DNA from: Minisyncoccota bacterium
GTDB taxonomy: Bacteria; Patescibacteriota; Minisyncoccia; Phycocordibacterales; GWA1-40-21
Direction of reading: 5' to 3'
NCBI GenBank assembly: GCA_041664585.1
Contig: JBAYKL010000002.1
Location: 88,328 to 152,327, forward strand
DNA: 64,000 bases
Each line of letters opens with the position of its first letter. Positions within the stretch are counted from its first letter, which is position 1. The translations under genes were made by a program, and so were the position numbers. This document shows, in pieces, positions 1 to 64,000 of this stretch. The notes under the pieces were generated by a model. It saw only the letters and a program-made list of their open reading frames with translations, searched no databases and was not told the DNA's origin.

Positions 1-1
1 T

Positions 2-394
2 AACACATTAAATTGGTATTCGAATTTAATTAAACCATCTTGGGCACCTCCAGCGTTTTTATTTGGACCAGTCTGGACTTTTTTATATATTCTAATAGTA
101 ATATCTTTTGGCAAAGTTTTTATCTTAGCTTTTCAGAAAAAAATTGGGTTATTAATTGTTTTACCTTTCATACTTAATCTAATCTTTAATCTTATTTTCT
201 CTCCGATACAATTTGGACTACAAAACAATATCCTCGCAGCTGTCGATATAGTGCTCGTTCTCATCACACTTATTTGGGCAATGATTGCCATATTTCCTGT
301 AGTCCCTTGGATTTCTTATATACAAATCCCCTATTTACTTTGGGTTTCTTTTGCAACCGTCTTACAGTTAACTGTTACTTACTTAAATTTATAA
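2..394 (+). CDS. TspO/MBR family tryptophan-rich sensory protein, C-terminal part; the 5' end is cut by the window edge
   Basis: Frame 2 is open from the window start to a TAA at 392-394. The translation ...KPSWAPPAFLFGPVWTFLYILIV...VVPWISYIQIPYLLWVSFATVLQL carries the TspO signature (KPSWxPP...FGPVWTxLY) and is Trp/Pro-rich and multi-helix hydrophobic. It is absent from the ORF track only because it lacks a start. Confidence 0.6.
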   Translation, partial: NTLNWYSNLIKPSWAPPAFLFGPVWTFLYILIVISFGKVFILAFQKKIGLLIVLPFILNLIFNLIFSPIQFGLQNNILAAVDIVLVLITLIWAMIAIFPVVPWISYIQIPYLLWVSFATVLQLTVTYLNL

Positions 395-396
395 AA

Positions 397-425
397 TAAA
401 AAAACCGCTATACAGCGGTTTTTTA
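397..425. terminator. bidirectional rho-independent terminator between the convergent TspO and SPFH genes
   Basis: Hairpin ACCGCT-atac-AGCGGT (404-419) with an A-run on the left and a T-run on the right. Confidence 0.7.
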
Positions 426-427
426 TT

Positions 428-1165
428 TTATTTCTTACCAAAACCTTCTAAAGCTTTTAGTGCTTCTATAGGGACCATATACACCACCGTATTGCTTTGG
501 TCTGAAGACATATCATTTATCGACTGAAGAGTTCTTAAATGAAGCGCTCCTGGTGTAGCAGCGAGCATCTCTGCTGCTTTTGCAATATTTTGTGATGCTG
601 CTAATTCTCCTTCTGAGTTTATAATAACGGCTCTCTTCTCTCTTTCTGCTTCCGCTTGTTTACCAATAGTTCTTTCCATTTCAGCGGGTAAGCTTACATC
701 CTTAAGCTCAACATTTTGAACTTTCAATCCCCAAGCGTCTGTTTCTTTATCTACAATCTCTCTTATTCTATCTGCTATCTTATCTCTACTTGAAAGTAAT
801 TCATCTAAGGTAACCTCTCCAACAATATTTCTCATTGTTGTTTGAGCATATTGTGATATAGCGTACCTAAAATCTTCTACCTCTATGATAGCTTTGTTTG
901 CATCACTAACCTTATAGTAAATAACGGCGTTAACCCTAACAGTAACATTATCTCTTGTGATAGCGTTCTGATCAGGAACATCCACAGCCTTTGTTCTTAC
1001 ATCGACCCTTTGAAAATTTTGAAAGATAGGCCAAACAATTCTCCAACCTGGTTGCATGATAGAGGTAAATTTACCTAAAGTAAATTTAACCCCTCTTTCA
1101 TATTGGTTAATTTGTCTGATACTAGAAATTACCAGAATCACTACTAAAACAAAAACTGTATACAT
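428..1165 (-). CDS. SPFH/band-7 (stomatin/prohibitin-like) membrane protein
   Basis: 245 aa with an N-terminal TM helix followed by an SPFH core (YERGVKFTLGKF...RDNVTVRVNAVIYYKV...NIVGEVTLDELLSSRDKI...) and a coiled-coil tail rich in EAEREKRA. Confidence 0.85.
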   Translation of the reverse strand: MYTVFVLVVILVISSIRQINQYERGVKFTLGKFTSIMQPGWRIVWPIFQNFQRVDVRTKAVDVPDQNAITRDNVTVRVNAVIYYKVSDANKAIIEVEDFRYAISQYAQTTMRNIVGEVTLDELLSSRDKIADRIREIVDKETDAWGLKVQNVELKDVSLPAEMERTIGKQAEAEREKRAVIINSEGELAASQNIAKAAEMLAATPGALHLRTLQSINDMSSDQSNTVVYMVPIEALKALEGFGKK

Positions 1166-1255
1166 AATAAAAATTAATTAACTATTAATATAACCATTAT
1201 AACGCATAATTATTATATTAAAAACTAAATAATCTTTATGATATAATTCATGTAA

Positions 1256-1744
1256 ATGAGGGAGGAATTGAAAAAAGATCATTATTTTGGGCTGATATTC
1301 AAGCTAGGAATGTACTGGCGTATTATATACGCCATATTCAAATTTGTTTTTGGGATAATTTTATTAAAATTTATAAATAGTAATTTTACAGACCTCTTCT
1401 ACCAAGTAATGGGGCATGAAATTATAGAAGACAAGAATGATATTTTTATAAAGGCTATCAAATCGATTTTTGATAATCACACATTTTACGTAACATATTT
1501 TGTGTCTATTTATTTCATATTCTGGGGATTCGTAGACGCTTTTCTTTCATTTAATCTACTAAAACTAAAGTTGTGGTCATATCCAGTATCTTTAACACTC
1601 ATTACAATCTTTACTTTATATGAGATATATAGGTTTACCCATACCCATTCTGTGGTCTTATTATCTATAATCCTCATAGACATATTTTTAATTTGGATTA
1701 TATTTAAAGAGTACAAGAAATTAAAAATAATTAAAAATATATGA
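1256..1744 (+). CDS. hypothetical polytopic membrane protein, first gene of the cyt-b5/NOX operon
   Basis: 162 aa and very hydrophobic, with about four TM segments. Its stop overlaps the ATG of the next gene (ATGA at 1741). An in-frame TTG just after a GAGGGAGG SD (about 1268) is an alternative start. Confidence 0.5.
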   Translation: MREELKKDHYFGLIFKLGMYWRIIYAIFKFVFGIILLKFINSNFTDLFYQVMGHEIIEDKNDIFIKAIKSIFDNHTFYVTYFVSIYFIFWGFVDAFLSFNLLKLKLWSYPVSLTLITIFTLYEIYRFTHTHSVVLLSIILIDIFLIWIIFKEYKKLKIIKNI

Positions 1745-2097
1745 AAAAAACTATAATATGGACAGTGATCGTTGTGTTGGTCGGTGGAGTAATTTTATTT
1801 TCGTTTATAAAAAAAGACCAAACTCCAATAGTGATTAATAGCTCTTCAACACAGGCAGCAACTACGGGAAATGCGTCTTACACTATATCAGACATATCCC
1901 AACACAATACGCAATCAAGCTGCTGGACTGCGATTGATGGAAAAGTCTATGACATAACAAAACTCATCTCTTCTCATCCAGCCGGGGTTAATAAAATAAT
2001 GAAAGGATGCGGAATAGACGCAACAAATATTTTCAATAACGTTGGTGCCCACAATATCTCAAAAGTATCAAAATCTTTCGTCGGTGTATTAAAATAA
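1741..2097 (+). CDS. membrane-anchored cytochrome b5-like heme-binding domain protein
   Basis: N-terminal signal/TM anchor (MKKTIIWTVIVVLVGGVILF), a Ser/Thr-rich linker, then ISQHNTQSSCWTAIDGKVYDITKLISSHPAG...NVGAHN. This aligns with the cyt b5 core (HNxxxDCWxxIxGKVYDVTxFxxxHPGG...VGHS), and both axial His positions are present. Confidence 0.7.
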   Translation: MKKTIIWTVIVVLVGGVILFSFIKKDQTPIVINSSSTQAATTGNASYTISDISQHNTQSSCWTAIDGKVYDITKLISSHPAGVNKIMKGCGIDATNIFNNVGAHNISKVSKSFVGVLK

Positions 2098-2101
2098 ATA
2101 A

Positions 2102-3385
2102 ATGAAAAAAGTATTTTTGAACTCAATTCTGGTTATTAACCTCTGCCTTATTCTATATTTTTGGTCTACAAATTCTAACTATTTAATAACAGGAAATGAT
2201 CCTGGGGGCTTTTTAATTGCTCTGGGTAGGCTTGCAGGGCTTCTTACAGAATTACTGATCATCACCCAACTATTCTTGATCAGTCGTTTTTCTTTTATAG
2301 AAAAAGAGTATGGTTTTGATAAGCTGGTAGGAATACATAAAAAAGTTGGAATGTTTATTGGGGTATTCATAATAAGTCATCCGTTACTTCTTACAATCGG
2401 CTATGCCAAAATAAATAATGTAAGTTTCATAAAACAATTTATAAACTTCCAAACAAACTGGGAAGAAGTTTTTAGTGCAACCATTGCAGCAATAATTATT
2501 ATTTTGATTGCAATCATTTCTATTAAAAAGATTAGAAATAAGATTCCATACGAAGTATGGTATTTATCTCACCTACCTATATACTTCGCTATAGCTATAG
2601 CTTTTGAACACCAAATACAGACTGGAGATATGTCTCAAGGTGGCGCGATGTTCTACTGGTATTTAATAAACCTTTTGACCATAAGCATACTTATTTCCTA
2701 TAGATTTATAAAGCCACTTTATTTATTTCTTAACCATCAATTTGTTGTGGAAAAAATAATAAAAGAAAATCATAATGTCTATTCTATATATCTAACTGGT
2801 AGAAATATGAAAAAATATAAATTCCAAAGTGGACAATATGCAACTTTAATTTTTATGCAAAAAAACATGTGGTTCCACCATCCATTTTCTTTCTCTGACA
2901 CAAAAAACGGAAGAAATTTACGTTTTTCAATTAAATCTTCTGGAGATTTTACTTCCAAGATAGAAAAAATTAACGTTGGTACTCGTGTTTGGATGGACGG
3001 GCCATTGGGTACGTTTACTTTAGATAAATCTGTTAAAAAAAAGTTTCTATTTATTGCTGGTGGTATTGGTATTACTCCCATTTTATCGATATTAAAATCA
3101 ATTCCTAATAACAAAGACTCTATTTTAATGTACTCAAACAAAACACAATCTGACATAATATTTCATGAAGAAATTAATAGAAATGTTCTAAAAACCTATT
3201 ACTTTAATACGAATGAAACTGGTGAAAGAATAAATATAGGGAAAATAAAAGAGATATGTCCCGATTACAAGGATAGAGATATCTATATATGCGGACCAGT
3301 ACAGATGAAAGATTCTATAGTAAAAGAGCTAAGAAGCAACAATCTGACAGCTAAACAAATTCATTTCGAAAAATTTGACTACTAA
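2102..3385 (+). CDS. NOX/FRE-family flavocytochrome: ferric-reductase-like transmembrane domain plus FAD- and NAD(P)-binding domains
   Basis: Six-TM N-terminal half with bis-histidine pairs (HKKVGMFIGVFIISH and HLPIYFAIAIAFEH, spaced 13-14 residues). HPFSFS is the FAD-binding HPF(T/S) motif. FIAGGIGITP is the NAD(P) GGxGxxP motif, and the C-terminus has CGP. Confidence 0.85.
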   Translation: MKKVFLNSILVINLCLILYFWSTNSNYLITGNDPGGFLIALGRLAGLLTELLIITQLFLISRFSFIEKEYGFDKLVGIHKKVGMFIGVFIISHPLLLTIGYAKINNVSFIKQFINFQTNWEEVFSATIAAIIIILIAIISIKKIRNKIPYEVWYLSHLPIYFAIAIAFEHQIQTGDMSQGGAMFYWYLINLLTISILISYRFIKPLYLFLNHQFVVEKIIKENHNVYSIYLTGRNMKKYKFQSGQYATLIFMQKNMWFHHPFSFSDTKNGRNLRFSIKSSGDFTSKIEKINVGTRVWMDGPLGTFTLDKSVKKKFLFIAGGIGITPILSILKSIPNNKDSILMYSNKTQSDIIFHEEINRNVLKTYYFNTNETGERINIGKIKEICPDYKDRDIYICGPVQMKDSIVKELRSNNLTAKQIHFEKFDY

Positions 3386-3416
3386 AAAAGCCCCCGTATT
3401 ATCGGAGGCTTTTTTA
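3385..3416. terminator. probable bidirectional terminator after the NOX operon
   Basis: AAAAAA-GCCCCCG-tattat-CGGAGGC-TTTTTT. The stem has one mismatch, with an A-run before and a T-run after. Confidence 0.5.
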
Positions 3417-3427
3417 CTTCATCAATC

Positions 3428-3649
3428 CTACAAACTCTGTATGTCTTTATTTACATTATTAAACTCATTATCTAGATTACCAAAATTAATGGCGTCTAAA
3501 TCATTTTTTACGTCTGTTACCGCATCTATATATACTGGCTGCTGTTTAACTACAGCTTTCTTTTCTGGTGAATTCATTAATGTAATTGCTGCGACAACAA
3601 CTAACAAAACTATAATGATTGAGACAATAATAATTATATTTTTTTTCAT
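3428..3649 (-). CDS. small exported or membrane-anchored hypothetical protein
   Basis: 73 aa with an N-terminal hydrophobic signal/anchor (IIIIVSIIIVLLVVVAAITL). It lies 13 nt downstream of the 3662..4534 gene on the same strand. It is preferred over the overlapping + strand ORF 3375..3665, which is low complexity. Confidence 0.4.
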   Translation of the reverse strand: MKKNIIIIVSIIIVLLVVVAAITLMNSPEKKAVVKQQPVYIDAVTDVKNDLDAINFGNLDNEFNNVNKDIQSL

Positions 3650-3661
3650 ATATTTATATTA

Positions 3662-4534
3662 TTAATTAGTAGATGATTCCGTAGATGTAGCAACTTGTAA
3701 AACTTTTATATTTTCTGCTCCTGGGATATCTCCAAATATTTCCGCTACCTCTTTTATAGATTCGTGAGCTGCCTTTGCAAGATCTCTAACTTCACCCAAA
3801 TCCTTTTCCAAAAGCTGTTTTGTTATACCAGTATCACTCTTTAATGTCTCTTCTGTTTTAACAGCAATCGTATATACCTTAGCGGTCTGCGCAACAATTG
3901 CCTCTCTTGCTTTAGTGAGGGCTGCGTTTGCTTTAGTGATCGCTTCTTTAAGTAAAGCGACCTCTCCATTCTGGAGGGCAATCACATCGGCCCTTGAAGA
4001 AATCTTTTGTAAAATTACTTCTTCTTTTGTCAAAATATTTGTAAGATTTGCGAGAACCTTTGAATTGATTTGTTGAAATTGATCCCCAACTTTAATGGCA
4101 ATCTGTTGTTTCTTTTCATCTTTTACAACCTTTAACTTTTCTGAAAGCTCAACTCTCTTTTTAGCTATAAGGTCTTTTACTTCTGCTTTTTTATCTGAGA
4201 CCTCTTTTCTAAATTCTTCTCTATTCTTTTCTATTTCTTTCTTGGCTTCATCTCTCTTTTGTACAAACTCTTTTCTGGATTCTTCGGTTTTCCTTTTTAA
4301 TTCATCCTGTTGTATTTTTCTATCAGCAGTGGAACTGGATCTGATATTTTTAATATCATCACGAACTTCATTTTTAATAAGCCCTCTAGTAGTAGAAGCA
4401 ATAGTTTTGACATCTTTTATTTCTTGTCTGATGGGAAAATTCTTTTTAACAGCTGCGTCTTCAGCAAGAGTAACTGTTGCCACAAGAGCAAAACAAGCTA
4501 TTACTCCTCCTAATAAAATTAGATCTCTTTTCAT
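3662..4534 (-). CDS. secreted or anchored coiled-coil protein, K/E-rich
   Basis: 290 aa with an N-terminal signal/TM segment, then long charged heptad-like stretches (KKEIEKNREEFRKEVSDKKAEVKDLIAKKRVELSEKLK). No enzymatic motif was found. Confidence 0.55.
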   Translation of the reverse strand: MKRDLILLGGVIACFALVATVTLAEDAAVKKNFPIRQEIKDVKTIASTTRGLIKNEVRDDIKNIRSSSTADRKIQQDELKRKTEESRKEFVQKRDEAKKEIEKNREEFRKEVSDKKAEVKDLIAKKRVELSEKLKVVKDEKKQQIAIKVGDQFQQINSKVLANLTNILTKEEVILQKISSRADVIALQNGEVALLKEAITKANAALTKAREAIVAQTAKVYTIAVKTEETLKSDTGITKQLLEKDLGEVRDLAKAAHESIKEVAEIFGDIPGAENIKVLQVATSTESSTN

Positions 4535-4912
4535 TTTTTTAAATTTAAAACTTATAAAACTGACCTTGTTAATGTAATTATATCACATATATTTTACGAA
4601 AAAAGAATATTTTTGTTTATAACAAAAAAACTATCTTTTTACTGTATATAATAAGAGATTTTTAATATGACATATAAATTATACATAAAATAAAGACCCA
4701 TGTAAACAAATTGACTTTAAAAAAATACAAATTATACTTATATTCATAAGGTTAGTTTGCACAAAATTTGTTTTCAGAAGTTAAGAAAAATTCGCTTCTA
4801 TAAATAAAGAAAAAGAATTATTCTTAATCATTTGGAAACAAGTTTTAAAACACCCGGGGTCGGATGTTTTTTAATGTGTTTTTGGGATTTATTATTAGTT
4901 TTAATATTTTTT

Positions 4913-7615
4913 ATGAGTACAACAAATAAAAAGGGGGTGGCTGGTAAAAAACCAGCTGCAAAAAAACAAAAGTATGTTTATGCTTTTGAAGAAGGAAATA
5001 AGAGCATGAAAGAAATACTCGGAGGTAAGGGTGCAAACCTAGCAGAAATGATGGGTTTGGGAATAAATGTCCCTCCTGGTTTTACTGTCACTACAGAATC
5101 TTGTAGACTTTACTATGAAGAAGGCAAGAAAATAAATGACGAAGTAAAAAAGCAAATAGACGCAAATCTTATTAGTCTAGAAAAGAAAATGGGAAAGAAG
5201 CTTGGAGATGCAAACGATCCCCTTCTTGTTTCTGTTCGTTCTGGAGCAGCAGCATCTATGCCTGGTATGATGGACACCATCTTAAACCTTGGTTTAAATG
5301 ATAAATCTGTTTTGGGTCTTGCAGAAAAAACAGGTAATGCTCGTTTCGCTTGGGATTCTTACAGAAGGCTCATTCAAATGTTTGGAAGTGTTGTTATGGA
5401 AGTTGAGCATTCAGACTTTGAACACATCTTGGAATCTGTAAAGGATACAAAAGGTGCAAAAATAGATACAGACCTTACAGCAGAAGACCTAGAAGAAATT
5501 GTTACAAAATACAAGAACAAAATTAAAGAAGTAAAAGGTATTGGCTTCCCTCAAGATCCTATAAAACAAATGTATATGGCGATAAATGCTGTATTTAATT
5601 CTTGGAACAATTACAGAGCTATCAGATATAGAGAAATAAATAGCATCAAGGGTCTTATTGGTACTGGAATAAATATACAAGCGATGGTATTCGGAAATCT
5701 TGGAGAAGATTCTGGAACTGGTGTTTGCTTCACAAGAAATCCTTCCACTGGAGAAGCAAAATTCTATGGTGAATATCTTATGAACGCACAAGGAGAAGAT
5801 GTTGTTGCTGGTATTAGAACCCCATTATCTGTCTCTACCCTATCAAAGCAAAACCCAAAGATATATAAGGAGCTTGTAACTGTTTGTAACAAAGTTGAAA
5901 AACATTACAAAGATATGCAAGATATGGAATTTACAATTGAAAAAGGTAAGCTCTATATTCTACAAGCAAGAAATGGTAAAAGAACAGCTGCTGCTTCCGT
6001 AAGAATCGCAGTTGATATGGTGAAAGAAAAACTCATCACTCTTGATGCAGCAATTCTCAGAATTGATCCAAATCAATTAAACCAACTTCTACACAAACAA
6101 CTCGATCCTATAGCAAGAGACAGAGCAGAAGTTATCGCTCAAGGTCTTCCTGCATCTCCTGGTGCCGCTGTTGGAGAAATTGTATTTACAGCATCAGAAG
6201 CTTTTGAAAAAGCTAAATCTGGTCTAGACGTAATACTTGTTCGTACAGAAACATCACCAGAAGATATCGATGGTATGCACTCAGCAAAGGGTATTCTTAC
6301 AGCCAGAGGAGGTATGACATCTCACGCTGCTGTTGTTGCTCGTGGTATGGGCACTTGTTGTGTCGCTGGATGTTCAGATTTAATCATAGATGAAAAAGCA
6401 AAAACACTTACAATAAAGAGCAAAAGCCTCACAATAAAAGGAGGAGAATTTATCTCTTTAGACGGTTCAACAGGAAAAGTTTATGCTGGTAAATTAGGAA
6501 CTCAAGATCCTTCGCTTTCAGGAAACTTCGGCACTCTTATGACTTGGGCTGATAAATTTAGAAAGTTAAGTATCAGAACAAACGCAGACACTCCACATGA
6601 TGCAGACGTTGCTAGAAAATTCGGCGCAGAAGGTATTGGTCTATGTAGAACAGAACACATGTTCTTCGAAGGAGAAAGAATTAAAGCGATTAGAGAAATG
6701 ATTCTTTCATCCGATCTAGAAAGCAGGAAGAAAGCTCTAGCAAAAATTGCTCCATATCAAAAAGGAGATTTCGCAGGATTATTCAGAGCTATGGATGGAT
6801 ATTCTGTAACAATCAGACTTCTAGATGCTCCTCTTCATGAATTCTTACCAAAAGAAAAGAAAGATATTGAAGAGATTTCAAAAGAGATGAATGTTGATGT
6901 AAAAACTCTAAATGCAAAAATAGAAGATTTACACGAATTCAACCCAATGCTTGGACACAGAGGTTGTAGACTTGCTATCACTTACCCTGAAATTTACGAC
7001 ATGCAAGCAACAGCAATTATTGATGCTGCAATAGAATGTGTAAAAGGAGTCGGTGGTAAAAAAGTAAAATCTGTTAAACCAGAAATTATGATCCCTATTG
7101 TTGCAACAACAAAAGAATATACTATTTTGAAAGATAGAATAGTAAATATTGTTGAGGCAAAAATAAAAGCTGCAAAAGTAAAAATAGATTACAAAGTTGG
7201 TACGATGATTGAAGTTCCGAGAGCCGCTCTTATAGCTGATAAGCTTGTAGAAGCTGGTGCAGAATTCTTCTCATTTGGTACAAATGATCTTACACAAATG
7301 GGTGCTGGACTTTCAAGAGATGACGCCGGTAAGTTCCTCAAGGAATACGTCGCTCAAGATATCTTCGCTTATGACCCATTCGAAGTATTAGATCAGGAAG
7401 GTATTGGTGAACTTATAAGAATTGCTGTTAAGAAAGGAAGAGGCGTTAAGAAAGATTTGAAGATTGGTATTTGTGGAGAACACGGCGGAGAACCAAAAAC
7501 CGTCGAATTCTGTCACAGAGAAGGCCTCACGTACGTATCTTGCTCACCTTTCAGAGTTCCGATTGCAAGACTTGCCGCAGCACAAGCTGTTGTAAGAGAA
7601 AAATCAAAGAAATAG
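4913..7615 (+). CDS. ppdK: pyruvate, phosphate dikinase
   Basis: KYVYAFEEGNKSMKEILGGKGANLAEM matches the PPDK N-terminus. It also has the central phospho-His domain (GGMTSHAAVVARGMGTCCV) and the C-terminal PEP-utilising TIM barrel (NDLTQMGAGLSRDD). The track ORF begins at 4832, but the first 27 residues are hydrophobic junk, so the start is assigned to the ATG at 4913 (MSTTNKKGVAGKKPAAKKQKYVYAF). Confidence 0.93.
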   Translation: MSTTNKKGVAGKKPAAKKQKYVYAFEEGNKSMKEILGGKGANLAEMMGLGINVPPGFTVTTESCRLYYEEGKKINDEVKKQIDANLISLEKKMGKKLGDANDPLLVSVRSGAAASMPGMMDTILNLGLNDKSVLGLAEKTGNARFAWDSYRRLIQMFGSVVMEVEHSDFEHILESVKDTKGAKIDTDLTAEDLEEIVTKYKNKIKEVKGIGFPQDPIKQMYMAINAVFNSWNNYRAIRYREINSIKGLIGTGINIQAMVFGNLGEDSGTGVCFTRNPSTGEAKFYGEYLMNAQGEDVVAGIRTPLSVSTLSKQNPKIYKELVTVCNKVEKHYKDMQDMEFTIEKGKLYILQARNGKRTAAASVRIAVDMVKEKLITLDAAILRIDPNQLNQLLHKQLDPIARDRAEVIAQGLPASPGAAVGEIVFTASEAFEKAKSGLDVILVRTETSPEDIDGMHSAKGILTARGGMTSHAAVVARGMGTCCVAGCSDLIIDEKAKTLTIKSKSLTIKGGEFISLDGSTGKVYAGKLGTQDPSLSGNFGTLMTWADKFRKLSIRTNADTPHDADVARKFGAEGIGLCRTEHMFFEGERIKAIREMILSSDLESRKKALAKIAPYQKGDFAGLFRAMDGYSVTIRLLDAPLHEFLPKEKKDIEEISKEMNVDVKTLNAKIEDLHEFNPMLGHRGCRLAITYPEIYDMQATAIIDAAIECVKGVGGKKVKSVKPEIMIPIVATTKEYTILKDRIVNIVEAKIKAAKVKIDYKVGTMIEVPRAALIADKLVEAGAEFFSFGTNDLTQMGAGLSRDDAGKFLKEYVAQDIFAYDPFEVLDQEGIGELIRIAVKKGRGVKKDLKIGICGEHGGEPKTVEFCHREGLTYVSCSPFRVPIARLAAAQAVVREKSKK

Positions 7616-7624
7616 TCAGACATT

Positions 7625-7655
7625 AAAAAACTGCCCAAATTTGGGCAGTTTTTTG
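7625..7655 (+). terminator. rho-independent terminator of ppdK
   Basis: CTGCCCA-aatt-TGGGCAG followed by TTTTTT. Confidence 0.8.
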
Positions 7656-7671
7656 ATTATTTAATCACATA

Positions 7672-7700
7672 TTGACAAAAAGACGACAAAGAGTTAGTAT
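7672..7700 (+). promoter_or_regulatory. sigma-70-like promoter (TTGACA, 17-nt spacer, TAGTAT) driving the structured RNA
   Basis: TTGACA at 7672-7677 and TAGTAT at 7695-7700. No ORF with an SD follows. A GC-enriched structured segment follows instead. Confidence 0.55.
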
Positions 7701-7705
7701 TATAA

Positions 7706-7890
7706 GTGGAGCTGTGATATTTCTGTTCTGTGGGATCAGGTCCTTAGTCTCCACCGGCAAAACCTACCGGTTGAAACCCTCGTTACCTGTCCTCTGTACG
7801 GAGAACCTGCGGACAAGATATCACAGCTCCACCCACTTTGTTCTTTTGTCGGACTTTCACCCGTTGCTACTTACTGCAGCGGGTTTTTTA
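7706..7890 (+). ncRNA. candidate structured non-coding RNA of unassigned class (a riboswitch-like leader cannot be excluded)
   Basis: A perfect 15-bp closing helix (GTGGAGCTGTGATAT 7706-7720 with ATATCACAGCTCCAC 7818-7832) encloses a multi-stem core. Sub-helices include ACCGG-caaaaccta-CCGGT and TCTCC/GGAGA, and a CGGCAAAACC segment. A 20-nt linker and an intrinsic terminator follow (CCCGTTGC-tacttact-GCAGCGGG-TTTTTT, 7860-7889). GC content is locally elevated relative to the flanks. Confidence 0.45.
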
Positions 7891-7941
7891 TTTCCCAAAA
7901 AGAGTTATAATTAACCCGTTATTAGTTAATATCATAAAATT

Positions 7942-8220
7942 ATGGGATTATTTTGGACAGATGCAAAACCAAGGGTTACAGAGATTGAATTTCATAAAGT
8001 AAGAGCGGAACTTGCTGGGGATAATTTTACTGAAAAAGAAAGAGATCGAATCGAAGAAATATTTCGTGCAGATTTATATGAAGAAAAAGAGAAAGATAAA
8101 GGAATAGATGAACAAGAAATAGACAAAGGAGTTGCTTGGATGAGAGAACACGTAAGCGAACATCATATATCACTAGAAAAGATAGATATTCTGGAAAAAA
8201 AGCTAAAAGCTAGACTATAA
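7942..8220 (+). CDS. hypothetical acidic protein
   Basis: 92 aa, E/K-rich (EKERDRIEEIFRADLYEEKEKDKGIDEQEIDKG), with no recognisable motif. It is followed by its own terminator. Confidence 0.45.
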   Translation: MGLFWTDAKPRVTEIEFHKVRAELAGDNFTEKERDRIEEIFRADLYEEKEKDKGIDEQEIDKGVAWMREHVSEHHISLEKIDILEKKLKARL

Positions 8221-8227
8221 ATATCAC

Positions 8228-8260
8228 AAAAAGGACCTCTTTATAAGAGGTCCTTTTTGT
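8228..8260 (+). terminator. rho-independent terminator
   Basis: AGGACCTCTT-tat-AAGAGGTCCT followed by TTTTT. Confidence 0.8.
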
Positions 8261-8302
8261 GATATGCTCTTTGCGGATAAGTAAACCAGGAAGGAGAATA
8301 AT

Positions 8303-8647
8303 ATGGGTAATGTGGTTGATAATCTGAAGGAAAGATTTGAAAACAGAAAAGTAAAAGCAATTGTCGGAAATTTAGATTTTTTTAGGCTTCTTCAAGAATG
8401 CTTAAATGCAAAGGAAAGTACAGATGAAGAAAAACATCTGAAAAAGATAGCCTACGAAAATCTAAAAAAGACTTGTCTTACTCTGGACCCGAAAGACGTC
8501 CGGGTTTTACTAGCATACATACAAGTACCTAGAAGCCACCCCATTAGCAATATTCTAAAGGAAGCGGTTTCTAGATCGGATCTAACCTACGAAGAATGGT
8601 GTTGGGCAGTTAGTCAGACATTTTTCACAGATGGTCCCAAAAAATAA
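8303..8647 (+). CDS. hypothetical protein
   Basis: 114 aa, preceded by AGGAAGGAG 8 nt upstream. No recognisable family. Confidence 0.5.
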   Translation: MGNVVDNLKERFENRKVKAIVGNLDFFRLLQECLNAKESTDEEKHLKKIAYENLKKTCLTLDPKDVRVLLAYIQVPRSHPISNILKEAVSRSDLTYEEWCWAVSQTFFTDGPKK

Positions 8648-8685
8648 AATCCCCTCGCGTTAAAATGCTTGGGGATTTTTCTTTT
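8645..8685. terminator. possible bidirectional terminator between the 8303 ORF and ackA
   Basis: AATCCCC ... GGGGATT with a 16-nt loop, followed by TTTTTCTTTTTT. The long loop lowers confidence. Confidence 0.4.
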
Positions 8686-8690
8686 TTATT

Positions 8691-9869
8691 TTATGCAATA
8701 AATTCTCTAGTCTCTCTTGCAATCTGTGTCATCTCGTCTGTCTTCACAACTTTTATTTTTATCTTTGATTCTGGAGTAGAAATTACAGCATCCACATTGT
8801 CAGTAGCATTATTTTTATTTTTGTCTAAGACAAAACCCAAACCTTCAAGATTACCCAGTATTCTTTCTCTCATTTTAAATGATCTCTCCCCTACTGTTCC
8901 AGAAAAAACTAATATATCTAGTCCGCCAAGAGCTGCCATATAAGCACCTATCTGTTTTTGAATTTTATAAGCATAAATATCTAATGCATTTTTTGCATCC
9001 ATATTTTCATTTTCTGCTTTCAAAAGTTCTCTAACATCATCACTCAGGCCAGCAGACAAACCAAGAAGTCCACATTTTTTATTTAAATACTGTTTTAATT
9101 TGTCGCCATTTAATCCCAAAACTTCAGATATATATATGAGAGCACCAGAATCTATATCACCCACTCTTGTAGCCATAATCATCCCCTCGAGAGGTGTAAA
9201 GCCCATTGTTGTATCAACACTTTTACCATCTTTAACAGCCGTAATACTTACTCCGCCACCAATATGACAGATAATTATTTTCTCTGAGAGAGAATTTTCT
9301 GCTTTAAGCTTATTTACTATAGAACCAAGAGAAATACCATGATATCCATATCTATATATCTCATGTTTTTTTGCATCATTTAAATTAATACCATAAAGTT
9401 TAGACTTAACTGGCATACTCTTGTGAAAAGTACTGTCTGATATACCAATAACAGGAACTTTATTCTTAAATATTTTTATCAATTTATTTATTTCTTCTGA
9501 TATCGCTTCCACATGAAGTGGAGCTTTTTTACCAGCCTCCTTCATATGCTTAAGAAATTGTTTGTCTATCAAACAATTGTCTTCAAAATAAACACCCGGA
9601 GCTACAGTTCTCACACCGATTCCATTGATATCATTTATAGATGAAATAAAAGCTTTTTTAATTAGGATATTTAGAAGATAATCTATGGCTTTATCAAAAT
9701 CATTTTTCGTAATTTGAGATTTTTCTGAACCAGTATCTTGTTTGAGAGTGACAATAAAGCCATTGCCTTCTTTTTCAAAATGAAAGAAAGCCTGTTCTTT
9801 ATCCCCTACGTAAAAAGCATACTTCTTAGATGCGCTACCTGTATTTACAATTAAATATTTTTTGTCCAT
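8691..9869 (-). CDS. ackA: acetate kinase
   Basis: MDKKYLIVNTGSASKKYAF is the ASKHA N-terminal motif of acetate kinases. It also has ...HIGGGVSITAV... and the EGMIMATRVGDID segment. Confidence 0.9.
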   Translation of the reverse strand: MDKKYLIVNTGSASKKYAFYVGDKEQAFFHFEKEGNGFIVTLKQDTGSEKSQITKNDFDKAIDYLLNILIKKAFISSINDINGIGVRTVAPGVYFEDNCLIDKQFLKHMKEAGKKAPLHVEAISEEINKLIKIFKNKVPVIGISDSTFHKSMPVKSKLYGINLNDAKKHEIYRYGYHGISLGSIVNKLKAENSLSEKIIICHIGGGVSITAVKDGKSVDTTMGFTPLEGMIMATRVGDIDSGALIYISEVLGLNGDKLKQYLNKKCGLLGLSAGLSDDVRELLKAENENMDAKNALDIYAYKIQKQIGAYMAALGGLDILVFSGTVGERSFKMRERILGNLEGLGFVLDKNKNNATDNVDAVISTPESKIKIKVVKTDEMTQIARETREFIA

Positions 9870-12220
9870 TTCCAGTTTTCTATTTCTAAAGGATCTACAC
9901 CATTTTGTTTTATATAGTCCAGATGGTCTTTAGTTTTTTGCTTATAAATTTCTATCACTCTTGTCGCTTTACTTTCTTCTACAGCTTTATTCTCTACAAG
10001 TTTCTCCAGAGCTTCAATTAATAAAGTGTATCTATCTGTCTTATTTCTTACATGAAGGTCAAAAGGTGTCGTCGTTGAGCCGCTTTCCATATATCCGTGA
10101 ACGGTGAATCTATTATTGGCAGACTGATAATCAAAAAGTGATTGTTTTAATGTCTCAGGATATCCATGAAAATTAAATATTACCGGTTTATCTTTTGTAA
10201 AATATTCTTCAAACTTTTCTTCACTCATTTTTGTAATTGAGCTACCAATAGTATTCGGTGATAGTTCTACAATATTCACAAACCTTGCTTTTACTTCTGG
10301 AATTTCTTTTTTCAATAAATCAATTCCTGCTAAAGCTTCTTTTATAAGGTACTGTCCACAAGCTGAAAAAACAATATCTGGATTTTCTTCACTCGCAAAA
10401 TCCCAAATAGATAAACCGCTTCCAATTTCTTTTTTTGATTGATCCAAAGACAACCAAACTGGTTCAGGAGTTTTTTCTGCAACAATAATATTTATTTCAT
10501 TTAATGAATTTAAAGATTTTTTAATAATCTCTAATGATTCATTTGCATCTGCTGGGAAAAATACATTTATAAACTCATTATGCTTTTGTAAAAGCCCATC
10601 TATAAATCCAGGATTCTGGTGTGAAAAGCCATTGTGTTCCTGACGCCATCCTGAGGAAGTAATAAGATATGTGAAAGAAGGAATATCTCCACGCCATTCT
10701 GTCTTTCTGGCAATCTTCAAAAACTTACTATACTGATCTGCCATACTAGAAACTATAGGTATGAAGGCTTCGTATGAATCAAATATAGCGAACCTTCCAG
10801 TAAGAGCGTAGCCCTGCGCAAGACCCTGCATAGAATGTTCCGAGAGCATTTCTATTACTCTACCGTCCCTAGCCATATCTGTATCCCATTTTTCTATTGG
10901 ACCAGCCAAAGCTCTTTTTGTAACATTAAATATATCTTGGAGTCTATTTGAGTAAGTTTCATCTGGAGAAAAAAGTCTAATATTTCTCTTTTCTTCATTG
11001 AGTTTCATCGTCTCAGAAATATAGGCTCCGATTTTTCTCATAGAACTTACTTGTGTATCACCTGGTAAATCTACTCTTACAGAGAAGTCCTCTGTTTTGG
11101 GTAAAACAAGCTTTCTCTCTGTATCACCTTTTCTAATACCAAAAACTTTTTGATTATCTCCCATCTTTAATTCTTCATTTGGAACAAGATTTAAAATATC
11201 TTCTGAGAAACCTTTTTTCTCATCAAAGATTTCATTAAATCTGTAAGATTTCATCCATTTAGACACAGCATCGAGCTCTATTTGATTTGTTTTTGCATCT
11301 TTACCAACCACCTGATGTGAAAGACAATTTCCCTCTATCTTTTGTCCTTCTAATTCCTTAATACCAGTCCAACCTTTTGGAGTTTTTAGTACAAGCATCG
11401 GGAATCTAGCAAAATATTGATATGGTTTGCTTTTCTGACTTCTAGCTTTTTTCTGAATTTTAATTATTGAAGCATGAGCCTTTTTCAATGCGACAATCAT
11501 TTGTTTATAAACCTTATCATCACTACCTTCTACAATAATGGGATCATATCCGTATCCAGTAAACAAAGCTTTCAAATCTGTATTTGTCATTCTTCCAAAA
11601 ATTGTCGGGCCAGAAATTTTATAACCATTTAAATGAAGTATCGGTAGCACTGCTCCGTTTTTTGCGGGATCAACAAACTTATTTAAATGCCACGATGTAG
11701 CTAGTGGGCCAGTCTCCGCCTCACCATCACCCACTAGGCATGCCGCAATGAGATTCGGATTATCAAGTACGGCACCATAAGCTGTAGAAAGAGAATATCC
11801 AAGTTCTCCACCTTCAAGTATTACTCCAGGAGTGGCTGGACTTGCATGACTTGGAAAACCATACGGCCAACTAAATTGTTTAGAAATATATGCAATTCCC
11901 TTTTCATCTCTCGTAGCATCTTTATAATATTTGGAAAGAGTATCTTCTAAAAATACGTTCGCCTGAAGTGCGGGGAAACCATGTCCCGGACCAAGCAAAA
12001 ATATCATTTCTGCATTTGTTTTTTTTATAAGATTATTTAGACAGGCATAGACAAAATTAATACCAGGACAGCTACCCCAATGCCCTAGAAGTCTAGGTTT
12101 AATATCATCAAAAGAAAGCTTGTTTTTTAATAAAAAATTATTTTGTAAATATATTTGAGATACTGTTAGATAATTTGTAGCTCTTACATATTTTTTAAGG
12201 CTCTCTATTTCTTTGCTCAT
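9851..12220 (-). CDS. xfp: xylulose-5-phosphate/fructose-6-phosphate phosphoketolase
   Basis: 789 aa with the TPP-enzyme motifs GHWGSCPG...GPGHG and ...GDGEAETG. Its length and layout fit the Xfp family. It overlaps ackA by 19 nt. Confidence 0.9.
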   Translation of the reverse strand: MSKEIESLKKYVRATNYLTVSQIYLQNNFLLKNKLSFDDIKPRLLGHWGSCPGINFVYACLNNLIKKTNAEMIFLLGPGHGFPALQANVFLEDTLSKYYKDATRDEKGIAYISKQFSWPYGFPSHASPATPGVILEGGELGYSLSTAYGAVLDNPNLIAACLVGDGEAETGPLATSWHLNKFVDPAKNGAVLPILHLNGYKISGPTIFGRMTNTDLKALFTGYGYDPIIVEGSDDKVYKQMIVALKKAHASIIKIQKKARSQKSKPYQYFARFPMLVLKTPKGWTGIKELEGQKIEGNCLSHQVVGKDAKTNQIELDAVSKWMKSYRFNEIFDEKKGFSEDILNLVPNEELKMGDNQKVFGIRKGDTERKLVLPKTEDFSVRVDLPGDTQVSSMRKIGAYISETMKLNEEKRNIRLFSPDETYSNRLQDIFNVTKRALAGPIEKWDTDMARDGRVIEMLSEHSMQGLAQGYALTGRFAIFDSYEAFIPIVSSMADQYSKFLKIARKTEWRGDIPSFTYLITSSGWRQEHNGFSHQNPGFIDGLLQKHNEFINVFFPADANESLEIIKKSLNSLNEINIIVAEKTPEPVWLSLDQSKKEIGSGLSIWDFASEENPDIVFSACGQYLIKEALAGIDLLKKEIPEVKARFVNIVELSPNTIGSSITKMSEEKFEEYFTKDKPVIFNFHGYPETLKQSLFDYQSANNRFTVHGYMESGSTTTPFDLHVRNKTDRYTLLIEALEKLVENKAVEESKATRVIEIYKQKTKDHLDYIKQNGVDPLEIENWKWTKNI

Positions 12221-12316
12221 GGATAAATTATATCAAACTTTTTTAAAAAGACATATTTGACTTAATAACAACTCAGGTATATTGTTTTTCTTGAATTTAA
12301 CAAAAGGAGTTCTTTC

Positions 12317-12676
12317 GTGAAAAATAAAATTGTATACGTAAACGAGAGCGAATTCAGAGGTCTTTTTGTCATAATTATGGCAAAGATATACAAAAAAAAT
12401 ATGGACGTGCTTTCAGCACTATGCCCGCCATCAGCACTTGAGATTGTAAGAATGATAAAAGAAAGAAAATTGGTGGCAATAGTATTTGATTGTGATCACT
12501 GTCTTTTTAAAAAGACCATTGATGAGATAGCAAAAGAAAAGACGGGAGTAAAAATAATCCTAGTATCAAGAAACACTAGGTGTTCGTGTGAATGTTTAAA
12601 TTCACACAACAAAACAGTTGTAAGTACACTAAGAGAAGCTTTCAACTACATACCGAGAGAAACAGCCAATCCATGA
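12317..12676 (+). CDS. receiver (CheY-like)-fold protein lacking the canonical phospho-acceptor; paralog 1
   Basis: 119 aa with a GTG start after AAAAGGAG. It has an alternating beta-alpha pattern (KIVYVNE...LVAIVFDCD...KIILVS) and a CxC..C cluster near the C-terminus. Confidence 0.4.
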   Translation: MKNKIVYVNESEFRGLFVIIMAKIYKKNMDVLSALCPPSALEIVRMIKERKLVAIVFDCDHCLFKKTIDEIAKEKTGVKIILVSRNTRCSCECLNSHNKTVVSTLREAFNYIPRETANP

Positions 12677-12695
12677 GGGTTGGCTTTACTTTTTA
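12662..12695 (+). terminator. rho-independent terminator
   Basis: AGCCAATCC-atga-GGGTTGGCT followed by TTACTTTTT. The stop codon lies in the loop. Confidence 0.7.
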
Positions 12696-12735
12696 TATAA
12701 ATATAATATAGTCGAATAAGAAAAAGGAGTAATTT

Positions 12736-13116
12736 ATGGAAAATAAACTACAGGTTCTTTACGTAGACACCCTGGAAAATATAAATCATTTTCTAAATAC
12801 AGTAACTAGAGAAGGAAGACATGACCTAACAGTCTTTACGGCCTCAAACAAAGACGAGGTGCTGAAAATTGTAACACAACAAAAGAAGATAAAGGTCGTT
12901 ATTCTCACGAAAGCTGTATACAAAAACAAAAGAATTATCGGGGATATGAAATGTTTCCTTACGAATAGCCCTGAATTCTTAGGGGTATCATCATCCCCGG
13001 AAATCAGAGAATGTCTCGGGAGTATGGGATGTAATCTCGTATTTGATAACAAAGACGAGATAATACATCACATACCCAAAAAACATCCGGACACCGACGG
13101 ACAAGCCGACCAATAG
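12736..13116 (+). CDS. receiver-fold protein, paralog 2
   Basis: 126 aa after AAAAAGGAG. It is collinear with paralog 1 ((I/V)xYV(N/D)...LKIV...KVVILTK...ECLGSMGC...HIP). Confidence 0.4.
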   Translation: MENKLQVLYVDTLENINHFLNTVTREGRHDLTVFTASNKDEVLKIVTQQKKIKVVILTKAVYKNKRIIGDMKCFLTNSPEFLGVSSSPEIRECLGSMGCNLVFDNKDEIIHHIPKKHPDTDGQADQ

Positions 13117-13133
13117 GTCGGCTTTACTTTTTC
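13103..13133 (+). terminator. rho-independent terminator
   Basis: AGCCGACC-aatag-GGTCGGCT followed by TTACTTTTT. It is nearly the same design as the 12662 terminator. Confidence 0.75.
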
Positions 13134-13194
13134 CCAAAAATTTGTTTTAATAGAAGCTCAAATACGCCTTTAGGCGCTTTTTAATTTTAATCAT

Positions 13195-14994
13195 ATGGAA
13201 ATAAGAAATATTGCAATTATAGCCCACGTTGACCATGGTAAGACCACTCTTACTGACGCTATGCTTAAACAAGCAGGTGTTGTAGAAGAAGGTGTAAGTA
13301 TGGACAGCAATAAAATCGAACAAGAGCGTGGTATTACTATATATGCCAAGAATACTTCCCTTCCATATAAAGGTACAAAGATAAATATCGTTGATACTCC
13401 TGGACACGCAGACTTCGGTTCTGAAGTTGAACGTGTTCTTCGTTCTATTGATACTGTGCTTCTTGTTGTAGACGCTCAAGAAGGCCCTATGCCTCAAACT
13501 CGTTTCGTCTTAAAGAAATCTCTTGAGCTTGGTCTTAAGCCAATCGTAGTTATAAACAAAATAGATAAATCAGCTGCAAACCCAGAAAGAGCACATGAGG
13601 AAGTTCTTGAACTTTTCATGGAACTCGGAGCAAACAACGACCAGCTCGACTTCCCTACTATTTACGCTATCGGCAGAAAGGGTGTTGCCATGAAAAATCC
13701 TACAGACGAACAAGTAGATCTTACACCTTTGCTTGATTTAATAATGGAAAAAGTTGCACCAGCAAATACAGAGAAAAATCTTACATCACCTTTCAGAGCT
13801 CAAATTTTTAATCTTGCATACGACAACTTCTTAGGAAGACTCGGTGTTGCTAGAATCTATGATGGTAAAGTAAAAGATGGACAAACAATTGTAGTCAAAA
13901 TGCCGTCTGGAGAATCTAGACAAGCTAGAATTACAAAGCTCTATACATTCAATGGAGTTCAAAAAGAAAGTGTAGCTGAGGCCTTTGCTGGAGACATCGT
14001 AATGATCGCTGGTATTTCAGATGCATATATCGGAGAAACTATTTGCGAAAATAAAGATCAAGAATCTATGCCTGCTATAAACATCGATGAGCCTACAATC
14101 TCTCTTAGCTTCTTAGTTAATGATTCCCCTTTCGCAGGACGCGAAGGTAAATTTGTAACCGGTAGACAAATCAGAGAAAGATTAGAAAAAGAAATGGAAA
14201 TCAACGTCGGTCTCAGAGTTAATTTTGATTCAGAACCTATAACTGTATATGGTAGAGGTGAACTTCATATTGCTATTCTTATTGAAAATATGAGAAGAGA
14301 AGGCTTTGAACTTCAAGTATCTCAGCCACACGCAATTGTAAAAACAATTGACGGAGTAGAATGTGAACCGTATGAAGAGGTCACTATCGATATACCTGAA
14401 GAATTCCAAGGTACTGTAATAGAAAAGCTTGGAAAGAGAAAAGGTATTATGAAAGACATGAAGATCAAAGATAATCAAATCAGAATGATCTTTGAAATAC
14501 CTACTAGAGGACTTCTTGGATATAGAGGACAATTTGTAGTAGACACAAAAGGTATGGGAATTATCTGTTCAAGATTTATGGATTTCAAACCTTACGCTGG
14601 AGAAATACAGAAACAAGAATTCGGTTCTATGACTTCTATGATTACAGGAAAATCTATGGCCTTCTCACTTTGGAACTTACAAGAAAGAGGTGTACTCTAT
14701 ATCGACCCAGCTATTGAAATATATGAAGGTATGGTTATTGGTCACGTCTTAAACGGAGAAGATATGAATGTAAACCCTACAAAAAACAAAGCTCTCACAA
14801 ACATGAGAACTTCTGGAAATGATGAGGCACTCTACCTTATTCCACCAATGAGACTTGATATTGAAAAAGGTTTGGAAACAATGAGAGAAGATGAATATCT
14901 AGAAATTACTCCAAAAACAGTAAGATTAAGAAAAAGACTTCTTACTGAACAAGCGAGAGCAAAGGATGCGAGAAAGGATATTAAATTTAGTTAG
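13195..14994 (+). CDS. typA: translational GTPase TypA/BipA
   Basis: MEIRNIAIIAHVDHGKTTLTDAML is the G1 motif, DTPGHADF is G3, and NKIDK is G4. The 599-aa length and EF-G-like domain order fit BipA. Confidence 0.93.
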   Translation: MEIRNIAIIAHVDHGKTTLTDAMLKQAGVVEEGVSMDSNKIEQERGITIYAKNTSLPYKGTKINIVDTPGHADFGSEVERVLRSIDTVLLVVDAQEGPMPQTRFVLKKSLELGLKPIVVINKIDKSAANPERAHEEVLELFMELGANNDQLDFPTIYAIGRKGVAMKNPTDEQVDLTPLLDLIMEKVAPANTEKNLTSPFRAQIFNLAYDNFLGRLGVARIYDGKVKDGQTIVVKMPSGESRQARITKLYTFNGVQKESVAEAFAGDIVMIAGISDAYIGETICENKDQESMPAINIDEPTISLSFLVNDSPFAGREGKFVTGRQIRERLEKEMEINVGLRVNFDSEPITVYGRGELHIAILIENMRREGFELQVSQPHAIVKTIDGVECEPYEEVTIDIPEEFQGTVIEKLGKRKGIMKDMKIKDNQIRMIFEIPTRGLLGYRGQFVVDTKGMGIICSRFMDFKPYAGEIQKQEFGSMTSMITGKSMAFSLWNLQERGVLYIDPAIEIYEGMVIGHVLNGEDMNVNPTKNKALTNMRTSGNDEALYLIPPMRLDIEKGLETMREDEYLEITPKTVRLRKRLLTEQARAKDARKDIKFS

Positions 14995-15000
14995 TTAATA

Positions 15001-15031
15001 AAAAAACACTTCATTACGAAGTGTTTTTTAA
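15001..15031. terminator. bidirectional terminator between typA and rnhB
   Basis: AAAAAA-ACACTTC-attac-GAAGTGT-TTTTTT. Confidence 0.8.
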
Positions 15032-15630
15032 TTTATAAACCTCTTACAAAAACATTTCCTATGTTGATCAGATAATCCATATTTCTTGATAGCTTCACAA
15101 TGTTTTTGGGTACCATATCCTTTATGAATTTCAAAAGAATAATTTTTATATTTCTTAGCTAATTTGCACATAAGCGAATCTCTTGAAACTTTCGCTGCAA
15201 TAGAAGCAAAAGCTATTGCTCTTTCTTTTTCGTCTCCTTTTATTATAGTCTTTTGATTTTTAAACTCTTCAGGCGCTTTTAATCCTCCATCGAGAAGCAC
15301 CAAGCATTCATTTGGTTTAGCATTTATATTTTTCAACGCTTTAATTAAACAATTTTTAATTGCCTTACTTATCCCAATCTTGTCTATTCTTTTTGCACTT
15401 TCATAGCAAACAGAATAATTCACTTTCCCCTCTTTCTTTAATTCTTTTAATCTAGCAAAAATTTCTTCTCTTTTTTGTGGTTTTAATTTCTTCGAATCTT
15501 TTATCATTCCAAGTTCTTTTGCATTAAAATTTTCAGGCATTATAAAAGCACAAACAGCAACGGGACCAGCCAAAGGACCTCTTCCAACCTCATCAATTCC
15601 AGCAATAAATTTCACCTTTTTCTTTATCAT
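15028..15630 (-). CDS. rnhB: ribonuclease HII
   Basis: AGIDEVGRGPLAGPV is the DEVGRG active-site motif. The 200-aa length fits. Confidence 0.9.
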   Translation of the reverse strand: MIKKKVKFIAGIDEVGRGPLAGPVAVCAFIMPENFNAKELGMIKDSKKLKPQKREEIFARLKELKKEGKVNYSVCYESAKRIDKIGISKAIKNCLIKALKNINAKPNECLVLLDGGLKAPEEFKNQKTIIKGDEKERAIAFASIAAKVSRDSLMCKLAKKYKNYSFEIHKGYGTQKHCEAIKKYGLSDQHRKCFCKRFIN

Positions 15631-15658
15631 ATTTTAGGATATTATTAATCATATCATT

Positions 15659-18600
15659 ATGTCAAAATTCATTCACCTACATACCCATAGCCACTATTCA
15701 CTTTTGAATGCGCTACCTAAAATAAAGGATCTTGTTAAGATGGCGAAAAAGCTAGAAATGCCCGCTCTCGCCCTTACAGATGCTGGAAATATGTATGGAA
15801 CAATCGATTTCTACCAAGCCTGTAAAAAAAATGAAATCAAACCAATTATTGGTGTAGATTTCTATGTAGCAAGCAGAACAAGAAAAGACAAACAAGGAGG
15901 AGTAGATAATAGAAGAACGAGATTAGTACTTCTAGCAAAAAATGAAGTCGGATATAAAAATTTAATTAAACTTGTTACTGATTCATATTTTGAAGGTTTC
16001 TATTACAAACCAAGAATAGACAAAGAAACAATAGAAAAATATAGAGACGGCCTTATTTGCATATTACCGCATTTTTCTGCTGAGACTTCATACGCTCTAA
16101 AAAATGGAGATACAGAAAAAGCAAAAAGCTTGGTAGATTTTTATAAAAAGAATTACGGTGCAGAAAATTTCTTCTTAGAAATTACTCATCATCCAGAAAT
16201 AGAAGGGCAACTTGAGCTTAAAGAAAAAATCATAAAACTCGCAAAAGAAACAAATTCAAATCTTGTAGCCGGACAAGATGTATATTATTTACATCCAGAA
16301 GATAAGAAAGCGAGGGATACACTTGTACAGGTAAATTCTCATTCTGATTTTTCTGATAGAGAACAAAGAGAAAGCGCGGATAATTTTTCATTTATTTCTT
16401 CTGAACAAGCAGCTGAATATTTCAAAAATGAACCAGAAGCTATAGAAAATACACAAAAGATTGCCGATATGTGTACTGTTGAAATTGAGCTAGGTAAATG
16501 GAAATTCCCAAAATTTATTGTAGAAAGCGGTCTTTCATATGATGATGAGCTTAAAAGAGTTGCTTACGAAGGGATAGATAGAAGAGGCCTTCCTCATTCC
16601 AAAGAAGTTATAGACCGTCTTGAATATGAGTTAAAGGTTATACATGACAAAGGATATCCTCAATACTTCCTTGTAGTATCTGACCTTCTCCGCTTCGCAC
16701 ACGAAAATGGAATTTACACAAACATCAGAGGATCTGTTGCAGGCTCTCTTACTACTTATGTCACAGGAATTACGAATGTAGATCCCCTAGCCTACAAACT
16801 TCCGTTTGAAAGATTTTTAAATCCAGAAAGACCTTCTGCACCCGATATCGATATGGACTTCGCCGATAACAGACGCGATGAGGTTATTGAATATGCTAGA
16901 CAAAAATATGGAAAAGAAAATGTTGCTCAAATAGGTACATTCGGAACTATGATGGCTCGTGGTGCATGTAGAGATGTTGCTCGTGCGATGGGCTTCCCAC
17001 TTCCTTTAGCAGATAAAATTGCAAAACTTATTCCAATGGGAGCTCAGGGATTCCCAATGACAATCGACCGTGCCCTAAAAGAAGTTGCTGAATTAAAAGA
17101 AATGTACAACAAGGAGGAAGATGCGAAAACCATTATTGATATGGCACAAAAAATTGAAGGTTGTGCTAGACACATTTCTGTACACGCAGCTGGTGTTGTT
17201 ATCGCCCCAGACGATCTTTCAAACTATGTTCCACTTCAATACGATCCAAAAGGTGAAGGAAAAATTATTACCCAATACGATATGCATGGAGTTGGAGAAG
17301 ATGGTGTAGGACTTCTAAAGTTCGACTTCCTTGGAATTAAAAACCTTTCGATTCTTGCTGATGCAGTAGATCGTGTGAAGAAGATTGAGGGTATAGAGGT
17401 TGATATTGAAAAGATACCTCTAGACGATAAAAAGACCTTTGAAATGCTTGCTAAAGGCGAGACAATAGGCCTGTTTCAGCTCAACGGCTCAGGAATGACA
17501 AAATACCTTAAGGAGCTTAAACCAACGACCATACACGATATAAACGCTATGGTGGCCCTTTATAGACCTGGCCCTATTGAATCTATTCCTCAGTACATTG
17601 AAAGAAAGCACAACCCAGCTTTAATTAAATATCTCGACCCAAGACTTAAAGATATTCTTGACCAATCATATGGTGTTATCACCTATCAGGACGACGTTAT
17701 GCTTACCGCTATCAAACTCGCTGGATATTCTTGGCTTGAAGCAGACAAGCTCAGAAAAGCTATGGGTAAAAAAATCCCTGAGGAAATGGAAAAGCAAAAA
17801 GAAAAATTATTAAAAGGTTTCGTCGCTGGTGGACTCACAGAAAAAAAAGCAGAGACTCTTTGGAAACTCATCGAGCCTTTCGCTGCATATGGTTTTAATA
17901 AGTCCCATGCTGCGAGCTACGGAAGAGTCGCATATCAAACAGCATATATGAAAGCTAACTTCCCAGAAATCTATATGTCTGCCGTTATGACCGCCGACCA
18001 AGGAGACGTAGAAAAAATCGGTGAATTTATTACAGAATGTAATAAAATGAAAATCCCAGTACTTCCTCCTTCAGTAAATGAAAGTTTCAGTCCATTCTCT
18101 GTGGTCAAACCAGAAGATCCAAGCGAAAAATATAAAATCCGTTTCGGACTTACTTCTATAAAAAACTTCGGTGAAGGTATTTCAAAAGCAATTACTTCTG
18201 AAAGAAAAAACAAAGGAAAATTTAAATCACTTTCGGATTTCTTAGAAAGAATAGTTGATAAAAATTTAAATAAAAGATCTCTTGAACCACTTATAAAAAC
18301 AGGTGCTCTTGATGAATTCGGAGAAAGAGGTCAACTACTTGCAAACAGTGAAAATCTTTTGAAATACAATAAAGATTTAGGAAAAATGTCTTCTGACCAA
18401 GATTCCCTATTCGGTATTTTTGAAGGTGGCAAACACGAAAACTTCAAACTCGAACCAGCAGAACCAGCTACACAGACAATGAAACTTACTTGGGAAAAAG
18501 AACTTCTTGGTCTTTATATTTCTGGGCATCCATTAGATAAATATAAACACATTTTTGAAAAACAGCAGATTACAGTTAAAAAAATAAAAGAAGAGACAGA

Positions 18601-18868
18601 AGCTATGAAAAAGCTTGTAGATAATGGTAAGGCTGTTGGTGGAATCATTCAAGAAGTCAGAGAAATAATGACAAAGAAAAATGAACCGATGGCTTTTATA
18701 AAGATAGCTGACCTTACTGATACAATAGAAGCTGTAGTGTTTCCTCGTACCTATGCTCAATATAAAAGCATAATTGTTCCAGAAAAATGTATAGCAATAG
18801 TAGCAAAAATTTCTGAAAGAAATGGGGAAATAAGTTTGATAGTAGATAGAATGAAAGAATTAAACTAA
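15659..18868 (+). CDS. dnaE: DNA polymerase III alpha subunit
   Basis: PHP domain at the N-terminus (IHLHTHSHYSLL), a polymerase core (...GVGLLKFDFLGIKNLS...), and an OB-fold tail. 1069 aa. Confidence 0.93.
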   Translation: MSKFIHLHTHSHYSLLNALPKIKDLVKMAKKLEMPALALTDAGNMYGTIDFYQACKKNEIKPIIGVDFYVASRTRKDKQGGVDNRRTRLVLLAKNEVGYKNLIKLVTDSYFEGFYYKPRIDKETIEKYRDGLICILPHFSAETSYALKNGDTEKAKSLVDFYKKNYGAENFFLEITHHPEIEGQLELKEKIIKLAKETNSNLVAGQDVYYLHPEDKKARDTLVQVNSHSDFSDREQRESADNFSFISSEQAAEYFKNEPEAIENTQKIADMCTVEIELGKWKFPKFIVESGLSYDDELKRVAYEGIDRRGLPHSKEVIDRLEYELKVIHDKGYPQYFLVVSDLLRFAHENGIYTNIRGSVAGSLTTYVTGITNVDPLAYKLPFERFLNPERPSAPDIDMDFADNRRDEVIEYARQKYGKENVAQIGTFGTMMARGACRDVARAMGFPLPLADKIAKLIPMGAQGFPMTIDRALKEVAELKEMYNKEEDAKTIIDMAQKIEGCARHISVHAAGVVIAPDDLSNYVPLQYDPKGEGKIITQYDMHGVGEDGVGLLKFDFLGIKNLSILADAVDRVKKIEGIEVDIEKIPLDDKKTFEMLAKGETIGLFQLNGSGMTKYLKELKPTTIHDINAMVALYRPGPIESIPQYIERKHNPALIKYLDPRLKDILDQSYGVITYQDDVMLTAIKLAGYSWLEADKLRKAMGKKIPEEMEKQKEKLLKGFVAGGLTEKKAETLWKLIEPFAAYGFNKSHAASYGRVAYQTAYMKANFPEIYMSAVMTADQGDVEKIGEFITECNKMKIPVLPPSVNESFSPFSVVKPEDPSEKYKIRFGLTSIKNFGEGISKAITSERKNKGKFKSLSDFLERIVDKNLNKRSLEPLIKTGALDEFGERGQLLANSENLLKYNKDLGKMSSDQDSLFGIFEGGKHENFKLEPAEPATQTMKLTWEKELLGLYISGHPLDKYKHIFEKQQITVKKIKEETEAMKKLVDNGKAVGGIIQEVREIMTKKNEPMAFIKIADLTDTIEAVVFPRTYAQYKSIIVPEKCIAIVAKISERNGEISLIVDRMKELN

Positions 18869-18869
18869 T

Positions 18870-20969
18870 TTATTGTATTATAATACTACCAATTCCTCCA
18901 TTATATAGTCCAGAAATTTCTTCCTGAGATAAAGCTCTACTCCATACTCCAACTTCATCTATAAGACCACTGAAGTAATACTGACTAGAACCTTTTGCCC
19001 CAATCAAAAACTCTTCAGACATATCCCTAATAGTACCATTATAAGAAACCGGCATGCCAACCATATTCCCATCTATATAAGTACTAATATTTGATCCGTT
19101 TGCTACTGCAACCAAATGATACCACCTATTTAGTTCTGGCACCCAAGAATAATCCGTAATTTTTACAGTATTATCCTGTTGAAAAATAAAAAATCTTAGA
19201 GTATTACCGCTCATCAAGTAAAATGAGAAATTCCTAGAGCTACCGTTGTCTTCTCCGAGAACATAGCAAGAGCTTACTCCACCACAATTCAAAGAACTAA
19301 AATTAACCCAGGTAGACATACTCAACTTCCCTGAGGTTTTTGTAATTCTTTGGCTTGTAGAGGCGTAATCACCATTTCCATCAAGAACCATAGCATTGCC
19401 CAAAATACTAGAAACATCTGATATATGAGCGTCTCCATTATACACACCATCATTGTTTGACACGGACAAATCATTCGCCGCTAAAGGTTTATTACCGTAA
19501 GCTAAAGATCCAACACCGCTATTACAATGTTCAGTATTATTAACAGAATCGGCTAAACATCCAGTAGATGTCGGCGTGAAATTTCTAACAAAAACACTAT
19601 TTTGTTTTATGTATAAATTCCTATAGAAAAACTGATCATAAAAATTCGCACTTCTTCTATCAGTTCCTACTAATAAACTATTACTATCTAATTTACCAAA
19701 AGTTCCAGAAAATGCTTTTGTCAGTGAGACGGTTTCTTTTTCCGTAACCACAGACATAGTTTTCGTTGATCCATTGTATAAATAGTGTACATCATAAACA
19801 ATACCATCATTATAAGTTTGACTTGTTAATAAATCCCCTATTAATCCATTACTATCAGCCAAATAAAAACGTAATTTTCCAGCCTGTGAATTAAGTTCAA
19901 GACTTATGGTACCTGCGGCCGTACCATTATAATTACCTAGAAGAACTAGTCTTCCAGTTTCTTTTGTCGAGAACTGAAGAAATATTTCAAAGTCTTCGTC
20001 AATACTATTCTGTCCAACAACACCTGTATTTATATAATCGTCTACACCATCAAAAATTAAACCCGGTTCTTCTGTCCCAGCATCAGTATCAAAATTCCAA
20101 TAACCCATCAGTCTTGATGTAAGAAGAGGATCTTCACAAATATTTCCTGACGAACAATATTCTGACACACATTCAGAATCTAATGTACAAGAGGTTCCTG
20201 GCTCGCCGCTTACACAAAGATTAGTAGCCAAACTGCAAATACCAGACATACAACTTGATCCCGTAGCACAGTAATCAACCCCTGTCTCTCCATTAGTACA
20301 CAATTGTGTAATCTGATTTGAGTCCCAACCACAATACCCAGCAGGACAATCAGAGTTTGTAGTACAACTTCCACCTAAATTGTATATACCAGTTGTTCCT
20401 AGATATGATACTCCAGTTCTTATGGTAGATGATGAGAGGTTAGTAGAGAAGCTGACTAGTGCGTCATATATTTGAGTAGTGGTATACATGGAGGCTACAG
20501 GAGTAATTGCAAAAGAATGTGAACCTGCTGTAGTGGTAGCGTTATTAGTTATAAGATTATATATGTTTTCTAGAGTATAGCCTTGTACTCCTGGTGCTTC
20601 GGTTGGGAAAAGAGAAGAATATGTTGGTGTTACTGTTGCATAGTTTGGATCTAAAGTTCCATAATTACCAGTTACACCTAATATAGTAATACCTGTTTTT
20701 ACATCTTCTTGTTTTACTAGATTAGCTAATAAAGCATATATTTCACTTGTTGAATGAGAGGTGGTTGCTGTGGGAGAAGAGGATGTAGAAATTGGAGAAT
20801 CCGGTGTTGGTTTTAATACATTGTATGAAATAAAATCATATATATCACCTAAAGAATGATAAGTAGAAGAAGGCAAGGATTCTGGAGAAAGTTTAGAAAT
20901 AGAAAAAACAGATAAAAACACAACAAAAAATAATCCCGTTATCAAAAAAATTAACCGTCTGATCCTCAT
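18870..20969 (-). CDS. secreted LamG (concanavalin-A-like lectin) domain protein with a Cys-rich module
   Basis: N-terminal TM/signal segment. Two LamG-like beta-sandwich regions (...LIFDGVDDYINTG...LLVGTD and ...MVLDGNGDYAST...LIGAKG...GLIDEVGVW). A central Cys-rich stretch (CTTNSDCPAGYCGWD...CVSEYCSSGNICE) lies between them. Confidence 0.7.
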   Translation of the reverse strand: MRIRRLIFLITGLFFVVFLSVFSISKLSPESLPSSTYHSLGDIYDFISYNVLKPTPDSPISTSSSPTATTSHSTSEIYALLANLVKQEDVKTGITILGVTGNYGTLDPNYATVTPTYSSLFPTEAPGVQGYTLENIYNLITNNATTTAGSHSFAITPVASMYTTTQIYDALVSFSTNLSSSTIRTGVSYLGTTGIYNLGGSCTTNSDCPAGYCGWDSNQITQLCTNGETGVDYCATGSSCMSGICSLATNLCVSGEPGTSCTLDSECVSEYCSSGNICEDPLLTSRLMGYWNFDTDAGTEEPGLIFDGVDDYINTGVVGQNSIDEDFEIFLQFSTKETGRLVLLGNYNGTAAGTISLELNSQAGKLRFYLADSNGLIGDLLTSQTYNDGIVYDVHYLYNGSTKTMSVVTEKETVSLTKAFSGTFGKLDSNSLLVGTDRRSANFYDQFFYRNLYIKQNSVFVRNFTPTSTGCLADSVNNTEHCNSGVGSLAYGNKPLAANDLSVSNNDGVYNGDAHISDVSSILGNAMVLDGNGDYASTSQRITKTSGKLSMSTWVNFSSLNCGGVSSCYVLGEDNGSSRNFSFYLMSGNTLRFFIFQQDNTVKITDYSWVPELNRWYHLVAVANGSNISTYIDGNMVGMPVSYNGTIRDMSEEFLIGAKGSSQYYFSGLIDEVGVWSRALSQEEISGLYNGGIGSIIIQ

Positions 20970-21008
20970 TTAACGAATTATAACAATATTCTCTGTTTTA
21001 AAAAAGTA

Positions 21009-21037
21009 TTTGACATCCTTAAACCATTGGAATACTA
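21009..21037 (+). promoter_or_regulatory. promoter of the thrS T-box leader
   Basis: TTGACA (21009-21014), a 17-nt spacer, then TACTAT (21032-21037). Confidence 0.55.
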
Positions 21038-21043
21038 TATATC

Positions 21044-21217
21044 TATAGAGATTGTTGTGGCTACCAACCACAATCCGTATAAAAACGGACCAACTGGCTA
21101 ATCTATTAAATGAGAGTCCGTTTTAAAAACGGAAAACTAGGTGGAACCACGAACAATTATAGAATTGTGCGCCCTGGTAAGAATACAAGTGATTGTATTT
21201 TTACCAGGGCGATTTTA
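21044..21217 (+). promoter_or_regulatory. T-box riboswitch leader with a threonine specifier (ACC), upstream of thrS
   Basis: The T-box sequence AAACTAGGTGGAACCACGAAC (21135-21154) matches the consensus AATTAGGGTGGTACCGCGG. A downstream 11-bp terminator (GCGCCCTGGTAA ... TTACCAGGGCG then ATTTT, 21169-21216) has a 5' arm overlapped by the antiterminator. An upstream hairpin TTGTGG-CTACCAA-CCACAA displays ACC followed by A in its loop. Confidence 0.75.
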
Positions 21218-21241
21218 ATTATAAATTAATAATAAAAAAAT

Positions 21242-23032
21242 ATGGAACAAGAGAAATTAATGAGAATGAGACACTCGCTCGCCCATCTACTTGGTGCAGC
21301 GGTTTTAGAAATCTGGCCAGATGTGAAAATTGCTACTGGTCCTGCAATAGACAATGGTTTTTACTATGACTTTGATTTTAATTCTCCTATAGTAGAAAAA
21401 GATTTAGGAAAGATAGAACAGAAGATGAGAGAGCTAGTAAAAAAGTGGAACGGCTTTGAGAAAAAAAATATTTCATATGAAGAAGGTAAAAAGCTTTTTG
21501 CTGGTAATCCATACAAACTAGAACTTATAGAGGAATACAATAAAGATGGTAAAGAACTTAGTATTTATACTTCTGGTAATTTTACAGACCTTTGTGCAGG
21601 ACCACATATAGATGATATTAAAGAAATAAAAGCAGATGCATTCAAACTAGATAGAATTGCTGGGGCATATTGGAAAGGTGATGAAAAGAATAAAATGCTT
21701 ACAAGAATATATGCACTGGCTTTCGCTTCAAAAGAAGATTTAGAAAATTATTTGAAGCAAAGAGAGGAAGCAGAAAAAAGAGATCACAGAAAAATTGGAA
21801 AGGAATTAGATTTATTCCATATGGATGAAAAAGTGGGTTTAGGTCTACCTTTATGGCATCCTAAAGGTGCTATTCTCTGGAGAGTAATCGAAGACTTCTG
21901 GTATCAGGAACACCTTAAAAACGGTTACGATTTGGTCAGAAGCCCACACATAGGTAATAAGGAACTTTGGGAGATATCTGGACACTGGGGATTCTATAAC
22001 TCAAGTATGTATCCTCCACTTGAAGCGGGGCAAACACTTAAAGAAAAACAAGAAGGTAAAAAAATAGAACACTCTGAGGAGTATCTATTGAAGCCGATGA
22101 ACTGTCCTTTCCACGTACAAATATATAAAAACTCACCAAAATCATACAGACAATTCCCTTTTAGATGGGCTGAGTGCGGTACTGTATATAGATTCGAAAA
22201 GAAAGGAGAATTATCTGGACTAACCAGAGTCAGAGGATTTACACAAGATGATGCTCATATTCTTTGTAGAAAAGATCAAATAGAAGAAGAACTCAAAATG
22301 GTTATAGATTTTATATTGTTTATATATAAATCATTTGGTTTTGATATAAATTCAGTAAAGGTCTTCCTATCTCTCAGAGATCCAGAAAACAAAGAGAAAT
22401 ACGCTGGTAATGATGAGGGTTGGAATTACACAGAAGAAGTTCTAAGAAAAGTTGCCGTAGAAAAGAAACTAGATTTCACCGAAGAAAAAGGAGAAGCTGC
22501 ATTCTATGGACCAAAATTAGACTTTAAGATAAAAGATGCTCTAGGTAGACTTTGGCAATGTTCAACACTTCAATTTGATTTTAATCTTCCAGAAAGATTT
22601 GATCTTACTTTTGTAAACTCAAAAGGAGAACAAGAAAGACCATATATGCTTCATAGAGCCCTTTTTGGAAGCTTCGAAAGATTCATTGGTCTATTAATCG
22701 AACACTACGCTGGAGCCTTTCCACTGTGGCTTGCACCAGTACAAATAAAAATTGTACCAGTAAGAGAAAATCACAACGACTATGCTAAGAAAATTGGTGA
22801 CGAGTTAAAGAAAGATGGATTCAGAGTGGATTGTGATTTAAACCCTGGAAACATGGGTGGGAAAGTAAGAGATGCAAAAAATAATAGAGTTCCATATACA
22901 ATTATCGTCGGAGATAAAGATATGTCAGTAAACAAAATAACCGTAGAAAATAGAGATAAGGGTCAACTTGGACAAATGGATTTGAAAGACTTTATTGAAA
23001 AAATCAAAGAAGAAAAAGAAAAGAAATTATAA
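21242..23032 (+). CDS. thrS: threonyl-tRNA synthetase, without an N-terminal TGS domain
   Basis: Begins at the second additional domain (HSLAHLLGAAV...) with the Zn-binding editing motifs. It has a class II core (...RVRGFTQDDAHI..., FYGPKLDF) and a C-terminal anticodon-binding domain. 596 aa. Confidence 0.93.
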   Translation: MEQEKLMRMRHSLAHLLGAAVLEIWPDVKIATGPAIDNGFYYDFDFNSPIVEKDLGKIEQKMRELVKKWNGFEKKNISYEEGKKLFAGNPYKLELIEEYNKDGKELSIYTSGNFTDLCAGPHIDDIKEIKADAFKLDRIAGAYWKGDEKNKMLTRIYALAFASKEDLENYLKQREEAEKRDHRKIGKELDLFHMDEKVGLGLPLWHPKGAILWRVIEDFWYQEHLKNGYDLVRSPHIGNKELWEISGHWGFYNSSMYPPLEAGQTLKEKQEGKKIEHSEEYLLKPMNCPFHVQIYKNSPKSYRQFPFRWAECGTVYRFEKKGELSGLTRVRGFTQDDAHILCRKDQIEEELKMVIDFILFIYKSFGFDINSVKVFLSLRDPENKEKYAGNDEGWNYTEEVLRKVAVEKKLDFTEEKGEAAFYGPKLDFKIKDALGRLWQCSTLQFDFNLPERFDLTFVNSKGEQERPYMLHRALFGSFERFIGLLIEHYAGAFPLWLAPVQIKIVPVRENHNDYAKKIGDELKKDGFRVDCDLNPGNMGGKVRDAKNNRVPYTIIVGDKDMSVNKITVENRDKGQLGQMDLKDFIEKIKEEKEKKL

Positions 23033-23033
23033 T

Positions 23034-23066
23034 AAAAAAGCCAGCACTAAGTGCTGGCTTTTTTAT
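23034..23066. terminator. bidirectional terminator
   Basis: AAAAAA-GCCAGCAC-taa-GTGCTGGC-TTTTTT. Confidence 0.85.
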
Positions 23067-24193
23067 TATATATATTTTTCTAAATCACCTTCTGAGATTG
23101 TAATCCACTCTCCTTGAGAATTTGTTTTTGAAGAAGCAACATTCCTAATAGTTTCAGAGATGTTTGTGTCATTCAATCTCTTTGCTTTCAAAAGATTAAT
23201 AACAGCTCCTTGTGAAATAATTATATTATTCATTCTTGCGTAGTCTTCGATTTGAGACATCGCTTTAGTGTCAGCATGAACCTCAGTAGATATTACATTT
23301 TCTGAAGCTATAACTACAGGTACTTCCTGTGCTTCTTTCTTCTTTAATAGAAAGTATGCAATTGTCGTGCTCCAAAGTATCAAGCTTAGAGTAAACAATA
23401 CAACCTTCATAGTATCACCGGCTCCAGTATATGGCACATCGCTTAGGTAAACAGAAGCTACATAAGGGTTAGTTTGAGTATATGCGAGAACCTGATTTAC
23501 GTTTACAGTACAAGTTCTTGTAATACTTTGACCGTTAGATACGATTGTAAGGTTAGCAGTCTTTGTACCACCAGTGTTGTATGTCTTTGGTGCTGTTTGA
23601 CCGTTTGAAGAGAGACCTTCGTCTCCTGTCCAGTAATATGTGTAAAAACCGTTACCTCCTGTGGCACTAGCTGTCCAAGTGACAACGCCACCAACTTCTG
23701 TATTTGATACGCCTGCAGCACAAGAACCGTTTAGTGAGCTATAGTTGTTGTAGGTGTAGTTATAACCATTGTTATAGTTCCAGCCGCTATTACCTCCATT
23801 GTCATAATATGAGTTCGGACCATAGACATTACCGTTTGTAGAGTTCCAACCACCACAAGTCGTAGTCGCGTTACATCCACAAGACCCACAAGAAGAAGTA
23901 TCCCAATAGTTGTGACCCCCGCCATAGTTACCATGTGAATAATAATCATTGTAATGGTAATAATCATTATCCCAATCCATATCTATATGCCAGTCTTCAA
24001 CTTCATCCTCTATGTGATCCCAAGCACTAGCGGATACATCTGAAACATCATCCCAAGCGTCTTCGAAGAAATTTCCCAAACGACTCCATACATCAGCATG
24101 AGCATAAGTTGGTACAGAAAATACAAAAACAGACAATAGAGAAATCGCTGTTACGACAAAAGCTTTTTTGCTTGTATTTATAATGTTTTTCAT
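23066..24193 (-). CDS. secreted PKD-like domain protein with an internal sortase-type sorting signal (VPYTG + TM + KKK) and an extra C-terminal domain
   Basis: Signal peptide, then a D/Y/N/G-rich low-complexity region. A Cys-bounded PKD-like module follows (TWTASATGGNGFYTYYWTG...TANLTIVSNGQSITRTCTVNV). Then comes ...SDVPYTGAGDTMKVVLFTLSLILWSTTIAYFLLKKKEAQ, followed by about 90 further residues. It lies immediately downstream of the sortase on the same strand with no terminator between them. Confidence 0.6.
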   Translation of the reverse strand: MKNIINTSKKAFVVTAISLLSVFVFSVPTYAHADVWSRLGNFFEDAWDDVSDVSASAWDHIEDEVEDWHIDMDWDNDYYHYNDYYSHGNYGGGHNYWDTSSCGSCGCNATTTCGGWNSTNGNVYGPNSYYDNGGNSGWNYNNGYNYTYNNYSSLNGSCAAGVSNTEVGGVVTWTASATGGNGFYTYYWTGDEGLSSNGQTAPKTYNTGGTKTANLTIVSNGQSITRTCTVNVNQVLAYTQTNPYVASVYLSDVPYTGAGDTMKVVLFTLSLILWSTTIAYFLLKKKEAQEVPVVIASENVISTEVHADTKAMSQIEDYARMNNIIISQGAVINLLKAKRLNDTNISETIRNVASSKTNSQGEWITISEGDLEKYI

Positions 24194-24294
24194 ATAATTT
24201 TTATTAAATTAACTTAATCACTATTATATACCAAAAGAATATAAAAGTCAAGGCTATGAACCCTTTCAAAATGGAGATGTCTAAATATGGCTTT

Positions 24295-24909
24295 TTATAA
24301 AGCTTTTTTAGCGACGTATTCAGCTTCTACTACATACCTATCACTTTTAGCCCCAAAAGTATCACAAGTAGAAAGCGTAAGCTTATGAACTTTGGTATTA
24401 AATACAACGAGAGCCTTGTCTGCCCCTTCCAACTTTACAGAAGTAACTTTATAGGAAAAAATATTACTATTTGAATACACATCTATCAAATCCCCCTCTT
24501 TCAGATCCTTTAAACCATTGAATGCTTTGAAGCCTTGGTTATTTACAACAGCAAGACGAGTATTATGACCAAAAATAAAGATGTTTCCGTAACCAAGATT
24601 CCCAGAACCTGGATAATGCACTGCTCCTTTAGCTAAAAAACTATCAAGAACTTCCGTACTAGTACTTTGCGGATTATAAACTTGAACATCAATGTTTATA
24701 CCAGGAACCTTTATGACCAGTGGGATTTCAGCATTTTCTTTTTGAAAAGAATTATTTTCTGGATATCTGCCATAGGAGACTTTGAACTCTTCTGGTACAA
24801 AACCAAAAAAATACAACATGCCAAATGTAATAAATAGTATAATGGAAAAATTCAATAAGAATGACCATTTTCTACCCTTTATAAAACTTAAAAAGCTTTC
24901 TTTTTTCAT
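24295..24909 (-). CDS. sortase family transpeptidase
   Basis: N-terminal TM anchor, a conserved His in IFIFGHNTRLA, the catalytic TLxTC motif (LTLSTCD), and an Arg in SDRYVVEAEYV. Confidence 0.8.
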   Translation of the reverse strand: MKKESFLSFIKGRKWSFLLNFSIILFITFGMLYFFGFVPEEFKVSYGRYPENNSFQKENAEIPLVIKVPGINIDVQVYNPQSTSTEVLDSFLAKGAVHYPGSGNLGYGNIFIFGHNTRLAVVNNQGFKAFNGLKDLKEGDLIDVYSNSNIFSYKVTSVKLEGADKALVVFNTKVHKLTLSTCDTFGAKSDRYVVEAEYVAKKAL

Positions 24910-24997
24910 AAATATGTTATCTATATTAACAGCTTGACAATAAAAGTCAACTACTGTATAATACTATCTAGCTTAGAAGTTTAATTATATCATTATT

Positions 24998-26314
24998 ATG
25001 AAAGAAAAAATCTGGTTAAAAATTAAAGAATCTTTTTCAACGGCAGCAATAGCAGCTCTTATGCTTGTTATTGTTTTTTTGCTTATCTGGATACCTTTCA
25101 AATTCATCCCGGGTATCTTTTCTAAGGGTACAAATTATGTAGCAACTTCCCTATCCTCAACTTTTATACCTGGAGAAAATAAAGCAACGACTTCTCCAAC
25201 AAAAAATAATACCCAGCCTACAAACACAACTGTGGCTGGAGGCAAACCAGATCTCTCTGTGAGGCTTATAAGTACTGGTATCATAAATAGATATACAAAA
25301 CAATTTTCTCAAACAAGTACAATAGGTACCGGAGATGAAGTTGGGATGAGATTTGAAGTCAAAAATATTGGGAATACAGTTTCTGGAGCCTGGAGTCTAA
25401 AGGCAACTTTGCCATCTGCAACAACTCCTAATTACAATTCTGACCTACAGAGATCGTTGAATCCTGGAGACAGAATAGAATTTACTCTTGGTTTTGATAA
25501 TCCAACAAATTTAGGACTAGTCACTGCCTATGTATACGCTGATCCAGCTAATACTATTGGCGAGTCTAACGAATCAAACAATTCAATCGGTGTCCCATTT
25601 AATATAGTAAGTGGTTCAACCTATGGTTACAACTACGGGACCACTTATAACAATGCGATAGGGACAACATATACATGGACTTCCATTGTTGGAGCATGTA
25701 GTGCCCTTCCGGGAACCGTATATACAGGAACCCTAGTAAACTGGAATGCCAGTGCAACAGGCGGTAACGGATACTTCACATATTCTTGGAATGGATCTGA
25801 TAATCTTGTAAGTACGGAAAAAAATCCTACAAAAATTTACTACACGGCTGGTGTAAAAACAGGAACTGTTACGATAACATCAAACGGTTCAAGTGTTACA
25901 AAACAGTGTACTGTAAATGTCGTTGATCAATATAATAACTACAATACAAGTTCTTCTGATCTTTCCCTATCATTAGTTGGTGTTGGCTCAGTAGATAATA
26001 GCGGACAGTTTATACAAAGTTCTCAAGTTTCGAGAGGTGGAAATATCGCGATTAAAGTAAGGATTACCAATGTAGGGACAAGCTACTCTGGCAACTGGAC
26101 TATCACAGGATCAGTATCTCCTTCTCTTCCGGGATATACTTATAGACAAGATAATCAAGTATCTCTAGCCCCAAATTCAACTTCAGATTACACAATGGTA
26201 TTCTGGAATCCACAGACTTCAGGAGACAATGCATTCAATATTCAGATTAGCCAAAGTGGAAACGACTTAAATAGTACAAATAATAATTTAACAGCAACAG
26301 TAAGAGTTTACTAA
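24998..26314 (+). CDS. membrane-anchored CARDB / PKD-like / CARDB surface protein
   Basis: N-terminal TM anchor. Two CARDB-type modules (...GDEVGMRFEVKNIGNTVSGAW...ESNESNN and ...IAIKVRITNVGTSYSGNW...STNNN). Between them a PKD-like module (NWNASATGGNGYFTYSWNGSD...TVTITSNGSSVTKQCTVNV) is clearly homologous to the one in the 23066..24193 protein. Confidence 0.65.
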   Translation: MKEKIWLKIKESFSTAAIAALMLVIVFLLIWIPFKFIPGIFSKGTNYVATSLSSTFIPGENKATTSPTKNNTQPTNTTVAGGKPDLSVRLISTGIINRYTKQFSQTSTIGTGDEVGMRFEVKNIGNTVSGAWSLKATLPSATTPNYNSDLQRSLNPGDRIEFTLGFDNPTNLGLVTAYVYADPANTIGESNESNNSIGVPFNIVSGSTYGYNYGTTYNNAIGTTYTWTSIVGACSALPGTVYTGTLVNWNASATGGNGYFTYSWNGSDNLVSTEKNPTKIYYTAGVKTGTVTITSNGSSVTKQCTVNVVDQYNNYNTSSSDLSLSLVGVGSVDNSGQFIQSSQVSRGGNIAIKVRITNVGTSYSGNWTITGSVSPSLPGYTYRQDNQVSLAPNSTSDYTMVFWNPQTSGDNAFNIQISQSGNDLNSTNNNLTATVRVY

Positions 26315-26324
26315 AACAAAAATA

Positions 26325-26357
26325 AAAACAACCCACTTAAGGTGGGTTGTTTTTATT
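26325..26357. terminator. bidirectional terminator between the CARDB gene and gyrB
   Basis: CAACCCAC-ttaa-GTGGGTTG followed by TTTTTATTTT, with an A-rich run before it. Confidence 0.8.
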
Positions 26358-26361
26358 TTAA

Positions 26362-28431
26362 CTAAATATCTATATTCGCCAACTTCGCATTAGATTGTAT
26401 GAAGGCTTTTCTTGCAGGAACATCTGTTCCCATAAGCATATCAAATACTTTATCTGCTTCCTGAGCATCTTTGATACTTACCCTCTTCATCATTCTTCTT
26501 GTAGGATCCATGGTCGTTTCCCAAAGCTCTTCAGAGTTCATTTCTCCAAGACCTTTATATCTTTGCACAGAAACTTTTGGAGATTTCTTCCCTTCTTTTT
26601 CATTTGTATTTTCTTCACCTTCAGCGACGACTTCCTCTTCTGTTTCTTCAGTCTCTGCGTCTGATATTTTTTCTTTCTTGAAGAAAGCTGTCTTTTCTTC
26701 TTCGGTATAGAAATAGTGAACTTCTTTTCCTACTTTTACTTTATAAAGTGGTGGTTGAGCAATACAGATAAAACCTCCGTCTATAAGTGGTTTGAAATAT
26801 CTATAAAACAATGTAAGCAAGAGGGTTCTGATGTGGGCTCCATCAACGTCCGCATCGGTAGCTATAATAATTTTGTGATATCTTAATTTTTCAATATTAA
26901 ATGTATCTCCAATAGCAGTACCAAGAGCAACTACCAAATTAGTAATTTGTTCTGATCCAAGCATTCTATCAAGTCTCGCTCTTTCTATGTTTAGAATTTT
27001 ACCTCTCAAAGGCAATATGGCTTGAGTCTTTCTATCACGACCCATCTTCGCTGTACCTCCTGCAGAATCTCCCTCCACAATAATAAGCTCTGATTCTGAA
27101 GCATTATTACTCTGACAGTCAGCAAGTTTACCAGGCAATGTCATACCTTCTAGAGCGCCCTTTCTCAATATTGAGTCTTTAGCTGCTTTAGCTGCTTTTC
27201 TCGCTCTAAGGGCCAAAATAACCTTAGAAATGATAGCTTTAGCATCATCTGGATTCTCTTCAAGAAAACCATTGAAAGCCGCACCAAAGACCTCTTCTAC
27301 GGCGCTTCTAGCCTCAACAGAACCAAGCTTGGCCTTTGTCTGACCCTCAAATTGAATCTCTCTTAGTTTTACGGAAACAACGGCTGTAATACCCTCGAGT
27401 ACATCGTCTCCTGAAAAGCTGTCTTCGCTATCTTTAACTAAATTATTTTTCTTAGCATAAGCGTTCAAGGCTCTAGTAAGTGCAGCTTTGAAACCAGTAA
27501 TATGAGTACCCCCTTCTGGGTTATAAATATTGTTTGCAAAAGGCATTATTCTAGAAGAAATATCATCTACATACTGAAGTGATACCTCTACAGATTCTAC
27601 CGTTTCCGTTTTCTTCTCAACATAAAAAACATTTCTATGAATTGGCTTTTGGAATTGGTTATAGAATTTTACAAAAGACAAAAGTCCCCCTTCAAAATAA
27701 AAGGAGTGGGACATTGCTTCTATACCAAGGTCTTGTAAGAATAATGATTCTATTTCTGTAAAATCAACTTTTGAATCTCTTGCGTCTATAACAGTAATTT
27801 TCAATCCTTTAACAAGATATGCTTGTTGTCTCATGTGAGAGACTATTCTTTCAAAATCAAATTCGATTCCTTCTTTGAAAATTTCAGCATCTGGTTTGAA
27901 AATAGTCGCAGTACCATGAAAATCAGATTTACCTATTTTTTTAACAGCCGCTTTCTTTTTACCTTGAGAATATTCTTGATAATAAATACCACCATCTCTG
28001 TGCACAAGAACTTTCATGTAAATAGAAAGCGCATTCACAACAGAAGCACCCACACCGTGCAAACCTCCAGAAACTTTATATCCTTCTCCCCCGAATTTTC
28101 CTCCAGCATGGAGAACTGTCATGATTGTTTCTAGAGCAGAAACTTTTGATTGTTTATGTAAGTCTACAGGAATACCTCTACCATTATCAACAACTCTAAC
28201 CATGTTATCTGGTAAAAGTGCAACTTCGATACGGTTAGCAAAAGCGCCCATGGCCTCGTCACGAGAGTTATCAAAGATTTCAGTAACAAGGTGGTTTAAA
28301 CCATCTGGTCCAGTAGTACCAATATACATACCAGGTCTCTTTCTGACCGGTTCTAGACCCTCAAGAACTTGAATGGAACTAGCATCATAGCTACCCTTTT
28401 TTACCTCTTTTTCATCTTTATTTTTGGCCAT
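26362..28431 (-). CDS. gyrB: DNA gyrase subunit B
   Basis: N-terminal GHKL ATPase (...GLHHLVTEIFDNSRDEAMGA... class; here LNHLVTEIFDNSRDEAM), TOPRIM (EGDSAGG), and a C-terminal tail. 689 aa. Confidence 0.93.
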   Translation of the reverse strand: MAKNKDEKEVKKGSYDASSIQVLEGLEPVRKRPGMYIGTTGPDGLNHLVTEIFDNSRDEAMGAFANRIEVALLPDNMVRVVDNGRGIPVDLHKQSKVSALETIMTVLHAGGKFGGEGYKVSGGLHGVGASVVNALSIYMKVLVHRDGGIYYQEYSQGKKKAAVKKIGKSDFHGTATIFKPDAEIFKEGIEFDFERIVSHMRQQAYLVKGLKITVIDARDSKVDFTEIESLFLQDLGIEAMSHSFYFEGGLLSFVKFYNQFQKPIHRNVFYVEKKTETVESVEVSLQYVDDISSRIMPFANNIYNPEGGTHITGFKAALTRALNAYAKKNNLVKDSEDSFSGDDVLEGITAVVSVKLREIQFEGQTKAKLGSVEARSAVEEVFGAAFNGFLEENPDDAKAIISKVILALRARKAAKAAKDSILRKGALEGMTLPGKLADCQSNNASESELIIVEGDSAGGTAKMGRDRKTQAILPLRGKILNIERARLDRMLGSEQITNLVVALGTAIGDTFNIEKLRYHKIIIATDADVDGAHIRTLLLTLFYRYFKPLIDGGFICIAQPPLYKVKVGKEVHYFYTEEEKTAFFKKEKISDAETEETEEEVVAEGEENTNEKEGKKSPKVSVQRYKGLGEMNSEELWETTMDPTRRMMKRVSIKDAQEADKVFDMLMGTDVPARKAFIQSNAKLANIDI

Positions 28432-28514
28432 ATTTATTAATATAATTTAAAAACAGCTTATTGCTTTTTATATTGTAATTATACCAAATTGACCCACCAA
28501 AAGAAAGGAGAAAT

Positions 28515-29102
28515 TTATACTTTTTCTACAAAAATAGCCAGCTTTTTCCAACTCTTTTTGAAATCAGAAATATTAACAAACTTATTCTTACCGTCTGCAT
28601 CAGATTTTGCTTCTGGATCGTTAATATATAATCCCTTTATAACATCCCCACACTCCTCAATCCCAGATACCACAACCATATGTCCAGAAGTTCTTGGGTT
28701 ATTTATATCCTTAGCTAGAGAGACTAGTACTGGTAATCCAGCTTTTATGTTACTAATTATTTTATTGATTCCAAAATCTAAAAGATTTTCTGAATGATCT
28801 AAATTCTTAAATTCTTGTCTGTAAGAAGGAATGTTATTATTTCTCAAAAGAATTACGAGTAGTTCGTGTCCCCAACCATATTGTTCAGTGTATCCATCAT
28901 GAACTCTATCTCTTTTTTCTAATTCTTTTGAAATTAAGAGACCTTCCTTTACTAAATCTCTAGTTTCGGTTTTTATTCCAAAATAATCTAATACCATTTT
29001 TACACAAACAATAGCACAAACTTTTGTTTGCCAAATATTTTCTATTTCTTCAGAATATTGAGAATAAAAAGGTATATCCAATTTCATTATCTTACTTGCC
29101 AA
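28515..29102 (-). CDS. C39-like (Peptidase_C39_2 / BtrH-like) papain-fold cysteine peptidase, cytosolic
   Basis: DIPFYSQ...KVCAIVCVKMVL (Cys), ...GHMVVVSG (His) and ...YINDP (Asp) follow the C39-like family pattern. There is no signal peptide. It overlaps the pheT stop by 16 nt. Confidence 0.6.
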   Translation of the reverse strand: MASKIMKLDIPFYSQYSEEIENIWQTKVCAIVCVKMVLDYFGIKTETRDLVKEGLLISKELEKRDRVHDGYTEQYGWGHELLVILLRNNNIPSYRQEFKNLDHSENLLDFGINKIISNIKAGLPVLVSLAKDINNPRTSGHMVVVSGIEECGDVIKGLYINDPEAKSDADGKNKFVNISDFKKSWKKLAIFVEKV

Positions 29103-31459
29103 CCATTATTAGCGTTCATTTTATCTGTAATCTTTTGCATTATAGAATTTACTTCATCGTCAGTAAGAGTTCTCTCATAGGATTGAAATATCAAACGATA
29201 CGCGTAAGAAGTTTTTGAAGAGCCATCTTCAAATTTCTTAGTAAAGACATCGAACAATCTATTTTTAATCATAAGATCACCAGCTTCTTTTGAAATAATT
29301 TCAAATACTTCTTCTGATTTTGTACCTTCTGGGGTAAACACAGCAATATCTCTTATCATAAAAGGATACTGAGATATTTTTTTAAATCTTTTTGTTTTAT
29401 CCCCTACTTCAGAAAAATCATATTCTTTCGTATCGCTATCTATTTCTGACATTATTTTATCCCATTCATATTCAGCAATATTTTCTTCTTTATTTATCTT
29501 AGACAAGCTTACACCCAAGACTTCAGAAATTGCTTTTCCTGCCTCATTTAATAAATCAGCCTCTTTTGGTTTTTTAACCCCCAAAGGATTTTTTACACCG
29601 ATAGCCAATCTTTGAGATTCACCATCTTTAGTGAATACATGTCCAAATTCAAATATCTTTATCTGAGACATTTCTACAAGTTCATTATATCTCACATTAA
29701 ATTCTAAAGAATCTTTAATTCCATCTGTAAGATTTGTTCTTAAATACTTTCTTTCTGAGGACATTGGGTTCTCAAGTTCTATTTCCCCACTATTTCTAAA
29801 AGAATAATTTATAACTTCGGAAAAACCCAAATCATACAAAATTCGTCTTACCTTTTCTTTATAGTAGAAATCTTTATTGACCACCGCATTAACACTTTCA
29901 TTTGGTAAGGCAACATTTGTTATTTTGTCATAACCATATATTCTACCTATGTCTTCGGCCAAATCTTCTTTAATTCTCAAATCTAATCTTTCATCTGGTA
30001 CAGTAATAACAAATCTTTCTTCCCCATCGGTCATTCTTCTATAACCAACAATATTTTTGAATCTCTCAGCTTTATCTAAATCTCCAACAACTACTTTTCC
30101 AAATAGTTCGGTTGTGTAGATAACTTTTCCATCACCTATATATATGCCAACATGATCTACGCCATGTTCTGCTTTCGTACCAGGAAGAAAATTTATTGTC
30201 TCATAATGAATATTACCAACGCCAGTATTTGAGAAAATCATGTCTCCTGGTATAAGTTCTCCTTTTGAGATTTCCTTTCCAAAAACAAATTGATCTATTG
30301 AAACGCGAGGAATCTGAACTCCCGCTCTAGAAAAACAATACAAGGCAAAACCCGAACAATCAAATGAGTTCGGCGCCTCATAAGTGATACTTGAACCTTT
30401 TTTATAAGGAACACCAATCAAAAAATTAGCAACTTCTAAAACCTTTTCAACAGGTTTTACTTTCTCATATTCAAAACCAAATTTATTAAAAATCTCTTCT
30501 ATATCTTTATCTGTGATATTTACACCAATAATAGAGCTCGCCTCTTTAGAAGAAATACCAAGTTTATATTTATTTGCTCTCCTTGGATAATTATCAAAAA
30601 CTTCTCCTACTTTTGTATCCGGAGTACCGGCAATTTCTACAATAACTTTTGTGAGAACATCCATCGCTTCCCCCGCCATTTCTGCAGCATAGTCATTTTC
30701 ATATCTCTTTGATGCATCTGTTTGGATCCTTAATCTTTGAGATGTTTTTCTTACAAGCACAGGATCAAAACTTGCTGATTCAAGTACTATATTTTTTGTA
30801 TTCTCATCAAGCTCCGCGTATGTTCCACCCTTAATACCAGCTATAGCCAAAGGATTTGAGCCGTCTGTAATGAGTAAAACATTTTCGTCTAAATCAACCT
30901 CCTTTTTATCAAGTGTAGTGATGTGATCTCCTAATTTTGCTTTTTGTACACTAATCAAAATATTTTCCTTAGCAAGTTTATCTGCATCAAAAGCATGCAT
31001 CGGCTGGCCAATCTCAAACATCACAAAATTTGTAGCGTCTACTACATTATTTATAGATCTCTGCCCTATCGCTTCTATTCTTTCTTTAAGCCAATCTGGA
31101 GATTCATGTACCAAGACATTTTCAACAACTCTTCCTATGTATCTTCTACAAAGTTTTTCGTCTTCTATTTTTACATCCAACTTTTTTAAAGTCTGAAAAA
31201 TTTGAAAATCTTTTAGTTCTCTAGAATTCTTTTTTACTTTTAATCCAAATATCGCCCCGACTTCTTTAGCTATACCTCTATGACACAAACAACTGTGATT
31301 TAAATTCGGCAATACCTTAACATCAAAAATCTGATCGTCTCCTTTTGATTCAATACCCTCGACTTCCAAAGAATGCATGGTAAGACCATCTGCAATTTTA
31401 TTTACATCTGGTAGGTTATTATCAAAAAAGTTTTTGAGCCAATTATAGGAAATAATCAT
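29087..31459 (-). CDS. pheT: phenylalanyl-tRNA synthetase beta subunit with an NlpC/P60 domain inserted in the B5 domain and no B2 (OB-fold) domain
   Basis: B1 domain (MIISYNWLKNFF), B3/B4 (CRRYIGRVVENV...QPMHAFDADKL), B5 first half (KLGISSKEASSIIGVNITDKDIEEIFNKFGFEYEK), and B5 second half (RFVITVPDERLDLRIKEDLAEDIGRIYGYD). The B6/7 catalytic-like and C-terminal FDX-like domains are present. About 145 inserted residues (around 336-482) carry NlpC/P60 motifs: FDCSGF, PGDMIFS and HVGIYIGDGKVIY. Confidence 0.9.
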   Translation of the reverse strand: MIISYNWLKNFFDNNLPDVNKIADGLTMHSLEVEGIESKGDDQIFDVKVLPNLNHSCLCHRGIAKEVGAIFGLKVKKNSRELKDFQIFQTLKKLDVKIEDEKLCRRYIGRVVENVLVHESPDWLKERIEAIGQRSINNVVDATNFVMFEIGQPMHAFDADKLAKENILISVQKAKLGDHITTLDKKEVDLDENVLLITDGSNPLAIAGIKGGTYAELDENTKNIVLESASFDPVLVRKTSQRLRIQTDASKRYENDYAAEMAGEAMDVLTKVIVEIAGTPDTKVGEVFDNYPRRANKYKLGISSKEASSIIGVNITDKDIEEIFNKFGFEYEKVKPVEKVLEVANFLIGVPYKKGSSITYEAPNSFDCSGFALYCFSRAGVQIPRVSIDQFVFGKEISKGELIPGDMIFSNTGVGNIHYETINFLPGTKAEHGVDHVGIYIGDGKVIYTTELFGKVVVGDLDKAERFKNIVGYRRMTDGEERFVITVPDERLDLRIKEDLAEDIGRIYGYDKITNVALPNESVNAVVNKDFYYKEKVRRILYDLGFSEVINYSFRNSGEIELENPMSSERKYLRTNLTDGIKDSLEFNVRYNELVEMSQIKIFEFGHVFTKDGESQRLAIGVKNPLGVKKPKEADLLNEAGKAISEVLGVSLSKINKEENIAEYEWDKIMSEIDSDTKEYDFSEVGDKTKRFKKISQYPFMIRDIAVFTPEGTKSEEVFEIISKEAGDLMIKNRLFDVFTKKFEDGSSKTSYAYRLIFQSYERTLTDDEVNSIMQKITDKMNANNGWQVR

Positions 31460-31461
31460 AA

Positions 31462-32217
31462 TTAAAATTGATTAACCAGACGTAAATCTCCTGAATAAAA
31501 TAAACGGATATCGTCTATACTATATTTAAGCATCGCGAGTCTATCTACCCCAACACCAAAAGCAAAACCTTTCCATTCGTTTGGATTAATCCCGACCCTG
31601 CTTAAAACTTTCGGATGGACAACCCCAGCACCCATTACTTCCACCCAACCAGTACCTTTGCATACCGGGCATCCAACTTCACCCTTACACTTAAAGCAAG
31701 AGATGTCTATTTCTGCTCCTGGTTCAACGAAAGGAAAATAGCTAGGTCTGAATCTTACATCGATATCTTTTTCAAAAAATTCGTCAAAAAATTTATTTAA
31801 TACTGTCTTAAGGGTAGCAAGAGAAACTTCTTTATCAACATACAAACCTTCAAGTTGTTGAAATTGTGCCTCATGTGTAGCGTCTGTCGCTTCTTTTCTA
31901 TATGTCTTTCCTGGACAAAGAATTTTAATTGGTGGATTTTTATTTCCTTCCATATGGTGAATCTGCATGGCGCTAGTCTGCGTACGCATAAGTCTTCTTT
32001 CTACCCCTGGTAAATCCTTGGTTGGTTTAACCCAAAAAGTATCCTGCATATCTCTTGCTGGATGATCTTTTGGAACATTGAGAGCATCAAAATTGTAATA
32101 TTCTGTTTCAAGTTCTGGACCATCTACAAGAGTAAAACCCATCTTAAAAAAGATACGATTTATATCGTCTACGACTCTAGTCAGCGGGTGAACGTGAATA
32201 TTCTTATTTTTATCCAT
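31462..32217 (-). CDS. pheS: phenylalanyl-tRNA synthetase alpha subunit, core only, with a 4-Cys knuckle
   Basis: Class II core motifs (HPLTRV..., FRxE-type motif 2, GAGVVHP...GFAFGVGVDRLAML motif 3). The N-terminal coiled-coil region is absent (251 aa). There is a CFKCKGEVGCPVCKG insertion. Confidence 0.9.
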   Translation of the reverse strand: MDKNKNIHVHPLTRVVDDINRIFFKMGFTLVDGPELETEYYNFDALNVPKDHPARDMQDTFWVKPTKDLPGVERRLMRTQTSAMQIHHMEGNKNPPIKILCPGKTYRKEATDATHEAQFQQLEGLYVDKEVSLATLKTVLNKFFDEFFEKDIDVRFRPSYFPFVEPGAEIDISCFKCKGEVGCPVCKGTGWVEVMGAGVVHPKVLSRVGINPNEWKGFAFGVGVDRLAMLKYSIDDIRLFYSGDLRLVNQF

Positions 32218-32248
32218 TTCTAGAATTATATCTGAATTATTAAAGAAA

Positions 32249-33118
32249 TCAAAGAAGAATTTCAGCTAAGTATTCACCGTCTTTAACATAAATAATACCG
32301 TCAATTATCCTAAAATCTGGAGTTTTACCTTTATAGAGCAATTGTATACTTTTGTCTGGGTTTACTTCTGCTTCAACAGCGAACACACTGTCTTCAAAAG
32401 AAAGCACGACGACGTCACTTTCCCCAGGAAGAAAATCTATCTTCCTTGGCTCCCTACCAAGATCAAACAACATTACTTTTTTATTACACTCCCTTTCATC
32501 ACAAAAAGTATTAGGAGCAGAATCTATACTTCCAGACCAACTCATAAAGACTTTACCTCCCTCTTTCCATAAACCAATCTTCTTGTTAATTATAGGTGAA
32601 GCTAAGGTGCCCAAATTCTTTTCCTTTACAGTACTGGTCGATTTTTTGGTAGAGAAATAAATCAACAAATCAGAGTACTCTGTATTAAGTATTTTTGAAA
32701 TTGTGCTTGTTCCTGTACTTGAAGCTATTTCTTTTGATAAATATTTTGGTATTTCTCTGGTTTCAACTTTTTCTTGTAACATAAATACCCTGGCATCAGA
32801 AACTAAATTGTCTAAAACTTTTATTTTCTTCTTCCAAACATTATATCCTTCTTTTTTTACAACAACGTCATATATATTCGGTCTTAAATCTTTAATCAAA
32901 ATACTTCTGTTAAAAAAACTTGTTGTATCAATAAGTTTAGAATTTAAATATATCTCTGAATTATTCGGTGCAGACATAAGATACATCCCACCAGTTTTTA
33001 AAAGACTAAAACCTTCGCTGAATATGTGTCCTGTAGAATACAAAACAACTAGTGGCGCTAAAATAAAGAAGGCCGCTACAAATATTATAAAATTAATTTT
33101 TCTTTTTTTACTTAACAT
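32249..33118 (-). CDS. membrane-anchored PEGA-like domain protein
   Basis: N-terminal TM segment. YLNSKLIDTT...IKDLRPNIYDVVVKKEGYNVWKKKIKV resembles the PEGA beta-sandwich motif. Otherwise unassigned. Confidence 0.4.
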   Translation of the reverse strand: MLSKKRKINFIIFVAAFFILAPLVVLYSTGHIFSEGFSLLKTGGMYLMSAPNNSEIYLNSKLIDTTSFFNRSILIKDLRPNIYDVVVKKEGYNVWKKKIKVLDNLVSDARVFMLQEKVETREIPKYLSKEIASSTGTSTISKILNTEYSDLLIYFSTKKSTSTVKEKNLGTLASPIINKKIGLWKEGGKVFMSWSGSIDSAPNTFCDERECNKKVMLFDLGREPRKIDFLPGESDVVVLSFEDSVFAVEAEVNPDKSIQLLYKGKTPDFRIIDGIIYVKDGEYLAEILL

Positions 33119-34653
33119 TTTGTTTTCCTATGTTTAGGTGTAACCCAGAATCCCATATATTTACCAAACATTAGTCTTGTTTGAGCATCTATAGCCGGTA
33201 CATTACCAAATACTATAACAATAATAGGTATTAGAAACCACTGAAGCACATAAATAAACTTTTGCTTTATACCAAACCCCTCTGGATGTGGAGGTAAAAA
33301 ACCAAAAGACACAGTGGCAGAAAGAATGAGTCCGATCATGGTAAGAGTCATAAGGTTGCTAGTAACCAAAGGAAGGTTGTAAGAAAGAACAGTCTCATTA
33401 AAATGCTTACCCCCTAAAATAAGTGGTGTCCAACCAAGGAGCAAAATAAGTATTGAGCTAGTAGATCTTGTCCAAGCCCCTTCAACCATCAAAAAAGAAA
33501 AAACGAGTTTTTTAAATTTTGGAATCTTTTTGTTTTTCAAAAACCCGAAAAGAACATAAGGGAGATTTTCAACTCCCCATGCCCATCTTCTTTGTTGTTT
33601 ATATACATTCAAAATAGTTGGCCAAAATCCATGAGCAAGATTTGCATCCATAGATACAGGATATGACATAGGGACTACAGTATATTTTCCGTCAAAAGCA
33701 AGGAAGGCATTCCAAAAAATTCTAGAGTCTTCTGATACAATGTTTTTTTGCCAATAACCTATGTCGTGCAATGTTTTAAAACTCACAGAATGAGAAGAGA
33801 AAGTCTCAAGTTTATCTGGCCTCTCTTGCTGTATCATCTGCCATAAAGTACTAGACGCTCCAGAAACCCTAGAAAGAGCCGGAGTATCCCAAATATTATT
33901 ATTATAAAAAGGAACTGGTTGGAAAGAACTTCTGTATGGGTCCTCCGCTGTAAGAAAATGCCAAGTTAAACAATTTAGATACTGCGGATACACAACAGTA
34001 TCGATATCGAAAGCAGAAACAATTACATCAGAATAATCTATATTGTTTATATCGAGTATCTCCTCTTTAGTAGTCTTGGCTGCATAAGCAATATTTGAAC
34101 CCTTACCAGCTAATTCACCCGGAACATTTGCTGGGTGTTTTGTAATCAAAAAATATCCAAATTTGTCTCCAAATTTATTCTTCGCCTCCTGAGCTACATC
34201 TTCTGCAATCTTACCAGCCTTAGCCTCAGAAGCTAGTACGATAATAATTTTGGAGTTATCATAATCACATTCCAAAATTGATTCCAAGCCTTTTTCTACA
34301 ACATGCAATGATTCATTATAAAAAGGCAAGATTATCATATGCATAATCTTTTCGTATCTCAAATTACTAAGTTTAGATTTCCAATCCACAGTTATGTTGT
34401 GCTTTGTCCTTTTCCAATTTTTATAAAGATAAATTGAAAGATATACTGTTTTTAATAACCAATATAAATCAAAAATAATTATAAATAATGCTCCTAAAAA
34501 TGGAGACATGAAAGAAATACCAAAAATAGCAAAAAGGGTAAACCAGGTAATAACTCCAGGCATTATTTCTAAGGCTCTATAAATTCTTCTGTCTACCCCA
34601 GACAAGTCACTCGCTCTTCCTATATTAAAATACGGGGTGTTTTTATAGTCCAT
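33112..34653 (-). CDS. polytopic family-2 glycosyltransferase (processive synthase-like)
   Basis: N- and C-terminal TM helices flank a GT-A domain with D, DxD-like motifs and QQRRW (the QxxRW motif of cellulose/chitin/hyaluronan-synthase-type GT2). 513 aa. Confidence 0.75.
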   Translation of the reverse strand: MDYKNTPYFNIGRASDLSGVDRRIYRALEIMPGVITWFTLFAIFGISFMSPFLGALFIIIFDLYWLLKTVYLSIYLYKNWKRTKHNITVDWKSKLSNLRYEKIMHMIILPFYNESLHVVEKGLESILECDYDNSKIIIVLASEAKAGKIAEDVAQEAKNKFGDKFGYFLITKHPANVPGELAGKGSNIAYAAKTTKEEILDINNIDYSDVIVSAFDIDTVVYPQYLNCLTWHFLTAEDPYRSSFQPVPFYNNNIWDTPALSRVSGASSTLWQMIQQERPDKLETFSSHSVSFKTLHDIGYWQKNIVSEDSRIFWNAFLAFDGKYTVVPMSYPVSMDANLAHGFWPTILNVYKQQRRWAWGVENLPYVLFGFLKNKKIPKFKKLVFSFLMVEGAWTRSTSSILILLLGWTPLILGGKHFNETVLSYNLPLVTSNLMTLTMIGLILSATVSFGFLPPHPEGFGIKQKFIYVLQWFLIPIIVIVFGNVPAIDAQTRLMFGKYMGFWVTPKHRKTKC

Positions 34654-34664
34654 ACGATAAATCG

Positions 34665-34740
34665 TGGAGCCACCTCTCGGGCTTGAACCGAGGACCTATT
34701 GTTTACAAAACAATTGCTCTACCAACTGAGCTAAGGTGGC
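34665..34740 (-). tRNA. tRNA-Thr (anticodon UGU), CCA encoded
   Basis: The reverse complement is GCCACCT-TA-GCTC-AGTTGGTA-GAGC-A-ATTGT-TTTGTAA-ACAAT-AGGTC-CTCGG-TTCAAGC-CCGAG-AGGTGGC-T-CCA. All four stems are canonical and the anticodon is TGT at positions 34-36. Confidence 0.85.
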
Positions 34741-34793
34741 CTAAATTAACCTCAAAGAAACAAGAAATTAACCGGTTAATTTCTTAAGTAATA

Positions 34794-34827
34794 TAGCAAA
34801 AAAAGATAAAAATTACAAATTTTTATC
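34794..34827 (-). terminator. rho-independent terminator of the 34813 gene; it overlaps that gene's stop codon
   Basis: The minus strand reads GATAAAAAT-ttgta-ATTTTTATC followed by TTTTTTT. Confidence 0.65.
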
Positions 34828-35193
34828 TCTTAAAGAATCCTTATATTCTGAGACATTCCTAAGAAAGAAAGACACCGAGCCTTTCTTGTGTATATCCTGT
34901 TTTGTTATTGGGCTCAAAAAGAATCTTGGCTGTTTGCTATCAAATCTCCTTTTCAAGTAAACTATCTCTTTTTTAATCCAATTTAAGATAATAAAATAAA
35001 GTTTTTGAAAATTTTTGAATTTAATCTTAGAAAAAATCTTTCTGCTTTTAGAAATTGTATCGTGACAATAATCATCCCCCTTAGAAAGGATTTTAGAAAA
35101 TGCATGCTTTTCGTTATGTTTAAGTTCAAAAAGCTTTATACCAAAAAAGCTTAGAATGAGTATTAGAGAAACATAAAACGATATAATCGCCAT
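34813..35193 (-). CDS. hypothetical small membrane-anchored protein
   Basis: 126 aa with an N-terminal TM segment (IISFYVSLILILSFFGI). The remainder is basic. No recognisable family. Confidence 0.4.
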   Translation of the reverse strand: MAIISFYVSLILILSFFGIKLFELKHNEKHAFSKILSKGDDYCHDTISKSRKIFSKIKFKNFQKLYFIILNWIKKEIVYLKRRFDSKQPRFFLSPITKQDIHKKGSVSFFLRNVSEYKDSLRDKNL

Positions 35194-35196
35194 AAT

Positions 35197-35784
35197 TTAT
35201 TTACTGACACTGAATCTAACATATCTACCAACTTCGATCTTTTCACCGAATTTGTTTATAGCATTCTGAATCAAGCTGTTTATAGTCTGACTCGGATCTT
35301 TAATGTATTCTTGTTCAAGTAATATCTTCTCTTTAAAGAATGAATCTAACTTACCAGTCAAAATCTTCTCTCTCATGTTTTCTGGCTTGTCCTTTACTTC
35401 AGGAGCAAAAGCTTCCATAACTTTAGCCTTTTCTTCTTCAGTAACATCTTCCTTCTTTAAATAAGTGGGATTTGTAGCAGCAATCTGCATAGCTATTTCA
35501 TAAGCAAGTTTTTGAAAGTCTTCGTTCTTTGAAACGAAATCTGTTTCGCTACAAAGTTCAATCAAAACACCGACGTTTCCGACGCCGTGAATATAAGAAG
35601 CTATTCTGCCTGCTTTTAGTGTTCTTTCAGCTTTTTTAGCTTGGGCATCAGCACCTCTTTTTTGTAAAAGAATTTCTGCCTTACCCATATCTCCTCCAGC
35701 TTCTTCAAGAACCTTTCTACATTGCATAACAGAGATACCTGTTTTTTCTCTTAATTCTTTAACTTGTTCTGTTGTAATAACCAT
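35197..35784 (-). CDS. tsf: elongation factor Ts
   Basis: The N-terminal UBA-like motif MVITTEQVKELREKTGISVMQCRKVLEEAGGDMGKA is the EF-Ts signature. 195 aa (short form). Confidence 0.9.
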   Translation of the reverse strand: MVITTEQVKELREKTGISVMQCRKVLEEAGGDMGKAEILLQKRGADAQAKKAERTLKAGRIASYIHGVGNVGVLIELCSETDFVSKNEDFQKLAYEIAMQIAATNPTYLKKEDVTEEEKAKVMEAFAPEVKDKPENMREKILTGKLDSFFKEKILLEQEYIKDPSQTINSLIQNAINKFGEKIEVGRYVRFSVSK

Positions 35785-35837
35785 AAAAAAATATTTAATT
35801 ATAAAAAGAAACTATTAAATTACTAGAAAAACAAAAA

Positions 35838-36548
35838 CTAAGCTTTTGCTACTTTTCCAGCTTTGTAAGCCTTTGCAATTTCTGAGACGATGAAAGAAAT
35901 ACTTGAAACTGATGAGTCGTTACCGATTATAGGATAATCAACAATTTTGATATCACAGTCTGTATTAGCAATACCAATAACTGGAATATTCATTTTCTTA
36001 GCTTCCATAACAGCATTGATTTCTTTTTTAGGATCAACTACAAATAGAGCTTTAGGAGCATCTTTCAAACCAGTAATACCTGAGAACATTTTGTCGAGCT
36101 TTTCGATTTCTATATCGATAAGCATTCTTTCTCTCTTGGTGTATTTTGCTAATTCACCTTTTTCTTTTTGTTTTGTAAGATCTTCAAACTTAGCAAGTCT
36201 CTTTTTAATTTCTGTAAAGTTTGTAATAGTACCACCAATCCATCTACCTGCTACGAATGGCATATCTACAGACAAAGCAGCTATCTTAACAGCCTCTCTT
36301 GCTTCGTTTTTGCTTGATACGAAAAGAATAGTTTTACCTGTTTTTGCAAGGTTACCAACAAACTCTTTTACTACTTCGAGCATTTCGAAAGTCTTTTCTA
36401 AGTCTATTATTTCTACCTTATTTTTTGTTCCAAAAATATAAGGGGCTGTAGAAGCATGTCTTTTAGATTTAGCATATCCAAAATGGACGCCTGCTTTAAA
36501 CATCGCCTCAATTGTCTCGTTATTTACTGGTTTCTTTTGTTCTATCAT
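35838..36548 (-). CDS. rpsB: 30S ribosomal protein S2
   Basis: AGVHFGYAKSKRHASTAPYIF is S2 motif 1, and ...VDPKKEINAVMEAKKMNIPVIGIANTDCD is also S2-like. The track start at 36587 is a TTG with a junk extension, so the start is assigned to the ATG at 36548 (MIEQKKPV...). The exact start is uncertain. Confidence 0.85.
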   Translation of the reverse strand: MIEQKKPVNNETIEAMFKAGVHFGYAKSKRHASTAPYIFGTKNKVEIIDLEKTFEMLEVVKEFVGNLAKTGKTILFVSSKNEAREAVKIAALSVDMPFVAGRWIGGTITNFTEIKKRLAKFEDLTKQKEKGELAKYTKRERMLIDIEIEKLDKMFSGITGLKDAPKALFVVDPKKEINAVMEAKKMNIPVIGIANTDCDIKIVDYPIIGNDSSVSSISFIVSEIAKAYKAGKVAKA

Positions 36549-36595
36549 AAGTGGTAGAAGTCTAGCAGAAAAAAGCCAACTTAGCAACCCTTTTC

Positions 36596-37615
36596 TTAAT
36601 CTGCATCAACCTCTGAATCGCCATCTTGTGGCTTACCGTCTGTTTTAACTAAATAATCAATAATATCGACTAACCCTTCACCCAAGAAAATATTTTCTAT
36701 ATTAAACCAAGACTTTTTAACTCTGTGGTCTGTTACTCTATCCTGAAGTACATTGTATGTTCTTATTTTCTCTGATCTATCTGCAGTACCAATCTGTTCT
36801 TTTCTTTCTGAGGCAAATTTCTTCGCTTCTTCCTCTTCTTTCAAAACCTCCAGCTTAGCCATGAGAATAGACATAGCTTTTTCTCTATTTTTAAGCTGAC
36901 TTCTCTCCGCAGTAGAACGAACATCTATACCTGTTGGTAAGTGAACAATTCTTACAGCTGTTTCAACCTTGTTAACATTCTGACCACCCGCTCCTCCTGA
37001 TCTAGAAAACTCTACTTGAAGATCAGCTGGCTTAATTTCCATTTTTGTTTTCTTTCTAATCGGCAGAACAGCAACTGAAATAGTAGAGGTATGAACTCTT
37101 CCTGATTTTTCTGTATTTGGAACTCTCTGTACTCTGTGAACTCCAGTTTCAAATCTCAGTCCTTTGTATACATCCTTACCTCTCATTTCAACGACAACCT
37201 CTTTATATGCACCAAGAGAGCTCCTGGATTCACTTACTATGTCATAAGACCAATTCTTTATATCAGCAACTCCCTTATACATCTTAAACATATCCTCGGC
37301 AAAAATAGCAGCCTCTTCTCCACCCACACCAGCTCTTATTTCTATAATAGCCTCATTCGGAAATTTTTCTTCCTCTTCGTCTCCTGCAACAATTTCCTTC
37401 ATTTGTGTAAGGAGGTTTTCTTTTTGAGATTGTATACTTTTAATCTCCTCTTCAGCCAACGCAAAAAGACCTTGGTCCTTCTCGGCCATTTTTTTTATTG
37501 ACTCTTCTTCATTATCTAACCTTAAATATTCCTCGGCTAAAAAAGTAGTCTTTCTATTTTTTCTAAATTCTTCAATAATATCTTGCATATAATTTATTTT
37601 ATCAAATATAATCAA
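36596..37615 (-). CDS. prfA: peptide chain release factor 1
   Basis: GGQ motif ([24 protein letters not shown]). The RF1-type tripeptide context [13 protein letters not shown] is PxT-like rather than the SPF of RF2. Confidence 0.85.
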
Positions 37616-37658
37616 AAAACCGAACTATAAAAAGATTCGGTTTTTTGATTTAGCCTTG

Positions 37659-37874
37659 TTATTTCTTTTTTGTAGAAGCTGCCTTTCTTGCTCTGAATTT
37701 CTCAACTCTTCCTGCGGTATCTAGTGTCTTTTCTGTACCAGTATAGAAAGGGTGACAAGCCGCACAAATTTCAATATGTATTTCTTCTTTAGTTGAACCA
37801 AAATCATAAATAGCACCACATGCACATGTAGTCTTTGCTGAATCATTATATTTTGGATGTATGTCTTTTTTCAT
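37659..37874 (-). CDS. rpmE: 50S ribosomal protein L31
   Basis: MKKDIHPKY...CACG...CAACHPFYTG; a 71-aa Zn-ribbon L31. Confidence 0.9.
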   Translation of the reverse strand: MKKDIHPKYNDSAKTTCACGAIYDFGSTKEEIHIEICAACHPFYTGTEKTLDTAGRVEKFRARKAASTKKK

Positions 37875-37912
37875 AGAGATGCATAATAACAGAATAGACC
37901 TATAAATGCAAG

Positions 37913-39310
37913 CTATAAGCTCAATGTATCTATATCCTTCTCAAATTGAACCGCTCTGTCAGCAACCTGTTTACCATATCCATATTTACCATACATATAA
38001 GTGCTTAAACGACTCCCCTTCAAACTTAATCCCCCATAGTATTTTGAAGCTGAACAGGCCCATATATCAGTCTTCTTTGTGAATGCTGTTTTACATATAG
38101 CCTGTGCGTCTTTTATATACAAAGCTGTCCCAACGAAAGCATCTCTGCTATTGAATGGAGACGGTATAGAAGAACCCACAACAGCCCCCACACGATTCTT
38201 ATAACCCGTAGCTGTACCTATATTCCACCAAGTACTTGGCATAAATTGTGCCGGGCCCATGGCACCACCATATTCCCCATCTGCATATATCGGACAGGAT
38301 ACTGGAGTTTTATCTGGATTTAAACCTAACTCAGACATTATAGCCAAAAAGGAAGGTATCTGAGTTTTACTCATAACAGTTCCATTTGTATTTTTTGCGC
38401 TTTGATTGTAGTAGCACTTACCTATATTTTTACCTATAAGTCCATCGACCGAAGTCTCTTGAGTGAGTATTGCTAAGACTAAGGCAGAACTTACACCAAT
38501 AGTGCTTTCATATGGTTTTATAATCTTAAGAGCTTCACCGAAAGTTAATTCTTGCCCACCGACTGTCCTAAATAGTCTATTACTTATCTGACTCTTTAAT
38601 TTCTCTTTATCAGCAATTATTTTTTTATAAGCACTCTCCTGCCCTTTTGCTACTGTAAGAATATTCTGCTTTTCTTTTTTATAAACCTCAAGTTGTCTTT
38701 TTTCAGCATCTTGTTCGAACTTCAATTTTTCCTCCTGAACCTTTCTGGTTTCTAAATCTTTCTTCTCAGTTTCTGATGTCTTTTTCGTAGTTGTAAGCTC
38801 TGATGTTAGCTCCCTAAGCTTTTTATCAATAGTTGCATAATTATCTATATCTTTAAATAAATCAGATAAGTTCTGACTAGAAAGTGCAATCTCAATTAAG
38901 GAAATATTATTTAAATTATATGTATCTCGAATCATCTTAGAAACAGATTTTTTTATATTCTCCATTCTAGTAGACAATGTACCTATATACTGGGTTTTGG
39001 TTGTAATATTTTCGCCAAGTTGTTTTATCTTCGCAGTTCTCGCATTTATTTCAATTTGTGTAGTATTAATCTTATAAGTAAGCTCTGCTATACCCTTTTC
39101 CAAATCAGAAGATTGTTTTTGTGTTTTTGATAATATGGCTTTTTGTTCAACGATATCTCTATCACATTGATCCAAAATAGCCTGGAGTTCACTGTTGGAT
39201 TTTCCTTCAACATTTGCATCACAGGAAATAGCCCTGGCATCACCAGAGGTAAAGGCCAAGAAAACAAAGGAAGACAAAATCAAAACCGCAAATATTCTTT
39301 TCAAAAACAT
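37913..39310 (-). CDS. secreted coiled-coil protein with a C-terminal MltB/SLT_2-like lytic transglycosylase domain
   Basis: Signal peptide, then about 230 aa of coiled coil. The C-terminal region ...LTQETSVDG...GAMGPAQFMPSTW... matches the lytic transglycosylase B family motif (GxMGxxQFMPST). Confidence 0.65.
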   Translation of the reverse strand: MFLKRIFAVLILSSFVFLAFTSGDARAISCDANVEGKSNSELQAILDQCDRDIVEQKAILSKTQKQSSDLEKGIAELTYKINTTQIEINARTAKIKQLGENITTKTQYIGTLSTRMENIKKSVSKMIRDTYNLNNISLIEIALSSQNLSDLFKDIDNYATIDKKLRELTSELTTTKKTSETEKKDLETRKVQEEKLKFEQDAEKRQLEVYKKEKQNILTVAKGQESAYKKIIADKEKLKSQISNRLFRTVGGQELTFGEALKIIKPYESTIGVSSALVLAILTQETSVDGLIGKNIGKCYYNQSAKNTNGTVMSKTQIPSFLAIMSELGLNPDKTPVSCPIYADGEYGGAMGPAQFMPSTWWNIGTATGYKNRVGAVVGSSIPSPFNSRDAFVGTALYIKDAQAICKTAFTKKTDIWACSASKYYGGLSLKGSRLSTYMYGKYGYGKQVADRAVQFEKDIDTLSL

Positions 39311-39389
39311 TATATATCTATTTTACTACAAAAAGGGAAATAAAAGAAAGAGGACTGAGTGTTTTACACTCAGTCCTCTTTCTTTTAGT

Positions 39390-40064
39390 TTATTTCTTTT
39401 CTTCTGTAGCTTCTTCTCCTTCCGCGGTACCATTAGCTTCCTTACCTTTCTTAGCAACCTCAATTGCTGATAGGTCTACTGGTGCAGCTTCTACAACCTC
39501 TTCTTTTGGTTCGTAAACTGAAGCAACAACTTCTTCTGGACCTGACTTAATTTCAACTCCAGCAGGAGCCTTAATATCTTTTACTTCAATAACATCATCA
39601 AATTTTGCAAGTGTAGATAGATCTACTTCAATGTTATGCGGTAAATCTTTAGGCAAAGCTTCGATTTCAATTTCGTGCATAACCTTAACAAGCACAGCAC
39701 CAAAGTCTTTAACAGCAGGAGAAACTCCTATGAATTCAACAGGGACTTTGATTTCAATCTTCTTACCTTTTTCAATAGCGTAAAAGTCTGCATGTCTTGG
39801 CTTATCTGTAACTGGATTATAATCGACTTCGTGTATCAAAACATCGACATCAATACCTTCGCCAACTAAATGAATAATTGTAGATTCTCCAGCATCTCTT
39901 AGTGTTTTTTCAAAAACAGCATAAGAAAGCATAATAGGAGTTGATTCCTCTTTTTTTCCATAGAAAACAGCTGGCATTTTGCCTGCTTCTCTTATTGAAG
40001 ACAAGCTAGCCTTCATATCTCTCTTTTCAACGTTTAATGTTAACATAGTAGGAGTATTATACAC
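39390..40064 (-). CDS. rplY: 50S ribosomal protein L25 / general stress protein Ctc
   Basis: LTLNVEKRD...GKMPAVFYGKKEESTPI is the L25 N-domain, followed by a Ctc-type C-terminal extension with an acidic tail. The start may be the internal Met at about 40046. Confidence 0.85.
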   Translation of the reverse strand: MYNTPTMLTLNVEKRDMKASLSSIREAGKMPAVFYGKKEESTPIMLSYAVFEKTLRDAGESTIIHLVGEGIDVDVLIHEVDYNPVTDKPRHADFYAIEKGKKIEIKVPVEFIGVSPAVKDFGAVLVKVMHEIEIEALPKDLPHNIEVDLSTLAKFDDVIEVKDIKAPAGVEIKSGPEEVVASVYEPKEEVVEAAPVDLSAIEVAKKGKEANGTAEGEEATEEKK

Positions 40065-40097
40065 GAAAAAACCTCTTTAGCAAGGCCCTTTTTATAT

Positions 40098-40964
40098 CTA
40101 TAAGAAATTAAAGATCCTCATTTTTTCTTCCACCACCTTTTCTACCGCTTCTATACATTTATCCATATATTTATAAGGGGAAACTTCTTCTGGTTTAGAG
40201 GATAGAGATTCTTCCAAAGCCTTTCTAAAAGCAACTCTGATTTCGGTGTTTACATGCACTACAGACATACCGGCCTTTATTGCGGCTTGTATATCCCCGG
40301 CAGAATTTCCAGAAGCCCCGTGAAGTACGAGCGGAACACTTACAGTATCATTTATTTTTTTTACGACTTCAATATTCAAAGCTGGATCAATTCCACCCTT
40401 GAGCATACCGTGAATATTCCCCACTGCTGGGGCCAACATATCTATACCAGTAGCCTCAACAAATCTTACAGCTTCTTCTGGTTTAGTGAGAAATTCTTCT
40501 GTAATTTTTACTCCTTCTGGAATCTTGTCCAAAACTTTTGAAGAAGCCCCTATAAAACCGAGCTCAGCTTCTACCATTATTTCTTTGTTTACACTTCTTG
40601 CATATTCTACGCATTCTTTTGTGAGTCTTAAATTTTCTTCGTATGAAAGATCTGTACCGTCAAAAATAACAGCATCATATCCTGCATCTATCACCTCTTT
40701 CACTCCTTCGACAGTTTTAGTATGATCAGCATTTAGAAATATAGGATAGTTATATTCATCTCTCAAACTTTTTACTAAAGCCACAGCTTGTTTGGTACCA
40801 ATAAATTTTCTTTCTCCTTCTGCGGTACCAATAATCACAGGCAAATCTAATTTTTTAGCTACATTAAAAATCCCCCTTAGAGTCTCTAGATTTGAAATAT
40901 TAAAATGACCAATAGCTACTCCTTTTTCTTCTGCTTCTTTTATATATTGTCTCAGTGTTTTCAT
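40098..40964 (-). CDS. fba: class II fructose/tagatose-bisphosphate aldolase
   Basis: ...GVAIGHFNISNLE...FLNADHTKT...VLHGASG... are the class II FBA metal and substrate motifs. 288 aa. Confidence 0.9.
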   Translation of the reverse strand: MKTLRQYIKEAEEKGVAIGHFNISNLETLRGIFNVAKKLDLPVIIGTAEGERKFIGTKQAVALVKSLRDEYNYPIFLNADHTKTVEGVKEVIDAGYDAVIFDGTDLSYEENLRLTKECVEYARSVNKEIMVEAELGFIGASSKVLDKIPEGVKITEEFLTKPEEAVRFVEATGIDMLAPAVGNIHGMLKGGIDPALNIEVVKKINDTVSVPLVLHGASGNSAGDIQAAIKAGMSVVHVNTEIRVAFRKALEESLSSKPEEVSPYKYMDKCIEAVEKVVEEKMRIFNFL

Positions 40965-40966
40965 TT

Positions 40967-41686
40967 TTATATTTTTTTAAATTCCTCTATTGTTTCTTTT
41001 ATATTCTCACTTTCAAAAACAGCCGAGCCAGACACAAGCCTTGTAGCTCCAGCCTCCACTATTTCTTCTGCGTTATCTAAATTCACTCCTCCGTCTACAC
41101 TTATAAGCACATCTGGGTATGCGGTCCTTAGATCACGAATCCTGCCCACGACTCTCTCGTCAAAATACTGTCCCTGATATCCAATTTCCCTAATACCCAT
41201 AAATTGCACAAAATCCACAAGAGATCTACCGTTTGCATTTGGATCTAGGAATTCAAAAACTTTTTCTAGTGGAGTGTCTACATTTACAGCCAAACCGATT
41301 TCAACATTTAAAGGAGAATCACCAAACCAACCGTATTTATTTCTTAATTCTGAAATTAAATCCTTTATGTGTGGAGCAGACTCCAAATGTAATACGATTC
41401 TACTTGCCCCAGCCCTTATCCAGTCCTCAACCACATGTTCTGGATGAGAAACCATCATATCTACTTCAAAATTCAAAGATTGCCAGAATGGAAACCCTAT
41501 CTCTTCCTCTGTAATCTTTCTGAAATCACCATCAACATCATTTACATATGGCCAAGATTTTGAATGCACAAATTTACCATCACAAATATCTATTTGCACA
41601 GTTTGGACAAATCCATTTACAAGAGACATCTTTTCATTAATCTCTTCAAAATCTTGTGGTATTACCGCTGGAATTATTTCAATCAT
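40967..41686 (-). CDS. rpe: ribulose-phosphate 3-epimerase family protein with a divergent first metal-binding motif
   Basis: TIM-barrel Rpe layout with C-terminal ...SVDGGVN...AGA...VSGSAVF. However, the first motif is VQIDICDGKF rather than the canonical HxDxMDGxF. Confidence 0.6.
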   Translation of the reverse strand: MIEIIPAVIPQDFEEINEKMSLVNGFVQTVQIDICDGKFVHSKSWPYVNDVDGDFRKITEEEIGFPFWQSLNFEVDMMVSHPEHVVEDWIRAGASRIVLHLESAPHIKDLISELRNKYGWFGDSPLNVEIGLAVNVDTPLEKVFEFLDPNANGRSLVDFVQFMGIREIGYQGQYFDERVVGRIRDLRTAYPDVLISVDGGVNLDNAEEIVEAGATRLVSGSAVFESENIKETIEEFKKI

Positions 41687-42230
41687 ATTGGTTATTGTGT
41701 TTAATAAGTTTAGAGATCATTTCTATTTTTTTAATTCTTCTTAAGTGTCTCTCCCCGTTAGAAAAATCAGTTGTGAGCCATGTCTTTACGGCTTTCTTTG
41801 CATCTCTTAAGTTCATCATTCTCGCGCCAAGAGAAAGTACATTAGAATCATTATGGAGTCTACCAAGTTTAATGGTAAGTAGGGCATCTTTAAAGATTCC
41901 GCCTCTACCGTAATATACAGTTGCACGAACATTTGGAAATCTATTTGCAACAATAGCTTCACCTTGTCCTGATCCACCGAGAACAATTCCTAAAATATTT
42001 TTAGGGTTTAGAGAAACAGCTTTTGCAACTGGGTGTATAAAATCTGAATAATCATCTAGGTCATCATATCTGTATGCTCCGCAATCTACCACCTCATAAC
42101 CAAGCTTCTGTATAAAAGGAATGAGTTTCGTTTTCATAACAAAACCAGCATGATCTGTACCAATATATATTTGCGGTTTATGAGTTCTATAACCTATTTT
42201 TTTCATTAGGTTAATTATAGCACTAACCAA
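41679..42230 (-). CDS. rpiB: ribose-5-phosphate isomerase B
   Basis: IYIGTDHAGF...VDCG...GIVLGGSGQGEAIVANRFPNVRA is the RpiB/LacAB family. The start may be the Met at about 42206. Confidence 0.85.
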   Translation of the reverse strand: MVSAIINLMKKIGYRTHKPQIYIGTDHAGFVMKTKLIPFIQKLGYEVVDCGAYRYDDLDDYSDFIHPVAKAVSLNPKNILGIVLGGSGQGEAIVANRFPNVRATVYYGRGGIFKDALLTIKLGRLHNDSNVLSLGARMMNLRDAKKAVKTWLTTDFSNGERHLRRIKKIEMISKLIKHNNQYD

Positions 42231-43644
42231 TTACAGACAAAAGTATTTTTTTGATTACTTGTGGGTTTGCAGAGCCTTTTGTTACTTTCATAGCCTGCCC
42301 CACTAGGTATTGTAAAGATGCTTCTTTGCCAGCTTTGAAATCAGCAACAACTGTTGGATTTTCTGCAATAAGTTTTTCAGCTAAGGCCTTAAGAGCACCT
42401 TCATCATTTTGTTGTATTAGACCTTCTTTATTTGCAATTTCTTCTGGATCTCCTCCGCTTACCACAATCCTAGCAAGCAAATCTTTTGCTCCTCTTGAAG
42501 AAATTTTTCCTTCAGAAACCATATTGATTATTTTTGCAAAATCTTTGTCATTTGGGAAAGATAGTTTTGAATCCTTAGATAAAATACCAACAAGATCAGA
42601 AGAAATATAGTTTGAAGCAAGCTGAACAAGTTCTTTATTTCCAGAAAAATCAGATATAACTTTCTCAAAGAAATCTCCGAGAGATTTATCATTCACATAT
42701 GAATCAGCATCCTGTTCTTTTATATTAAATACTTTCAAATATCTATTTCTCCTCTCCCAAGGAAGCTCTGGTAGTTCTTCTTTAATTTTCTTTAAATCAA
42801 AAACTTCAGAAATCATCATCTTTGGTAAATCAGGATCTGGAAAATATCTATAATCATGAGAGTCTTCTTTTATTCTCTGAGAATATGTTTTTTGTTTTGC
42901 TTCGTCCCAACCACGAGTTTCCTGTACAATCTTTTCTCCCTTCTCTAATGCTTCAATATGTCTTTCTGTTTCGTAGGCAATAGCTTTTTCTACAGTCTTA
43001 AAAGAGTTTAAGTTTTTAACCTCAACTTTTGTACCAAGTTTACCTTCACAGTCACTTACAGAAATATTAGCCTCAACTCTCATTTCACCTTTTTCCATAT
43101 TTGCATCTCCAACACCAAGGTATTGTAAAAGTAACTGCAGTTCTTTTGCAAAATCAGAAGCTTCCTTTCCAGAATGTATTACAGGTTCTGTTACAAGCTC
43201 CATAAGAGGTACACTTGAACGATTGAAATCTACAAGGGAAAAATCTCCTTGGTCATGGCTAGATTTAGCTGTATCTTCTTCTAAGTGAATTCTAGTAAGT
43301 CTTACACCATGTAAATATCCTCCAGAAACTATTGGGTATTTGTATTGACTAATCTGATATCCTTTTGGGATATCTGGATAGAAATAATTTTTTCTGTCCC
43401 ATTCTGTAAAATCAGCAATATCTGATTCACAAGCAAGACCCACTTTTATTACATCCTCTATCGCCTCTTTGTTTAGCACAGGTAAAGTACCAGGGTGACC
43501 CATACACACAGGACACGCATTCACATTTGGTCTTTTCTCTTCAGTATCATTCTTACACTGACAAAACATTTTTGTCTTTGTTTTTAATTCAGCATGAATT
43601 TCAAGTCCAACTGTTGTTTTGTATTTGCTACAAGTGTCACTCAT
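42223..43644 (-). CDS. gatB: Asp-tRNA(Asn)/Glu-tRNA(Gln) amidotransferase subunit B
   Basis: VGLEIHAELKTKTKMFC...NACPVCMGHPGTLPVLN is the GatB N-terminal motif. 473 aa with a C-terminal YqeY-like domain. Confidence 0.93.
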   Translation of the reverse strand: MSDTCSKYKTTVGLEIHAELKTKTKMFCQCKNDTEEKRPNVNACPVCMGHPGTLPVLNKEAIEDVIKVGLACESDIADFTEWDRKNYFYPDIPKGYQISQYKYPIVSGGYLHGVRLTRIHLEEDTAKSSHDQGDFSLVDFNRSSVPLMELVTEPVIHSGKEASDFAKELQLLLQYLGVGDANMEKGEMRVEANISVSDCEGKLGTKVEVKNLNSFKTVEKAIAYETERHIEALEKGEKIVQETRGWDEAKQKTYSQRIKEDSHDYRYFPDPDLPKMMISEVFDLKKIKEELPELPWERRNRYLKVFNIKEQDADSYVNDKSLGDFFEKVISDFSGNKELVQLASNYISSDLVGILSKDSKLSFPNDKDFAKIINMVSEGKISSRGAKDLLARIVVSGGDPEEIANKEGLIQQNDEGALKALAEKLIAENPTVVADFKAGKEASLQYLVGQAMKVTKGSANPQVIKKILLSVIG

Positions 43645-43649
43645 AAAAA

Positions 43650-44618
43650 TTACTTTCTTAATATTTTAATAAGTTTATCTTTTAATTCTTTAATTGACTC
43701 ATTATCATAAACAGTAACAGACAAAATATTTTTATTAAATTTAACAAGTTTCTTTTTTGCTGCATCAACTTTCTTTTTGTCTATCAAATCTGTTTTAGTT
43801 AAAATAATAACCTCATCTTTTTCAGCAAGTTCTGTACTATAATCCTCTAATTCTTTTCTTATTATTTTATAATTCTTCACAACAGCTTCATCTTCCAAAG
43901 AAATACAATGGAACAAAACTCTCGTTCTTTTAATATGTCTCAAAAACTTATCCCCCAACCCCTTTCCTTCTGAAGCCCCTTCAATAAGACCAGGGATATC
44001 GGCTAATATATAACCGTGCATTGCACCGAGAGCTGGTTCTAAAGTGGTGAATTGATATGCACCAACCTTAGAAGTTGCATTCGTAAGTTCGTTTAAAATA
44101 CTTGATTTACCAGCATTAGGAAGGCCGATGAGACCAGCATGTGCAACAAGTTCAACTTCAATATAAAAATCTGCTTCTTCTCCTCTCTTTCCATCAGTTT
44201 GCTGTTCTGGAATCTGATTTGTGGCGCCTTTAAAATATTCATTTCCAAGTCCACCTTTACCACCATTTAATATTTTAATTTCTTCTCCAACTTCTAATAA
44301 ATTAAATTTCTCTCTTGTTTCTTTATTTGTAAGAACAGTACCAATAGGAAAATCTATGTAAAGATCTTCTCCGTTTTTACCATGGCAACTATCTTTCATT
44401 CCATCTTGTCCATTTTGAGCAGCAAATTCTTTAGTATTTTTATATCTTGCGAGTATACCAATATCACTAACGGCACGTACGTATACGCTACCGCCTCTAC
44501 CACCATTTCCGCCGGAAGGACCAGCAAATTCAAGGCTCTTTACATGGAGCCAACGAACAACTCCGTCTCCCCCCCTTCCAGCTTTAATATGTATATTTAA
44601 TTCATCTACAAACGCCAT
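43650..44618 (-). CDS. obg: GTPase Obg, N-terminal Obg fold plus G domain only
   Basis: FVDELNIHIKAGRGGDGVV...GPSGGNGGRGGSVY is the Obg glycine-rich fold. G motifs GLIGLPNAGKSS and DIPGLIEGA are present. At 322 aa there is no C-terminal extension domain. Confidence 0.9.
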   Translation of the reverse strand: MAFVDELNIHIKAGRGGDGVVRWLHVKSLEFAGPSGGNGGRGGSVYVRAVSDIGILARYKNTKEFAAQNGQDGMKDSCHGKNGEDLYIDFPIGTVLTNKETREKFNLLEVGEEIKILNGGKGGLGNEYFKGATNQIPEQQTDGKRGEEADFYIEVELVAHAGLIGLPNAGKSSILNELTNATSKVGAYQFTTLEPALGAMHGYILADIPGLIEGASEGKGLGDKFLRHIKRTRVLFHCISLEDEAVVKNYKIIRKELEDYSTELAEKDEVIILTKTDLIDKKKVDAAKKKLVKFNKNILSVTVYDNESIKELKDKLIKILRK

Positions 44619-44751
44619 ATAAAAATGATTCTAACATAAAATGGATAATTTTGCTTATATAAATAAAAGTGATATTTTATTATTATATATCGACTTCACT
44701 CGTACAAAATGTAAAATCAGAATCTCACACCTTGTTTCTCGCTAGTCAAAA

Positions 44752-44784
44752 TAAAAAAAACGCTCGGCATAGCCAAGCGTTTTA
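44752..44784 (-). terminator. terminator of the GC-rich island gene (bidirectional in form)
   Basis: AAAAAAAA-ACGCTCGGC-ata-GCCAAGCGT-TTTT. On the minus strand it is followed by an 8-T run. Confidence 0.7.
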
Positions 44785-44805
44785 TAGTAACATCACGCCC
44801 TTTAC

Positions 44806-45240
44806 TCAGACATGTAAGGCGTTGAGAAATGTTCGTGGTATTTCGTGTTGTCCTGGAATAAGACCTCGCTCAATACCATTTAGGAAATTAATTACGCTCT
44901 CGAATCTTGAAACCTCTTCACCAAATTCCTGCAGTCCGCATTTGCAAACCAAACCAGTTTTTGGTTGTCCAGACAAGCTGTCAATCCGAAGGCCCAGCAG
45001 GAACTCTGTACCGATTTTGCCAGTACGAACTTCCGACCCGCTGAGAACAACAAAGATAGCTTTCTTTCCTCCATCCAACGGTTTGCAAAGACCGGTAAAA
45101 ACACCTTTGTCATTGCAAACAGGAAGGATCCCGGAATGATAAACCTTCATTCTTCCAGAAAGCTCCTCTCTGGTCATATCAAGCAACCCTCGTTCAGTTA
45201 CAACCGTTTTACCATCCTCACCAATAAACGATACCTTCAT
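44806..45240 (-). CDS. hypothetical Cys-containing protein encoded in a compositionally foreign GC-rich island
   Basis: 144 aa (MKVSFIGEDGKTVVTERGLL...CNDKGVFTGLCKP...GLVCKCG...). AGGAAAGG lies 10 nt before the ATG. It has its own TTGACA/TATATT promoter and a terminator. Local GC is far above the flanks. No family was recognised. Confidence 0.5.
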   Translation of the reverse strand: MKVSFIGEDGKTVVTERGLLDMTREELSGRMKVYHSGILPVCNDKGVFTGLCKPLDGGKKAIFVVLSGSEVRTGKIGTEFLLGLRIDSLSGQPKTGLVCKCGLQEFGEEVSRFESVINFLNGIERGLIPGQHEIPRTFLNALHV

Positions 45241-45331
45241 AATCTGTAACCTTTCCTAACATTTAACCTACCTACATTGGCACCACCACCCTAGTGATGC
45301 CAAAAACAAAATAAAAAAAGAACAAGCAGTA

Positions 45332-45359
45332 AATATACCACTCGTAACTTTTGTGTCAA
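45332..45359 (-). promoter_or_regulatory. sigma-70-like promoter of the island gene
   Basis: The minus strand reads TTGACA, a 16-nt spacer, then TATATT. Confidence 0.55.
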
Positions 45360-45370
45360 CTGTTTATAAG

Positions 45371-46264
45371 TTAGGCTTCAACAGCTAACTTTGCAAGTTT
45401 AATAGCCCCCTCTTTTGTATCTGCTCCTGCATATATACCACCATTCCTACAAAATGTTACATCGCTGATACCAGTAATTTTTACAAGGTCTTCTTTACTT
45501 TTTCCCCACCAACTTTCCGAGAAATTTTTTCTTGACTCAAACGAATTCTCAAATTTTCTTATAGTTGTCACTCTCCATCTTAAACCATCCTTTTCTTTAT
45601 AAACAGAAAAGAGTGGCTCTGGATAATTTAGGAGTAAACTTTTTGGTAAATACTTATCAAAGATAATTATTCTTTTGTCTTCTGAATTTTTGTAAATTTC
45701 TTCGACAATATTTTCCGCTTCAATTTTGTCCTGTAAATCTTTAATCTCTCTAGAAAGAACTTCCCTAGCAAAATCGACCGCCTTCAAAAATACTTTATTT
45801 ATATCGATATCTTCCTCTTTCCATGTAGGATACATGGAATAAATCGCGTCTGTGATAGTAAAAGGATATAAACCATCGATAACGGACTTATACAAACTTA
45901 CGCCGCAATCATCTGCATCTATTACCTCTACTAGTTTATTATCCAAAATATCTGCTATTCTCTTAGAACCGCAGACCTTCTCTCCGTACTCTTTCCATAG
46001 AATTCCAAATGTAGAATATGAGATTCCGTTTTCCCTTTTCCCCGCTCCACCTTCTTGATGATGATCAAATCTATTTTTAGATGGTTCATGTTCAAAACCA
46101 ATATCCAAAACAAAATCTGCTTTAGAAATTATTTTTTCATCTCTCGTTCTTACAACCTTAATATTTCCTTTGTGTAAAATAGACAAAAGAGCTACAGCAA
46201 AAACATCATCTGGATGGAAAGCTCCATTATGAGTAGCGATAACAATTTTCTTTTTAAAAAACAT
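45371..46264 (-). CDS. MYG1/UPF0160 family metal-dependent hydrolase
   Basis: IATHNGAFHPDDVFAVALL...DHHQ is diagnostic of the MYG1 family. 297 aa. Confidence 0.75.
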   Translation of the reverse strand: MFFKKKIVIATHNGAFHPDDVFAVALLSILHKGNIKVVRTRDEKIISKADFVLDIGFEHEPSKNRFDHHQEGGAGKRENGISYSTFGILWKEYGEKVCGSKRIADILDNKLVEVIDADDCGVSLYKSVIDGLYPFTITDAIYSMYPTWKEEDIDINKVFLKAVDFAREVLSREIKDLQDKIEAENIVEEIYKNSEDKRIIIFDKYLPKSLLLNYPEPLFSVYKEKDGLRWRVTTIRKFENSFESRKNFSESWWGKSKEDLVKITGISDVTFCRNGGIYAGADTKEGAIKLAKLAVEA

Positions 46265-46710
46265 TATTTTTTGAGAAAGATCTTAATCTCTTCTATATCT
46301 TTAGAAATTTGAGCAACCTTTTTGTTTAACAAAACTATCTGCTCTTCTTCTTGTCTTACCTCCACTTCTGTTTTTTCTTCTACCTTTTTCTCATGCTTAA
46401 GACCAGAAAGAATAATCCTATCTCCGATCATTGTAGCAACAAAGAGTCCTGTAAGAAGAAGTAGAAGCGCTGTCCATACAATAGTATTTGGTTCATAAAA
46501 TACATAATATAAAATTTTGCCAAATAGGCTACCGTTATACATGTACATCTCGGCACCTTTTTCCATCAAGATATCTGCAGAATGCCATATACCACGCCAA
46601 AACAATACAACAAGAGATCCGCCGACAAGAGCATAAAAAATAGACCTGTGACTCAATCTTATCCTAACCCTATCCTCCAATTTATCAAAAAATCTTAATA
46701 TCTTTTTCAT
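46264..46710 (-). CDS. hypothetical two-TM membrane protein with a coiled-coil tail
   Basis: 148 aa with two hydrophobic helices and a C-terminal EEKTEVEVRQEEEQ...IEEIKIFLKK. Confidence 0.45.
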   Translation of the reverse strand: MKKILRFFDKLEDRVRIRLSHRSIFYALVGGSLVVLFWRGIWHSADILMEKGAEMYMYNGSLFGKILYYVFYEPNTIVWTALLLLLTGLFVATMIGDRIILSGLKHEKKVEEKTEVEVRQEEEQIVLLNKKVAQISKDIEEIKIFLKK

Positions 46711-46732
46711 ATTTGTATATTATACACTAAAA

Positions 46733-48247
46733 CTATTTTGTGAGAATATCACCATCCATGCTCTTAGGGATTTTAACAGACATCATCTTAAGTATTGTTG
46801 GGGCCAAACCAGAAATACCACCGGACAATAATCTGAGTTTGTCTTCCGTAACAATTAAAGGGACTTTGTTTGAAGTATGGGCAGTATGTCTCTCTTTTGT
46901 TTTTGGATCGATATTTACTTCCGCGTTTCCGTGATCAGCAGTTATGAATAAGACATAACCTTTTTTATTTGCATTATCATACAGCCTACCGAGTTGTTCA
47001 TCTACCACCTCAATTGCTTTTATAATAGCTTTCTTATTTGCCGTATGCCCTATCATATCTGGGTTGGCATAATTTATAAAAATAAAATCTGTATCTTTAT
47101 TTATTTCTTCTATGGCTTTATCTGTAATTTCTACAGCTTTCATCTCTGGAGCCAAGTCATGAGTTTTAACATCCTTCCTACTATCGAGAAGAATGTGTTT
47201 CTCTCCTTTGTGAGGTTTGATTCTTCCTCCATTTAGAAAATATGTTGCATGAGCAAATTTTTCTGTTTCAGCAATATGAGCCTGTTTAAAATTAGCTTTT
47301 GATATTTCGTTTGCCAAGGTCGTTTCTATTTTAACTGGTTCAAAAGCAACTTCTGATTTTATCTTGTCATCGTATTTTGTCATAGTGACAAAAAAAAGAT
47401 TCAACTTTTTCTTTGTTTTCATTATCACTTCTGAAATCATTTTGGCCCTATCTGTTCTAAAATTAAAAAAGAAGACTCCATCGTTTTTGCCTATCATTCC
47501 TTCCCCACTTTCTACACCACCAAAAAATACTGGCAGAAACATTTCATCCGTTTTTCCTTCTTTATATAATTCTTTCACAACGAAAGCTGGATCATTTTGA
47601 GAAATTTCAGCCTTGCCATCAAAAATCATACTGGTAAATTTCTCTAACCTGTCCCAATTATTGTCCCTATCCATAGCATAATATCTGCCGCAAATAGAAA
47701 CTATTTTACCAACCCCTAAATCGTTAATAACTTTCTGAAGCCTCTTTATATATTTCTCAGCACTTTGTGGAGGTGTATCTCTTCCGTCGGTAATAACGTG
47801 TATATAGATTTTTTTTATTAAAGACTTTTTTGCAGTTCTTAAAAACTCAAAAAGATGTTCTTCGTGACTATGTATTCCGCCATCACTTAAAAGACCAACT
47901 ACATGCAAGGTGGATTTATTTCTTAGTACATGACCAAAAAGTTTTATAAAACTCTTGTTTTTCAAAAACCCATTTTTCTTTGCGTTGTCGCTTATTCTCA
48001 CCAAATCTGTATAAACAACCTTACCAGCACCAATTGTAGTGTGCCCAACTTCGCTATTCCCCATTTGCCCTTTTGGTAAACCCACAGAAAGACCGCTAGC
48101 ATCAAGAAGGGTGTGTGGATATTTTTTCCACAACATATCAAATGTTGGTTTGCTAGATTCAGCTATAGCATTATCTTCTTTTTGGGTGCGATGTCCCCAT
48201 CCATCTAAAATTACAAGAGCAACCTTTTTTATTTCTTTCACTTTCAT
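46733..48247 (-). CDS. gpmI: 2,3-bisphosphoglycerate-independent phosphoglycerate mutase
   Basis: KKVALVILDGWGHR...GLPKGQMGNSEVGHTTIGAGKVVY is the iPGM N-terminal motif set, and the C-terminal metal-binding region has TADHGN. The track start at 48310 would overlap eno, so the start is assigned to MKVKEIKK at 48247. Confidence 0.9.
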   Translation of the reverse strand: MKVKEIKKVALVILDGWGHRTQKEDNAIAESSKPTFDMLWKKYPHTLLDASGLSVGLPKGQMGNSEVGHTTIGAGKVVYTDLVRISDNAKKNGFLKNKSFIKLFGHVLRNKSTLHVVGLLSDGGIHSHEEHLFEFLRTAKKSLIKKIYIHVITDGRDTPPQSAEKYIKRLQKVINDLGVGKIVSICGRYYAMDRDNNWDRLEKFTSMIFDGKAEISQNDPAFVVKELYKEGKTDEMFLPVFFGGVESGEGMIGKNDGVFFFNFRTDRAKMISEVIMKTKKKLNLFFVTMTKYDDKIKSEVAFEPVKIETTLANEISKANFKQAHIAETEKFAHATYFLNGGRIKPHKGEKHILLDSRKDVKTHDLAPEMKAVEITDKAIEEINKDTDFIFINYANPDMIGHTANKKAIIKAIEVVDEQLGRLYDNANKKGYVLFITADHGNAEVNIDPKTKERHTAHTSNKVPLIVTEDKLRLLSGGISGLAPTILKMMSVKIPKSMDGDILTK

Positions 48248-48251
48248 TTTA

Positions 48252-49556
<1,305 letters not shown>

Positions 49557-49737
49557 TTATTGATAATAATTATAAATCGAGAATGTATTTTATCACATTA
49601 CTTTTTTAAAAAGCTATTAAAATACAGAGTAGACAATAATAATTAACCTGATGCAATTTATGTTACTGGGTACTCTTCTTAAAAGATCCTTTTGTTGTTA
49701 TAATACCGTTACGAAGGTTTTAATTTAAATAAATAAT

Positions 49738-49986
49738 ATGGACGAAGAGAGAAATAAAAAAATAGATGAGATAGAAACTACACTTAAGGATATCAAAAAG
49801 ATACTAGTAAGAACTAGGTGGGAAATGTTTGTAGAGGGTCTATGGAAAGCTGTCGGTTATTTCATCGGATTAACACTGGCAATAATAATAGCTGGGTGGG
49901 TGCTAAACATGATAGGAGTAATACCCTTTATGAGTGAGTTTTCAGAGAATATGAAAGACGTACTAAATGTAGCCAGAAATAAATAG
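49738..49986 (+). CDS. small hypothetical membrane protein
   Basis: 82 aa with one TM segment (VGYFIGLTLAIIIAGWVL). It lies tail-to-tail with the ASCH gene. Confidence 0.35.
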   Translation: MDEERNKKIDEIETTLKDIKKILVRTRWEMFVEGLWKAVGYFIGLTLAIIIAGWVLNMIGVIPFMSEFSENMKDVLNVARNK

Positions 49987-49987
49987 A

Positions 49988-50383
49988 CTACTCTAGCTCA
50001 AATACAAAGATTCCATTCTCTTTAATTCTTTTTTCGTAATTAGGAAATGATAAATATATTTCTTTTATTTTTTCGTATGAAAAAATACCAGGAATTATTT
50101 CCTCCGGTTTGTATTTTTCAAAAAGACTCTCAAGACTTTTAAGCTGAAAAGCTTTTCCGACAGTTTTTAGAAAGTTTTCCTCACCACATGATAATTCAAT
50201 AACATCCCCACTTTTGATTTTAGAATATTCCGATTTACCAGCACGAGTTTCTATTTTTTTCTTTCCATCTTTAATAGAATTAAAGATGTCTTTATTTTTT
50301 TCTAAAAAAGAGAGGCTATAAACTGACCTATTTTCCATGACAATGTTTGTACTTCTTTCCACTTCCGCAAGGACAATGATCAT
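49988..50383 (-). CDS. ASCH (PUA-like) domain protein
   Basis: ...IKDGKKKIETRAGK...IKSGDVIEL... fits the ASCH beta-barrel pattern. The true start is probably the internal Met near 50338 (MENRSVY...), because the upstream part overlaps secA. Confidence 0.45.
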   Translation of the reverse strand: MIIVLAEVERSTNIVMENRSVYSLSFLEKNKDIFNSIKDGKKKIETRAGKSEYSKIKSGDVIELSCGEENFLKTVGKAFQLKSLESLFEKYKPEEIIPGIFSYEKIKEIYLSFPNYEKRIKENGIFVFELE

Positions 50384-52793
50384 TTCTACCCACCTTATCT
50401 CCAGAACCTTGTACTACAACATTATTATCAGACTTCCCCTCTGCACCCGCAACTTTCATGTGCTTCTGAGTTTCTTTTAATTTTTCTTCTTCTGCTTGGA
50501 ATGCACCAACCCCAATATGAGGCAACATTCTAAGTATTTCATCATTTATGGCGATCTGCATTTCTTTAAATAATCTCAAGCCGTCCTTCTTGTATTCTAC
50601 AAGGGGGTCTCTTTGACCATAGGCTCTCAAATTTACGCTTCCTCTCAAGTAGTCCATCATTTCCAAATGGTCAACCCAGAACATATCTATAGCTTGTAAC
50701 ATTATAATTCTAGCAATCCTATAGAATTCGGCTTCACCAAATTGTTTTATTTTATCTTCAATGACTTTCTTTGATTCATCGTCTGTAGCAATCTCAGCAA
50801 GTTTGTTTTTTACTACTTCTATTTCTCCCATAAGTGCAGCTCTTCTTCTTTCATAAACAATTTTTCTTTGGAAATTAAGAACATCATCATATTCAAGAAC
50901 ATGTTTTCTAGCATCAAAATTAAAACCTTCAATTTTTGTTTGAGCGCTTTCTAATGTTCTGGTGATGAGAGAATTTTCTATTGGCTCATCTTCTGGAATA
51001 CCAAATCTATTCATCATTCTTTTTACAACATCATTTGCAAATACTCTCATAAGAGTATCTTCAAGAGATACGAAGAATTGCGTTGTACCTGGATCTCCTT
51101 GTCTTCCAGCTCTACCTCTTAGCTGGTTGTCTATTCTTCTAGCTTCATGTCTTTCTGTACCAATAACAGCAAGCCCACCAAAAGTCTTTATTTTTTCATA
51201 TTCCTCTTGATTAAAAGGTACGCCACCGAGCTTAATGTCCACACCTCTACCAGCCATGTTTGTGGCAACAGTTACAGCCCCAAATTTACCGGCCTGAGCC
51301 ACGATTTCTCCTTCCTTCTCGTGGTTCTTAGCATTAAGTAAATTGTGTTGTATGCCTTCTCTCTTCAAATATTCTGAGAGAACTTCATTTTTTTCTATAG
51401 AAACTGTACCTATAAGAACAGGTTGACCTGTTTTATTTATTTCTTTTACTCTTTTTGCAAGGGCTTTGTACTTTCCATTTTCTGTTTGGAAAATTAAATC
51501 ATTAAAATCTTTTCTGGCCACCGGTTTGTTTGTCGGTACTGGTATTGTATCCATGTGATACACTTTGAAAAATTCTTCTGACGAAGTAATCGCAGTACCA
51601 GTCATACCTGCAAGCTTTTTATACATTCTAAAATAATTTTGGAATGTAATAGAAGCAAAAGTTCTAGATTCTTTTTGCACAGCGACACCTTCTTTAGACT
51701 CTATCGCCTGATGTAAACCTTCAGACCATCTTCTACCAGGTTGCATTCTTCCAGTACTTTCATCCACGATAATTACCTCCCCTTCTTTAACAACGTAATC
51801 TTTATTTATTTCAAAAAGTGCCTTTGCTCTTACAGCGGTTTCTAAATGATGCACGTATTTTATACCTCCATCTGTATAGATGTTTTCTACCCCCAGTGCC
51901 TTTTCAGCCTTATTTATACCCGCATCAGTAAGTTGTATGGCTTTATGCTTCTCTTCTACTGTATAATCTACGTCTTTTACGAAATCTCTGACAATCTTAG
52001 AAAAAACACCGTAAAGATTTTCTGAATCTGCCGTAGGTGCAGAGATAATAAGAGGAGTTCTTGCTTCATCTATAAGAATAGAGTCTACTTCGTCTACGAT
52101 AGCGAAATTATATTCTTTTTGTCTTAAATCACTTGAAGCATATTCGATATTGTCTCTCAAATAATCAAAACCAAATTCGTTGTTTGTACCATAAGTGATA
52201 TCTGAAGCATAAGCTTCTTTTCTTGAACATGGTCTTAGAAATTCATAAATGACTTTAAATGAACCAAGCTCATCTCTTTTTTCATCAGAATCTTTATGAT
52301 TAGGATCGTACATAAAAGATGACTCGTGATTTATAACGGAAACAGAAAGTCCAAGGAAAGAATATATTTGTCCCATCCACACAGCATCTCTTCTTGAAAG
52401 ATAATCGTTTACGGTAACAACGTGTGCTCCGTGTCCTGATATCGCATTTAAATATACTGGAAGTGTTGCAACTAAAGTCTTACCTTCACCGGTTTTCATC
52501 TCAGCAATATTTCCACGATGTAAAATAATTCCCCCTATAAGCTGAACATCAAAATGTCTTTGATTTAAGGTTCTCACTGCAGCCTCTCTTACACAAGCAA
52601 AGGCTTCTGGTAAGATATCTTCCAGGCTTTCGCCCTTTTCTACTCTAGCCCTAAATTCAGCTGTCTTAGCCTTAATCTCATCATTTGAAAGCTTTTTAAG
52701 AGATTCCTCAAAGGAATTGATCTTTTTGACCACAGGATCAAGGGTTTTTATATATTTTGTATATCTATCCCCGAATAATTTTGTTAAAAACAT
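50328..52793 (-). CDS. secA: preprotein translocase ATPase SecA
   Basis: DEAD-like motor (...MKTGEGKTLVATLP..., TNMAGRGVDIKLGG), the HSD and HWD regions, and the C-terminal Zn finger CPCGSGKKYKHCHG. Confidence 0.95.
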   Translation of the reverse strand: MFLTKLFGDRYTKYIKTLDPVVKKINSFEESLKKLSNDEIKAKTAEFRARVEKGESLEDILPEAFACVREAAVRTLNQRHFDVQLIGGIILHRGNIAEMKTGEGKTLVATLPVYLNAISGHGAHVVTVNDYLSRRDAVWMGQIYSFLGLSVSVINHESSFMYDPNHKDSDEKRDELGSFKVIYEFLRPCSRKEAYASDITYGTNNEFGFDYLRDNIEYASSDLRQKEYNFAIVDEVDSILIDEARTPLIISAPTADSENLYGVFSKIVRDFVKDVDYTVEEKHKAIQLTDAGINKAEKALGVENIYTDGGIKYVHHLETAVRAKALFEINKDYVVKEGEVIIVDESTGRMQPGRRWSEGLHQAIESKEGVAVQKESRTFASITFQNYFRMYKKLAGMTGTAITSSEEFFKVYHMDTIPVPTNKPVARKDFNDLIFQTENGKYKALAKRVKEINKTGQPVLIGTVSIEKNEVLSEYLKREGIQHNLLNAKNHEKEGEIVAQAGKFGAVTVATNMAGRGVDIKLGGVPFNQEEYEKIKTFGGLAVIGTERHEARRIDNQLRGRAGRQGDPGTTQFFVSLEDTLMRVFANDVVKRMMNRFGIPEDEPIENSLITRTLESAQTKIEGFNFDARKHVLEYDDVLNFQRKIVYERRRAALMGEIEVVKNKLAEIATDDESKKVIEDKIKQFGEAEFYRIARIIMLQAIDMFWVDHLEMMDYLRGSVNLRAYGQRDPLVEYKKDGLRLFKEMQIAINDEILRMLPHIGVGAFQAEEEKLKETQKHMKVAGAEGKSDNNVVVQGSGDKVGRNDHCPCGSGKKYKHCHGK

Positions 52794-52875
52794 AAGGGTA
52801 ATAATACCATAAAAAAGAAAATCACCAATCTGTCTTTCGACAAATTGGTGATCTCTGAAAAGCTTTTCAGAAAGA

Positions 52876-52992
52876 CTATTTCTTTCCCTTCTTTGCTTTC
52901 TTGACGGCTTTCTTTACTGTTTTCTTAACAGCTTTTTTTATCTTCTTTGCTTTCTTTGTTACTTTCTTTATTGCTTTCTTTTTTGCGGCCAT
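52876..52992 (-). CDS. 38-codon lysine-rich micro-ORF (histone-H1/Hc1-tail-like); coding status uncertain
   Basis: The minus strand encodes MAAKKKAIKKVTKKAKKIKKAVKKTVKKAVKKAKKGKK and then TAG. It lies 80 nt upstream of secA. There is no clear SD. It is below the track length cut-off. Confidence 0.3.
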   Translation of the reverse strand: MAAKKKAIKKVTKKAKKIKKAVKKTVKKAVKKAKKGKK

Positions 52993-53179
52993 TTTATTTT
53001 TTATTTTCTAACTGCGAATTTTTTTGAGTAAGTTAGAAAAAATATTTAATTCTATTAATTAGCAGGTTATCGACACTGGTAAAAATTACCAAACCTCACT
53101 GCTACATATAATTTTACATCTAATAAAAAAAAATACAATACTTTTTTCACTGTTGATAACTTTTTTTCTAAAAAAATAT

Positions 53180-54184
53180 TTAAAAAATAATTTCTTCCAC
53201 CTCTCTTTCTATTTTTATTCCAATTTTTTCAAAAACTTTTTCTTCAATTACTTTTACAAATGATTTTATTTCAGAACTCTTTGCATTTTTAAAATTTATT
53301 ACAGTTAAAGAATGTTTTTTATACAAACCAACATCTCCTATTTTAAATTCTTTCAAATCACAAATCTTTTCTATAACATACCCCAAAGAAATTTTTACAA
53401 AACCCTCTTCCGCTTTAAATTTCGGTATATCTTTATACACCTTAGATATCTCTAAATACTTATCCTCTGTAATAATAGGGTTTTTAAAGAAACACCCAGC
53501 AGTACCAAGCTTTTTCCAGTCTGGAAGCCTTTCTTTACGTATATTTAATATACCTTCTCTTATGTCCTTAGCCGATGTATTTTTTATATCTTTCAACCCT
53601 GTATATTCTAAATTCGGTATAAAGTTTTTATTCAATTTTAAATATACTTTTGTAATAATCAGATTCTTATTTTTCTTAAAAATACTCTGACGATATAGAA
53701 AATTACACTTTTCCTTTGGTATAAGAAATATTTCTTGTGTATTTGTGTCATATACTTCTACAGAAATTACTATGTCTTTCGCTTCTACTCCATAAGCACC
53801 GGCATTTTGAAAAACGGCACCACCAATAGTTCCAGGAATTCCAGAAAGATTTTCCGATAAAGAAAAATTATTCTCTACGATAAAATTAATAGCATCATCT
53901 AAAATTTCTCCTGACCCAAAAGAAAAAATTATACTCTCATTATTTTCTGATTCTTTTTTTATACCTAAAATATTATTTTTTATTATAAGTCCGTTGAATC
54001 CAAGATCATCAAAAAGAATATTCGATCCGCCACCGAGGATCATAAACTTCAAATTGTTTCTCTGTGCAAAATCAATAGATTCTTTTAAATCTTCTACTGA
54101 TGAAATATCACAAAAAAACCGAGCGTCTCCGCCGGCTCTAAATGTAGAATAATCAGATAACTTTATCTTCTCTTTAATTTCCAT
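53180..54184 (-). CDS. murB: UDP-N-acetylenolpyruvoylglucosamine reductase
   Basis: ...STFRAGGDARFF...ILGGGSNIL... is the FAD-binding PCMH-domain motif set of MurB. 334 aa. Confidence 0.9.
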   Translation of the reverse strand: MEIKEKIKLSDYSTFRAGGDARFFCDISSVEDLKESIDFAQRNNLKFMILGGGSNILFDDLGFNGLIIKNNILGIKKESENNESIIFSFGSGEILDDAINFIVENNFSLSENLSGIPGTIGGAVFQNAGAYGVEAKDIVISVEVYDTNTQEIFLIPKEKCNFLYRQSIFKKNKNLIITKVYLKLNKNFIPNLEYTGLKDIKNTSAKDIREGILNIRKERLPDWKKLGTAGCFFKNPIITEDKYLEISKVYKDIPKFKAEEGFVKISLGYVIEKICDLKEFKIGDVGLYKKHSLTVINFKNAKSSEIKSFVKVIEEKVFEKIGIKIEREVEEIIF

Positions 54185-54335
54185 AACAAAATTTATTCTT
54201 CCTAATCATAGCCGGCGGGGGCGAACTCCAAAACAAATGTCTTACATGAGTGCAACCGCCGGCTGTGACTAAGAACAATCCTCTATTATTTTAGCATAGT
54301 AAATATATAAACCACAATAGTACAAAATGCCCCAT

Positions 54336-54365
54336 AAAACACAAAGCCCCACCGAAGCGGGGCAA
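54336..54365 (-). terminator. terminator of the O-antigen-ligase/TPR gene
   Basis: The minus strand reads GCCCCGC-TTCG-GTGGGGC (a UUCG tetraloop) followed by TTTGTGTTTT. Confidence 0.7.
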
Positions 54366-54447
54366 TGTGCAGACATTTGTTCGAGCTAGCCATTAACTAG
54401 CACTCACACTGGGTATTATAGCATGTTTGAAGGAAAAAGCAAGCTTT

Positions 54448-56580
54448 TTACTTAATAGTTCCTGCCCAAATTCCATCTATCACCTCTTTACCCTGTGCTT
54501 CAAATTCTGGGGCTATTTTCATAGCTTTTTGTACCTCTGCAACCGCAAAGCTTTTGCTATTCACCTTCAAAAAATCAGCGGCGTTTAATAAATAAGCCCT
54601 TATAACCCTTTCGTTGGTGGTAGTTCCTCCCAAGAGCTCCTTCGCTTTCTTCTCTTCGCCATTTCTAATTAACGCAGCCACGTAGTTCATCTTGCCTTCT
54701 TCATAAACTGGAACTAAATCATACGCTCTTTTTGCAATCCCAAGTGCTTCTGTTTTCTGTCCTAGACTAGATAGGCAGTTTGTAAGTTCGATAAGCATTG
54801 ATATTTTTTTAGGAGAAAGCTCAACGGCTTTTTCTAAATAAGGTAAAGCCAACTCAAACTGCTGCATGTTACTTAAGAATCCGCCAACAAAGAATTGATA
54901 CCTCGCGTTGTCTGGTGTTTCATTTATTTGTTTTTCTGCCTGAATTGAAGCTAGATTTATAAAATCTTGTTTAGTCTCCATATCCACACCATCAAGAGAA
55001 ACGACTCTTGGAGTAATATTCAAAAGTTGTTCCAATATTTCGGAATTCGCCATTGAGTTATACGAGATAGCTTTTTGGAAATATTCTAGATTTTTATTAA
55101 CCCCACCACTTTGCTGACCCATTGCCTTTATTAAATTCAAATTTGCAGCTATTGGTTTACAGTTAAAATACCAAACAGACATACCAAGAGTAACTAATAA
55201 AATAGGTAGAACAACATAGTTTGCTAAATCATTACTTATTCCCATTCTCTCTCCTTCTTTTAGTTTTTGAGGAATTTCAATTTCTTCTGTGTCACTTGCA
55301 TGCAAATAAGCAAGTACTATAAAGAATAAAATATAACTAGAAAGATTATCGAATACAAAAAGATTCTGGAAAAAATATCCGGCAAGCACACCGACAAGAA
55401 GAGCTGAATCTATAATACCTAGTTTATTTCTTCTTTTCCAAATAAGCCAAAGCGCTGCTACAAAAATCCCAAGATATGATACAAGACCAAGCGTTCCACC
55501 GGCTATCAAAATATCTAAAGGTGTATTGTGTGCCCTATCAAACCACTGCTCCTGATCATACATTCTTTCATCATAGTATTTATTAAACACATAATTAAAA
55601 CCTTCTTGTCCCCAACCCAAAATAGGTTTCTCTTTAGCTCCTTGAATAGCCATACTCCATACATATTGTCTTGCCACTCCTTGTCCAGCTCTTATGTCCT
55701 TCCAAGAAAGAGAAGCAAATCTGCTAAGCGTTTTGTTTTCTTTTGCAAATTGAGTATCTCTGATGGCAAAAAATCCTCCTATCAAAATCACAATAGTGAC
55801 AAGACCACCTATAGCGACATTTCTCATTAGCTTATTTTTCTTTTCAAAGATTGCAATAATTACAGAAGAAACGATTAAACCACCAATAAGCCCGAGGATT
55901 ACTCCCCTAGTAGATGTCATCCAAATACCCCAAACACAAAGTGCGGCCAAAATCGAATAGATATAAGTTAGAGAATTTTTAAAAATCCTCTTAACCTGTC
56001 TTGATCCCTCTGATTTTATAATTACATCTTTGTAGAGCAAAATTAAAGCAAAGAAAAAGTTAAAGAGAAAATAAATAGCAACATATATTGGATTACCGAG
56101 GGATACAGAAGATCTATCTGGATGGCTTTTTATCCACTCCTGATATACTAAGGTTGCCATAGCAACGCTTGATACGACAGATGAACGGAAGAACCAAAGC
56201 CAAATCTTTTCAGTCTTCATTACAGATCCTGCAACAACCAAGAACATTAATAGGTGTATAAGTGTGATCCAACCATCCATTCTTTCAAAGTTGCTCCAAA
56301 AAGCTTTCGCTGGATCAATAGAGAAAATATTGGCCACAGCCATTATCAAAACAAACAATGCTACAGACACGGCCACCCAAGAAAATTTGGGTCTGTATTT
56401 TTTGTCTATAAAAGCAAGATATGCCCAAACAGCAAAAATAATTTCGACAATTATTCTAAATGCAAAGTTTTTACCCGATATATAAGGGAAGAACATACTA
56501 TTAGCAACATAGAACGGTATTAATAGAAGCGCCCATATTCCTACAAAAATCTTCCACCTAGCTATATTTTTTATATCCAT
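54448..56580 (-). CDS. O-antigen-ligase-like (Wzy_C) polytopic membrane protein with a C-terminal TPR domain
   Basis: About 12 TM helices. The Wzy_C signature loop is ...RAHNTPLDILIAGGTLGL. The C-terminal roughly 250 aa are TPR-like repeats (...AISYNSMANSEILEQLL..., ...LALPYLEKAVELSPKK...). Confidence 0.75.
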   Translation of the reverse strand: MDIKNIARWKIFVGIWALLLIPFYVANSMFFPYISGKNFAFRIIVEIIFAVWAYLAFIDKKYRPKFSWVAVSVALFVLIMAVANIFSIDPAKAFWSNFERMDGWITLIHLLMFLVVAGSVMKTEKIWLWFFRSSVVSSVAMATLVYQEWIKSHPDRSSVSLGNPIYVAIYFLFNFFFALILLYKDVIIKSEGSRQVKRIFKNSLTYIYSILAALCVWGIWMTSTRGVILGLIGGLIVSSVIIAIFEKKNKLMRNVAIGGLVTIVILIGGFFAIRDTQFAKENKTLSRFASLSWKDIRAGQGVARQYVWSMAIQGAKEKPILGWGQEGFNYVFNKYYDERMYDQEQWFDRAHNTPLDILIAGGTLGLVSYLGIFVAALWLIWKRRNKLGIIDSALLVGVLAGYFFQNLFVFDNLSSYILFFIVLAYLHASDTEEIEIPQKLKEGERMGISNDLANYVVLPILLVTLGMSVWYFNCKPIAANLNLIKAMGQQSGGVNKNLEYFQKAISYNSMANSEILEQLLNITPRVVSLDGVDMETKQDFINLASIQAEKQINETPDNARYQFFVGGFLSNMQQFELALPYLEKAVELSPKKISMLIELTNCLSSLGQKTEALGIAKRAYDLVPVYEEGKMNYVAALIRNGEEKKAKELLGGTTTNERVIRAYLLNAADFLKVNSKSFAVAEVQKAMKIAPEFEAQGKEVIDGIWAGTIK

Positions 56581-56657
56581 AATGTTGAATATTATATCAC
56601 ACAGTTTATTTTTATATATCTGGTTTTTTATATAAATAAATAGTACAATTCATACCT

Positions 56658-58614
<1,957 letters not shown>

Positions 58615-58662
58615 ATTATGCAAAAGCTTTCTGTAAATTAGTATGTTAAAATTTAACAAAAT

Positions 58663-59706
58663 ATGAATAATAAAATTATCCTAGTTACTGGTGGTACTGG
58701 CTATATTGGTTCACATACCGTAGTTGAATTACAAAAAAAAGGATACGACGTAATTATTGTTGATAATTTATCAACTTCTCGTCGTGGGGTTATTAAAGCC
58801 ATCCAAAAAATAACAGGAATTACCCCTCAATTTGAAAAGGTTGATTTGTGTGATTATAAAAAAACTGAAGTTTTTTTTAAAAAACATAAAAATATTTCTG
58901 CAATAATTCACTTTGCCGCCTTTAAGTCCGTAGGTGAATCAGTAGAAAAACCTCTAAAATATTACAATAATAATTTAATTTCACTAATAAACATATTAAA
59001 TTGTGCTGAAAAATTTAATATAAAAAGACTTGTTTTTTCTTCTTCATGTACAGTCTATGGGCAACCTGATAAATTGCCAATATCAGAAGGTTCTCCAACA
59101 AAAACAGCACTCTCAACATATGGAAGGACGAAGCAAGTGTGTGAAGAGATAATAAATTCTGTTTCGCAGAAAAATAACATCAAGTCAATTTCTTTACGTT
59201 ATTTTAACGCAGCTGGAGCTCACGAAAGTTCCCTTATAGGCGAAGATTTTATTGGGACCCCAAGTTATTTAATTCCTTTCATCACACAAACCGCAATTGG
59301 TAAGAGAAAATATTTAAGCGTCTTTGGTAACGACTACGATACTCCTGATGGTACATGTATCCGTGATTATATTCATGTAACGGATTTAGCCAAAGCGCAT
59401 ATCGCCGCTATTGAACGCCTTTTAATCAAAAACGATACTAAAAATTATGAAGTATTCAATATAGGAACAGGTACCGGTTATTCAGTTTTAGAAATTATCA
59501 ATACCTTTGAAAAAGTTTCTGGACAAAAACTAAATTATAAAATAGTTAAGAGACGCCCTGGAGATGTAGAAAAAATTTGGGCAAGTACCAAATACGCAAA
59601 CAAAGAACTCAAATGGAAAGCTGAAAAAAAACTAGATGATATAATCTCGTCAGCTTGGAAATGGGAGAAAAAAATAAACAAAAAAAAGGAAATAGAACAT
59701 GAATAA
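58663..59706 (+). CDS. galE: UDP-glucose 4-epimerase
   Basis: ILVTGGTGYIGSHTVVEL...VIIVDNLS..., catalytic YGRTK, and the length all fit GalE-type SDRs. Confidence 0.85.
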   Translation: MNNKIILVTGGTGYIGSHTVVELQKKGYDVIIVDNLSTSRRGVIKAIQKITGITPQFEKVDLCDYKKTEVFFKKHKNISAIIHFAAFKSVGESVEKPLKYYNNNLISLINILNCAEKFNIKRLVFSSSCTVYGQPDKLPISEGSPTKTALSTYGRTKQVCEEIINSVSQKNNIKSISLRYFNAAGAHESSLIGEDFIGTPSYLIPFITQTAIGKRKYLSVFGNDYDTPDGTCIRDYIHVTDLAKAHIAAIERLLIKNDTKNYEVFNIGTGTGYSVLEIINTFEKVSGQKLNYKIVKRRPGDVEKIWASTKYANKELKWKAEKKLDDIISSAWKWEKKINKKKEIEHE

Positions 59707-61003
59707 ATTATCCTTAATAAACATAAAAGAAAAATGGAACCACGTTGGATTTCAGAAATATCTAAAAAACACGGGGTGGATGTTTTTGGGTAGGTTTTTT
59801 ACTCTTGGTATTTCTTTTATAGTTGGTATATATATAGCTAGATATTTAGGTCCATCTAACTACGGTTTATTTAATTATGTTGTAAGTTTCGTAGGTCTCT
59901 TTGGTTTTCTGGCTTCTTTTGGTGTTGATAGCATCATTAGTAGAGAAATAATAAAAGACCATGATAAGAAAGATGAACTTATTGGTACGGGATTTTATAT
60001 AAAAGTTGCTGGAAGCATACTGGCAATATTAAGCATATTTATTGTTTCCATATTCACAACAAAAGATCTATTTACTCTCGGACTTATCTGGATATTTTCA
60101 TTAAACTTTATACCTCAAGCCTTTAATATTCTGGAAACATATTTCCAGTCACAAGTACTTTCAAAAAAAGTTGTTACTGCACAAATAATATCAAATATAA
60201 TATCAACAATATTGAAAATAATTGTTGTTTTATTTAATAAAGGAATCTTTTGGTTATCACTTGTCTATATCATTGAAACCTCTATCTATGCCCTACTCTT
60301 ACTTATCTCATTCAAGAAATTCGGTCATCACATTAGTAAATGGAAATTTAATATAAATATTGCAAAATCACTCCTAAAAGATGCCTGGCCATTAATGCTC
60401 TCAACCATTGCGATAGGAATTTTTATGAAAATAGATCAGGTAATGATTAAAAACATGCTAGGAAATGAACAGGCTGGTATCTATGCTGTTGCGGTAAAAC
60501 TTTCAGAGGTTTGGTATTTTATACCAACGATAATCTGCACTTCCCTGTTTCCGTCTATAGTAAACGCCTTAAAGACAAATATTAAAATTTTTGAAAAAAG
60601 AATGAGAAGATTATACTCTTTAATGTTTTGGCTATCTTTTTCTATAGCCTTTCTTACAACGGCTTTATCTGGTCCAATTATAAGGATACTTTTTGGTGAA
60701 GCCTACATTGGATCTATAATAGTGCTTCAAATTTACATCTGGGCCGGTATCGCTGTTTTTCTAGGTATGGCCATAGGTCAATACCTATTAGCATTTAATC
60801 TTACAAAGATACATTTTTATATTAACCTAGCAGGAATGTTATGCAATGTAATTTTAAATTTTATTTTAATACCAAAATTTGGGATCATAGGCGCCGCAGC
60901 AGCAACAACAATATCATATACTTTAGTAACACTCGGCATTTTGGTTTTCAAAAAAACAAGAAATCAGGGGGCATTGATTTTGAAATCAATAATAAATTAT
61001 TAA
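59699..61003 (+). CDS. Wzx-type oligosaccharide flippase (MOP superfamily, polysaccharide biosynthesis protein)
   Basis: 434 aa with about 12 to 14 TM helices. It is positioned inside a glycan cluster. Confidence 0.7.
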   Translation: MNKLSLINIKEKWNHVGFQKYLKNTGWMFLGRFFTLGISFIVGIYIARYLGPSNYGLFNYVVSFVGLFGFLASFGVDSIISREIIKDHDKKDELIGTGFYIKVAGSILAILSIFIVSIFTTKDLFTLGLIWIFSLNFIPQAFNILETYFQSQVLSKKVVTAQIISNIISTILKIIVVLFNKGIFWLSLVYIIETSIYALLLLISFKKFGHHISKWKFNINIAKSLLKDAWPLMLSTIAIGIFMKIDQVMIKNMLGNEQAGIYAVAVKLSEVWYFIPTIICTSLFPSIVNALKTNIKIFEKRMRRLYSLMFWLSFSIAFLTTALSGPIIRILFGEAYIGSIIVLQIYIWAGIAVFLGMAIGQYLLAFNLTKIHFYINLAGMLCNVILNFILIPKFGIIGAAAATTISYTLVTLGILVFKKTRNQGALILKSIINY

Positions 61004-61010
61004 TAAACGT

Positions 61011-61739
61011 ATGATTAAAAATAAAGATCAATTCATAAATATAAGGTTAAGTGAGTTCCCCGCACTATATCACGTAAGAAAAACCATTTATAATTTTATA
61101 CAAAATCAGTCACAAAAGTTTTCTGGTGATGTCTTGGACCTAGGATGCGGGGAAAAACCTTACAAAGAAACAATCTTAGGATTCCCTCTTGTGAAAAAGT
61201 ACGTTGGACTAGACATAAAAACCGCTATTGTTTACAAGGAGGATGTTAAACCAGACTATTATTGGGACGGGCAAACGATACCCTTTTCTGACAACACCTT
61301 CGATACAATACTTGCTACTGAAGTTCTAGAGCATTGTCCATACCCATCAAAAACAATTTCAGAAATCTTTCGTGTGCTTAAAAAAGATGGGAATTTTGTA
61401 TTTACAGTACCTTTTCTATTCCCCACACACGAAATACCACACGACGAATTCAGGTATACACCCTTTTCTATAACAAGGCTCCTGAAAGAAGCCGGCTTCA
61501 AAAACATTGATGTCGTAGCCAGAGGTGGTTGGCGTGCATCCTTAAGCCAAACGATAGGTTTATTTATATACAACTCTAGAGCAGCAAGCCTGTCGGAAAG
61601 GTTGGTGAGAAAATTAATTAAGCCAATAATTTTAATAATGATGTGGTATTTATATAAAACCGATGTTGTTCCGCAAGATTTAATCAATGAAAAAGAAAAT
61701 ACTCTTTTTACAGGCCTCGCCGGTATAGCAAAAAAGTAA
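61011..61739 (+). CDS. class I SAM-dependent methyltransferase
   Basis: VLDLGCGEKPY (motif I) and ...ILATEVLEHCP... (methyltransferase type 11-like). Confidence 0.7.
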   Translation: MIKNKDQFINIRLSEFPALYHVRKTIYNFIQNQSQKFSGDVLDLGCGEKPYKETILGFPLVKKYVGLDIKTAIVYKEDVKPDYYWDGQTIPFSDNTFDTILATEVLEHCPYPSKTISEIFRVLKKDGNFVFTVPFLFPTHEIPHDEFRYTPFSITRLLKEAGFKNIDVVARGGWRASLSQTIGLFIYNSRAASLSERLVRKLIKPIILIMMWYLYKTDVVPQDLINEKENTLFTGLAGIAKK

Positions 61740-61744
61740 AATAT

Positions 61745-62686
61745 ATGAAAAATATAACAAAAGATACAAAAGTCAGCTCAGAAAAAATAAAACAAATAGA
61801 TGTTATTTTTTCTTCAGATAATAATTATGCCAAACATTTGGGAGTTACCTTATGTTCGATCTTTGCAAACAAATCGAAAGAGTACTCAATAAGTATACAT
61901 GTAATCGATGGGGGTATTTCAAATAAAAACAAAAATAAATTAAAAAATCTAGAAAAAAGATACCTATTTAATATAAACTATATTAATATAAAGTCTAATG
62001 AGTATGAAGATTTATTTACAAGTGATCACATTACAAAAGCTACATATTATAGAATATCTATTCCAAACCTACTAAACAATAAAATAAAAAAAATATTGTA
62101 TTTAGATTGCGACCTAATCGTTTTGGGAGACTTACTCGAGCTATTTGAGAAAAGCGTCGATAATTACTTCATTGGAGCTGTAGAAGAAAAAGTATCTGAT
62201 ACAAAAAAAGATTTGGGAATAGATGAAAAAAAACCATACTTTAATGCTGGAGTTATGTTAATGAACCTTAATAAATGGAGGGAAGCAAACATTTCAGAAA
62301 AAACACTAAGCTTCGCTAGAAAAAATCCAGAAAAAATAAAGCTTTGGGATCAAGATTCATTAAACGCCATCCTTGTAGATAAATGGTTAATTTTAGATAA
62401 TCGATATAACTTTTTAACCTCAGAAATTGAAAGAACCTTATTTAAAAAAACCATTGGAGGCCCCGGACCTTTAGTTGTCCACTATAGTTCTTCGATAAAA
62501 CCTTGGAAATTTAACGGTAAACACCCATATAATGATGAATATTTTTATTATCTTAAAAAAACAGGCTGGAACAGAATTTTTATATATACCCCAAAAATGA
62601 GAAGTGTTATAATAAAGACCATAAAATTAAAAAGGAGTCTAATTAAATTAATTAAGAAGCCAATTAAAAAAATACTTAAAAAATAA
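61745..62686 (+). CDS. family-8 glycosyltransferase (LPS galactosyl/glucosyltransferase-like)
   Basis: IDVIFSSDNNYAKHLGVTLCS..., YYRISIPNLL, the DxD motif ILYLDCDLIV, and NAGVMLMNLNKWR. Confidence 0.75.
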   Translation: MKNITKDTKVSSEKIKQIDVIFSSDNNYAKHLGVTLCSIFANKSKEYSISIHVIDGGISNKNKNKLKNLEKRYLFNINYINIKSNEYEDLFTSDHITKATYYRISIPNLLNNKIKKILYLDCDLIVLGDLLELFEKSVDNYFIGAVEEKVSDTKKDLGIDEKKPYFNAGVMLMNLNKWREANISEKTLSFARKNPEKIKLWDQDSLNAILVDKWLILDNRYNFLTSEIERTLFKKTIGGPGPLVVHYSSSIKPWKFNGKHPYNDEYFYYLKKTGWNRIFIYTPKMRSVIIKTIKLKRSLIKLIKKPIKKILKK

Positions 62687-62688
62687 TA

Positions 62689-63624
62689 ATGAAAACACCA
62701 ATACTTTTTATAATATTCAACCGACCAGGAACAACAAAGGTGGTCTTTGAAGCTATCCGCCAAGCAAAACCATCTAAACTTTTTATTGCAGCAGATGGAC
62801 CAAGAAAAAATAAACCTGGCGAAAAAGAACTTTGTGAAAAAACAAGGAAAATAACAGAAAAAATAGATTGGGAATGTGAAGTTAAAACTTTATTTAGAGA
62901 AGAAAACCTTGGATGTGGAAAGGCTGTGAGTGGAGCAATCAGTTGGTTTTTTGAAAATGTTGAGGAAGGAATAATCCTAGAAGATGACTGCCTACCCCAT
63001 CCATCTTTCTTTAGATTTTGTGAGGAATTATTAGAACGCTACCGTTTTGATGACAAAGTCTTTATGATTTCTGGAAATAATTTCTTGCCAAAAAGCTTGA
63101 GGCCAAAAGGAAGCTACTACTTTTCACAATTACCACACATCTGGGGTTGGGCCACGTGGAAACGGGCCTGGCAAAAATATGATTTTGATATTAAAGATTT
63201 ACCAGATTTTATAAAAAACAAAGAGATCGAAAAAAAATGGGTTGATAAAAGTATACAAAATTATTGGTTAGAAAACTTCAAAGAAGTTTTCTATCACAAT
63301 CTAGACACTTGGGATTATCAGCTAGTTTATAACATGTGGAAAAATAAGAGTATTTCCATAGCACCAAATGTAAACCTAGTATCAAACATTGGTTTCGGCA
63401 CCAGTGGAACACACACGCTAAACAAAAACGATCCTTCTGCAAATTTGCCATCAGAGGAAATTAGCTTCCCTATCATATTAAATAACCCTAGCACATTAGA
63501 AATGTGTGATGACTATGAAAATAGACATATTCGTCATAAAAACTACCGTATTAAATTGATATTAAAAAAACTTGGTTTATTTAATACAGCAAAAAAATTA
63601 TACTTAGTAATGAATAAAGCATAA
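62689..63624 (+). CDS. GT-A-fold nucleotide-sugar transferase (HlpA-like family)
   Basis: ILFIIFNRPGTTKVVFEAI...LFIAADGPR...NLGCGKAV...IILEDDCLPHPSFFRFC matches the family that recurs in capsule and O-antigen loci, often annotated as hemolytic protein HlpA-like. Confidence 0.5.
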   Translation: MKTPILFIIFNRPGTTKVVFEAIRQAKPSKLFIAADGPRKNKPGEKELCEKTRKITEKIDWECEVKTLFREENLGCGKAVSGAISWFFENVEEGIILEDDCLPHPSFFRFCEELLERYRFDDKVFMISGNNFLPKSLRPKGSYYFSQLPHIWGWATWKRAWQKYDFDIKDLPDFIKNKEIEKKWVDKSIQNYWLENFKEVFYHNLDTWDYQLVYNMWKNKSISIAPNVNLVSNIGFGTSGTHTLNKNDPSANLPSEEISFPIILNNPSTLEMCDDYENRHIRHKNYRIKLILKKLGLFNTAKKLYLVMNKA

Positions 63625-63691
63625 TACGACAAAGGGATTACAAAATCTGCTAAGAAATTAATTGAATTTATAAGCATAACAAAATAACAAT

Positions 63692-64000
63692 ATGAAAATT
63701 AAAAAGATACTACGTGGAATCAAAAACAGAATAATCAAGTACAAAACTAAAATAACAACTAAGCCAATATGGATTTACATAAAAGATGGGCCGCTAAAAG
63801 ACGGATTTATACTTATAAATAAAAATCTGCATGATGGATGGTCTAAAATGGAAAATGGAACATACGATAAATTTATATATGATTTCTTATCAAGCAATAA
63901 TATTCTAGGAAGTACCGTGTGGGATGTTGGCGCCCACTTTGGATATCATGCATTATCTTTTGCCAAATTGGTAGGATCAAATGGAAGAGTTGTAACTTTT
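63692..64000 (+). CDS. FkbM-family methyltransferase, 3' end truncated by the window
   Basis: ...VWDVGAHFGYHALSFAKLVGSNGRVVTF matches the FkbM motif (D.GAN.G..S..FA). The ORF is open to the window end. Confidence 0.55.
   Translation, partial: MKIKKILRGIKNRIIKYKTKITTKPIWIYIKDGPLKDGFILINKNLHDGWSKMENGTYDKFIYDFLSSNNILGSTVWDVGAHFGYHALSFAKLVGSNGRVVTF

Follow-up and report, generated by a model that had tools for sequence, protein, structure and literature searches.

Here, we analysed a 64-kb stretch of DNA from a Minisyncoccota bacterium (the window) and found, between ppdK and the gene of a 92-aa ORFan protein, what is probably a separate transcription unit that encodes a small, structured non-coding RNA. 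The RNA would represent an undescribed family from a narrow clade of Paceibacteria-like Patescibacteria and would act in trans via unpaired motifs. At the sequence level, our results establish its transcription signals, its covarying structure, its non-coding nature, its strand and its independence from the downstream gene; we infer that it acts in trans and that either a protein or a complementary RNA serves as its partner. Patescibacteria (CPR) have tiny genomes and RNA regulation in these bacteria is almost undescribed; a literature search for CPR-specific sRNAs or a specific regulatory RNA of Patescibacteria yielded no report. That genomes as reduced as these retain a strongly covarying scaffold of 127 nt implies a function under selection. 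The gene provides a concrete candidate RNA, and a covariance model would allow others to map its real distribution. It can be counted, in a broad sense, among the small RNA genes of bacteria, while the family itself is undescribed; given its narrow known range and its unassigned function, we regard it as a solid but modest discovery rather than as a surprise.

The locus is organised in the order ppdK, RNA, 92-aa ORFan (CDS 7942–8220, on the same strand as the RNA), a 114-aa ORFan and then, on the opposite strand, ackA and xfp. Transcription of the RNA is predicted to start from the near-consensus promoter that had already been noticed in a preliminary description of the sequence: a −35 box TTGACA (7672–7677, plus strand) and a −10 box TAGTAT (7695–7700, plus strand), separated by 17 nt, match 10 of 12 consensus positions. 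The promoter is one of 23 sites of similar quality within the 64-kb window. Its −35 box is invariant at nine of nine orthologous loci, and the −10 box reads TATCAT or TAAGAT in other lineages. The separate intrinsic terminator (7859–7889, plus strand), likewise recognised before, consists of a 9-bp stem (7859–7867 with 7876–7884) and a T-run (7885–7889), and six of the eight consensus pairs of its stem show compensatory changes across the orthologues. If transcription starts 5–6 nt past the −10 box and stops at the T-run of the terminator, a primary transcript of ~185 nt (7705–7889, plus strand) is predicted, of which positions 7705–7858 are matched by the two covariance models (R1 and R2) described below. 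Over 7700–7849 the GC content is 0.48–0.51 compared to ~0.25–0.40 in the flanks, in agreement with the GC enrichment reported earlier. The unit is bounded on both sides. Upstream, a terminator scan revealed a hairpin (7622–7657, plus strand) behind ppdK, with a counterpart in front of the RNA promoter in the orthologues; as the ppdK transcription unit ends there, the RNA is not a ppdK 3′UTR. Downstream, the boundary is set by the −10 box TATAAT of the 92-aa gene (7906–7911, plus strand), which is kept in all orthologues, including the RNA-less locus L214.

Eight further distinct sequences have the same promoter-RNA-terminator unit in the interval from ppdK to the 92-aa gene, and the known family consists of nine distinct sequences from one narrow clade. 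Each unit comprises TTGACA, a spacer of 16–17 nt, TAnnAT, a structured region of ~130 nt, a conserved single-stranded tail and a terminator. The sequences form four subfamilies (A: the window, L095, L094 and the partial L005; B: L086, identical to L185, and L096; C: L089, L092 and L093; D: L209), between which the helix sequences diverge widely with their pairing kept. All homologues of the locus were reached via the 92-aa protein, through six clusters in a first search (75–87% identity) and six more in a profile search (down to 47%), and the linkage of RNA and gene is therefore partly an ascertainment effect. The protein family is very small (12 clusters among 5.8 billion proteins). A scan of JGI metagenome contigs with a three-motif pattern returned 112 stretches, one of which, L185, is a true member. 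The six matches of a pattern scan of viral contigs were all due to chance, BLAST searches of phage and plasmid collections gave no match to the RNA, and there is no second copy within the 64-kb window. A covariance-model match in L153/L155 turned out to be false, as it corresponds to a near-perfect hairpin palindrome of ~300 nt (L153, ~5330–5640) on an unrelated metagenome contig with few ORFs.

At the ppdK locus, only part of the relatives have the RNA. Among species-representative genomes, the closest relatives of ppdK (77–86% identity) belong to Patescibacteria MAGs (Paceibacterota, Buchananbacteria, ‘Patescibacteria group’), and the regions downstream of ppdK in the nearest representatives (L006–L009) do not contain the RNA. 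At the loci L214 and L215, ppdK, its terminator, the TATAAT box, the same 5′UTR and the 92-aa gene (70% protein identity) occur in the same synteny with a gap of only 110 nt and no RNA at the site. Homologues of the 92-aa protein with 52–54% identity lie in other contexts, which leave no room for the RNA.

The preliminary description had proposed a multi-stem core closed by a perfect 15-bp helix, and both elements were recovered. The region 7700–7890 folds into a multi-stem structure with a minimum free energy (MFE) of −72.5 kcal/mol, compared to −47.2 ± 4.3 kcal/mol for shuffled sequences (z = −5.9; none of 200 as good). In the window alone, however, the minus strand folds as well as the plus strand, so that the fold energy there cannot tell the strands apart. 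The closing helix P1 is a perfect 15-bp inverted repeat of 7706–7720 and 7818–7832 (plus strand), with compensatory changes in 10 of its 15 pairs and support from the Infernal alignment and RNAalifold; in the MFE fold it grows to 27 pairs with two one-base bulges. It is followed by P2, formed by CUGUGGG (7728–7734, plus strand) and CCUGCGG (7806–7812, plus strand), for which the alignment counts (100% of cells paired, six of seven pairs compensatory) agree with RNAalifold and in which G-U pairs favour the plus strand. P2 leads into the P3 arm (7737–7789, plus strand), whose base helix (7737–7741 with 7785–7789) is weaker (78% paired) and which ends in the apical hairpin P3b (7753–7757 with 7767–7771, plus strand; 100% paired, two of five pairs compensatory). 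The 9-nt loop of P3b (7758–7766) holds the sequence ACCU (7762–7765), which is kept in subfamilies A–C and lost in L209.

Two covariance models were built, R1 from subfamily A alone and R2 from subfamilies A, B and C. R1 finds the members of B and C in full length (E = 2e-9 to 6e-6) and R2 additionally finds L209 (E = 7e-5). Since MAFFT was unable to align the subfamilies structurally, hand-made and Infernal alignments were used, and the following covariation counts refer to only nine distinct sequences and to alignments that were themselves fitted to the structure. In the Infernal alignment, 94.2% of the cells are paired, compared to 72.7% in shuffles (0 of 500 reach the observed value), and 21 of 32 pairs show compensatory changes, whereas at most five do so when the partners are slid by 1–3 columns. 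The helix on which the earlier structural reading was built is thus both conserved and covarying in related genomes. RNAalifold, applied to the same alignment, recovers P1, P2 and P3b independently, with 19 of 29 pairs compensatory; in the hand-made structural alignment, which was fitted by eye and also covers P4 (see below) and the terminator, pairing amounts to 98% and 33 of 51 pairs are compensatory. Folded individually, each sequence adopts the same architecture, in which P1 and P2 are followed by a long P3 arm that ends in an apical hairpin, and the L209 copy folds no better than its shuffles (z = −1.2). Conservation and covariation in related genomes lift the element above chance; the evidence from the window alone is suggestive, but not decisive.

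The strand follows from an excess of G-U over A-C pairs in the helix cells (23 vs 3) together with the orientation of promoter and terminator, both of which place the RNA on the plus strand. An 80-aa ORF (7672–7914) is present in the window, but had been judged not credible beforehand, and indeed the same frame is interrupted by one to five stop codons in every orthologue; no conserved reading frame exists in any frame across the orthologues. Orthologous conservation, compensatory changes and the missing reading frame support the core of the preliminary description, a promoter-driven structured RNA with its own terminator. Of the options which that description left, the novel sRNA is the one that survives.

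Which parts of the molecule would then do the work? The most conserved block in the alignments is a pyrimidine-rich motif (7785–7803, plus strand; consensus CCUGUCCCUGUACAA, window copy ACCUGUCCUCUGUAC), which is kept even in the divergent L209 copy. It contains a small hairpin, P4 (7792–7795 with 7800–7803, plus strand, loop GUAC), which forms in subfamilies A and B. There, CCUGUCCCUGUACAA makes up the loop and the 5′ strand of P4; in C it is the single-stranded 3′ strand of the junction, and in D it is retained. A second motif, UUUGUUCUUUYGU (7837–7849, plus strand), lies in the tail between P1 and the terminator, consists of invariant columns and is unpaired in every MFE fold. Both motifs share UGU(A/U)C. 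Motifs that stay constant and single-stranded while the scaffold drifts suggest that a conserved partner is recognised, be it a protein or a complementary RNA. Pairing of the two conserved regions with each other, GUACAARR with the tail sequence UUUUGUUC, is possible in all members, but was judged sterically unlikely within one molecule as it would have to span a rod of ~25 bp; since neither side varies, covariation cannot support it.

We propose that the sigma-70-type promoter (7672–7700) starts transcription at ~7705 and that the first ~127 nt of the transcript would fold into a long rod of P1 as closing helix, P2 and the P3 arm with its apical hairpin. CCUGUCCCUGUACAA would be presented on the short P4 hairpin or, in some lineages, on the junction strand, followed by a single-stranded tail of 26 nt with the invariant UUUGUUCUUUYGU and by the intrinsic terminator, at which the transcript would end at ~7889. 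The helices would constitute a fast-evolving scaffold and the invariant unpaired pyrimidine-rich motifs the working surfaces, which may bind a protein (RNP or sequestration type) or a complementary A-rich RNA, e.g. mRNA 5′ ends. Two features known from trans-acting sRNAs are visible in the sequence signals: the short non-coding transcript is framed by its own promoter and intrinsic terminator, and it carries conserved single-stranded seed candidates, as UUUGUUCUUUYGU and CCUGUCCCUGUACAA are invariant or nearly so, with helices that vary.

The search for RNA partners gave one weak hint. Duplex searches against the start regions of the 53 ORFs of the window performed no better than shuffled queries, and exact complements of the RNA motifs showed no meaningful enrichment in the window. 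With G-U pairs allowed, the tail is complementary to AUGAAAGAACAAA, and two window ORFs, coding for a CARDB/PKD surface protein and for ribosomal protein S2 (rpsB), start with this sequence with one mismatch; the count of two is reached by only two of 90 composition-matched patterns, the real one included, for a hypothesis that was formed after looking at the data. A further-reaching version of the trans-acting RNA, which we consider rather improbable, is that it forms the core of a new regulatory system confined to these Patescibacteria, in which Shine-Dalgarno (SD) sites are scarce and leaderless mRNAs are apparently common. Its tail, as complement of AUG-AAA-GAA-CAA-A, might pair with mRNA 5′ ends such as that of rpsB, or the RNA might sequester a protein through its two UGU(A/U)C sites and so act as a global regulator, in the role that 6S- or CsrB-type RNAs fulfil elsewhere. 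A role of the ACCU loop as an anti-SD mimic was dropped in view of the scarcity of SD sites in the genome and the loss of the loop in L209.

The layout of the locus invites a different reading, namely that of a cis-acting leader, in which a riboswitch or a protein- or tRNA-dependent attenuator controls terminator read-through into the genes of the 92-aa and 114-aa proteins. The preliminary description had listed a riboswitch-type leader of the gene at 7942 among its options, and the RNA does lie close upstream of the 92-aa gene, always on the same strand. Moreover, the succession of promoter, conserved structured domain, terminator and gene is the classic one of riboswitches and T-box leaders and is used in this genome by a weakly scoring T-box-like element in front of thrS. 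We nevertheless consider the leader unlikely. P1, with 13–27 bp, is much too long and far too stable for switching, and neither a switching helix nor a conserved antiterminator was found: the best pairing of an upstream segment with the 5′ arm of the terminator reaches −5.6 to −8.3 kcal/mol at a place that differs in each orthologue, whereas the terminators themselves reach −11 to −16 kcal/mol. In all lineages, the TATAAT box and a conserved 5′UTR are situated between the terminator and the ATG, and insertions of ~50–110 nt are tolerated between terminator and promoter. The 92-aa gene also exists without the RNA, with promoter and 5′UTR maintained in L214 and L215 and with the more distant homologues (52–54% identity) in their other contexts. 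The separate promoter of the 92-aa gene and the RNA-less lineages indicate that the RNA is a gene of its own, which only part of the lineages possess.

The RNA might also be the partner of the adjacent 92-aa protein in a small clade-specific ribonucleoprotein, which we regard as quite unlikely. In favour of such a pair, RNA and protein share a narrow distribution and adjoin in nine lineages, in which the protein remains 68–87% identical while the RNA helices drift. This linkage is in part the ascertainment effect described above, however, and the protein occurs without the RNA in L214, L215, L211 and L212. Sequence searches with the protein in Pfam, NCBIfam, PADLOC and PDB gave no match, and its AlphaFold model (pLDDT 77.6), a small, mostly helical protein, has no Foldseek match in the PDB and resembles no known RNA-binding fold. 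Searches of the neighbouring proteins for families, PDB entries and folds likewise gave no match and no functional clue to the RNA.

Among known RNAs, a highly divergent 6S-type RNA, which would mimic an open promoter and thereby bind RNA polymerase holoenzyme, deserves consideration, although we hold it for very unlikely. The length of ~185 nt, the rod closed by the 5′ and 3′ ends and the strong own promoter with its perfect −35 box resemble 6S RNA (RF00013 and relatives), and the poor sequence conservation of 6S RNAs makes a missed Rfam match conceivable. The 6S-like option of the preliminary description did not hold up, though: no 6S model matched at the gathering threshold, at E ≤ 10 in the search of 361 nt or at E ≤ 1 in five orthologous loci, and there is no conserved two-sided central bubble, as internal loop 1 measures 7 × 5 nt in B and C but is closed in A and the P2/P3 junction is one-sided with 0–6 nt on the 5′ side. 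The RNA is furthermore missing at the syntenic site of one sister lineage (L214) and near ppdK in the closest outgroups, which would be odd for a housekeeping regulator. A palindromic element acting at the DNA level, for example a MITE-like insertion or a cruciform bound by a protein, would account for the perfect 15-bp inverted repeat, the equally good fold of the minus strand, the presence in some related lineages and absence in others and a 15-nt imperfect direct repeat flanking the unit at 7688 and 7899, but is extremely improbable, as the element is single-copy in 64 kb, the flanking repeat consists of two copies of the extended −10 consensus of the genome (GTTATAATT), the 23 G-U versus three A-C pairs indicate selection at the RNA level on the plus strand, promoter and terminator are conserved and correctly oriented, and phage, plasmid and viral collections hold no match.

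Rfam 15 at the gathering threshold detected only a tRNA in the window and nothing at this RNA, and searches at E ≤ 10 on 7600–7960 (361 nt) and at E ≤ 1 on five orthologous loci returned just terminator-type chance matches. ARAGORN found neither a tRNA nor a tmRNA at the RNA, the sole tRNA of the window being tRNA-Thr (34665–34740), which together with the Rfam result supports the earlier statement that the RNA could be matched neither to tmRNA nor to RNase P. SRP (4.5S) RNA had not been matched either, on the ground that a GGAA/AGGUCC motif of helix 8 is missing. This detail was wrong, since AGGTCC is present at 7738–7743, but the other subfamilies do not conserve this sequence and a GGAA tetraloop that could partner it is absent, and the exclusion of SRP RNA therefore stands. 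The long, hairpin-like rod interrupted by internal loops, the AGGUCC of the window copy and a CCACC-like 3′ end after P1 are reminiscent of SRP RNA (RF00169); here, however, the GNRA tetraloop of helix 8 is absent, the apical loop measures 7–9 nt and holds ACCU, GGAA and AGCA loops are not conserved and no Rfam model matches. A survey of Parcubacteria reported the absence of both ffh and ffs (PMC4508563). We also rejected a retron ncRNA, as no reverse transcriptase is adjacent (the neighbours are ppdK, two small ORFans, ackA and xfp), and a Y-RNA-like reading on its defining features; reverse transcriptase, recombinase or nuclease genes are not found next to the RNA.

The preferred reading, a trans-acting small RNA gene, places the molecule close to two groups of bacterial RNAs. 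Terminator-ended trans-acting sRNAs, e.g. those of the RsaE/RoxS type of Gram-positive bacteria, constitute the general class. They have in common with the RNA described here an own promoter, a structured body, unpaired pyrimidine-rich motifs, a terminator, a length of 100–200 nt and the confinement to one lineage. The covarying multi-helix rod of 127 nt is more elaborate than most base-pairing sRNAs, however, the host has hardly any SD sites that could be occluded, and there is no similarity in sequence or model. Orphan structured ncRNA motifs discovered by comparative genomics, e.g. the raiA motif and OLE, form the second group. As in these, a GC-enriched, covarying intergenic structure of unassigned function is found in an AT-rich genome; in contrast, the known range of nine sequences is far narrower, the RNA is smaller than OLE and neither motifs nor model matches are shared.

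Several observations were made in the surroundings of the RNA. The 92-aa ORFan gene is apparently monocistronic: it has a −10 box of its own, and a bidirectional terminator hairpin of 20 bp (8222–8264) directly follows the stop codon. Its 5′UTR contains an AT-rich, partly palindromic element (7918–7931; GTTATTAGTTAATA, consensus TTAnTAATTAA), which is kept in all orthologues including L214 and may be an operator or a translation signal. The third gene of the locus occurs in two forms of 114–118 aa and 145–161 aa with a mutual identity of only 20–27% (window, 8303–8647, compared to L096, 2461–2898; L209, 5355–5792; and L089, 1532–2017). The form tracks neither the RNA subfamily nor the similarity of the 92-aa protein, which suggests recombination among the lineages. 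In L089 (~1046–1190) and L090, a GC-rich insert of ~110 nt (CCCTGCCTGACGCAGGCTGGGCTCGG...GCCCGCCTCAGGAGGGC), which is limited to that lineage, separates the terminator of the RNA from the promoter in front of the 92-aa gene. L089 and L092 originate from one assembly (GCA_974330205.1; CDCLZZ010000055.1 and CDCLZZ010000033.1, respectively), which thus contains two versions of the locus RNA-92aa-X-ackA-xfp with 92-aa proteins 80% and 75% identical to that of the window and with third genes that differ in type; two related organisms are probably mixed in this bin. Upstream of a homologue of the 92-aa protein with 47% identity, the GC-rich region 380–560 of L213 contains a terminator as well as the string CCUCCUGUCCCU. 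The region may be related to the RNA in a very divergent form, but was left out of the family as it is not significant with R2 and has a fold z-score of +0.4.

Beyond the locus, SD sequences are nearly absent at the ORF starts of the window (e.g. 1256, 12220, 20969, 32217, 42206, 46710 and 56580) and many genes have a TATAAT box just 8–15 nt upstream of the ATG, which together implies widespread leaderless or near-leaderless mRNAs. The T-box-like element mentioned above is a leader at 21010–21215 (plus strand) with a promoter (TTGACA, 17 nt, TACTAT), a GGUGGAACCACG box and a terminator, located upstream of an ORF (21242–23032) with the domains of threonyl-tRNA synthetase (thrS). In a local search it scored 34.9 bits (E = 1.9e-6) with the Rfam T-box model, whose gathering threshold of 93 explains why it is missed at that setting; the leader appears to be a T-box of reduced or divergent form in a genome of the Patescibacteria.

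Follow-up and report, generated by a model that had tools for sequence, protein, structure and literature searches.

The locus considered here raises the question of what becomes of a sortase substrate in which the sorting signal is not the end of the protein but is followed by a further cytoplasmic stretch. It occupies positions 23066-26314 of the window, i.e., the whole 64,000-nucleotide stretch of DNA that was analysed, from a small uncultivated bacterium of the Parcubacteria type. The probable answer, in our view, is a dedicated sortase that serves a substrate with a new extended signal, in which cleavage between T and G would leave a membrane-tethered stub that resembles part of a clamp loader.

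Organization of the locus

The locus is a cassette in which a gene for a transmembrane (TM) CARDB protein diverges from a sortase gene, itself directly upstream of the substrate gene on the same strand, with a gap of 101 nt:

23066..24193, minus strand: substrate gene, 375 amino acids (open reading frame with full-length homologues P0007 and L006)
24295..24909, minus strand: sortase, 204 amino acids (Pfam Sortase, a generic NCBIfam model, PDB alignments, motifs in 51 cassette sortases)
24998..26314, plus strand: TM-CARDB protein, 438 amino acids (Pfam CARDB, E 5e-12; homologue in divergent orientation to the sortase at 44 related loci)
24223..24251, minus strand: promoter-like TTGACT-17-TATAAT in the sortase-substrate gap (11/12, a consensus match only)
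24934..24962, plus strand: promoter-like TTGACA-17-TATAAT ahead of the CARDB gene, in the intergenic region from which the genes diverge (12/12, also only a consensus match)
23028..23070, both strands: bidirectional terminator-like hairpin closing the substrate gene and the convergent thrS (20-pair stem, T-runs on both strands)

The gap between the sortase and substrate genes contains no terminator-like site but, with a promoter-like match inside it, the co-transcription stated by the initial annotation is no more than possible. The same divergent order is repeated in 44 related loci besides that of the window, in agreement with the lineage-specific system proposed by the initial annotation; on sequence comparison, the three-gene cassette is typical of Parcubacteria/Paceibacteria. 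Of the 64 assessable loci, 51 have a sortase gene on the same strand ahead of the substrate gene, and this holds for 24/24 long-tailed, 13/20 mid-tailed and 14/20 short-tailed substrates. The other 13 loci have no sortase inside 6 kb. Four MAGs contain two copies of the substrate gene, one linked to a sortase and the other not (L013/L015, L031/L037, L017/L033 and L049/L070), which fits a single sortase serving several substrates. The sortase-less copies adjoin a gene for a PilB/T2SSE-type ATPase.

The substrate and its extended sorting motif

From its N-terminus, the substrate consists of a signal peptide, acidic and N/G/Y-rich low-complexity regions, a PKD-like module, a stalk, VYLSDVPYTG, a TM helix, KKK, a linker and a lid-like tail:

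24095..24193, minus strand: Sec-type signal peptide, residues 1-33 (ending in PTYAHA and followed by DV), read from the sequence by its basic N-region, hydrophobic core and AxA-like site
23498..23725, minus strand: Cys-bounded PKD-like module, residues 157-232 (Pfam PKD_4, E 0.002, below cut-off)
23423..23452, minus strand: extended sorting motif VYLSDVPYTG, residues 248-257, from family alignments
23423-23437, minus strand: pentapeptide VPYTG, residues 253-257
23336..23410, minus strand: TM helix, residues 262-283 (MKVVLFTLSLILWSTTIAYFLL), and stop-transfer KKK, residues 284-286 (hydrophobicity scan, AF2, family conservation)
23261..23335, minus strand: cytoplasmic linker, residues 287-311, probably flexible (AF2 pLDDT; variable among homologues)
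23069..23260, minus strand: predicted AAA+ lid-like (clamp-loader domain II-like) tail domain, residues 312-375

P0007 (377 amino acids) aligns to the substrate end to end with 80% identity, L006 is 87% identical, and substrate homologues start with the same kind of signal peptide. Most of the 1578 representative hits of the substrate search are accounted for by the PKD-like repeat unit.

The substrate VPYTG is the only [LIVM]PxTG followed by a hydrophobic segment in a plausible gene of the 64-kb window. Throughout the family, the pentapeptide, a hydrophobic span and basic residues follow one another in the order of an LPXTG-type sorting signal, and the consensus of the module in Patescibacteria is VYLSQ[VI]PYTG..D..K-TM-[KR][RK]K. 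Among 178 unique family members, the first six motif positions are conserved as V (90%), Y (80%), L (97%), S (83%), Q/D (85%) and V/I (94%); the P that follows is near-invariant, and Y, T and G are found in 86%, 97% and 96%, respectively. In the same members, the TM helix keeps F, L, WS and AY positions before [KR][RK]K. This near-invariance supports the earlier view of VPYTG, helix and KKK as a real sorting-type module. Loss of the motif in otherwise conserved homologues, which the initial annotation would have taken as a refutation, is not what is seen: every tail-bearing homologue keeps PYTG, P0051 with LPDVG being the single outlier, and P0081, P0099 and P0085 carry YLTQIPYTG or YLNQVPYTG.

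What follows the motif and helix falls into three classes: a short classical tail, a tail of about 90-175 residues (to which the window protein belongs) and a tail of 265-370 residues. Roughly 95 motif-bearing proteins were found among the top 150 representatives and six further hits, and in about 30 of them the module closes the protein, leaving 31-66 residues past the motif, as in the classical layout. A signal at the very C-terminus with a short charged tail is a property of the short-tailed relatives and not of the window protein. The curated LPXTG-anchor models (TIGR01167, Gram_pos_anchor) do not match the window substrate; the short-tailed P0043 aligns in register with TIGR01167 LPXTG_anchor at 10.4 bits, below the cut-off of 15.9. 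The motif, the tail and the second domain of longer tails are all without a Pfam or NCBIfam model.

The strong conservation of the TM helix, as read from the alignments, is unusual for a sorting signal and could mean that the substrate is a permanent membrane protein that is not cleaved. It would then be a type I transmembrane receptor or adhesin linking an outside ligand to a cytoplasmic partner, with VYLSDVPYTG as a juxtamembrane stalk or recognition element. Such an intact receptor would retain its folded cytoplasmic domain, and the failure of all LPXTG-anchor models and the 13 of 64 loci that lie beside the PilB/T2SSE-type ATPase gene and lack an adjacent sortase are consistent with it. 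This possibility nevertheless appears unlikely, given that 51 of 64 loci, from every tail class, have the sortase gene directly ahead of the substrate gene, and that the unlinked copies share MAGs with a linked one. Furthermore, many relatives have the motif and helix at their extreme C-terminus, in the layout of classical substrates, and the invariant residues P, T and G are those that a sortase needs.

The sortase and the CARDB neighbour

The sortase shows the following landmarks:

residues 15-37 of the sortase: N-terminal TM
24562-24573, minus strand: catalytic His in FGHN
24364-24378, minus strand: catalytic Cys in TLSTC
24328-24345, minus strand: catalytic Arg in SDRYVV

The Pfam Sortase model (PF04203) is matched with E 9.6e-22 and 77.5 bits (cut-off 26.6), and a PDB alignment places FGHN, TLSTC and SDRYVV in register with GHN, LITC and SKRYVV of the B. 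anthracis SrtA (2kw8). The initial recognition of a genuine sortase with a TLSTC active site is thus well founded, and the His, Cys and Arg motifs are each kept in at least 90% of the 51 cassette sortases. Its designation as a housekeeping-type enzyme is not supported, since all class-specific NCBIfam models remain below their cut-offs (SrtD 41.8 bits against 140, D 39.4 against 165, C 33.1 against 160, E 30.6 against 160 and GN 20.6 against 158) and the enzyme adjoins its cognate target. TIGR01076 sortase_fam is the sole NCBIfam sortase model that it passes (39.8 bits against 39.35), and its closest PDB relatives are class A enzymes, matched with just E 1.8e-9. Judged by these comparisons, the sortase behaves as a dedicated enzyme with a neighbouring cognate target.

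The third gene of the cassette encodes the N-anchored CARDB protein:

25043-25120, plus strand: TM, part of the cassette-conserved core
25247-25606, plus strand: first CARDB domain, part of the cassette-conserved core
25694-25921, plus strand: PKD-like module, lineage-specific and common to the substrate

Residues 157-232 of the substrate correspond to residues 233-308 of the CARDB protein, and the Cys-bounded module that the two have in common shows 47% identity over 100 amino acids (E 1e-20). The sharing of this module, pointed out earlier, is thus real but local to the lineage, as only the TM and the first CARDB domain are kept across the cassette. Its assignment to a PKD fold fares similarly: a resemblance to PKD_4 (PF18911) is found, but the substrate (18.6 bits) and the CARDB protein (26.1 bits) both fall short of the gathering threshold of 27, so that "PKD-like" is the most that the name of the module can claim.

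This common module, together with the retention of the TM-CARDB gene beside the sortase in 44 related loci, could indicate that the sortase joins the PYTG protein to the TM-CARDB protein or to further substrate copies, yielding a heterodimer anchored in the membrane or a short fibre resembling a pilus, of the kind that class C sortases build. The long-tailed P0139 does match DUF11 and RrgB-type isopeptide domains, which are typical of pilins. Yet a joining activity is improbable, because the class C model reaches only 33 bits of the 160 needed, no DPW-type lid motif is visible in the sequence upstream of the catalytic His, no pilin motif was noticed, and the CARDB alignment has no position at which 60% or more of the sequences keep a Lys to act as nucleophile and transpeptidation acceptor.

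The cytoplasmic tail

A dedicated sortase acting on this substrate would leave behind everything from the G of the motif onward. The initial annotation counted some 90 residues after the sorting signal; 89 lie past KKK, and they recur as part of a single open reading frame in homologues. A frameshift or fusion artefact was rejected as the origin of the tail, since P0007 is 80% identical over its full length and the single-ORF layout is found in dozens of 50%-identity clusters and about 40 loci. Alignment of the homologues, proposed earlier as a check, reveals that the extension is a conserved folded domain, present in 58 of 156 proteins and preceded by a linker that differs in length and sequence. 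In an AF2 model of 131 residues, a helix spans residues 14-45 (the TM region), the only stretch with pLDDT below 50 is residues 48-54 (residues 292-298 of the protein, at the start of the linker), and the tail domain exceeds 90. Its predicted fold is that of a lid, with helix-strand-helix-helix-strand over roughly 65 residues. The modelled tail is thus a domain resembling the AAA+/clamp-loader lid, a feature not noticed by the earlier reader.

At the sequence level, the likeness is weak, but independent signals point the same way. A PDB-sized profile search relates the tail to the RFC4/5 lid with E 4e-4 to 8e-4, while holA (E 1.3e-3) and dnaX (E 0.025, spanning both tail domains) are far below cut-off. 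DNA_pol3_delta_C is matched with E 0.06, and Pfam AAA_lid_RFC1 matched just one family member (E 0.0026). With E values of 1e-3 to 1e-4 at best, homology to clamp-loader lids rests mainly on the predicted structure. The sensor-2 position of RFC (GDLRKA) aligns to variable residues in the tail, and the substrate has no P-loop ATPase domain, its lid being preceded by the TM helix and linker. Relatives have either no tail domain or the lid plus a second domain. Together, these two match clamp-loader domains II and III, again with no ATPase core; the collar-like match of the second domain is seen by fold comparison alone, and PDB sequence-profile searches with this domain (profile A3) or with both (A4) gave nothing meaningful beyond the RFC5 lid.

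Within 1.2 Mb of related loci, the tail domain is found only downstream of PYTG-TM. Searching these loci and the window for lid-tail proteins without PYTG gave a frameshifted fragment in L042 as the sole match. Because almost no matches came from word-indexed searches of proteins, whether queried with a profile of the tail (A1) or of motif, TM and tail (A2), the family picture rests on the exhaustive representative search and the genome scan.

A proposed model for substrate processing

Altogether, these findings lead to a model in which, after export of the precursor by Sec, the TM helix and KKK would retain it in the membrane and leave the lid domain on the cytoplasmic side. The sortase would then cut between T and G of VPYTG, at a site within VYLSDVPYTGAGD (the stretch across the site being ...SDVPYTGAGDTMK), and the ectodomain would be passed to the wall (lipid II) or to another nucleophile. 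The remnant, G-AGDTMK-TM-KKK-linker-lid, would remain as a membrane-tethered cytoplasmic stub and might act, as the initial annotation suggested, as a released or signalling fragment. In proteins of the clamp-loader clade, lid and collar domains serve protein-protein contacts and oligomerisation. As the lid or lid-plus-collar tail has no catalytic residues, it is, by analogy, most likely a docking or oligomerisation module, which could bring the precursor into place or into clusters for sorting, and could persist as a cytoplasmic record of the processed substrate.

Sortase processing might even double as a transmembrane signal, although we regard this as very improbable: the mimic of clamp-loader domain II (or II and III) that each anchoring event left, or that intramembrane cleavage released, would dock on an AAA+ machine such as the clamp loader of the replisome, and in these minimal epibiotic bacteria DNA replication or the cell cycle would thereby be coupled to the assembly of the surface or to host attachment. 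Equally remote is an entirely inferential scheme in which the cut is the first step of regulated proteolysis and an intramembrane protease then frees the clamp-loader-like domain to signal to an AAA+ or replisome partner: a clamp-loader II (or II and III) module without ATPase can act only through partners, the conserved residues of the TM could serve as a determinant for a protease or for recognition, and streptococci sense sortase remnants (PMC11326707), but the cassette holds no protease gene and the many family members without a tail domain imply that the tail is dispensable for the basic system.

Comparison with known systems

The Candidate Phyla Radiation is enriched in sortases (PMC6744442). 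In the literature searched, there is no account of sortase substrates or signals in this radiation, nor of this PYTG system or of an internal LPXTG followed by a cytoplasmic domain, and a folded clamp-loader-like domain on the cytoplasmic side of the sorting signal is described for no other sortase substrate. Parcubacteria live attached to other cells, and VYLSQ[VI]PYTG can be used as a motif to inventory their surface proteome. The three-gene cassette offers a concrete system to test, and the motif may extend the sortase toolbox for protein ligation. The membrane remnant of this substrate family would bear a folded cytoplasmic domain taken over from the clamp-loader clade, which lies outside the classical definition of a sorting signal. 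Should a partner of the tail exist, sortase substrates can be proteins with two sides, pointing to a direct path by which surface assembly might reach the cytoplasm.

The closest parallel is the LPXTG signal with its sortase, whether the class A "housekeeping" enzyme or dedicated pairs such as the "marine sortase" (TIGR03784, NCBIfam). The order of elements (signal peptide, ectodomain, P-x-T-G, helix, basic residues), the membrane-anchored Cys transpeptidase with its His/Cys/Arg triad and the side-by-side genes are alike. In contrast to the classical signal, the motif is here a ten-residue VYLS[QD][VI]PYTG with V/I for L and a fixed Tyr, the TM helix itself is conserved, 89 residues with a folded domain replace the usual few charged residues past the stop-transfer, and neither TIGR01167 nor the sortase class models are reached.

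The tail resembles domains II (lid) and III (collar) of clamp-loader subunits (DNA polymerase III delta, delta' and tau/gamma; RFC; MgsA/RarA) without their domain I, the P-loop ATPase. A TM helix and linker precede the lid of the substrate, variable residues occupy the place of the GDxR(K)A sensor-2 of RFC, and the lid is the C-terminal part of a secreted surface protein. DNA polymerases epsilon, alpha and D have B subunits whose N-terminal domains are stand-alone and lid-like (2v6z, 2keb and 2kxe), with about 7-14% identity to the tail; unlike the tail, these domains belong to soluble eukaryotic and archaeal replication proteins.

Finally, as cited in PMC11326707, the two-component system SGO_1180 of S. 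gordonii senses the C-peptides that remain after sortase cleavage. The likeness lies in a membrane fragment that carries information once the sortase has cut. In streptococci, the remnant is just a TM helix with a short charged tail, sensed by a separate kinase, whereas here the remnant itself would carry a folded cytoplasmic domain.

Sortase, substrate and divergent neighbour

The region 23066-26314 contains three open reading frames, with the following features:

23066-24193, (-) strand: substrate, a 375-aa PYTG surface protein encoded 101 nt downstream of the sortase gene on the same strand
Substrate residues 1-33: signal peptide, followed by an acidic region and then an N/G/Y-rich region
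Substrate residues 157-232: Cys-bounded PKD-like module (Pfam PKD_4 18.6 bits, below the cut-off of 27)
Substrate residues 248-257: VYLSDVPYTG, preceded by a short stalk
Substrate residues 262-283: hydrophobic helix
Substrate residues 284-286: KKK, followed by 89 further residues (the tail)
24295-24909, (-) strand: sortase, 204 aa, with an N-terminal hydrophobic anchor (residues 15-37)
24998-26314, (+) strand: CARDB protein, divergent from the sortase, with a TM segment at the N-terminus as well as CARDB domains (E 5e-12)

The window enzyme belongs to the sortase family. It matches the Pfam Sortase model with an E-value of 9.6e-22 (77.5 bits; cut-off 26.6), and the catalytic His, Cys and Arg of Bacillus anthracis SrtA (2kw8, E 1.8e-9) align with its FGHN, TLSTC and SDRYVV motifs. 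The generic sortase model is the only NCBIfam sortase model that it passes. All class-specific NCBIfam models score far under their cut-offs (SrtD 41.8/140, class D 39.4/165, class C 33.1/160 and class E 30.6/160), and the "housekeeping-type" label of the initial annotation is therefore not justified.

The VPYTG motif, hydrophobic helix, KKK and extension of about 90 residues that had been described for the substrate are all read in its open reading frame, the only plausible gene of the 64-kb window (G+C ~34%) in which VPYTG is followed by a hydrophobic segment. Co-transcription with the sortase gene, previously taken as given, is possible, since the gap between the two genes holds a good promoter-like site but, when scanned, no terminator-like site. 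A bidirectional terminator-like hairpin lies 3′ of the substrate gene. The PKD-like module was also correctly recognised in the CARDB protein, where it is 47% identical to that of the substrate over 100 residues (E 1e-20).

The sorting motif and the tail define a family

Homologues retrieved with the C-terminal 143 residues of the substrate conserve both the motif and the region past the membrane helix. When 1.84 billion cluster representatives were searched exhaustively, 1578 matched at E up to 1e-3, many of them via the repeated PKD-like module; the motif and hydrophobic segment are present in about 95 of the best 150 of these 1578. Across 178 unique sequences, the motif reads V(90%) Y(80%) L(97%) S(83%) Q/D(85%) V/I(94%) P Y(86%) T(97%) G(96%) and is followed by x-x-D-x-x-K, a helix in which F, L, W-S and A-Y are conserved, and [KR][RK]K. 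The number of residues past the motif defines three classes: 31-66, which is the classical layout of a TM helix and short basic tail; about 90-175, to which the window substrate belongs; and 265-370. In one subgroup (P0073, P0111, P0067, P0115, P0148 and others), tails of 55-64 residues end in a conserved basic (E/A)FKRxNLxRKG past the TM helix, which may be a different short cytoplasmic signal.

Of the 156 proteins collected, 58, long-tailed ones included, contain the same ~60-residue domain according to an HMM of the window tail, and the 377-aa homologue P0007 is 80% identical to the window substrate from end to end. A frameshift or gene fusion artefact as the source of the tail is therefore excluded. 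The link between motif and tail also held when homologues were checked for loss of VPYTG with the rest kept: tail-bearing proteins missed by the first pattern carry YLTQIPYTG or YLNQVPYTG, P0051 (LPDVG) being the one outlier. The C-terminal module of stalk, motif, TM helix and tail is joined to very different ectodomains, ranging from one to many PKD-like repeats to Tyr-rich repeats and DUF11/isopeptide domains, the proteins being ~230 to ~1500 aa long. Judged from these sequences, this argues that the tail belongs with the sorting or anchoring function rather than with ligand binding.

The tail is predicted to be a clamp-loader-type domain

The tail has no match among Pfam and NCBIfam models. 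Comparison of PDB sequences with a profile built from 31 tails identified lid domains, those of RFC4 and RFC5 (E 4e-4 to 8e-4), RFC3 and RuvBL2. AlphaFold2, run on the last 131 residues of the substrate with a 24-sequence alignment, modelled a long TM helix and, after a linker of low confidence, a confident domain (pLDDT >90) of helix-strand-helix-helix-strand-helix topology, with Hda, RFC, tau/gamma, the alpha-subdomain of Lon and domain III of DnaA among its matches.

Long-tailed relatives have a second conserved helical domain of ~105 residues C-terminal to the lid, with no sequence match in Pfam or PDB. The model of the two domains together (pLDDT 86.8, pTM 0.72) matches clamp-loader subunits over both, namely Bacillus subtilis delta (score 13.0), delta′ (11.8), RFC5 (10.9), archaeal RFCS (10.7) and Escherichia coli delta (9.2, 141 residues), as well as MgsA-type ATPases in their C-terminal fragment (9.0). 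Sequence matches, though weak, agree: the P0139 lid with holA (E 1.3e-3), P0027 with dnaX (E 0.025, profile positions 176-339), and one to DNA_pol3_delta_C (E 0.06). From the predicted folds and these matches, the window tail would therefore be a clamp-loader-type domain II, and the tails of its relatives domains II and III. The tail-bearing proteins all lack an ATPase domain, the tails do not conserve the RFC sensor-2 position, and in the window and 1.2 Mb of related loci the tail domain occurs downstream of PYTG-TM only.

The second domain forms the C-terminal 105 aa of the PYTG proteins in loci L020, L027, L029, L038, L041, L045 and L058-L084, has the motif F..WL..GD....F..LR.L...G..V..F......LD..YR.R and, with the lid, superposes on clamp-loader domain III. 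In ~20 loci it is present though the lid HMM gives no score.

Genomic neighbourhood

A motif, TM and tail profile scanned against one genome per species (185,579 species) found 79 loci from Parcubacteria-type MAGs (Paceibacteria, Taylor-, Kaiser- and Campbellbacteria), one 2-kb contig being binned as Bacteroidia; the relatives of the window are all Patescibacteria MAGs. The homologue in L005 (GCA_043817175.1) was deposited as "Nanoarchaeota archaeon", a label that is probably wrong because TsaE, PolA and trigger factor of bacterial type are encoded on its contig.

When all open reading frames of the 79 loci were searched iteratively with the window sortase, 52 loci proved to contain a sortase, which in each case precedes the PYTG gene on the same strand. 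Among the 64 loci with sufficient upstream DNA, it lies within 6 kb upstream in 51 (long-tail 24/24, mid-tail 13/20, short-tail 14/20), and some high-G+C lineages have one extra membrane-protein gene between the two. The sortase-unlinked mid-tail copies are a syntenic group adjoining a PilB/T2SSE-type ATPase, TsaE and PolA. Four MAGs contribute two loci each, one copy sortase-linked and the other unlinked, the pattern expected if one sortase serves several substrates. The unlinked copies, like the conserved TM helix, could also be expected of an uncleaved type I receptor, a reading that we regard as unlikely given that the sortase adjoins the PYTG gene and that short-tailed relatives exist.

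The unlinked paralogue with PYTG and lid (L004 1841-4881; L008, L012 and L016 around 7500-10400) has Tyr-rich repeats in place of PKD-like modules and is always divergent from the ATPase gene, with a small TM protein, TsaE and PolA coming after. In Kaiserbacteria-like high-G+C loci, the extra gene encodes a 380-580-aa membrane-anchored protein (L058 6973-8730; L071 7420-8580; L084 827-2557) and may be a fourth cassette member.

The cassette consists of a CARDB gene divergent from the sortase gene, with the substrate gene downstream of the latter. Its sortases form a tight family with the common motifs LD..LL.GAVRYPGSG, FGHS, LTLSTCNTFG and R.VV.A, and a TM-CARDB gene is divergent beside the sortase in 44 related loci, the window not counted. 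Only the TM segment and first CARDB domain of the CARDB protein are conserved across the cassette; the PKD-like module common to it and the substrate is a local addition. Conservation of this neighbour, together with pilin-type domains in relatives, might suggest that the substrate is ligated to the CARDB protein or forms a pilus-like assembly with it. The failed class C sortase test and the lack of any position with a conserved Lys make this very improbable.

Proposed mechanism

Anatomy, conservation, gene neighbourhood and predicted folds were established directly, and established sortase biology suggests how the parts would work. Sec would export the precursor until the TM helix and KKK arrest it, leaving the tail in the cytoplasm, an orientation supported by the positive-inside rule and by the presence of only one TM helix. 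On the outer face, the sortase would attack the T-G bond of VPYTG, the candidate target peptide being VYLSDVPYTGAGD with cleavage predicted after Thr. The ectodomain would be transferred to the wall or another nucleophile, and a stub from G258 to the protein end, including the lid domain, would be left in the membrane.

Catalytic features are absent from the tail. Proteins of the clamp-loader clade use domain II to pack against partners and domain III as the collar through which they oligomerise. Docking or oligomerisation on the cytoplasmic face would therefore be, by analogy, the most economical tail function. The tail could gather precursors or bring them into position for sorting, and could persist as a marker of the processed substrate. 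There is a precedent in Streptococcus gordonii, whose cells read a sortase remnant (PMC11326707). That sortase-initiated regulated proteolysis sets the tail free is wholly speculative.

Other genes in the window

The pheT gene (29087-31459, (-) strand; 790 aa) encodes a phenylalanyl-tRNA synthetase beta subunit with an NlpC/P60 cysteine-peptidase domain (residues 349-471, E 4.5e-14; FDCSGF...VDHVGIY) that separates the B3_4 domain from a truncated B5 domain, and the syntenic PheT genes of L001 and L002 have the same insertion. Between gyrB and pheT, 28515-29102 (-) encodes a 195-aa Peptidase_C39_2-like (papain-fold) protein without an attached ABC transporter, kept at the same position in L001. 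A 699-aa secreted protein (18870-20969, (-) strand) with Cys-rich repeats and two LamG/concanavalin-like domains (Laminin_G_3, E 3.9e-27) lacks a PYTG signal and is probably another surface protein.

Comparison with known systems

Neither the motif nor the cassette is described in the literature searched, nor is any sortase substrate that has a folded domain on the cytoplasmic side; the sole related point there is that sortases are enriched in CPR (PMC6744442). The system, with its predicted cleavage and tail function, is of interest for work on sortases and CPR cell surfaces. The tail is predicted to share the fold of AAA+ lids, but it comes without the ATPase core and without the sensor-2 arginine. 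The window system would work like an LPXTG/sortase pair; however, its signal falls outside the curated LPXTG-anchor family, because it does not match the family model, is not placed at the extreme C-terminus and follows a distinct ten-residue consensus.

Follow-up and report, generated by a model that had tools for sequence, protein, structure and literature searches.

An NlpC/P60 papain-fold domain nested in the phenylalanyl-tRNA synthetase beta subunit of Paceibacteria

Domains appended to or inserted into aminoacyl-tRNA synthetases are usually RNA-binding or editing modules. In the canonical bacterial phenylalanyl-tRNA synthetase (PheRS), the beta subunit PheT (TIGR00472) contains B1, B3/4, CLM and FDX-ACB domains together with an uninterrupted B5; we take its editing residues in Escherichia coli to be R244, N254, H265, E334, T354 and A356 of B3/4, following published mutagenesis, and the acidic residues of B5, as annotated in UniProt/HAMAP, presumably form a Mg2+ site shared with the alpha subunit that bridges B5 to alpha. 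Among the NlpC/P60 enzymes, YkfC is thought to be intracellular and to act on free stem peptides, its accessory domains limiting the active site to small substrates, and the superfamily also includes LRAT acyltransferases with a Cys-His-His triad. The same triad is also mentioned in PMC10318531. Here we describe a PheT that hosts an NlpC/P60 domain within B5. It is encoded in the window, that is, the whole stretch of 64,000 nucleotides from a Minisyncoccota bacterium that was analysed, where the following features are relevant.

26362..28431, minus strand: gyrB, the downstream synteny anchor, from ORF translation
28515..29087, minus strand: Peptidase_C39_2 (PF13529) gene, 190 aa from ATG, the genetic partner of the insert
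29087..31459, minus strand: pheT (PheRS beta subunit), 790 aa, a single unbroken ORF identified by Pfam, NCBIfam, alignment and AF2
29924..30019, minus strand: second half of B5, residues 481-512 (beta3 and helix, ERFVITVPDERLDLRIKEDLAEDIGRIYGYDK)
30020..30454, minus strand: NlpC/P60 (MEROPS C40-type) papain-fold domain, residues 336-480, the exchangeable cassette
30116..30118, minus strand: codon TAC of Tyr448, third triad position
30152..30154, minus strand: codon CAT of His436, predicted catalytic base in the motif GVDHVG
30356..30358, minus strand: codon TGT of Cys368, predicted catalytic nucleophile in the motif FDCSGF
30455..30574, minus strand: first half of B5, about residues 296-335 (beta1, two helices, beta2; ends ..FNKFGFEYEK)
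31462..32217, minus strand: pheS (PheRS alpha subunit), a short 251-aa form (Pfam tRNA-synt_2d, E 9.1e-99)

A PheT with an interrupted B5 domain

The host protein follows the canonical plan in most respects. The domain order B1, B3/4, B5 with the nested NlpC/P60 domain, CLM and FDX-ACB emerges from Pfam (B3_4 at residues 104-278; CLM and FDX-ACB also matched) and alignment, the protein scores 458.2 bits with the NCBIfam model TIGR00472 pheT_bact (cut-off 402.65), and its AF2 model (mean pLDDT 91.1) matches bacterial PheRS beta chains in Foldseek with E values of 1e-51 to 1e-40. The pheS-pheT operon is likewise kept, with 2 nt between the end of pheS and pheT, and the window PheS scores 319.9 bits with the NCBIfam pheS model (cut-off 237), the match beginning at profile position 69 of 324. 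Also retained are the editing residues (R134, N144, H155, E227, T247 and A249 in the alignment to 3pco_B) and the acidic B5 positions D493, D499, E502 and E/D503 (D in the window), which are invariant in our PheT sample, the 120 closest homologues of the window PheT. Since the editing site of PheT is intact, the insert is no replacement for editing, and the notion that it substitutes for a degenerate editing domain was rejected. Compared with canonical PheRS, the window PheT is devoid of a B2/tRNA_bind domain (Pfam), the window PheS is devoid of the N-terminal coiled coil and, within B5, a 149-residue enzyme domain takes the place of the beta2-beta3 turn.

The position of this domain is precise. 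In the alignment with the S. haemolyticus PheT (2rhs_B), query residues 41-331 correspond to chain residues 160-444 and query residues 481-616 to chain residues 449-592, with about 149 insert residues standing in for a 4-residue turn of the B5 beta2-beta3 hairpin. The Pfam B5 match is confined to the second half (residues 476-510, profile positions 33-67); the first half has the AF2 secondary structure E299-302, H304-311, H317-327 and E330-334, and both halves form one domain in the model. The insert is itself folded confidently (block pLDDT 90-97) and matches Pfam NLPC_P60 (PF00877) at residues 349-471 with E 4.5e-14 and 52.7 bits (gathering score 23). An earlier note on this DNA had proposed exactly such a domain inside B5 of a genuine operonic PheT, and the profile match, the 2rhs_B alignment and the pheT_bact score bear it out: its interval corresponds to residues 336-480, all of the motifs it quoted were found, the third triad position, 12 residues past His436, is indeed Tyr448, and profile searches returned NLPC_P60 rather than any non-peptidase fold. 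Only the catalytic Cys, numbered 369 there, has to be moved to residue 368.

The insert is present, with the same junctions, in 95 of the 120 closest PheT homologues. A relative of it is present in at least 482 species-representative genomes of a bacterial radiation that ranks among the least understood; all of those listed are Patescibacteria/Paceibacteria, and in each of the best 80 loci (80/80) the module lies in pheT or stands alone. An assembly or gene-calling error, whereby the insert would be a separate gene or the contig chimeric, is a general caveat with metagenome assemblies, but the probability of such an error in this case is negligible: the ORF is continuous, with neither frameshift nor composition break, the identical protein, on a 169-kb contig, can be retrieved from NCBI, JGI, Logan and ENA, two independent assemblies from different samples (L011 and L012) are 100% identical, the insert occurs in a complete genome (CP011215.1) as well as in a single-cell genome (L086), the junctions recur in the 95 homologues, and AF2 joins the B5 halves. 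The mis-assembly or frameshift that the earlier note had envisaged as a refutation is thereby dispelled, and the architecture is real and widespread among Paceibacteria (CPR), in a large group with small genomes. It is apparently undescribed, in keeping with the note's view of it as non-standard: the literature searched yielded nothing on such a PheT and nothing relevant on NlpC/P60 in PheRS, CPR synthetase insertions, monomeric bacterial PheRS or SrmL. One preprint names PheRS together with Patescibacteria, and there it concerns only pheS as a counter-selection marker.

The best PDB match of the insert is the catalytic domain of the Clostridioides difficile autolysin Acd24020 (7cfl; phmmer E 1.9e-15), on which it superposes with 35% identity, TM 0.89-0.91 and rmsd 1.7-2.2 Å. 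Its best solved relatives are DL-endopeptidase autolysins, namely 7cfl, LytE, CwlO and MepS, plus YkfC (3h41), the model of the stand-alone module described below gives the same fold matches, and the nearest non-CPR sequences are Desulfosporosinus wall hydrolases combining PG_binding_1 and NlpC/P60 domains. As expected of a papain-like alpha+beta fold, the Cys lies at the N-terminus of a helix and the His on the following beta-sheet. Cys368 and His436 are invariant in 95/95 chimeric PheTs and 35/35 stand-alone modules, and D367, R385, D389, G405 and D406 are likewise invariant in the chimeric set. A polar third triad residue (His, Glu, Gln or Asn) is the rule in the family and not in the window's allele: position 448 is His in 87 of the 95, Gln in two, Asn in one and Tyr only in P0001-4 and P0007, and the full Cys-His-His triad is kept in 35/35 stand-alone modules. 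The Tyr codon TAC is one transition from CAC, and insert identity in the Tyr clade (0.82) matches that of the flanks (0.83); Tyr448 appears to be a recent change in a small clade, still under constraint, and is probably compatible with activity, possibly altered. Hence, the earlier suspicion of an altered or inactive site stands as to the Tyr of the window and fails as a statement about the family. The invariance of Cys and His, the prevalence of His at position 448 and the conservation of the insert at large evolutionary distance, where it exceeds that of the PheT flanks by 5-9 identity points, point to selection for catalysis, and the domain is predicted to be catalytically competent in most lineages. 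A conserved, apparently active cysteine peptidase of the wall-hydrolase type is thus nested in an essential synthetase subunit. The insert, internal to PheT, is accompanied by no signal peptide and by no LysM, SH3b or PG_binding wall-binding domain in Pfam; the stand-alone forms (start MAWIYRVGLS...) have no hydrophobic N-terminus by eye and, again in Pfam, no LysM, SH3b or PG_binding domain.

Allele exchange, survival apart from PheT and the C39_2 partner

Backbones of pheT with 96-100% nucleotide identity hold inserts that are only 59-69% identical, with sharp tract borders; L011 and L009, for instance, show 0.30-0.38 mismatches per nt inside 30060..30454 and 0-0.08 beyond it. Among pairs with about 0.9 flank identity, 54% have an insert more than 0.15 lower, and at least three insert allele classes are interspersed on the tree built from the flanks in the window's clade. 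Such sequence mosaicism shows that the insert is exchanged as a cassette between pheT alleles, and swaps of this kind between near-identical essential genes are a rare, clean example of natural domain-level recombination in a housekeeping protein. Insert-less PheTs are nested among insert-bearing ones at several positions of an NJ tree, with close relatives whose PheT is otherwise 60-69% identical; given recombination, these alleles possibly reflect the spread of one allele, not six or more deletions.

The module also outlives its host. At three loci (L001, L002 and L115) with the same synteny as the chimeric ones, a single-chain PheS+FDX-ACB protein is followed by a B5-NlpC/P60 protein of 223-228 aa, whose gene overlaps the single-chain pheS by 4 nt in L001 and L002 and in which non-acidic residues occupy the positions of D499 and E502. 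At L121, L122 and L123, single-chain PheRS occurs without any module; L122 has, as a separate observation, a 157-aa ORF, overlapping a C39_2 gene, that looks NlpC/P60-like by eye (GISCAAF... HMGF), with no Pfam support. In L001, L002, L004, L006, L007, L010 and L121-L123, gyrB follows the pheT region, an anchor common to chimeric, insert-less and stand-alone loci. A bacterial shift to a single-chain, mitochondria-like PheRS, during which the module persists as B5-NlpC/P60, appears to be undescribed.

Directly downstream of pheT, the Peptidase_C39_2 gene (E 5.8e-14; 53.3 bits, gathering score 24) begins with an ATG that overlaps the pheT stop by 1 nt (TAATG), and its product has no N-terminal hydrophobic segment by eye. 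In 45 C39_2 orthologues, Q15, C29, H79 and H141, which the window's protein also has, are invariant, and D162 reaches a conservation of at least 90%. The gene is adjacent to or overlaps the module in 55 of 91 module loci and lies within 0.5-4 kb in 15 more, the remaining 21 having none nearby; it occurs at 0/7 insert-less loci, and insert-less L004 has a VanX-type M15 dipeptidase in the same slot. In two protein clusters (P0201 and P0230), module and C39_2 form single polypeptides. By linkage and fusion, then, C39_2 is the genetic partner of the insert; the earlier note had recognized the neighbour as a C39-like peptidase and merely mentioned it, and the family assignment holds, while the association is not incidental. 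In papers of the literature searched, PF13529 is treated as an endolysin-type domain. A model in which insert and C39_2 alleles strictly co-vary as cognate partners was rejected: the partial Mantel test gave an r of only 0.12 (p about 0.0015), and the window's clade shows independent variation of the two, as in the pairs formed by L015 with the window (insert 0.83, C39 0.44) and with L010 (insert 0.61, C39 0.69). Strains whose flanks are 0.8-0.9 identical can have C39_2 identities as low as 0.37-0.44. Together, the module and this second papain-like peptidase make up a two-enzyme system that can now be expressed and assayed.

Possible roles of the nested peptidase

We assign a probability of about 0.5 to the reading that the insert is an autonomous, active cytoplasmic NlpC/P60 hydrolase, hosted by PheT, which acts with C39_2 on peptidoglycan-type peptides. 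The domain would descend from the catalytic domains of cell-wall DL-endopeptidases and would have been captured into the surface beta2-beta3 hairpin of B5 in the ancestor of a large Paceibacteria group. PheT would be its host, not its client, aminoacylation and editing being carried out by the unaltered parts of PheRS, whereas the peptidase lobe would act in the cytoplasm with the translationally coupled C39_2 cysteine peptidase, most likely hydrolysing small gamma-D-glutamyl or peptidoglycan-type peptides. Independence from PheRS is suggested by the intact editing residues, the nested insert-less PheTs and the stand-alone module; the putative substrate is extrapolated from the usual chemistry of the two families and from the M15 dipeptidase of insert-less L004. 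Such an activity would resemble YkfC-type cytoplasmic salvage of murein peptides and might be useful for auxotrophic epibionts; if the substrates were host-derived murein peptides, this would be relevant to the source of D-Glu and diamino acids in auxotrophic CPR epibionts. Against a salvage enzyme, the strong allelic mosaicism would be unusual for a plain enzyme of this kind, and a cytoplasmic DL-endopeptidase would need to spare UDP-MurNAc-peptide precursors. The 21 module loci with no C39_2 close by, the independent variation of insert and C39_2 alleles in the window's clade and the Tyr of the window's allele also count against this reading.

The mosaicism has a ready explanation if cassette and C39_2 form a conflict module under frequency-dependent selection, for instance as effectors or targets in antagonism involving phages, hosts or competitors, which would maintain divergent allele classes and a presence/absence polymorphism inside a housekeeping operon. 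The sharply bordered inserts in near-identical backbones, the intermingled allele classes with insert-less alleles at several tree positions and the divergence of C39_2 at high flank identity all fit this scenario, which we nonetheless regard as rather unlikely: insert conservation exceeding that of PheT at long range fits a limited allele pool better than an arms race, the two sets of alleles do not behave as a cognate pair, no toxin/antitoxin-like partner was seen and both proteins look cytoplasmic. Membership in a defence system was rejected, there being no PADLOC-DB match for PheT with its insert, C39_2, the stand-alone P0126 or the fusion protein P0201, as was phage origin or carriage, with no insert relatives in IMG/VR viral contigs. 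The same sporadic, in-frame presence at a conserved site of an essential gene, discordant with the phylogeny of the latter, could also mark a passive passenger, a tolerated non-catalytic or selfish insertion with an intein-like distribution, of which the window's allele, devoid of the canonical third His, would be an inactivated remnant; non-catalytic NlpC/P60 domains do exist, and RipD (4jxb) is among the fold matches. This we consider improbable, in view of the invariant Cys, His and further residues, the conservation of the insert above that of PheT, its retention as a separate gene after PheT loss and the equal identity of insert and flanks in the Tyr clade. Inteins are recognized by a Hint fold, an N-terminal Cys or Ser and a C-terminal His-Asn followed by Cys, Ser or Thr. 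Intein identity was rejected: Pfam gave no Hint/intein or endonuclease hit, and the junctions ..YEK|VKP.. and ..GEE|RFV.. lack splice residues.

A role tied to PheRS itself, whereby the lobe would act on a PheRS substrate or product or regulate the enzyme, is unlikely in our judgement. The lobe might trans-edit mis-acylated tRNA(Phe), hydrolyse N-blocked or peptidyl-tRNA or transfer Phe in LRAT-like fashion via a Cys thioester. In its favour are the covalent embedding in B5, with its four invariant acidic positions, the triad shared with LRAT acyltransferases of the same superfamily and the stand-alone module directly 3' of single-chain pheS, the 4-nt overlap after PheT loss leaving room for a PheRS-linked role. 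However, many single-chain PheRS lineages do without the module, linkage and fusion involve a second peptidase, not tRNA-related genes, and the lobe has its nearest kin among wall endopeptidases rather than LRAT-type enzymes. The suggestion in the earlier note that the domain edits mis-acylated tRNA likewise finds no support, in view of the intact B3/4 residues, the absence of the insert from nested close relatives and its persistence apart from PheT with a B5 remnant lacking two of the four acidic residues. We consider it very improbable that the lobe and C39_2 link the reactions of PheRS with the peptide chemistry of the cell envelope, for example, with the Cys368 thiol taking phenylalanyl from Phe-AMP or Phe-tRNA(Phe) in LRAT style and passing it to a peptidoglycan-type peptide. 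Were this so, the synthetase would embed an aminoacyl-transfer or peptide-remodelling route unrelated to Fem/MurM transferases, and the allele classes would reflect differing acceptor specificities.

Comparison with described systems

The catalytic domains of C. difficile Acd24020 (7CFL), Bacillus subtilis LytE and CwlO and E. coli MepS/Spr share with the insert the fold, the order of Cys-helix and His-strand and, in most members of the insert family, the Cys-His-His triad. Unlike these DL-endopeptidases, the insert is nested in a cytoplasmic aminoacyl-tRNA synthetase subunit, has Tyr as its third residue in the window and contains, by eye, about 18 extra conserved residues that separate the catalytic His from the GD motif, a stretch to which most stand-alone forms add about 19 more (also by eye). 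Bacillus cereus YkfC (3H41), a gamma-D-glutamyl-L-diamino acid endopeptidase that recycles murein peptides in the cytoplasm, also matches the fold of the insert; in the insert, however, the accessory domain is a split B5 and not SH3b, the partner is a C39_2 peptidase, no ykfABCD-like operon is present, and the activity is a predicted one.

The single-chain proteins of L001, L002, L115 and L121-L123, of about 380 aa, combine tRNA-synt_2d and FDX-ACB as does the mitochondrial single-chain PheRS (FARS2, a PheS catalytic module with B8/FDX-ACB) and score 232-240 bits on TIGR00469 pheS_mito, below the curated cut-offs of pheS_mito (258) and SrmL (300). In contrast to FARS2, they are bacterial (Parcubacteria), lie at the pheS locus and are in some cases followed by the stand-alone B5-NlpC/P60 remnant. 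Finally, the insert behaves as inteins do in occupying, in frame, a single defined position in a conserved essential gene, in its sporadic occurrence among close relatives and in the decoupling of its phylogeny from that of the host gene, but, in contrast to inteins, it has neither a Hint fold nor a homing endonuclease and persists as a folded lobe of the mature protein.

A peptidase domain nested in the B5 domain of PheT

The pheT reading frame runs without break or frameshift, and its product scores 458 bits on the NCBIfam model pheT_bact, past the cut-off. As the earlier note had proposed, an NlpC/P60 domain lies inside the B5 domain of this continuous frame; the coordinates of the insert and the quoted motifs were likewise borne out, the sole slip being the nucleophile, which is Cys368 rather than Cys369.

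Features of the window pheT locus and of its product
31462..32217: pheS, followed downstream, after a 2-nt gap, by pheT
29087..31459, minus strand: pheT, 790 aa
28515-29087: C39_2 gene (PF13529), its ATG overlapping the pheT stop codon (TAATG)
Residues 104-278: B3_4 domain (Pfam)
E299-302, H304-311, H317-327, E330-334: B5 first half (AlphaFold2 model)
30020..30454 (residues 336-480): insert
Residues 349-471: NLPC_P60 (Pfam, E 4.5e-14; 52.7 bits versus a gathering score of 23)
Residues 476-510: B5, second half only (Pfam, profile positions 33-67)
E482-486, H497-508: B5 second half (AlphaFold2 model)
CLM domain and FDX-ACB: the further two of the five Pfam domains

The GC content of the insert is 0.32–0.36, versus 0.29–0.39 in the remainder of pheT. 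When PheT is aligned with that of S. haemolyticus (2rhs_B), residues 41–331 pair with 160–444 and residues 481–616 with 449–592, so that a four-residue turn is replaced by about 149 residues. The AlphaFold2 model, built with an 82-sequence family alignment (mean pLDDT 91.1; ten-residue blocks of the insert averaging 90–97), reunites the two B5 halves in a single unit (beta-alpha-alpha-beta from the first, beta-alpha from the second), with the insert placed between beta2 and beta3. Bacterial PheRS beta chains match the whole model (E 1e-51 to 1e-40), and the insert itself resembles the catalytic domain of the Clostridioides difficile autolysin Acd24020 (7cfl; 35% identity, TM 0.89–0.91, rmsd 1.7–2.2 Å), the next matches being other peptidoglycan DL-endopeptidases. 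A stand-alone relative, modelled separately, returned the same list, including LytE, CwlO, MepS and YkfC. Both profile and fold searches give a peptidase fold, and the assignment to a non-peptidase fold that the earlier note had envisaged can therefore be set aside.

Cys368 and His436 are invariant in all 95 aligned chimeric PheTs, as are D367, R385, D389, G405 and D406, and the third triad position, 12 residues past the His, is occupied by His (87), Tyr (5), Gln (2) or Asn (1). This invariance, together with the counts, points to an ancestrally canonical Cys-His-His NlpC/P60 family, of which the window allele would be a derived member. Tyr is found in exactly the window's small clade (proteins P0001–P0004 and P0007); in the window its codon, TAC, is a single transition from CAC. 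Insert and flanks are about equally conserved in these proteins (0.82 versus 0.83 identity between P0001 and P0007), and the Tyr allele is therefore still under constraint. Variation of the third residue, including Ser, Cys and Glu, occurs in active papain-like enzymes (review, PMC10318531). The presence of Tyr rather than His, Glu or Gln, noted earlier, thus stands; of the altered or inactive site proposed with it, an altered predicted activity is possible, but abolition is improbable.

As judged from its domains, the window PheRS is doubly reduced. PheS (251 aa) begins at profile position 69 of 324 and so misses the N-terminal tRNA-binding coiled coil, and PheT has no B2/tRNA_bind domain, which its relatives P0099 and P0109 (901–903 aa) do have. 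Elsewhere in the window, Pfam gives no hit at E <= 1e-5 for two sizeable ORFs, 37913–39310 (465 aa) and 23066–24193 (375 aa), and the remaining surveyed genes are ordinary housekeeping ones (GatB, Obg, iPGM, enolase, SecA, phosphoketolase, PPDK and a Wzy_C protein).

Distribution and allelic exchange of the insert

The insert, with its junctions unchanged, is present in 95 of the 120 top-scoring PheT homologues, at identities as low as 47%; these proteins come under the names Paceibacterota, Minisyncoccia, Taylor- and Yonathbacteria. In the remaining 25, of ~641 aa, its place is taken by a short turn, FEWKK-EGD-x-VITVP, as in P0078. When each GTDB species was represented by a single genome and searched with two patterns specific to the insert, 482 genomes proved to encode a relative, and the 80 fetched, all Patescibacteria, include the complete Campbellbacteria genome CP011215.1 and one single-cell genome. 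From 1.84 billion cluster representatives, a profile search picked out 164 clusters at E <= 1e-30, most of them PheTs of ~780–810 aa with the module (B5 first half, NlpC/P60, B5 second half) at about residues 300–520. The alignment with related PheTs, a check proposed in the earlier note, thus indicates that the insert is lineage-wide. An artefact of assembly or gene calling, such as a separate gene joined by frameshift or mis-assembly, has a negligible probability: the ORF is continuous and relatives share the junctions, and in L011 and L012, loci assembled from different samples, the region is 100% identical.

The insert is swapped between strains like a cassette, so that close relatives differ sharply in it. 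Between P0004 and P0008, flank identity is 98% and insert identity 59%. At the DNA level, L011 and L012 are 96–100% identical to locus L009 throughout pheS and across most of the pheT flanking sequence, a few windows in the 5' half of pheT dip to 84–92%, and only at ~30,050–30,455 does identity fall to 59–69%; mismatch density is 0.30–0.38 per nt in the insert, 0.03–0.08 just outside it and 0 at 29,100–29,900. In a tree of the flanks, members of the window's clade bearing at least three different insert classes (A, which has Tyr; B; C) are interspersed. The pattern holds generally: the insert is more than 0.15 lower in identity in 54% of protein pairs at ~0.9 flank identity, and 5–9 points more conserved than the flanks in distant pairs (flank identity 0.4–0.5). 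Because the inserts of near pairs diverge while those of distant pairs exceed their flanks, recombination drawing on a small stock of old alleles fits better than fast divergence. All deep branches of a flank-only NJ tree bear the insert, and alleles that lack it are nested in at least six positions; since recombination occurs among alleles, these may stem from repeated precise loss, from the spread of an insert-less allele or from both.

The C39_2 gene is also mosaic, with 0.37–0.44 protein identity between strains with 0.8–0.9 flank identity; between the window and locus L010, nucleotide identity is ~50–57%, rising to 91% at the gyrB-proximal end. Within the window's clade, C39_2 does not co-vary with insert class. 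Between L011 and L009, the 5' part of pheT (30700–31459) is ~8% divergent and the 3' 800 nt are identical, which suggests further recombination tracts inside pheT.

Stand-alone modules, single-chain PheRS and the C39_2 partner

A search that used just the insert sequence returned proteins of ~200–238 aa from Parcubacteria and Minisyncoccota, 40–51% identical over the full insert, which consist of the module and nothing more and keep Cys-His-His in 35 of 35 cases. Three loci, L001, L002 and L115, share the window synteny, glycosyltransferase / PEGA - pheS - X - (C39_2) - gyrB, with the stand-alone module as X; their pheS is a 382–399-aa fusion of tRNA-synt_2d and FDX-ACB, and the remaining PheT is gone.

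Stand-alone module genes (223–228 aa; 4-nt start overlap with single-chain pheS) and single-chain PheRS-like genes (tRNA-synt_2d + FDX-ACB)
L001:8001-8672, stand-alone module
L002:8001-8687, stand-alone module
L115:2342-3016, stand-alone module
L001:6851-7999, single-chain PheRS-like
L002:6856-8004, single-chain PheRS-like
L115:1142-2338, single-chain PheRS-like
L121, L122, L123:4001-5149, single-chain PheRS-like

The residues D493, D499, E502 and E/D503, annotated in UniProt/HAMAP as ligands of an Mg2+ shared with the alpha subunit, are invariant in 120 of 120 PheTs. Where the module stands alone, D499 and E502 are mostly replaced by Asn/Lys and by Lys, respectively, with loss of acidity, and the B5 remnant resembles a scaffold that holds the peptidase rather than a part of PheRS.

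Many Parcubacteria encode a ~380-aa single-chain PheRS-like protein at the pheS locus beside gyrB, with no adjacent pheT. Its architecture is that of the mitochondrial single-chain PheRS, and it falls just short of the NCBIfam cut-offs of both pheS_mito and the 'PheS-related mystery ligase SrmL' model, with 232–240 and 245–250 bits for the proteins of L001, L002 and L115. With 120 or more clusters at 68–100% identity this is a large family, and our literature search found no paper on a bacterial single-chain or monomeric PheRS. L121–L123 have no neighbouring module, which has therefore been kept in some single-chain lineages and lost in others.

The gene next to pheT, described earlier as a C39-like peptidase, is indeed one, and moreover appears to be the partner of the insert. 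In 121 fetched loci annotated with local HMMs, not all independent and including a few duplicates, 91 bear the module and have downstream sequence; C39_2 is adjacent or overlapping in 55 of these, 0.5–4 kb off in 15 and not seen in 21. It occurs in none of seven closely related insert-less pheT loci. Two proteins, P0201 (397 aa) and P0230 (392 aa), fuse B5-NlpC/P60 and Peptidase_C39_2 in one chain, Rosetta-stone evidence that links the module to the window's C39_2 gene. Across C39_2 orthologues Q15, C29, H79 and H141 are invariant and D162 nearly so; the closest relative of known structure is 3erv, a C39-like peptidase that matches weakly (E 5.5e-4), and papers mentioning PF13529 largely class the domain as an endolysin catalytic domain.

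At the insert-less locus L004 (7936–8595), a VanX-type M15 D-Ala-D-Ala dipeptidase fills the pheT-gyrB slot instead of C39_2, a soft hint that wall-peptide enzymes may occupy this slot. At L122:800-1273, the stop of a 157-aa ORF overlaps the C39_2 start; with its GISCAAF, KPGAVIIW and HMGF motifs it is NlpC/P60- or CHAP-like by eye, with no Pfam match, and may represent a further papain-like protein that partners C39_2 apart from PheRS.

Proposed function and known systems

The best-supported reading takes the insert to be an active NlpC/P60 hydrolase of the cytoplasm, autonomous in function, for which a permissive B5 hairpin serves as host; it would work with the co-translated C39_2 peptidase and have no tie to aminoacylation. 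By eye, neither the C39_2 protein nor the stand-alone module shows a hydrophobic segment at its N terminus. As substrates we favour wall-derived gamma-D-glutamyl peptides, in salvage or turnover, because both the NlpC/P60 and C39 families usually cut peptidoglycan peptides and YkfC-type murein-peptide recycling offers a cytoplasmic precedent; this part is inference only.

Other roles appear less probable. A conflict-driven module, to which the exchange of alleles might be related, is unlikely; PADLOC defence models gave no match to it, and no relatives of the insert were found on viral contigs. Slightly less likely again is a PheRS-linked role, for which location in PheT would speak. The earlier note had suggested editing of mis-acylated tRNA, and for this we aligned E. 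coli PheT (3pco_B), whose editing-site residues, from published mutagenesis, are R244, N254, H265, E334, T354 and A356. They correspond to R134, N144, H155, E227, T247 and A249 of the window PheT, all six conserved; in the 82-sequence alignment N144, H155 and E227 never vary, and T247 is conserved to at least 90%. The canonical site being intact, the insert as an editing substitute is ruled out. That the module is a passive passenger, tolerated in its hairpin, is more doubtful still, set beside the invariance of its catalytic Cys and His.

Public annotation names these proteins 'phenylalanine--tRNA ligase beta subunit-related protein' or 'C40 family peptidase', and our literature search found no paper on this architecture, on stand-alone B5-NlpC/P60 proteins or on the C39_2 fusion, in agreement with the earlier view that the arrangement is non-standard. 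Both domains are already known; what is new is the nesting of one within the other, the partnership with C39_2 and the cassette behaviour.
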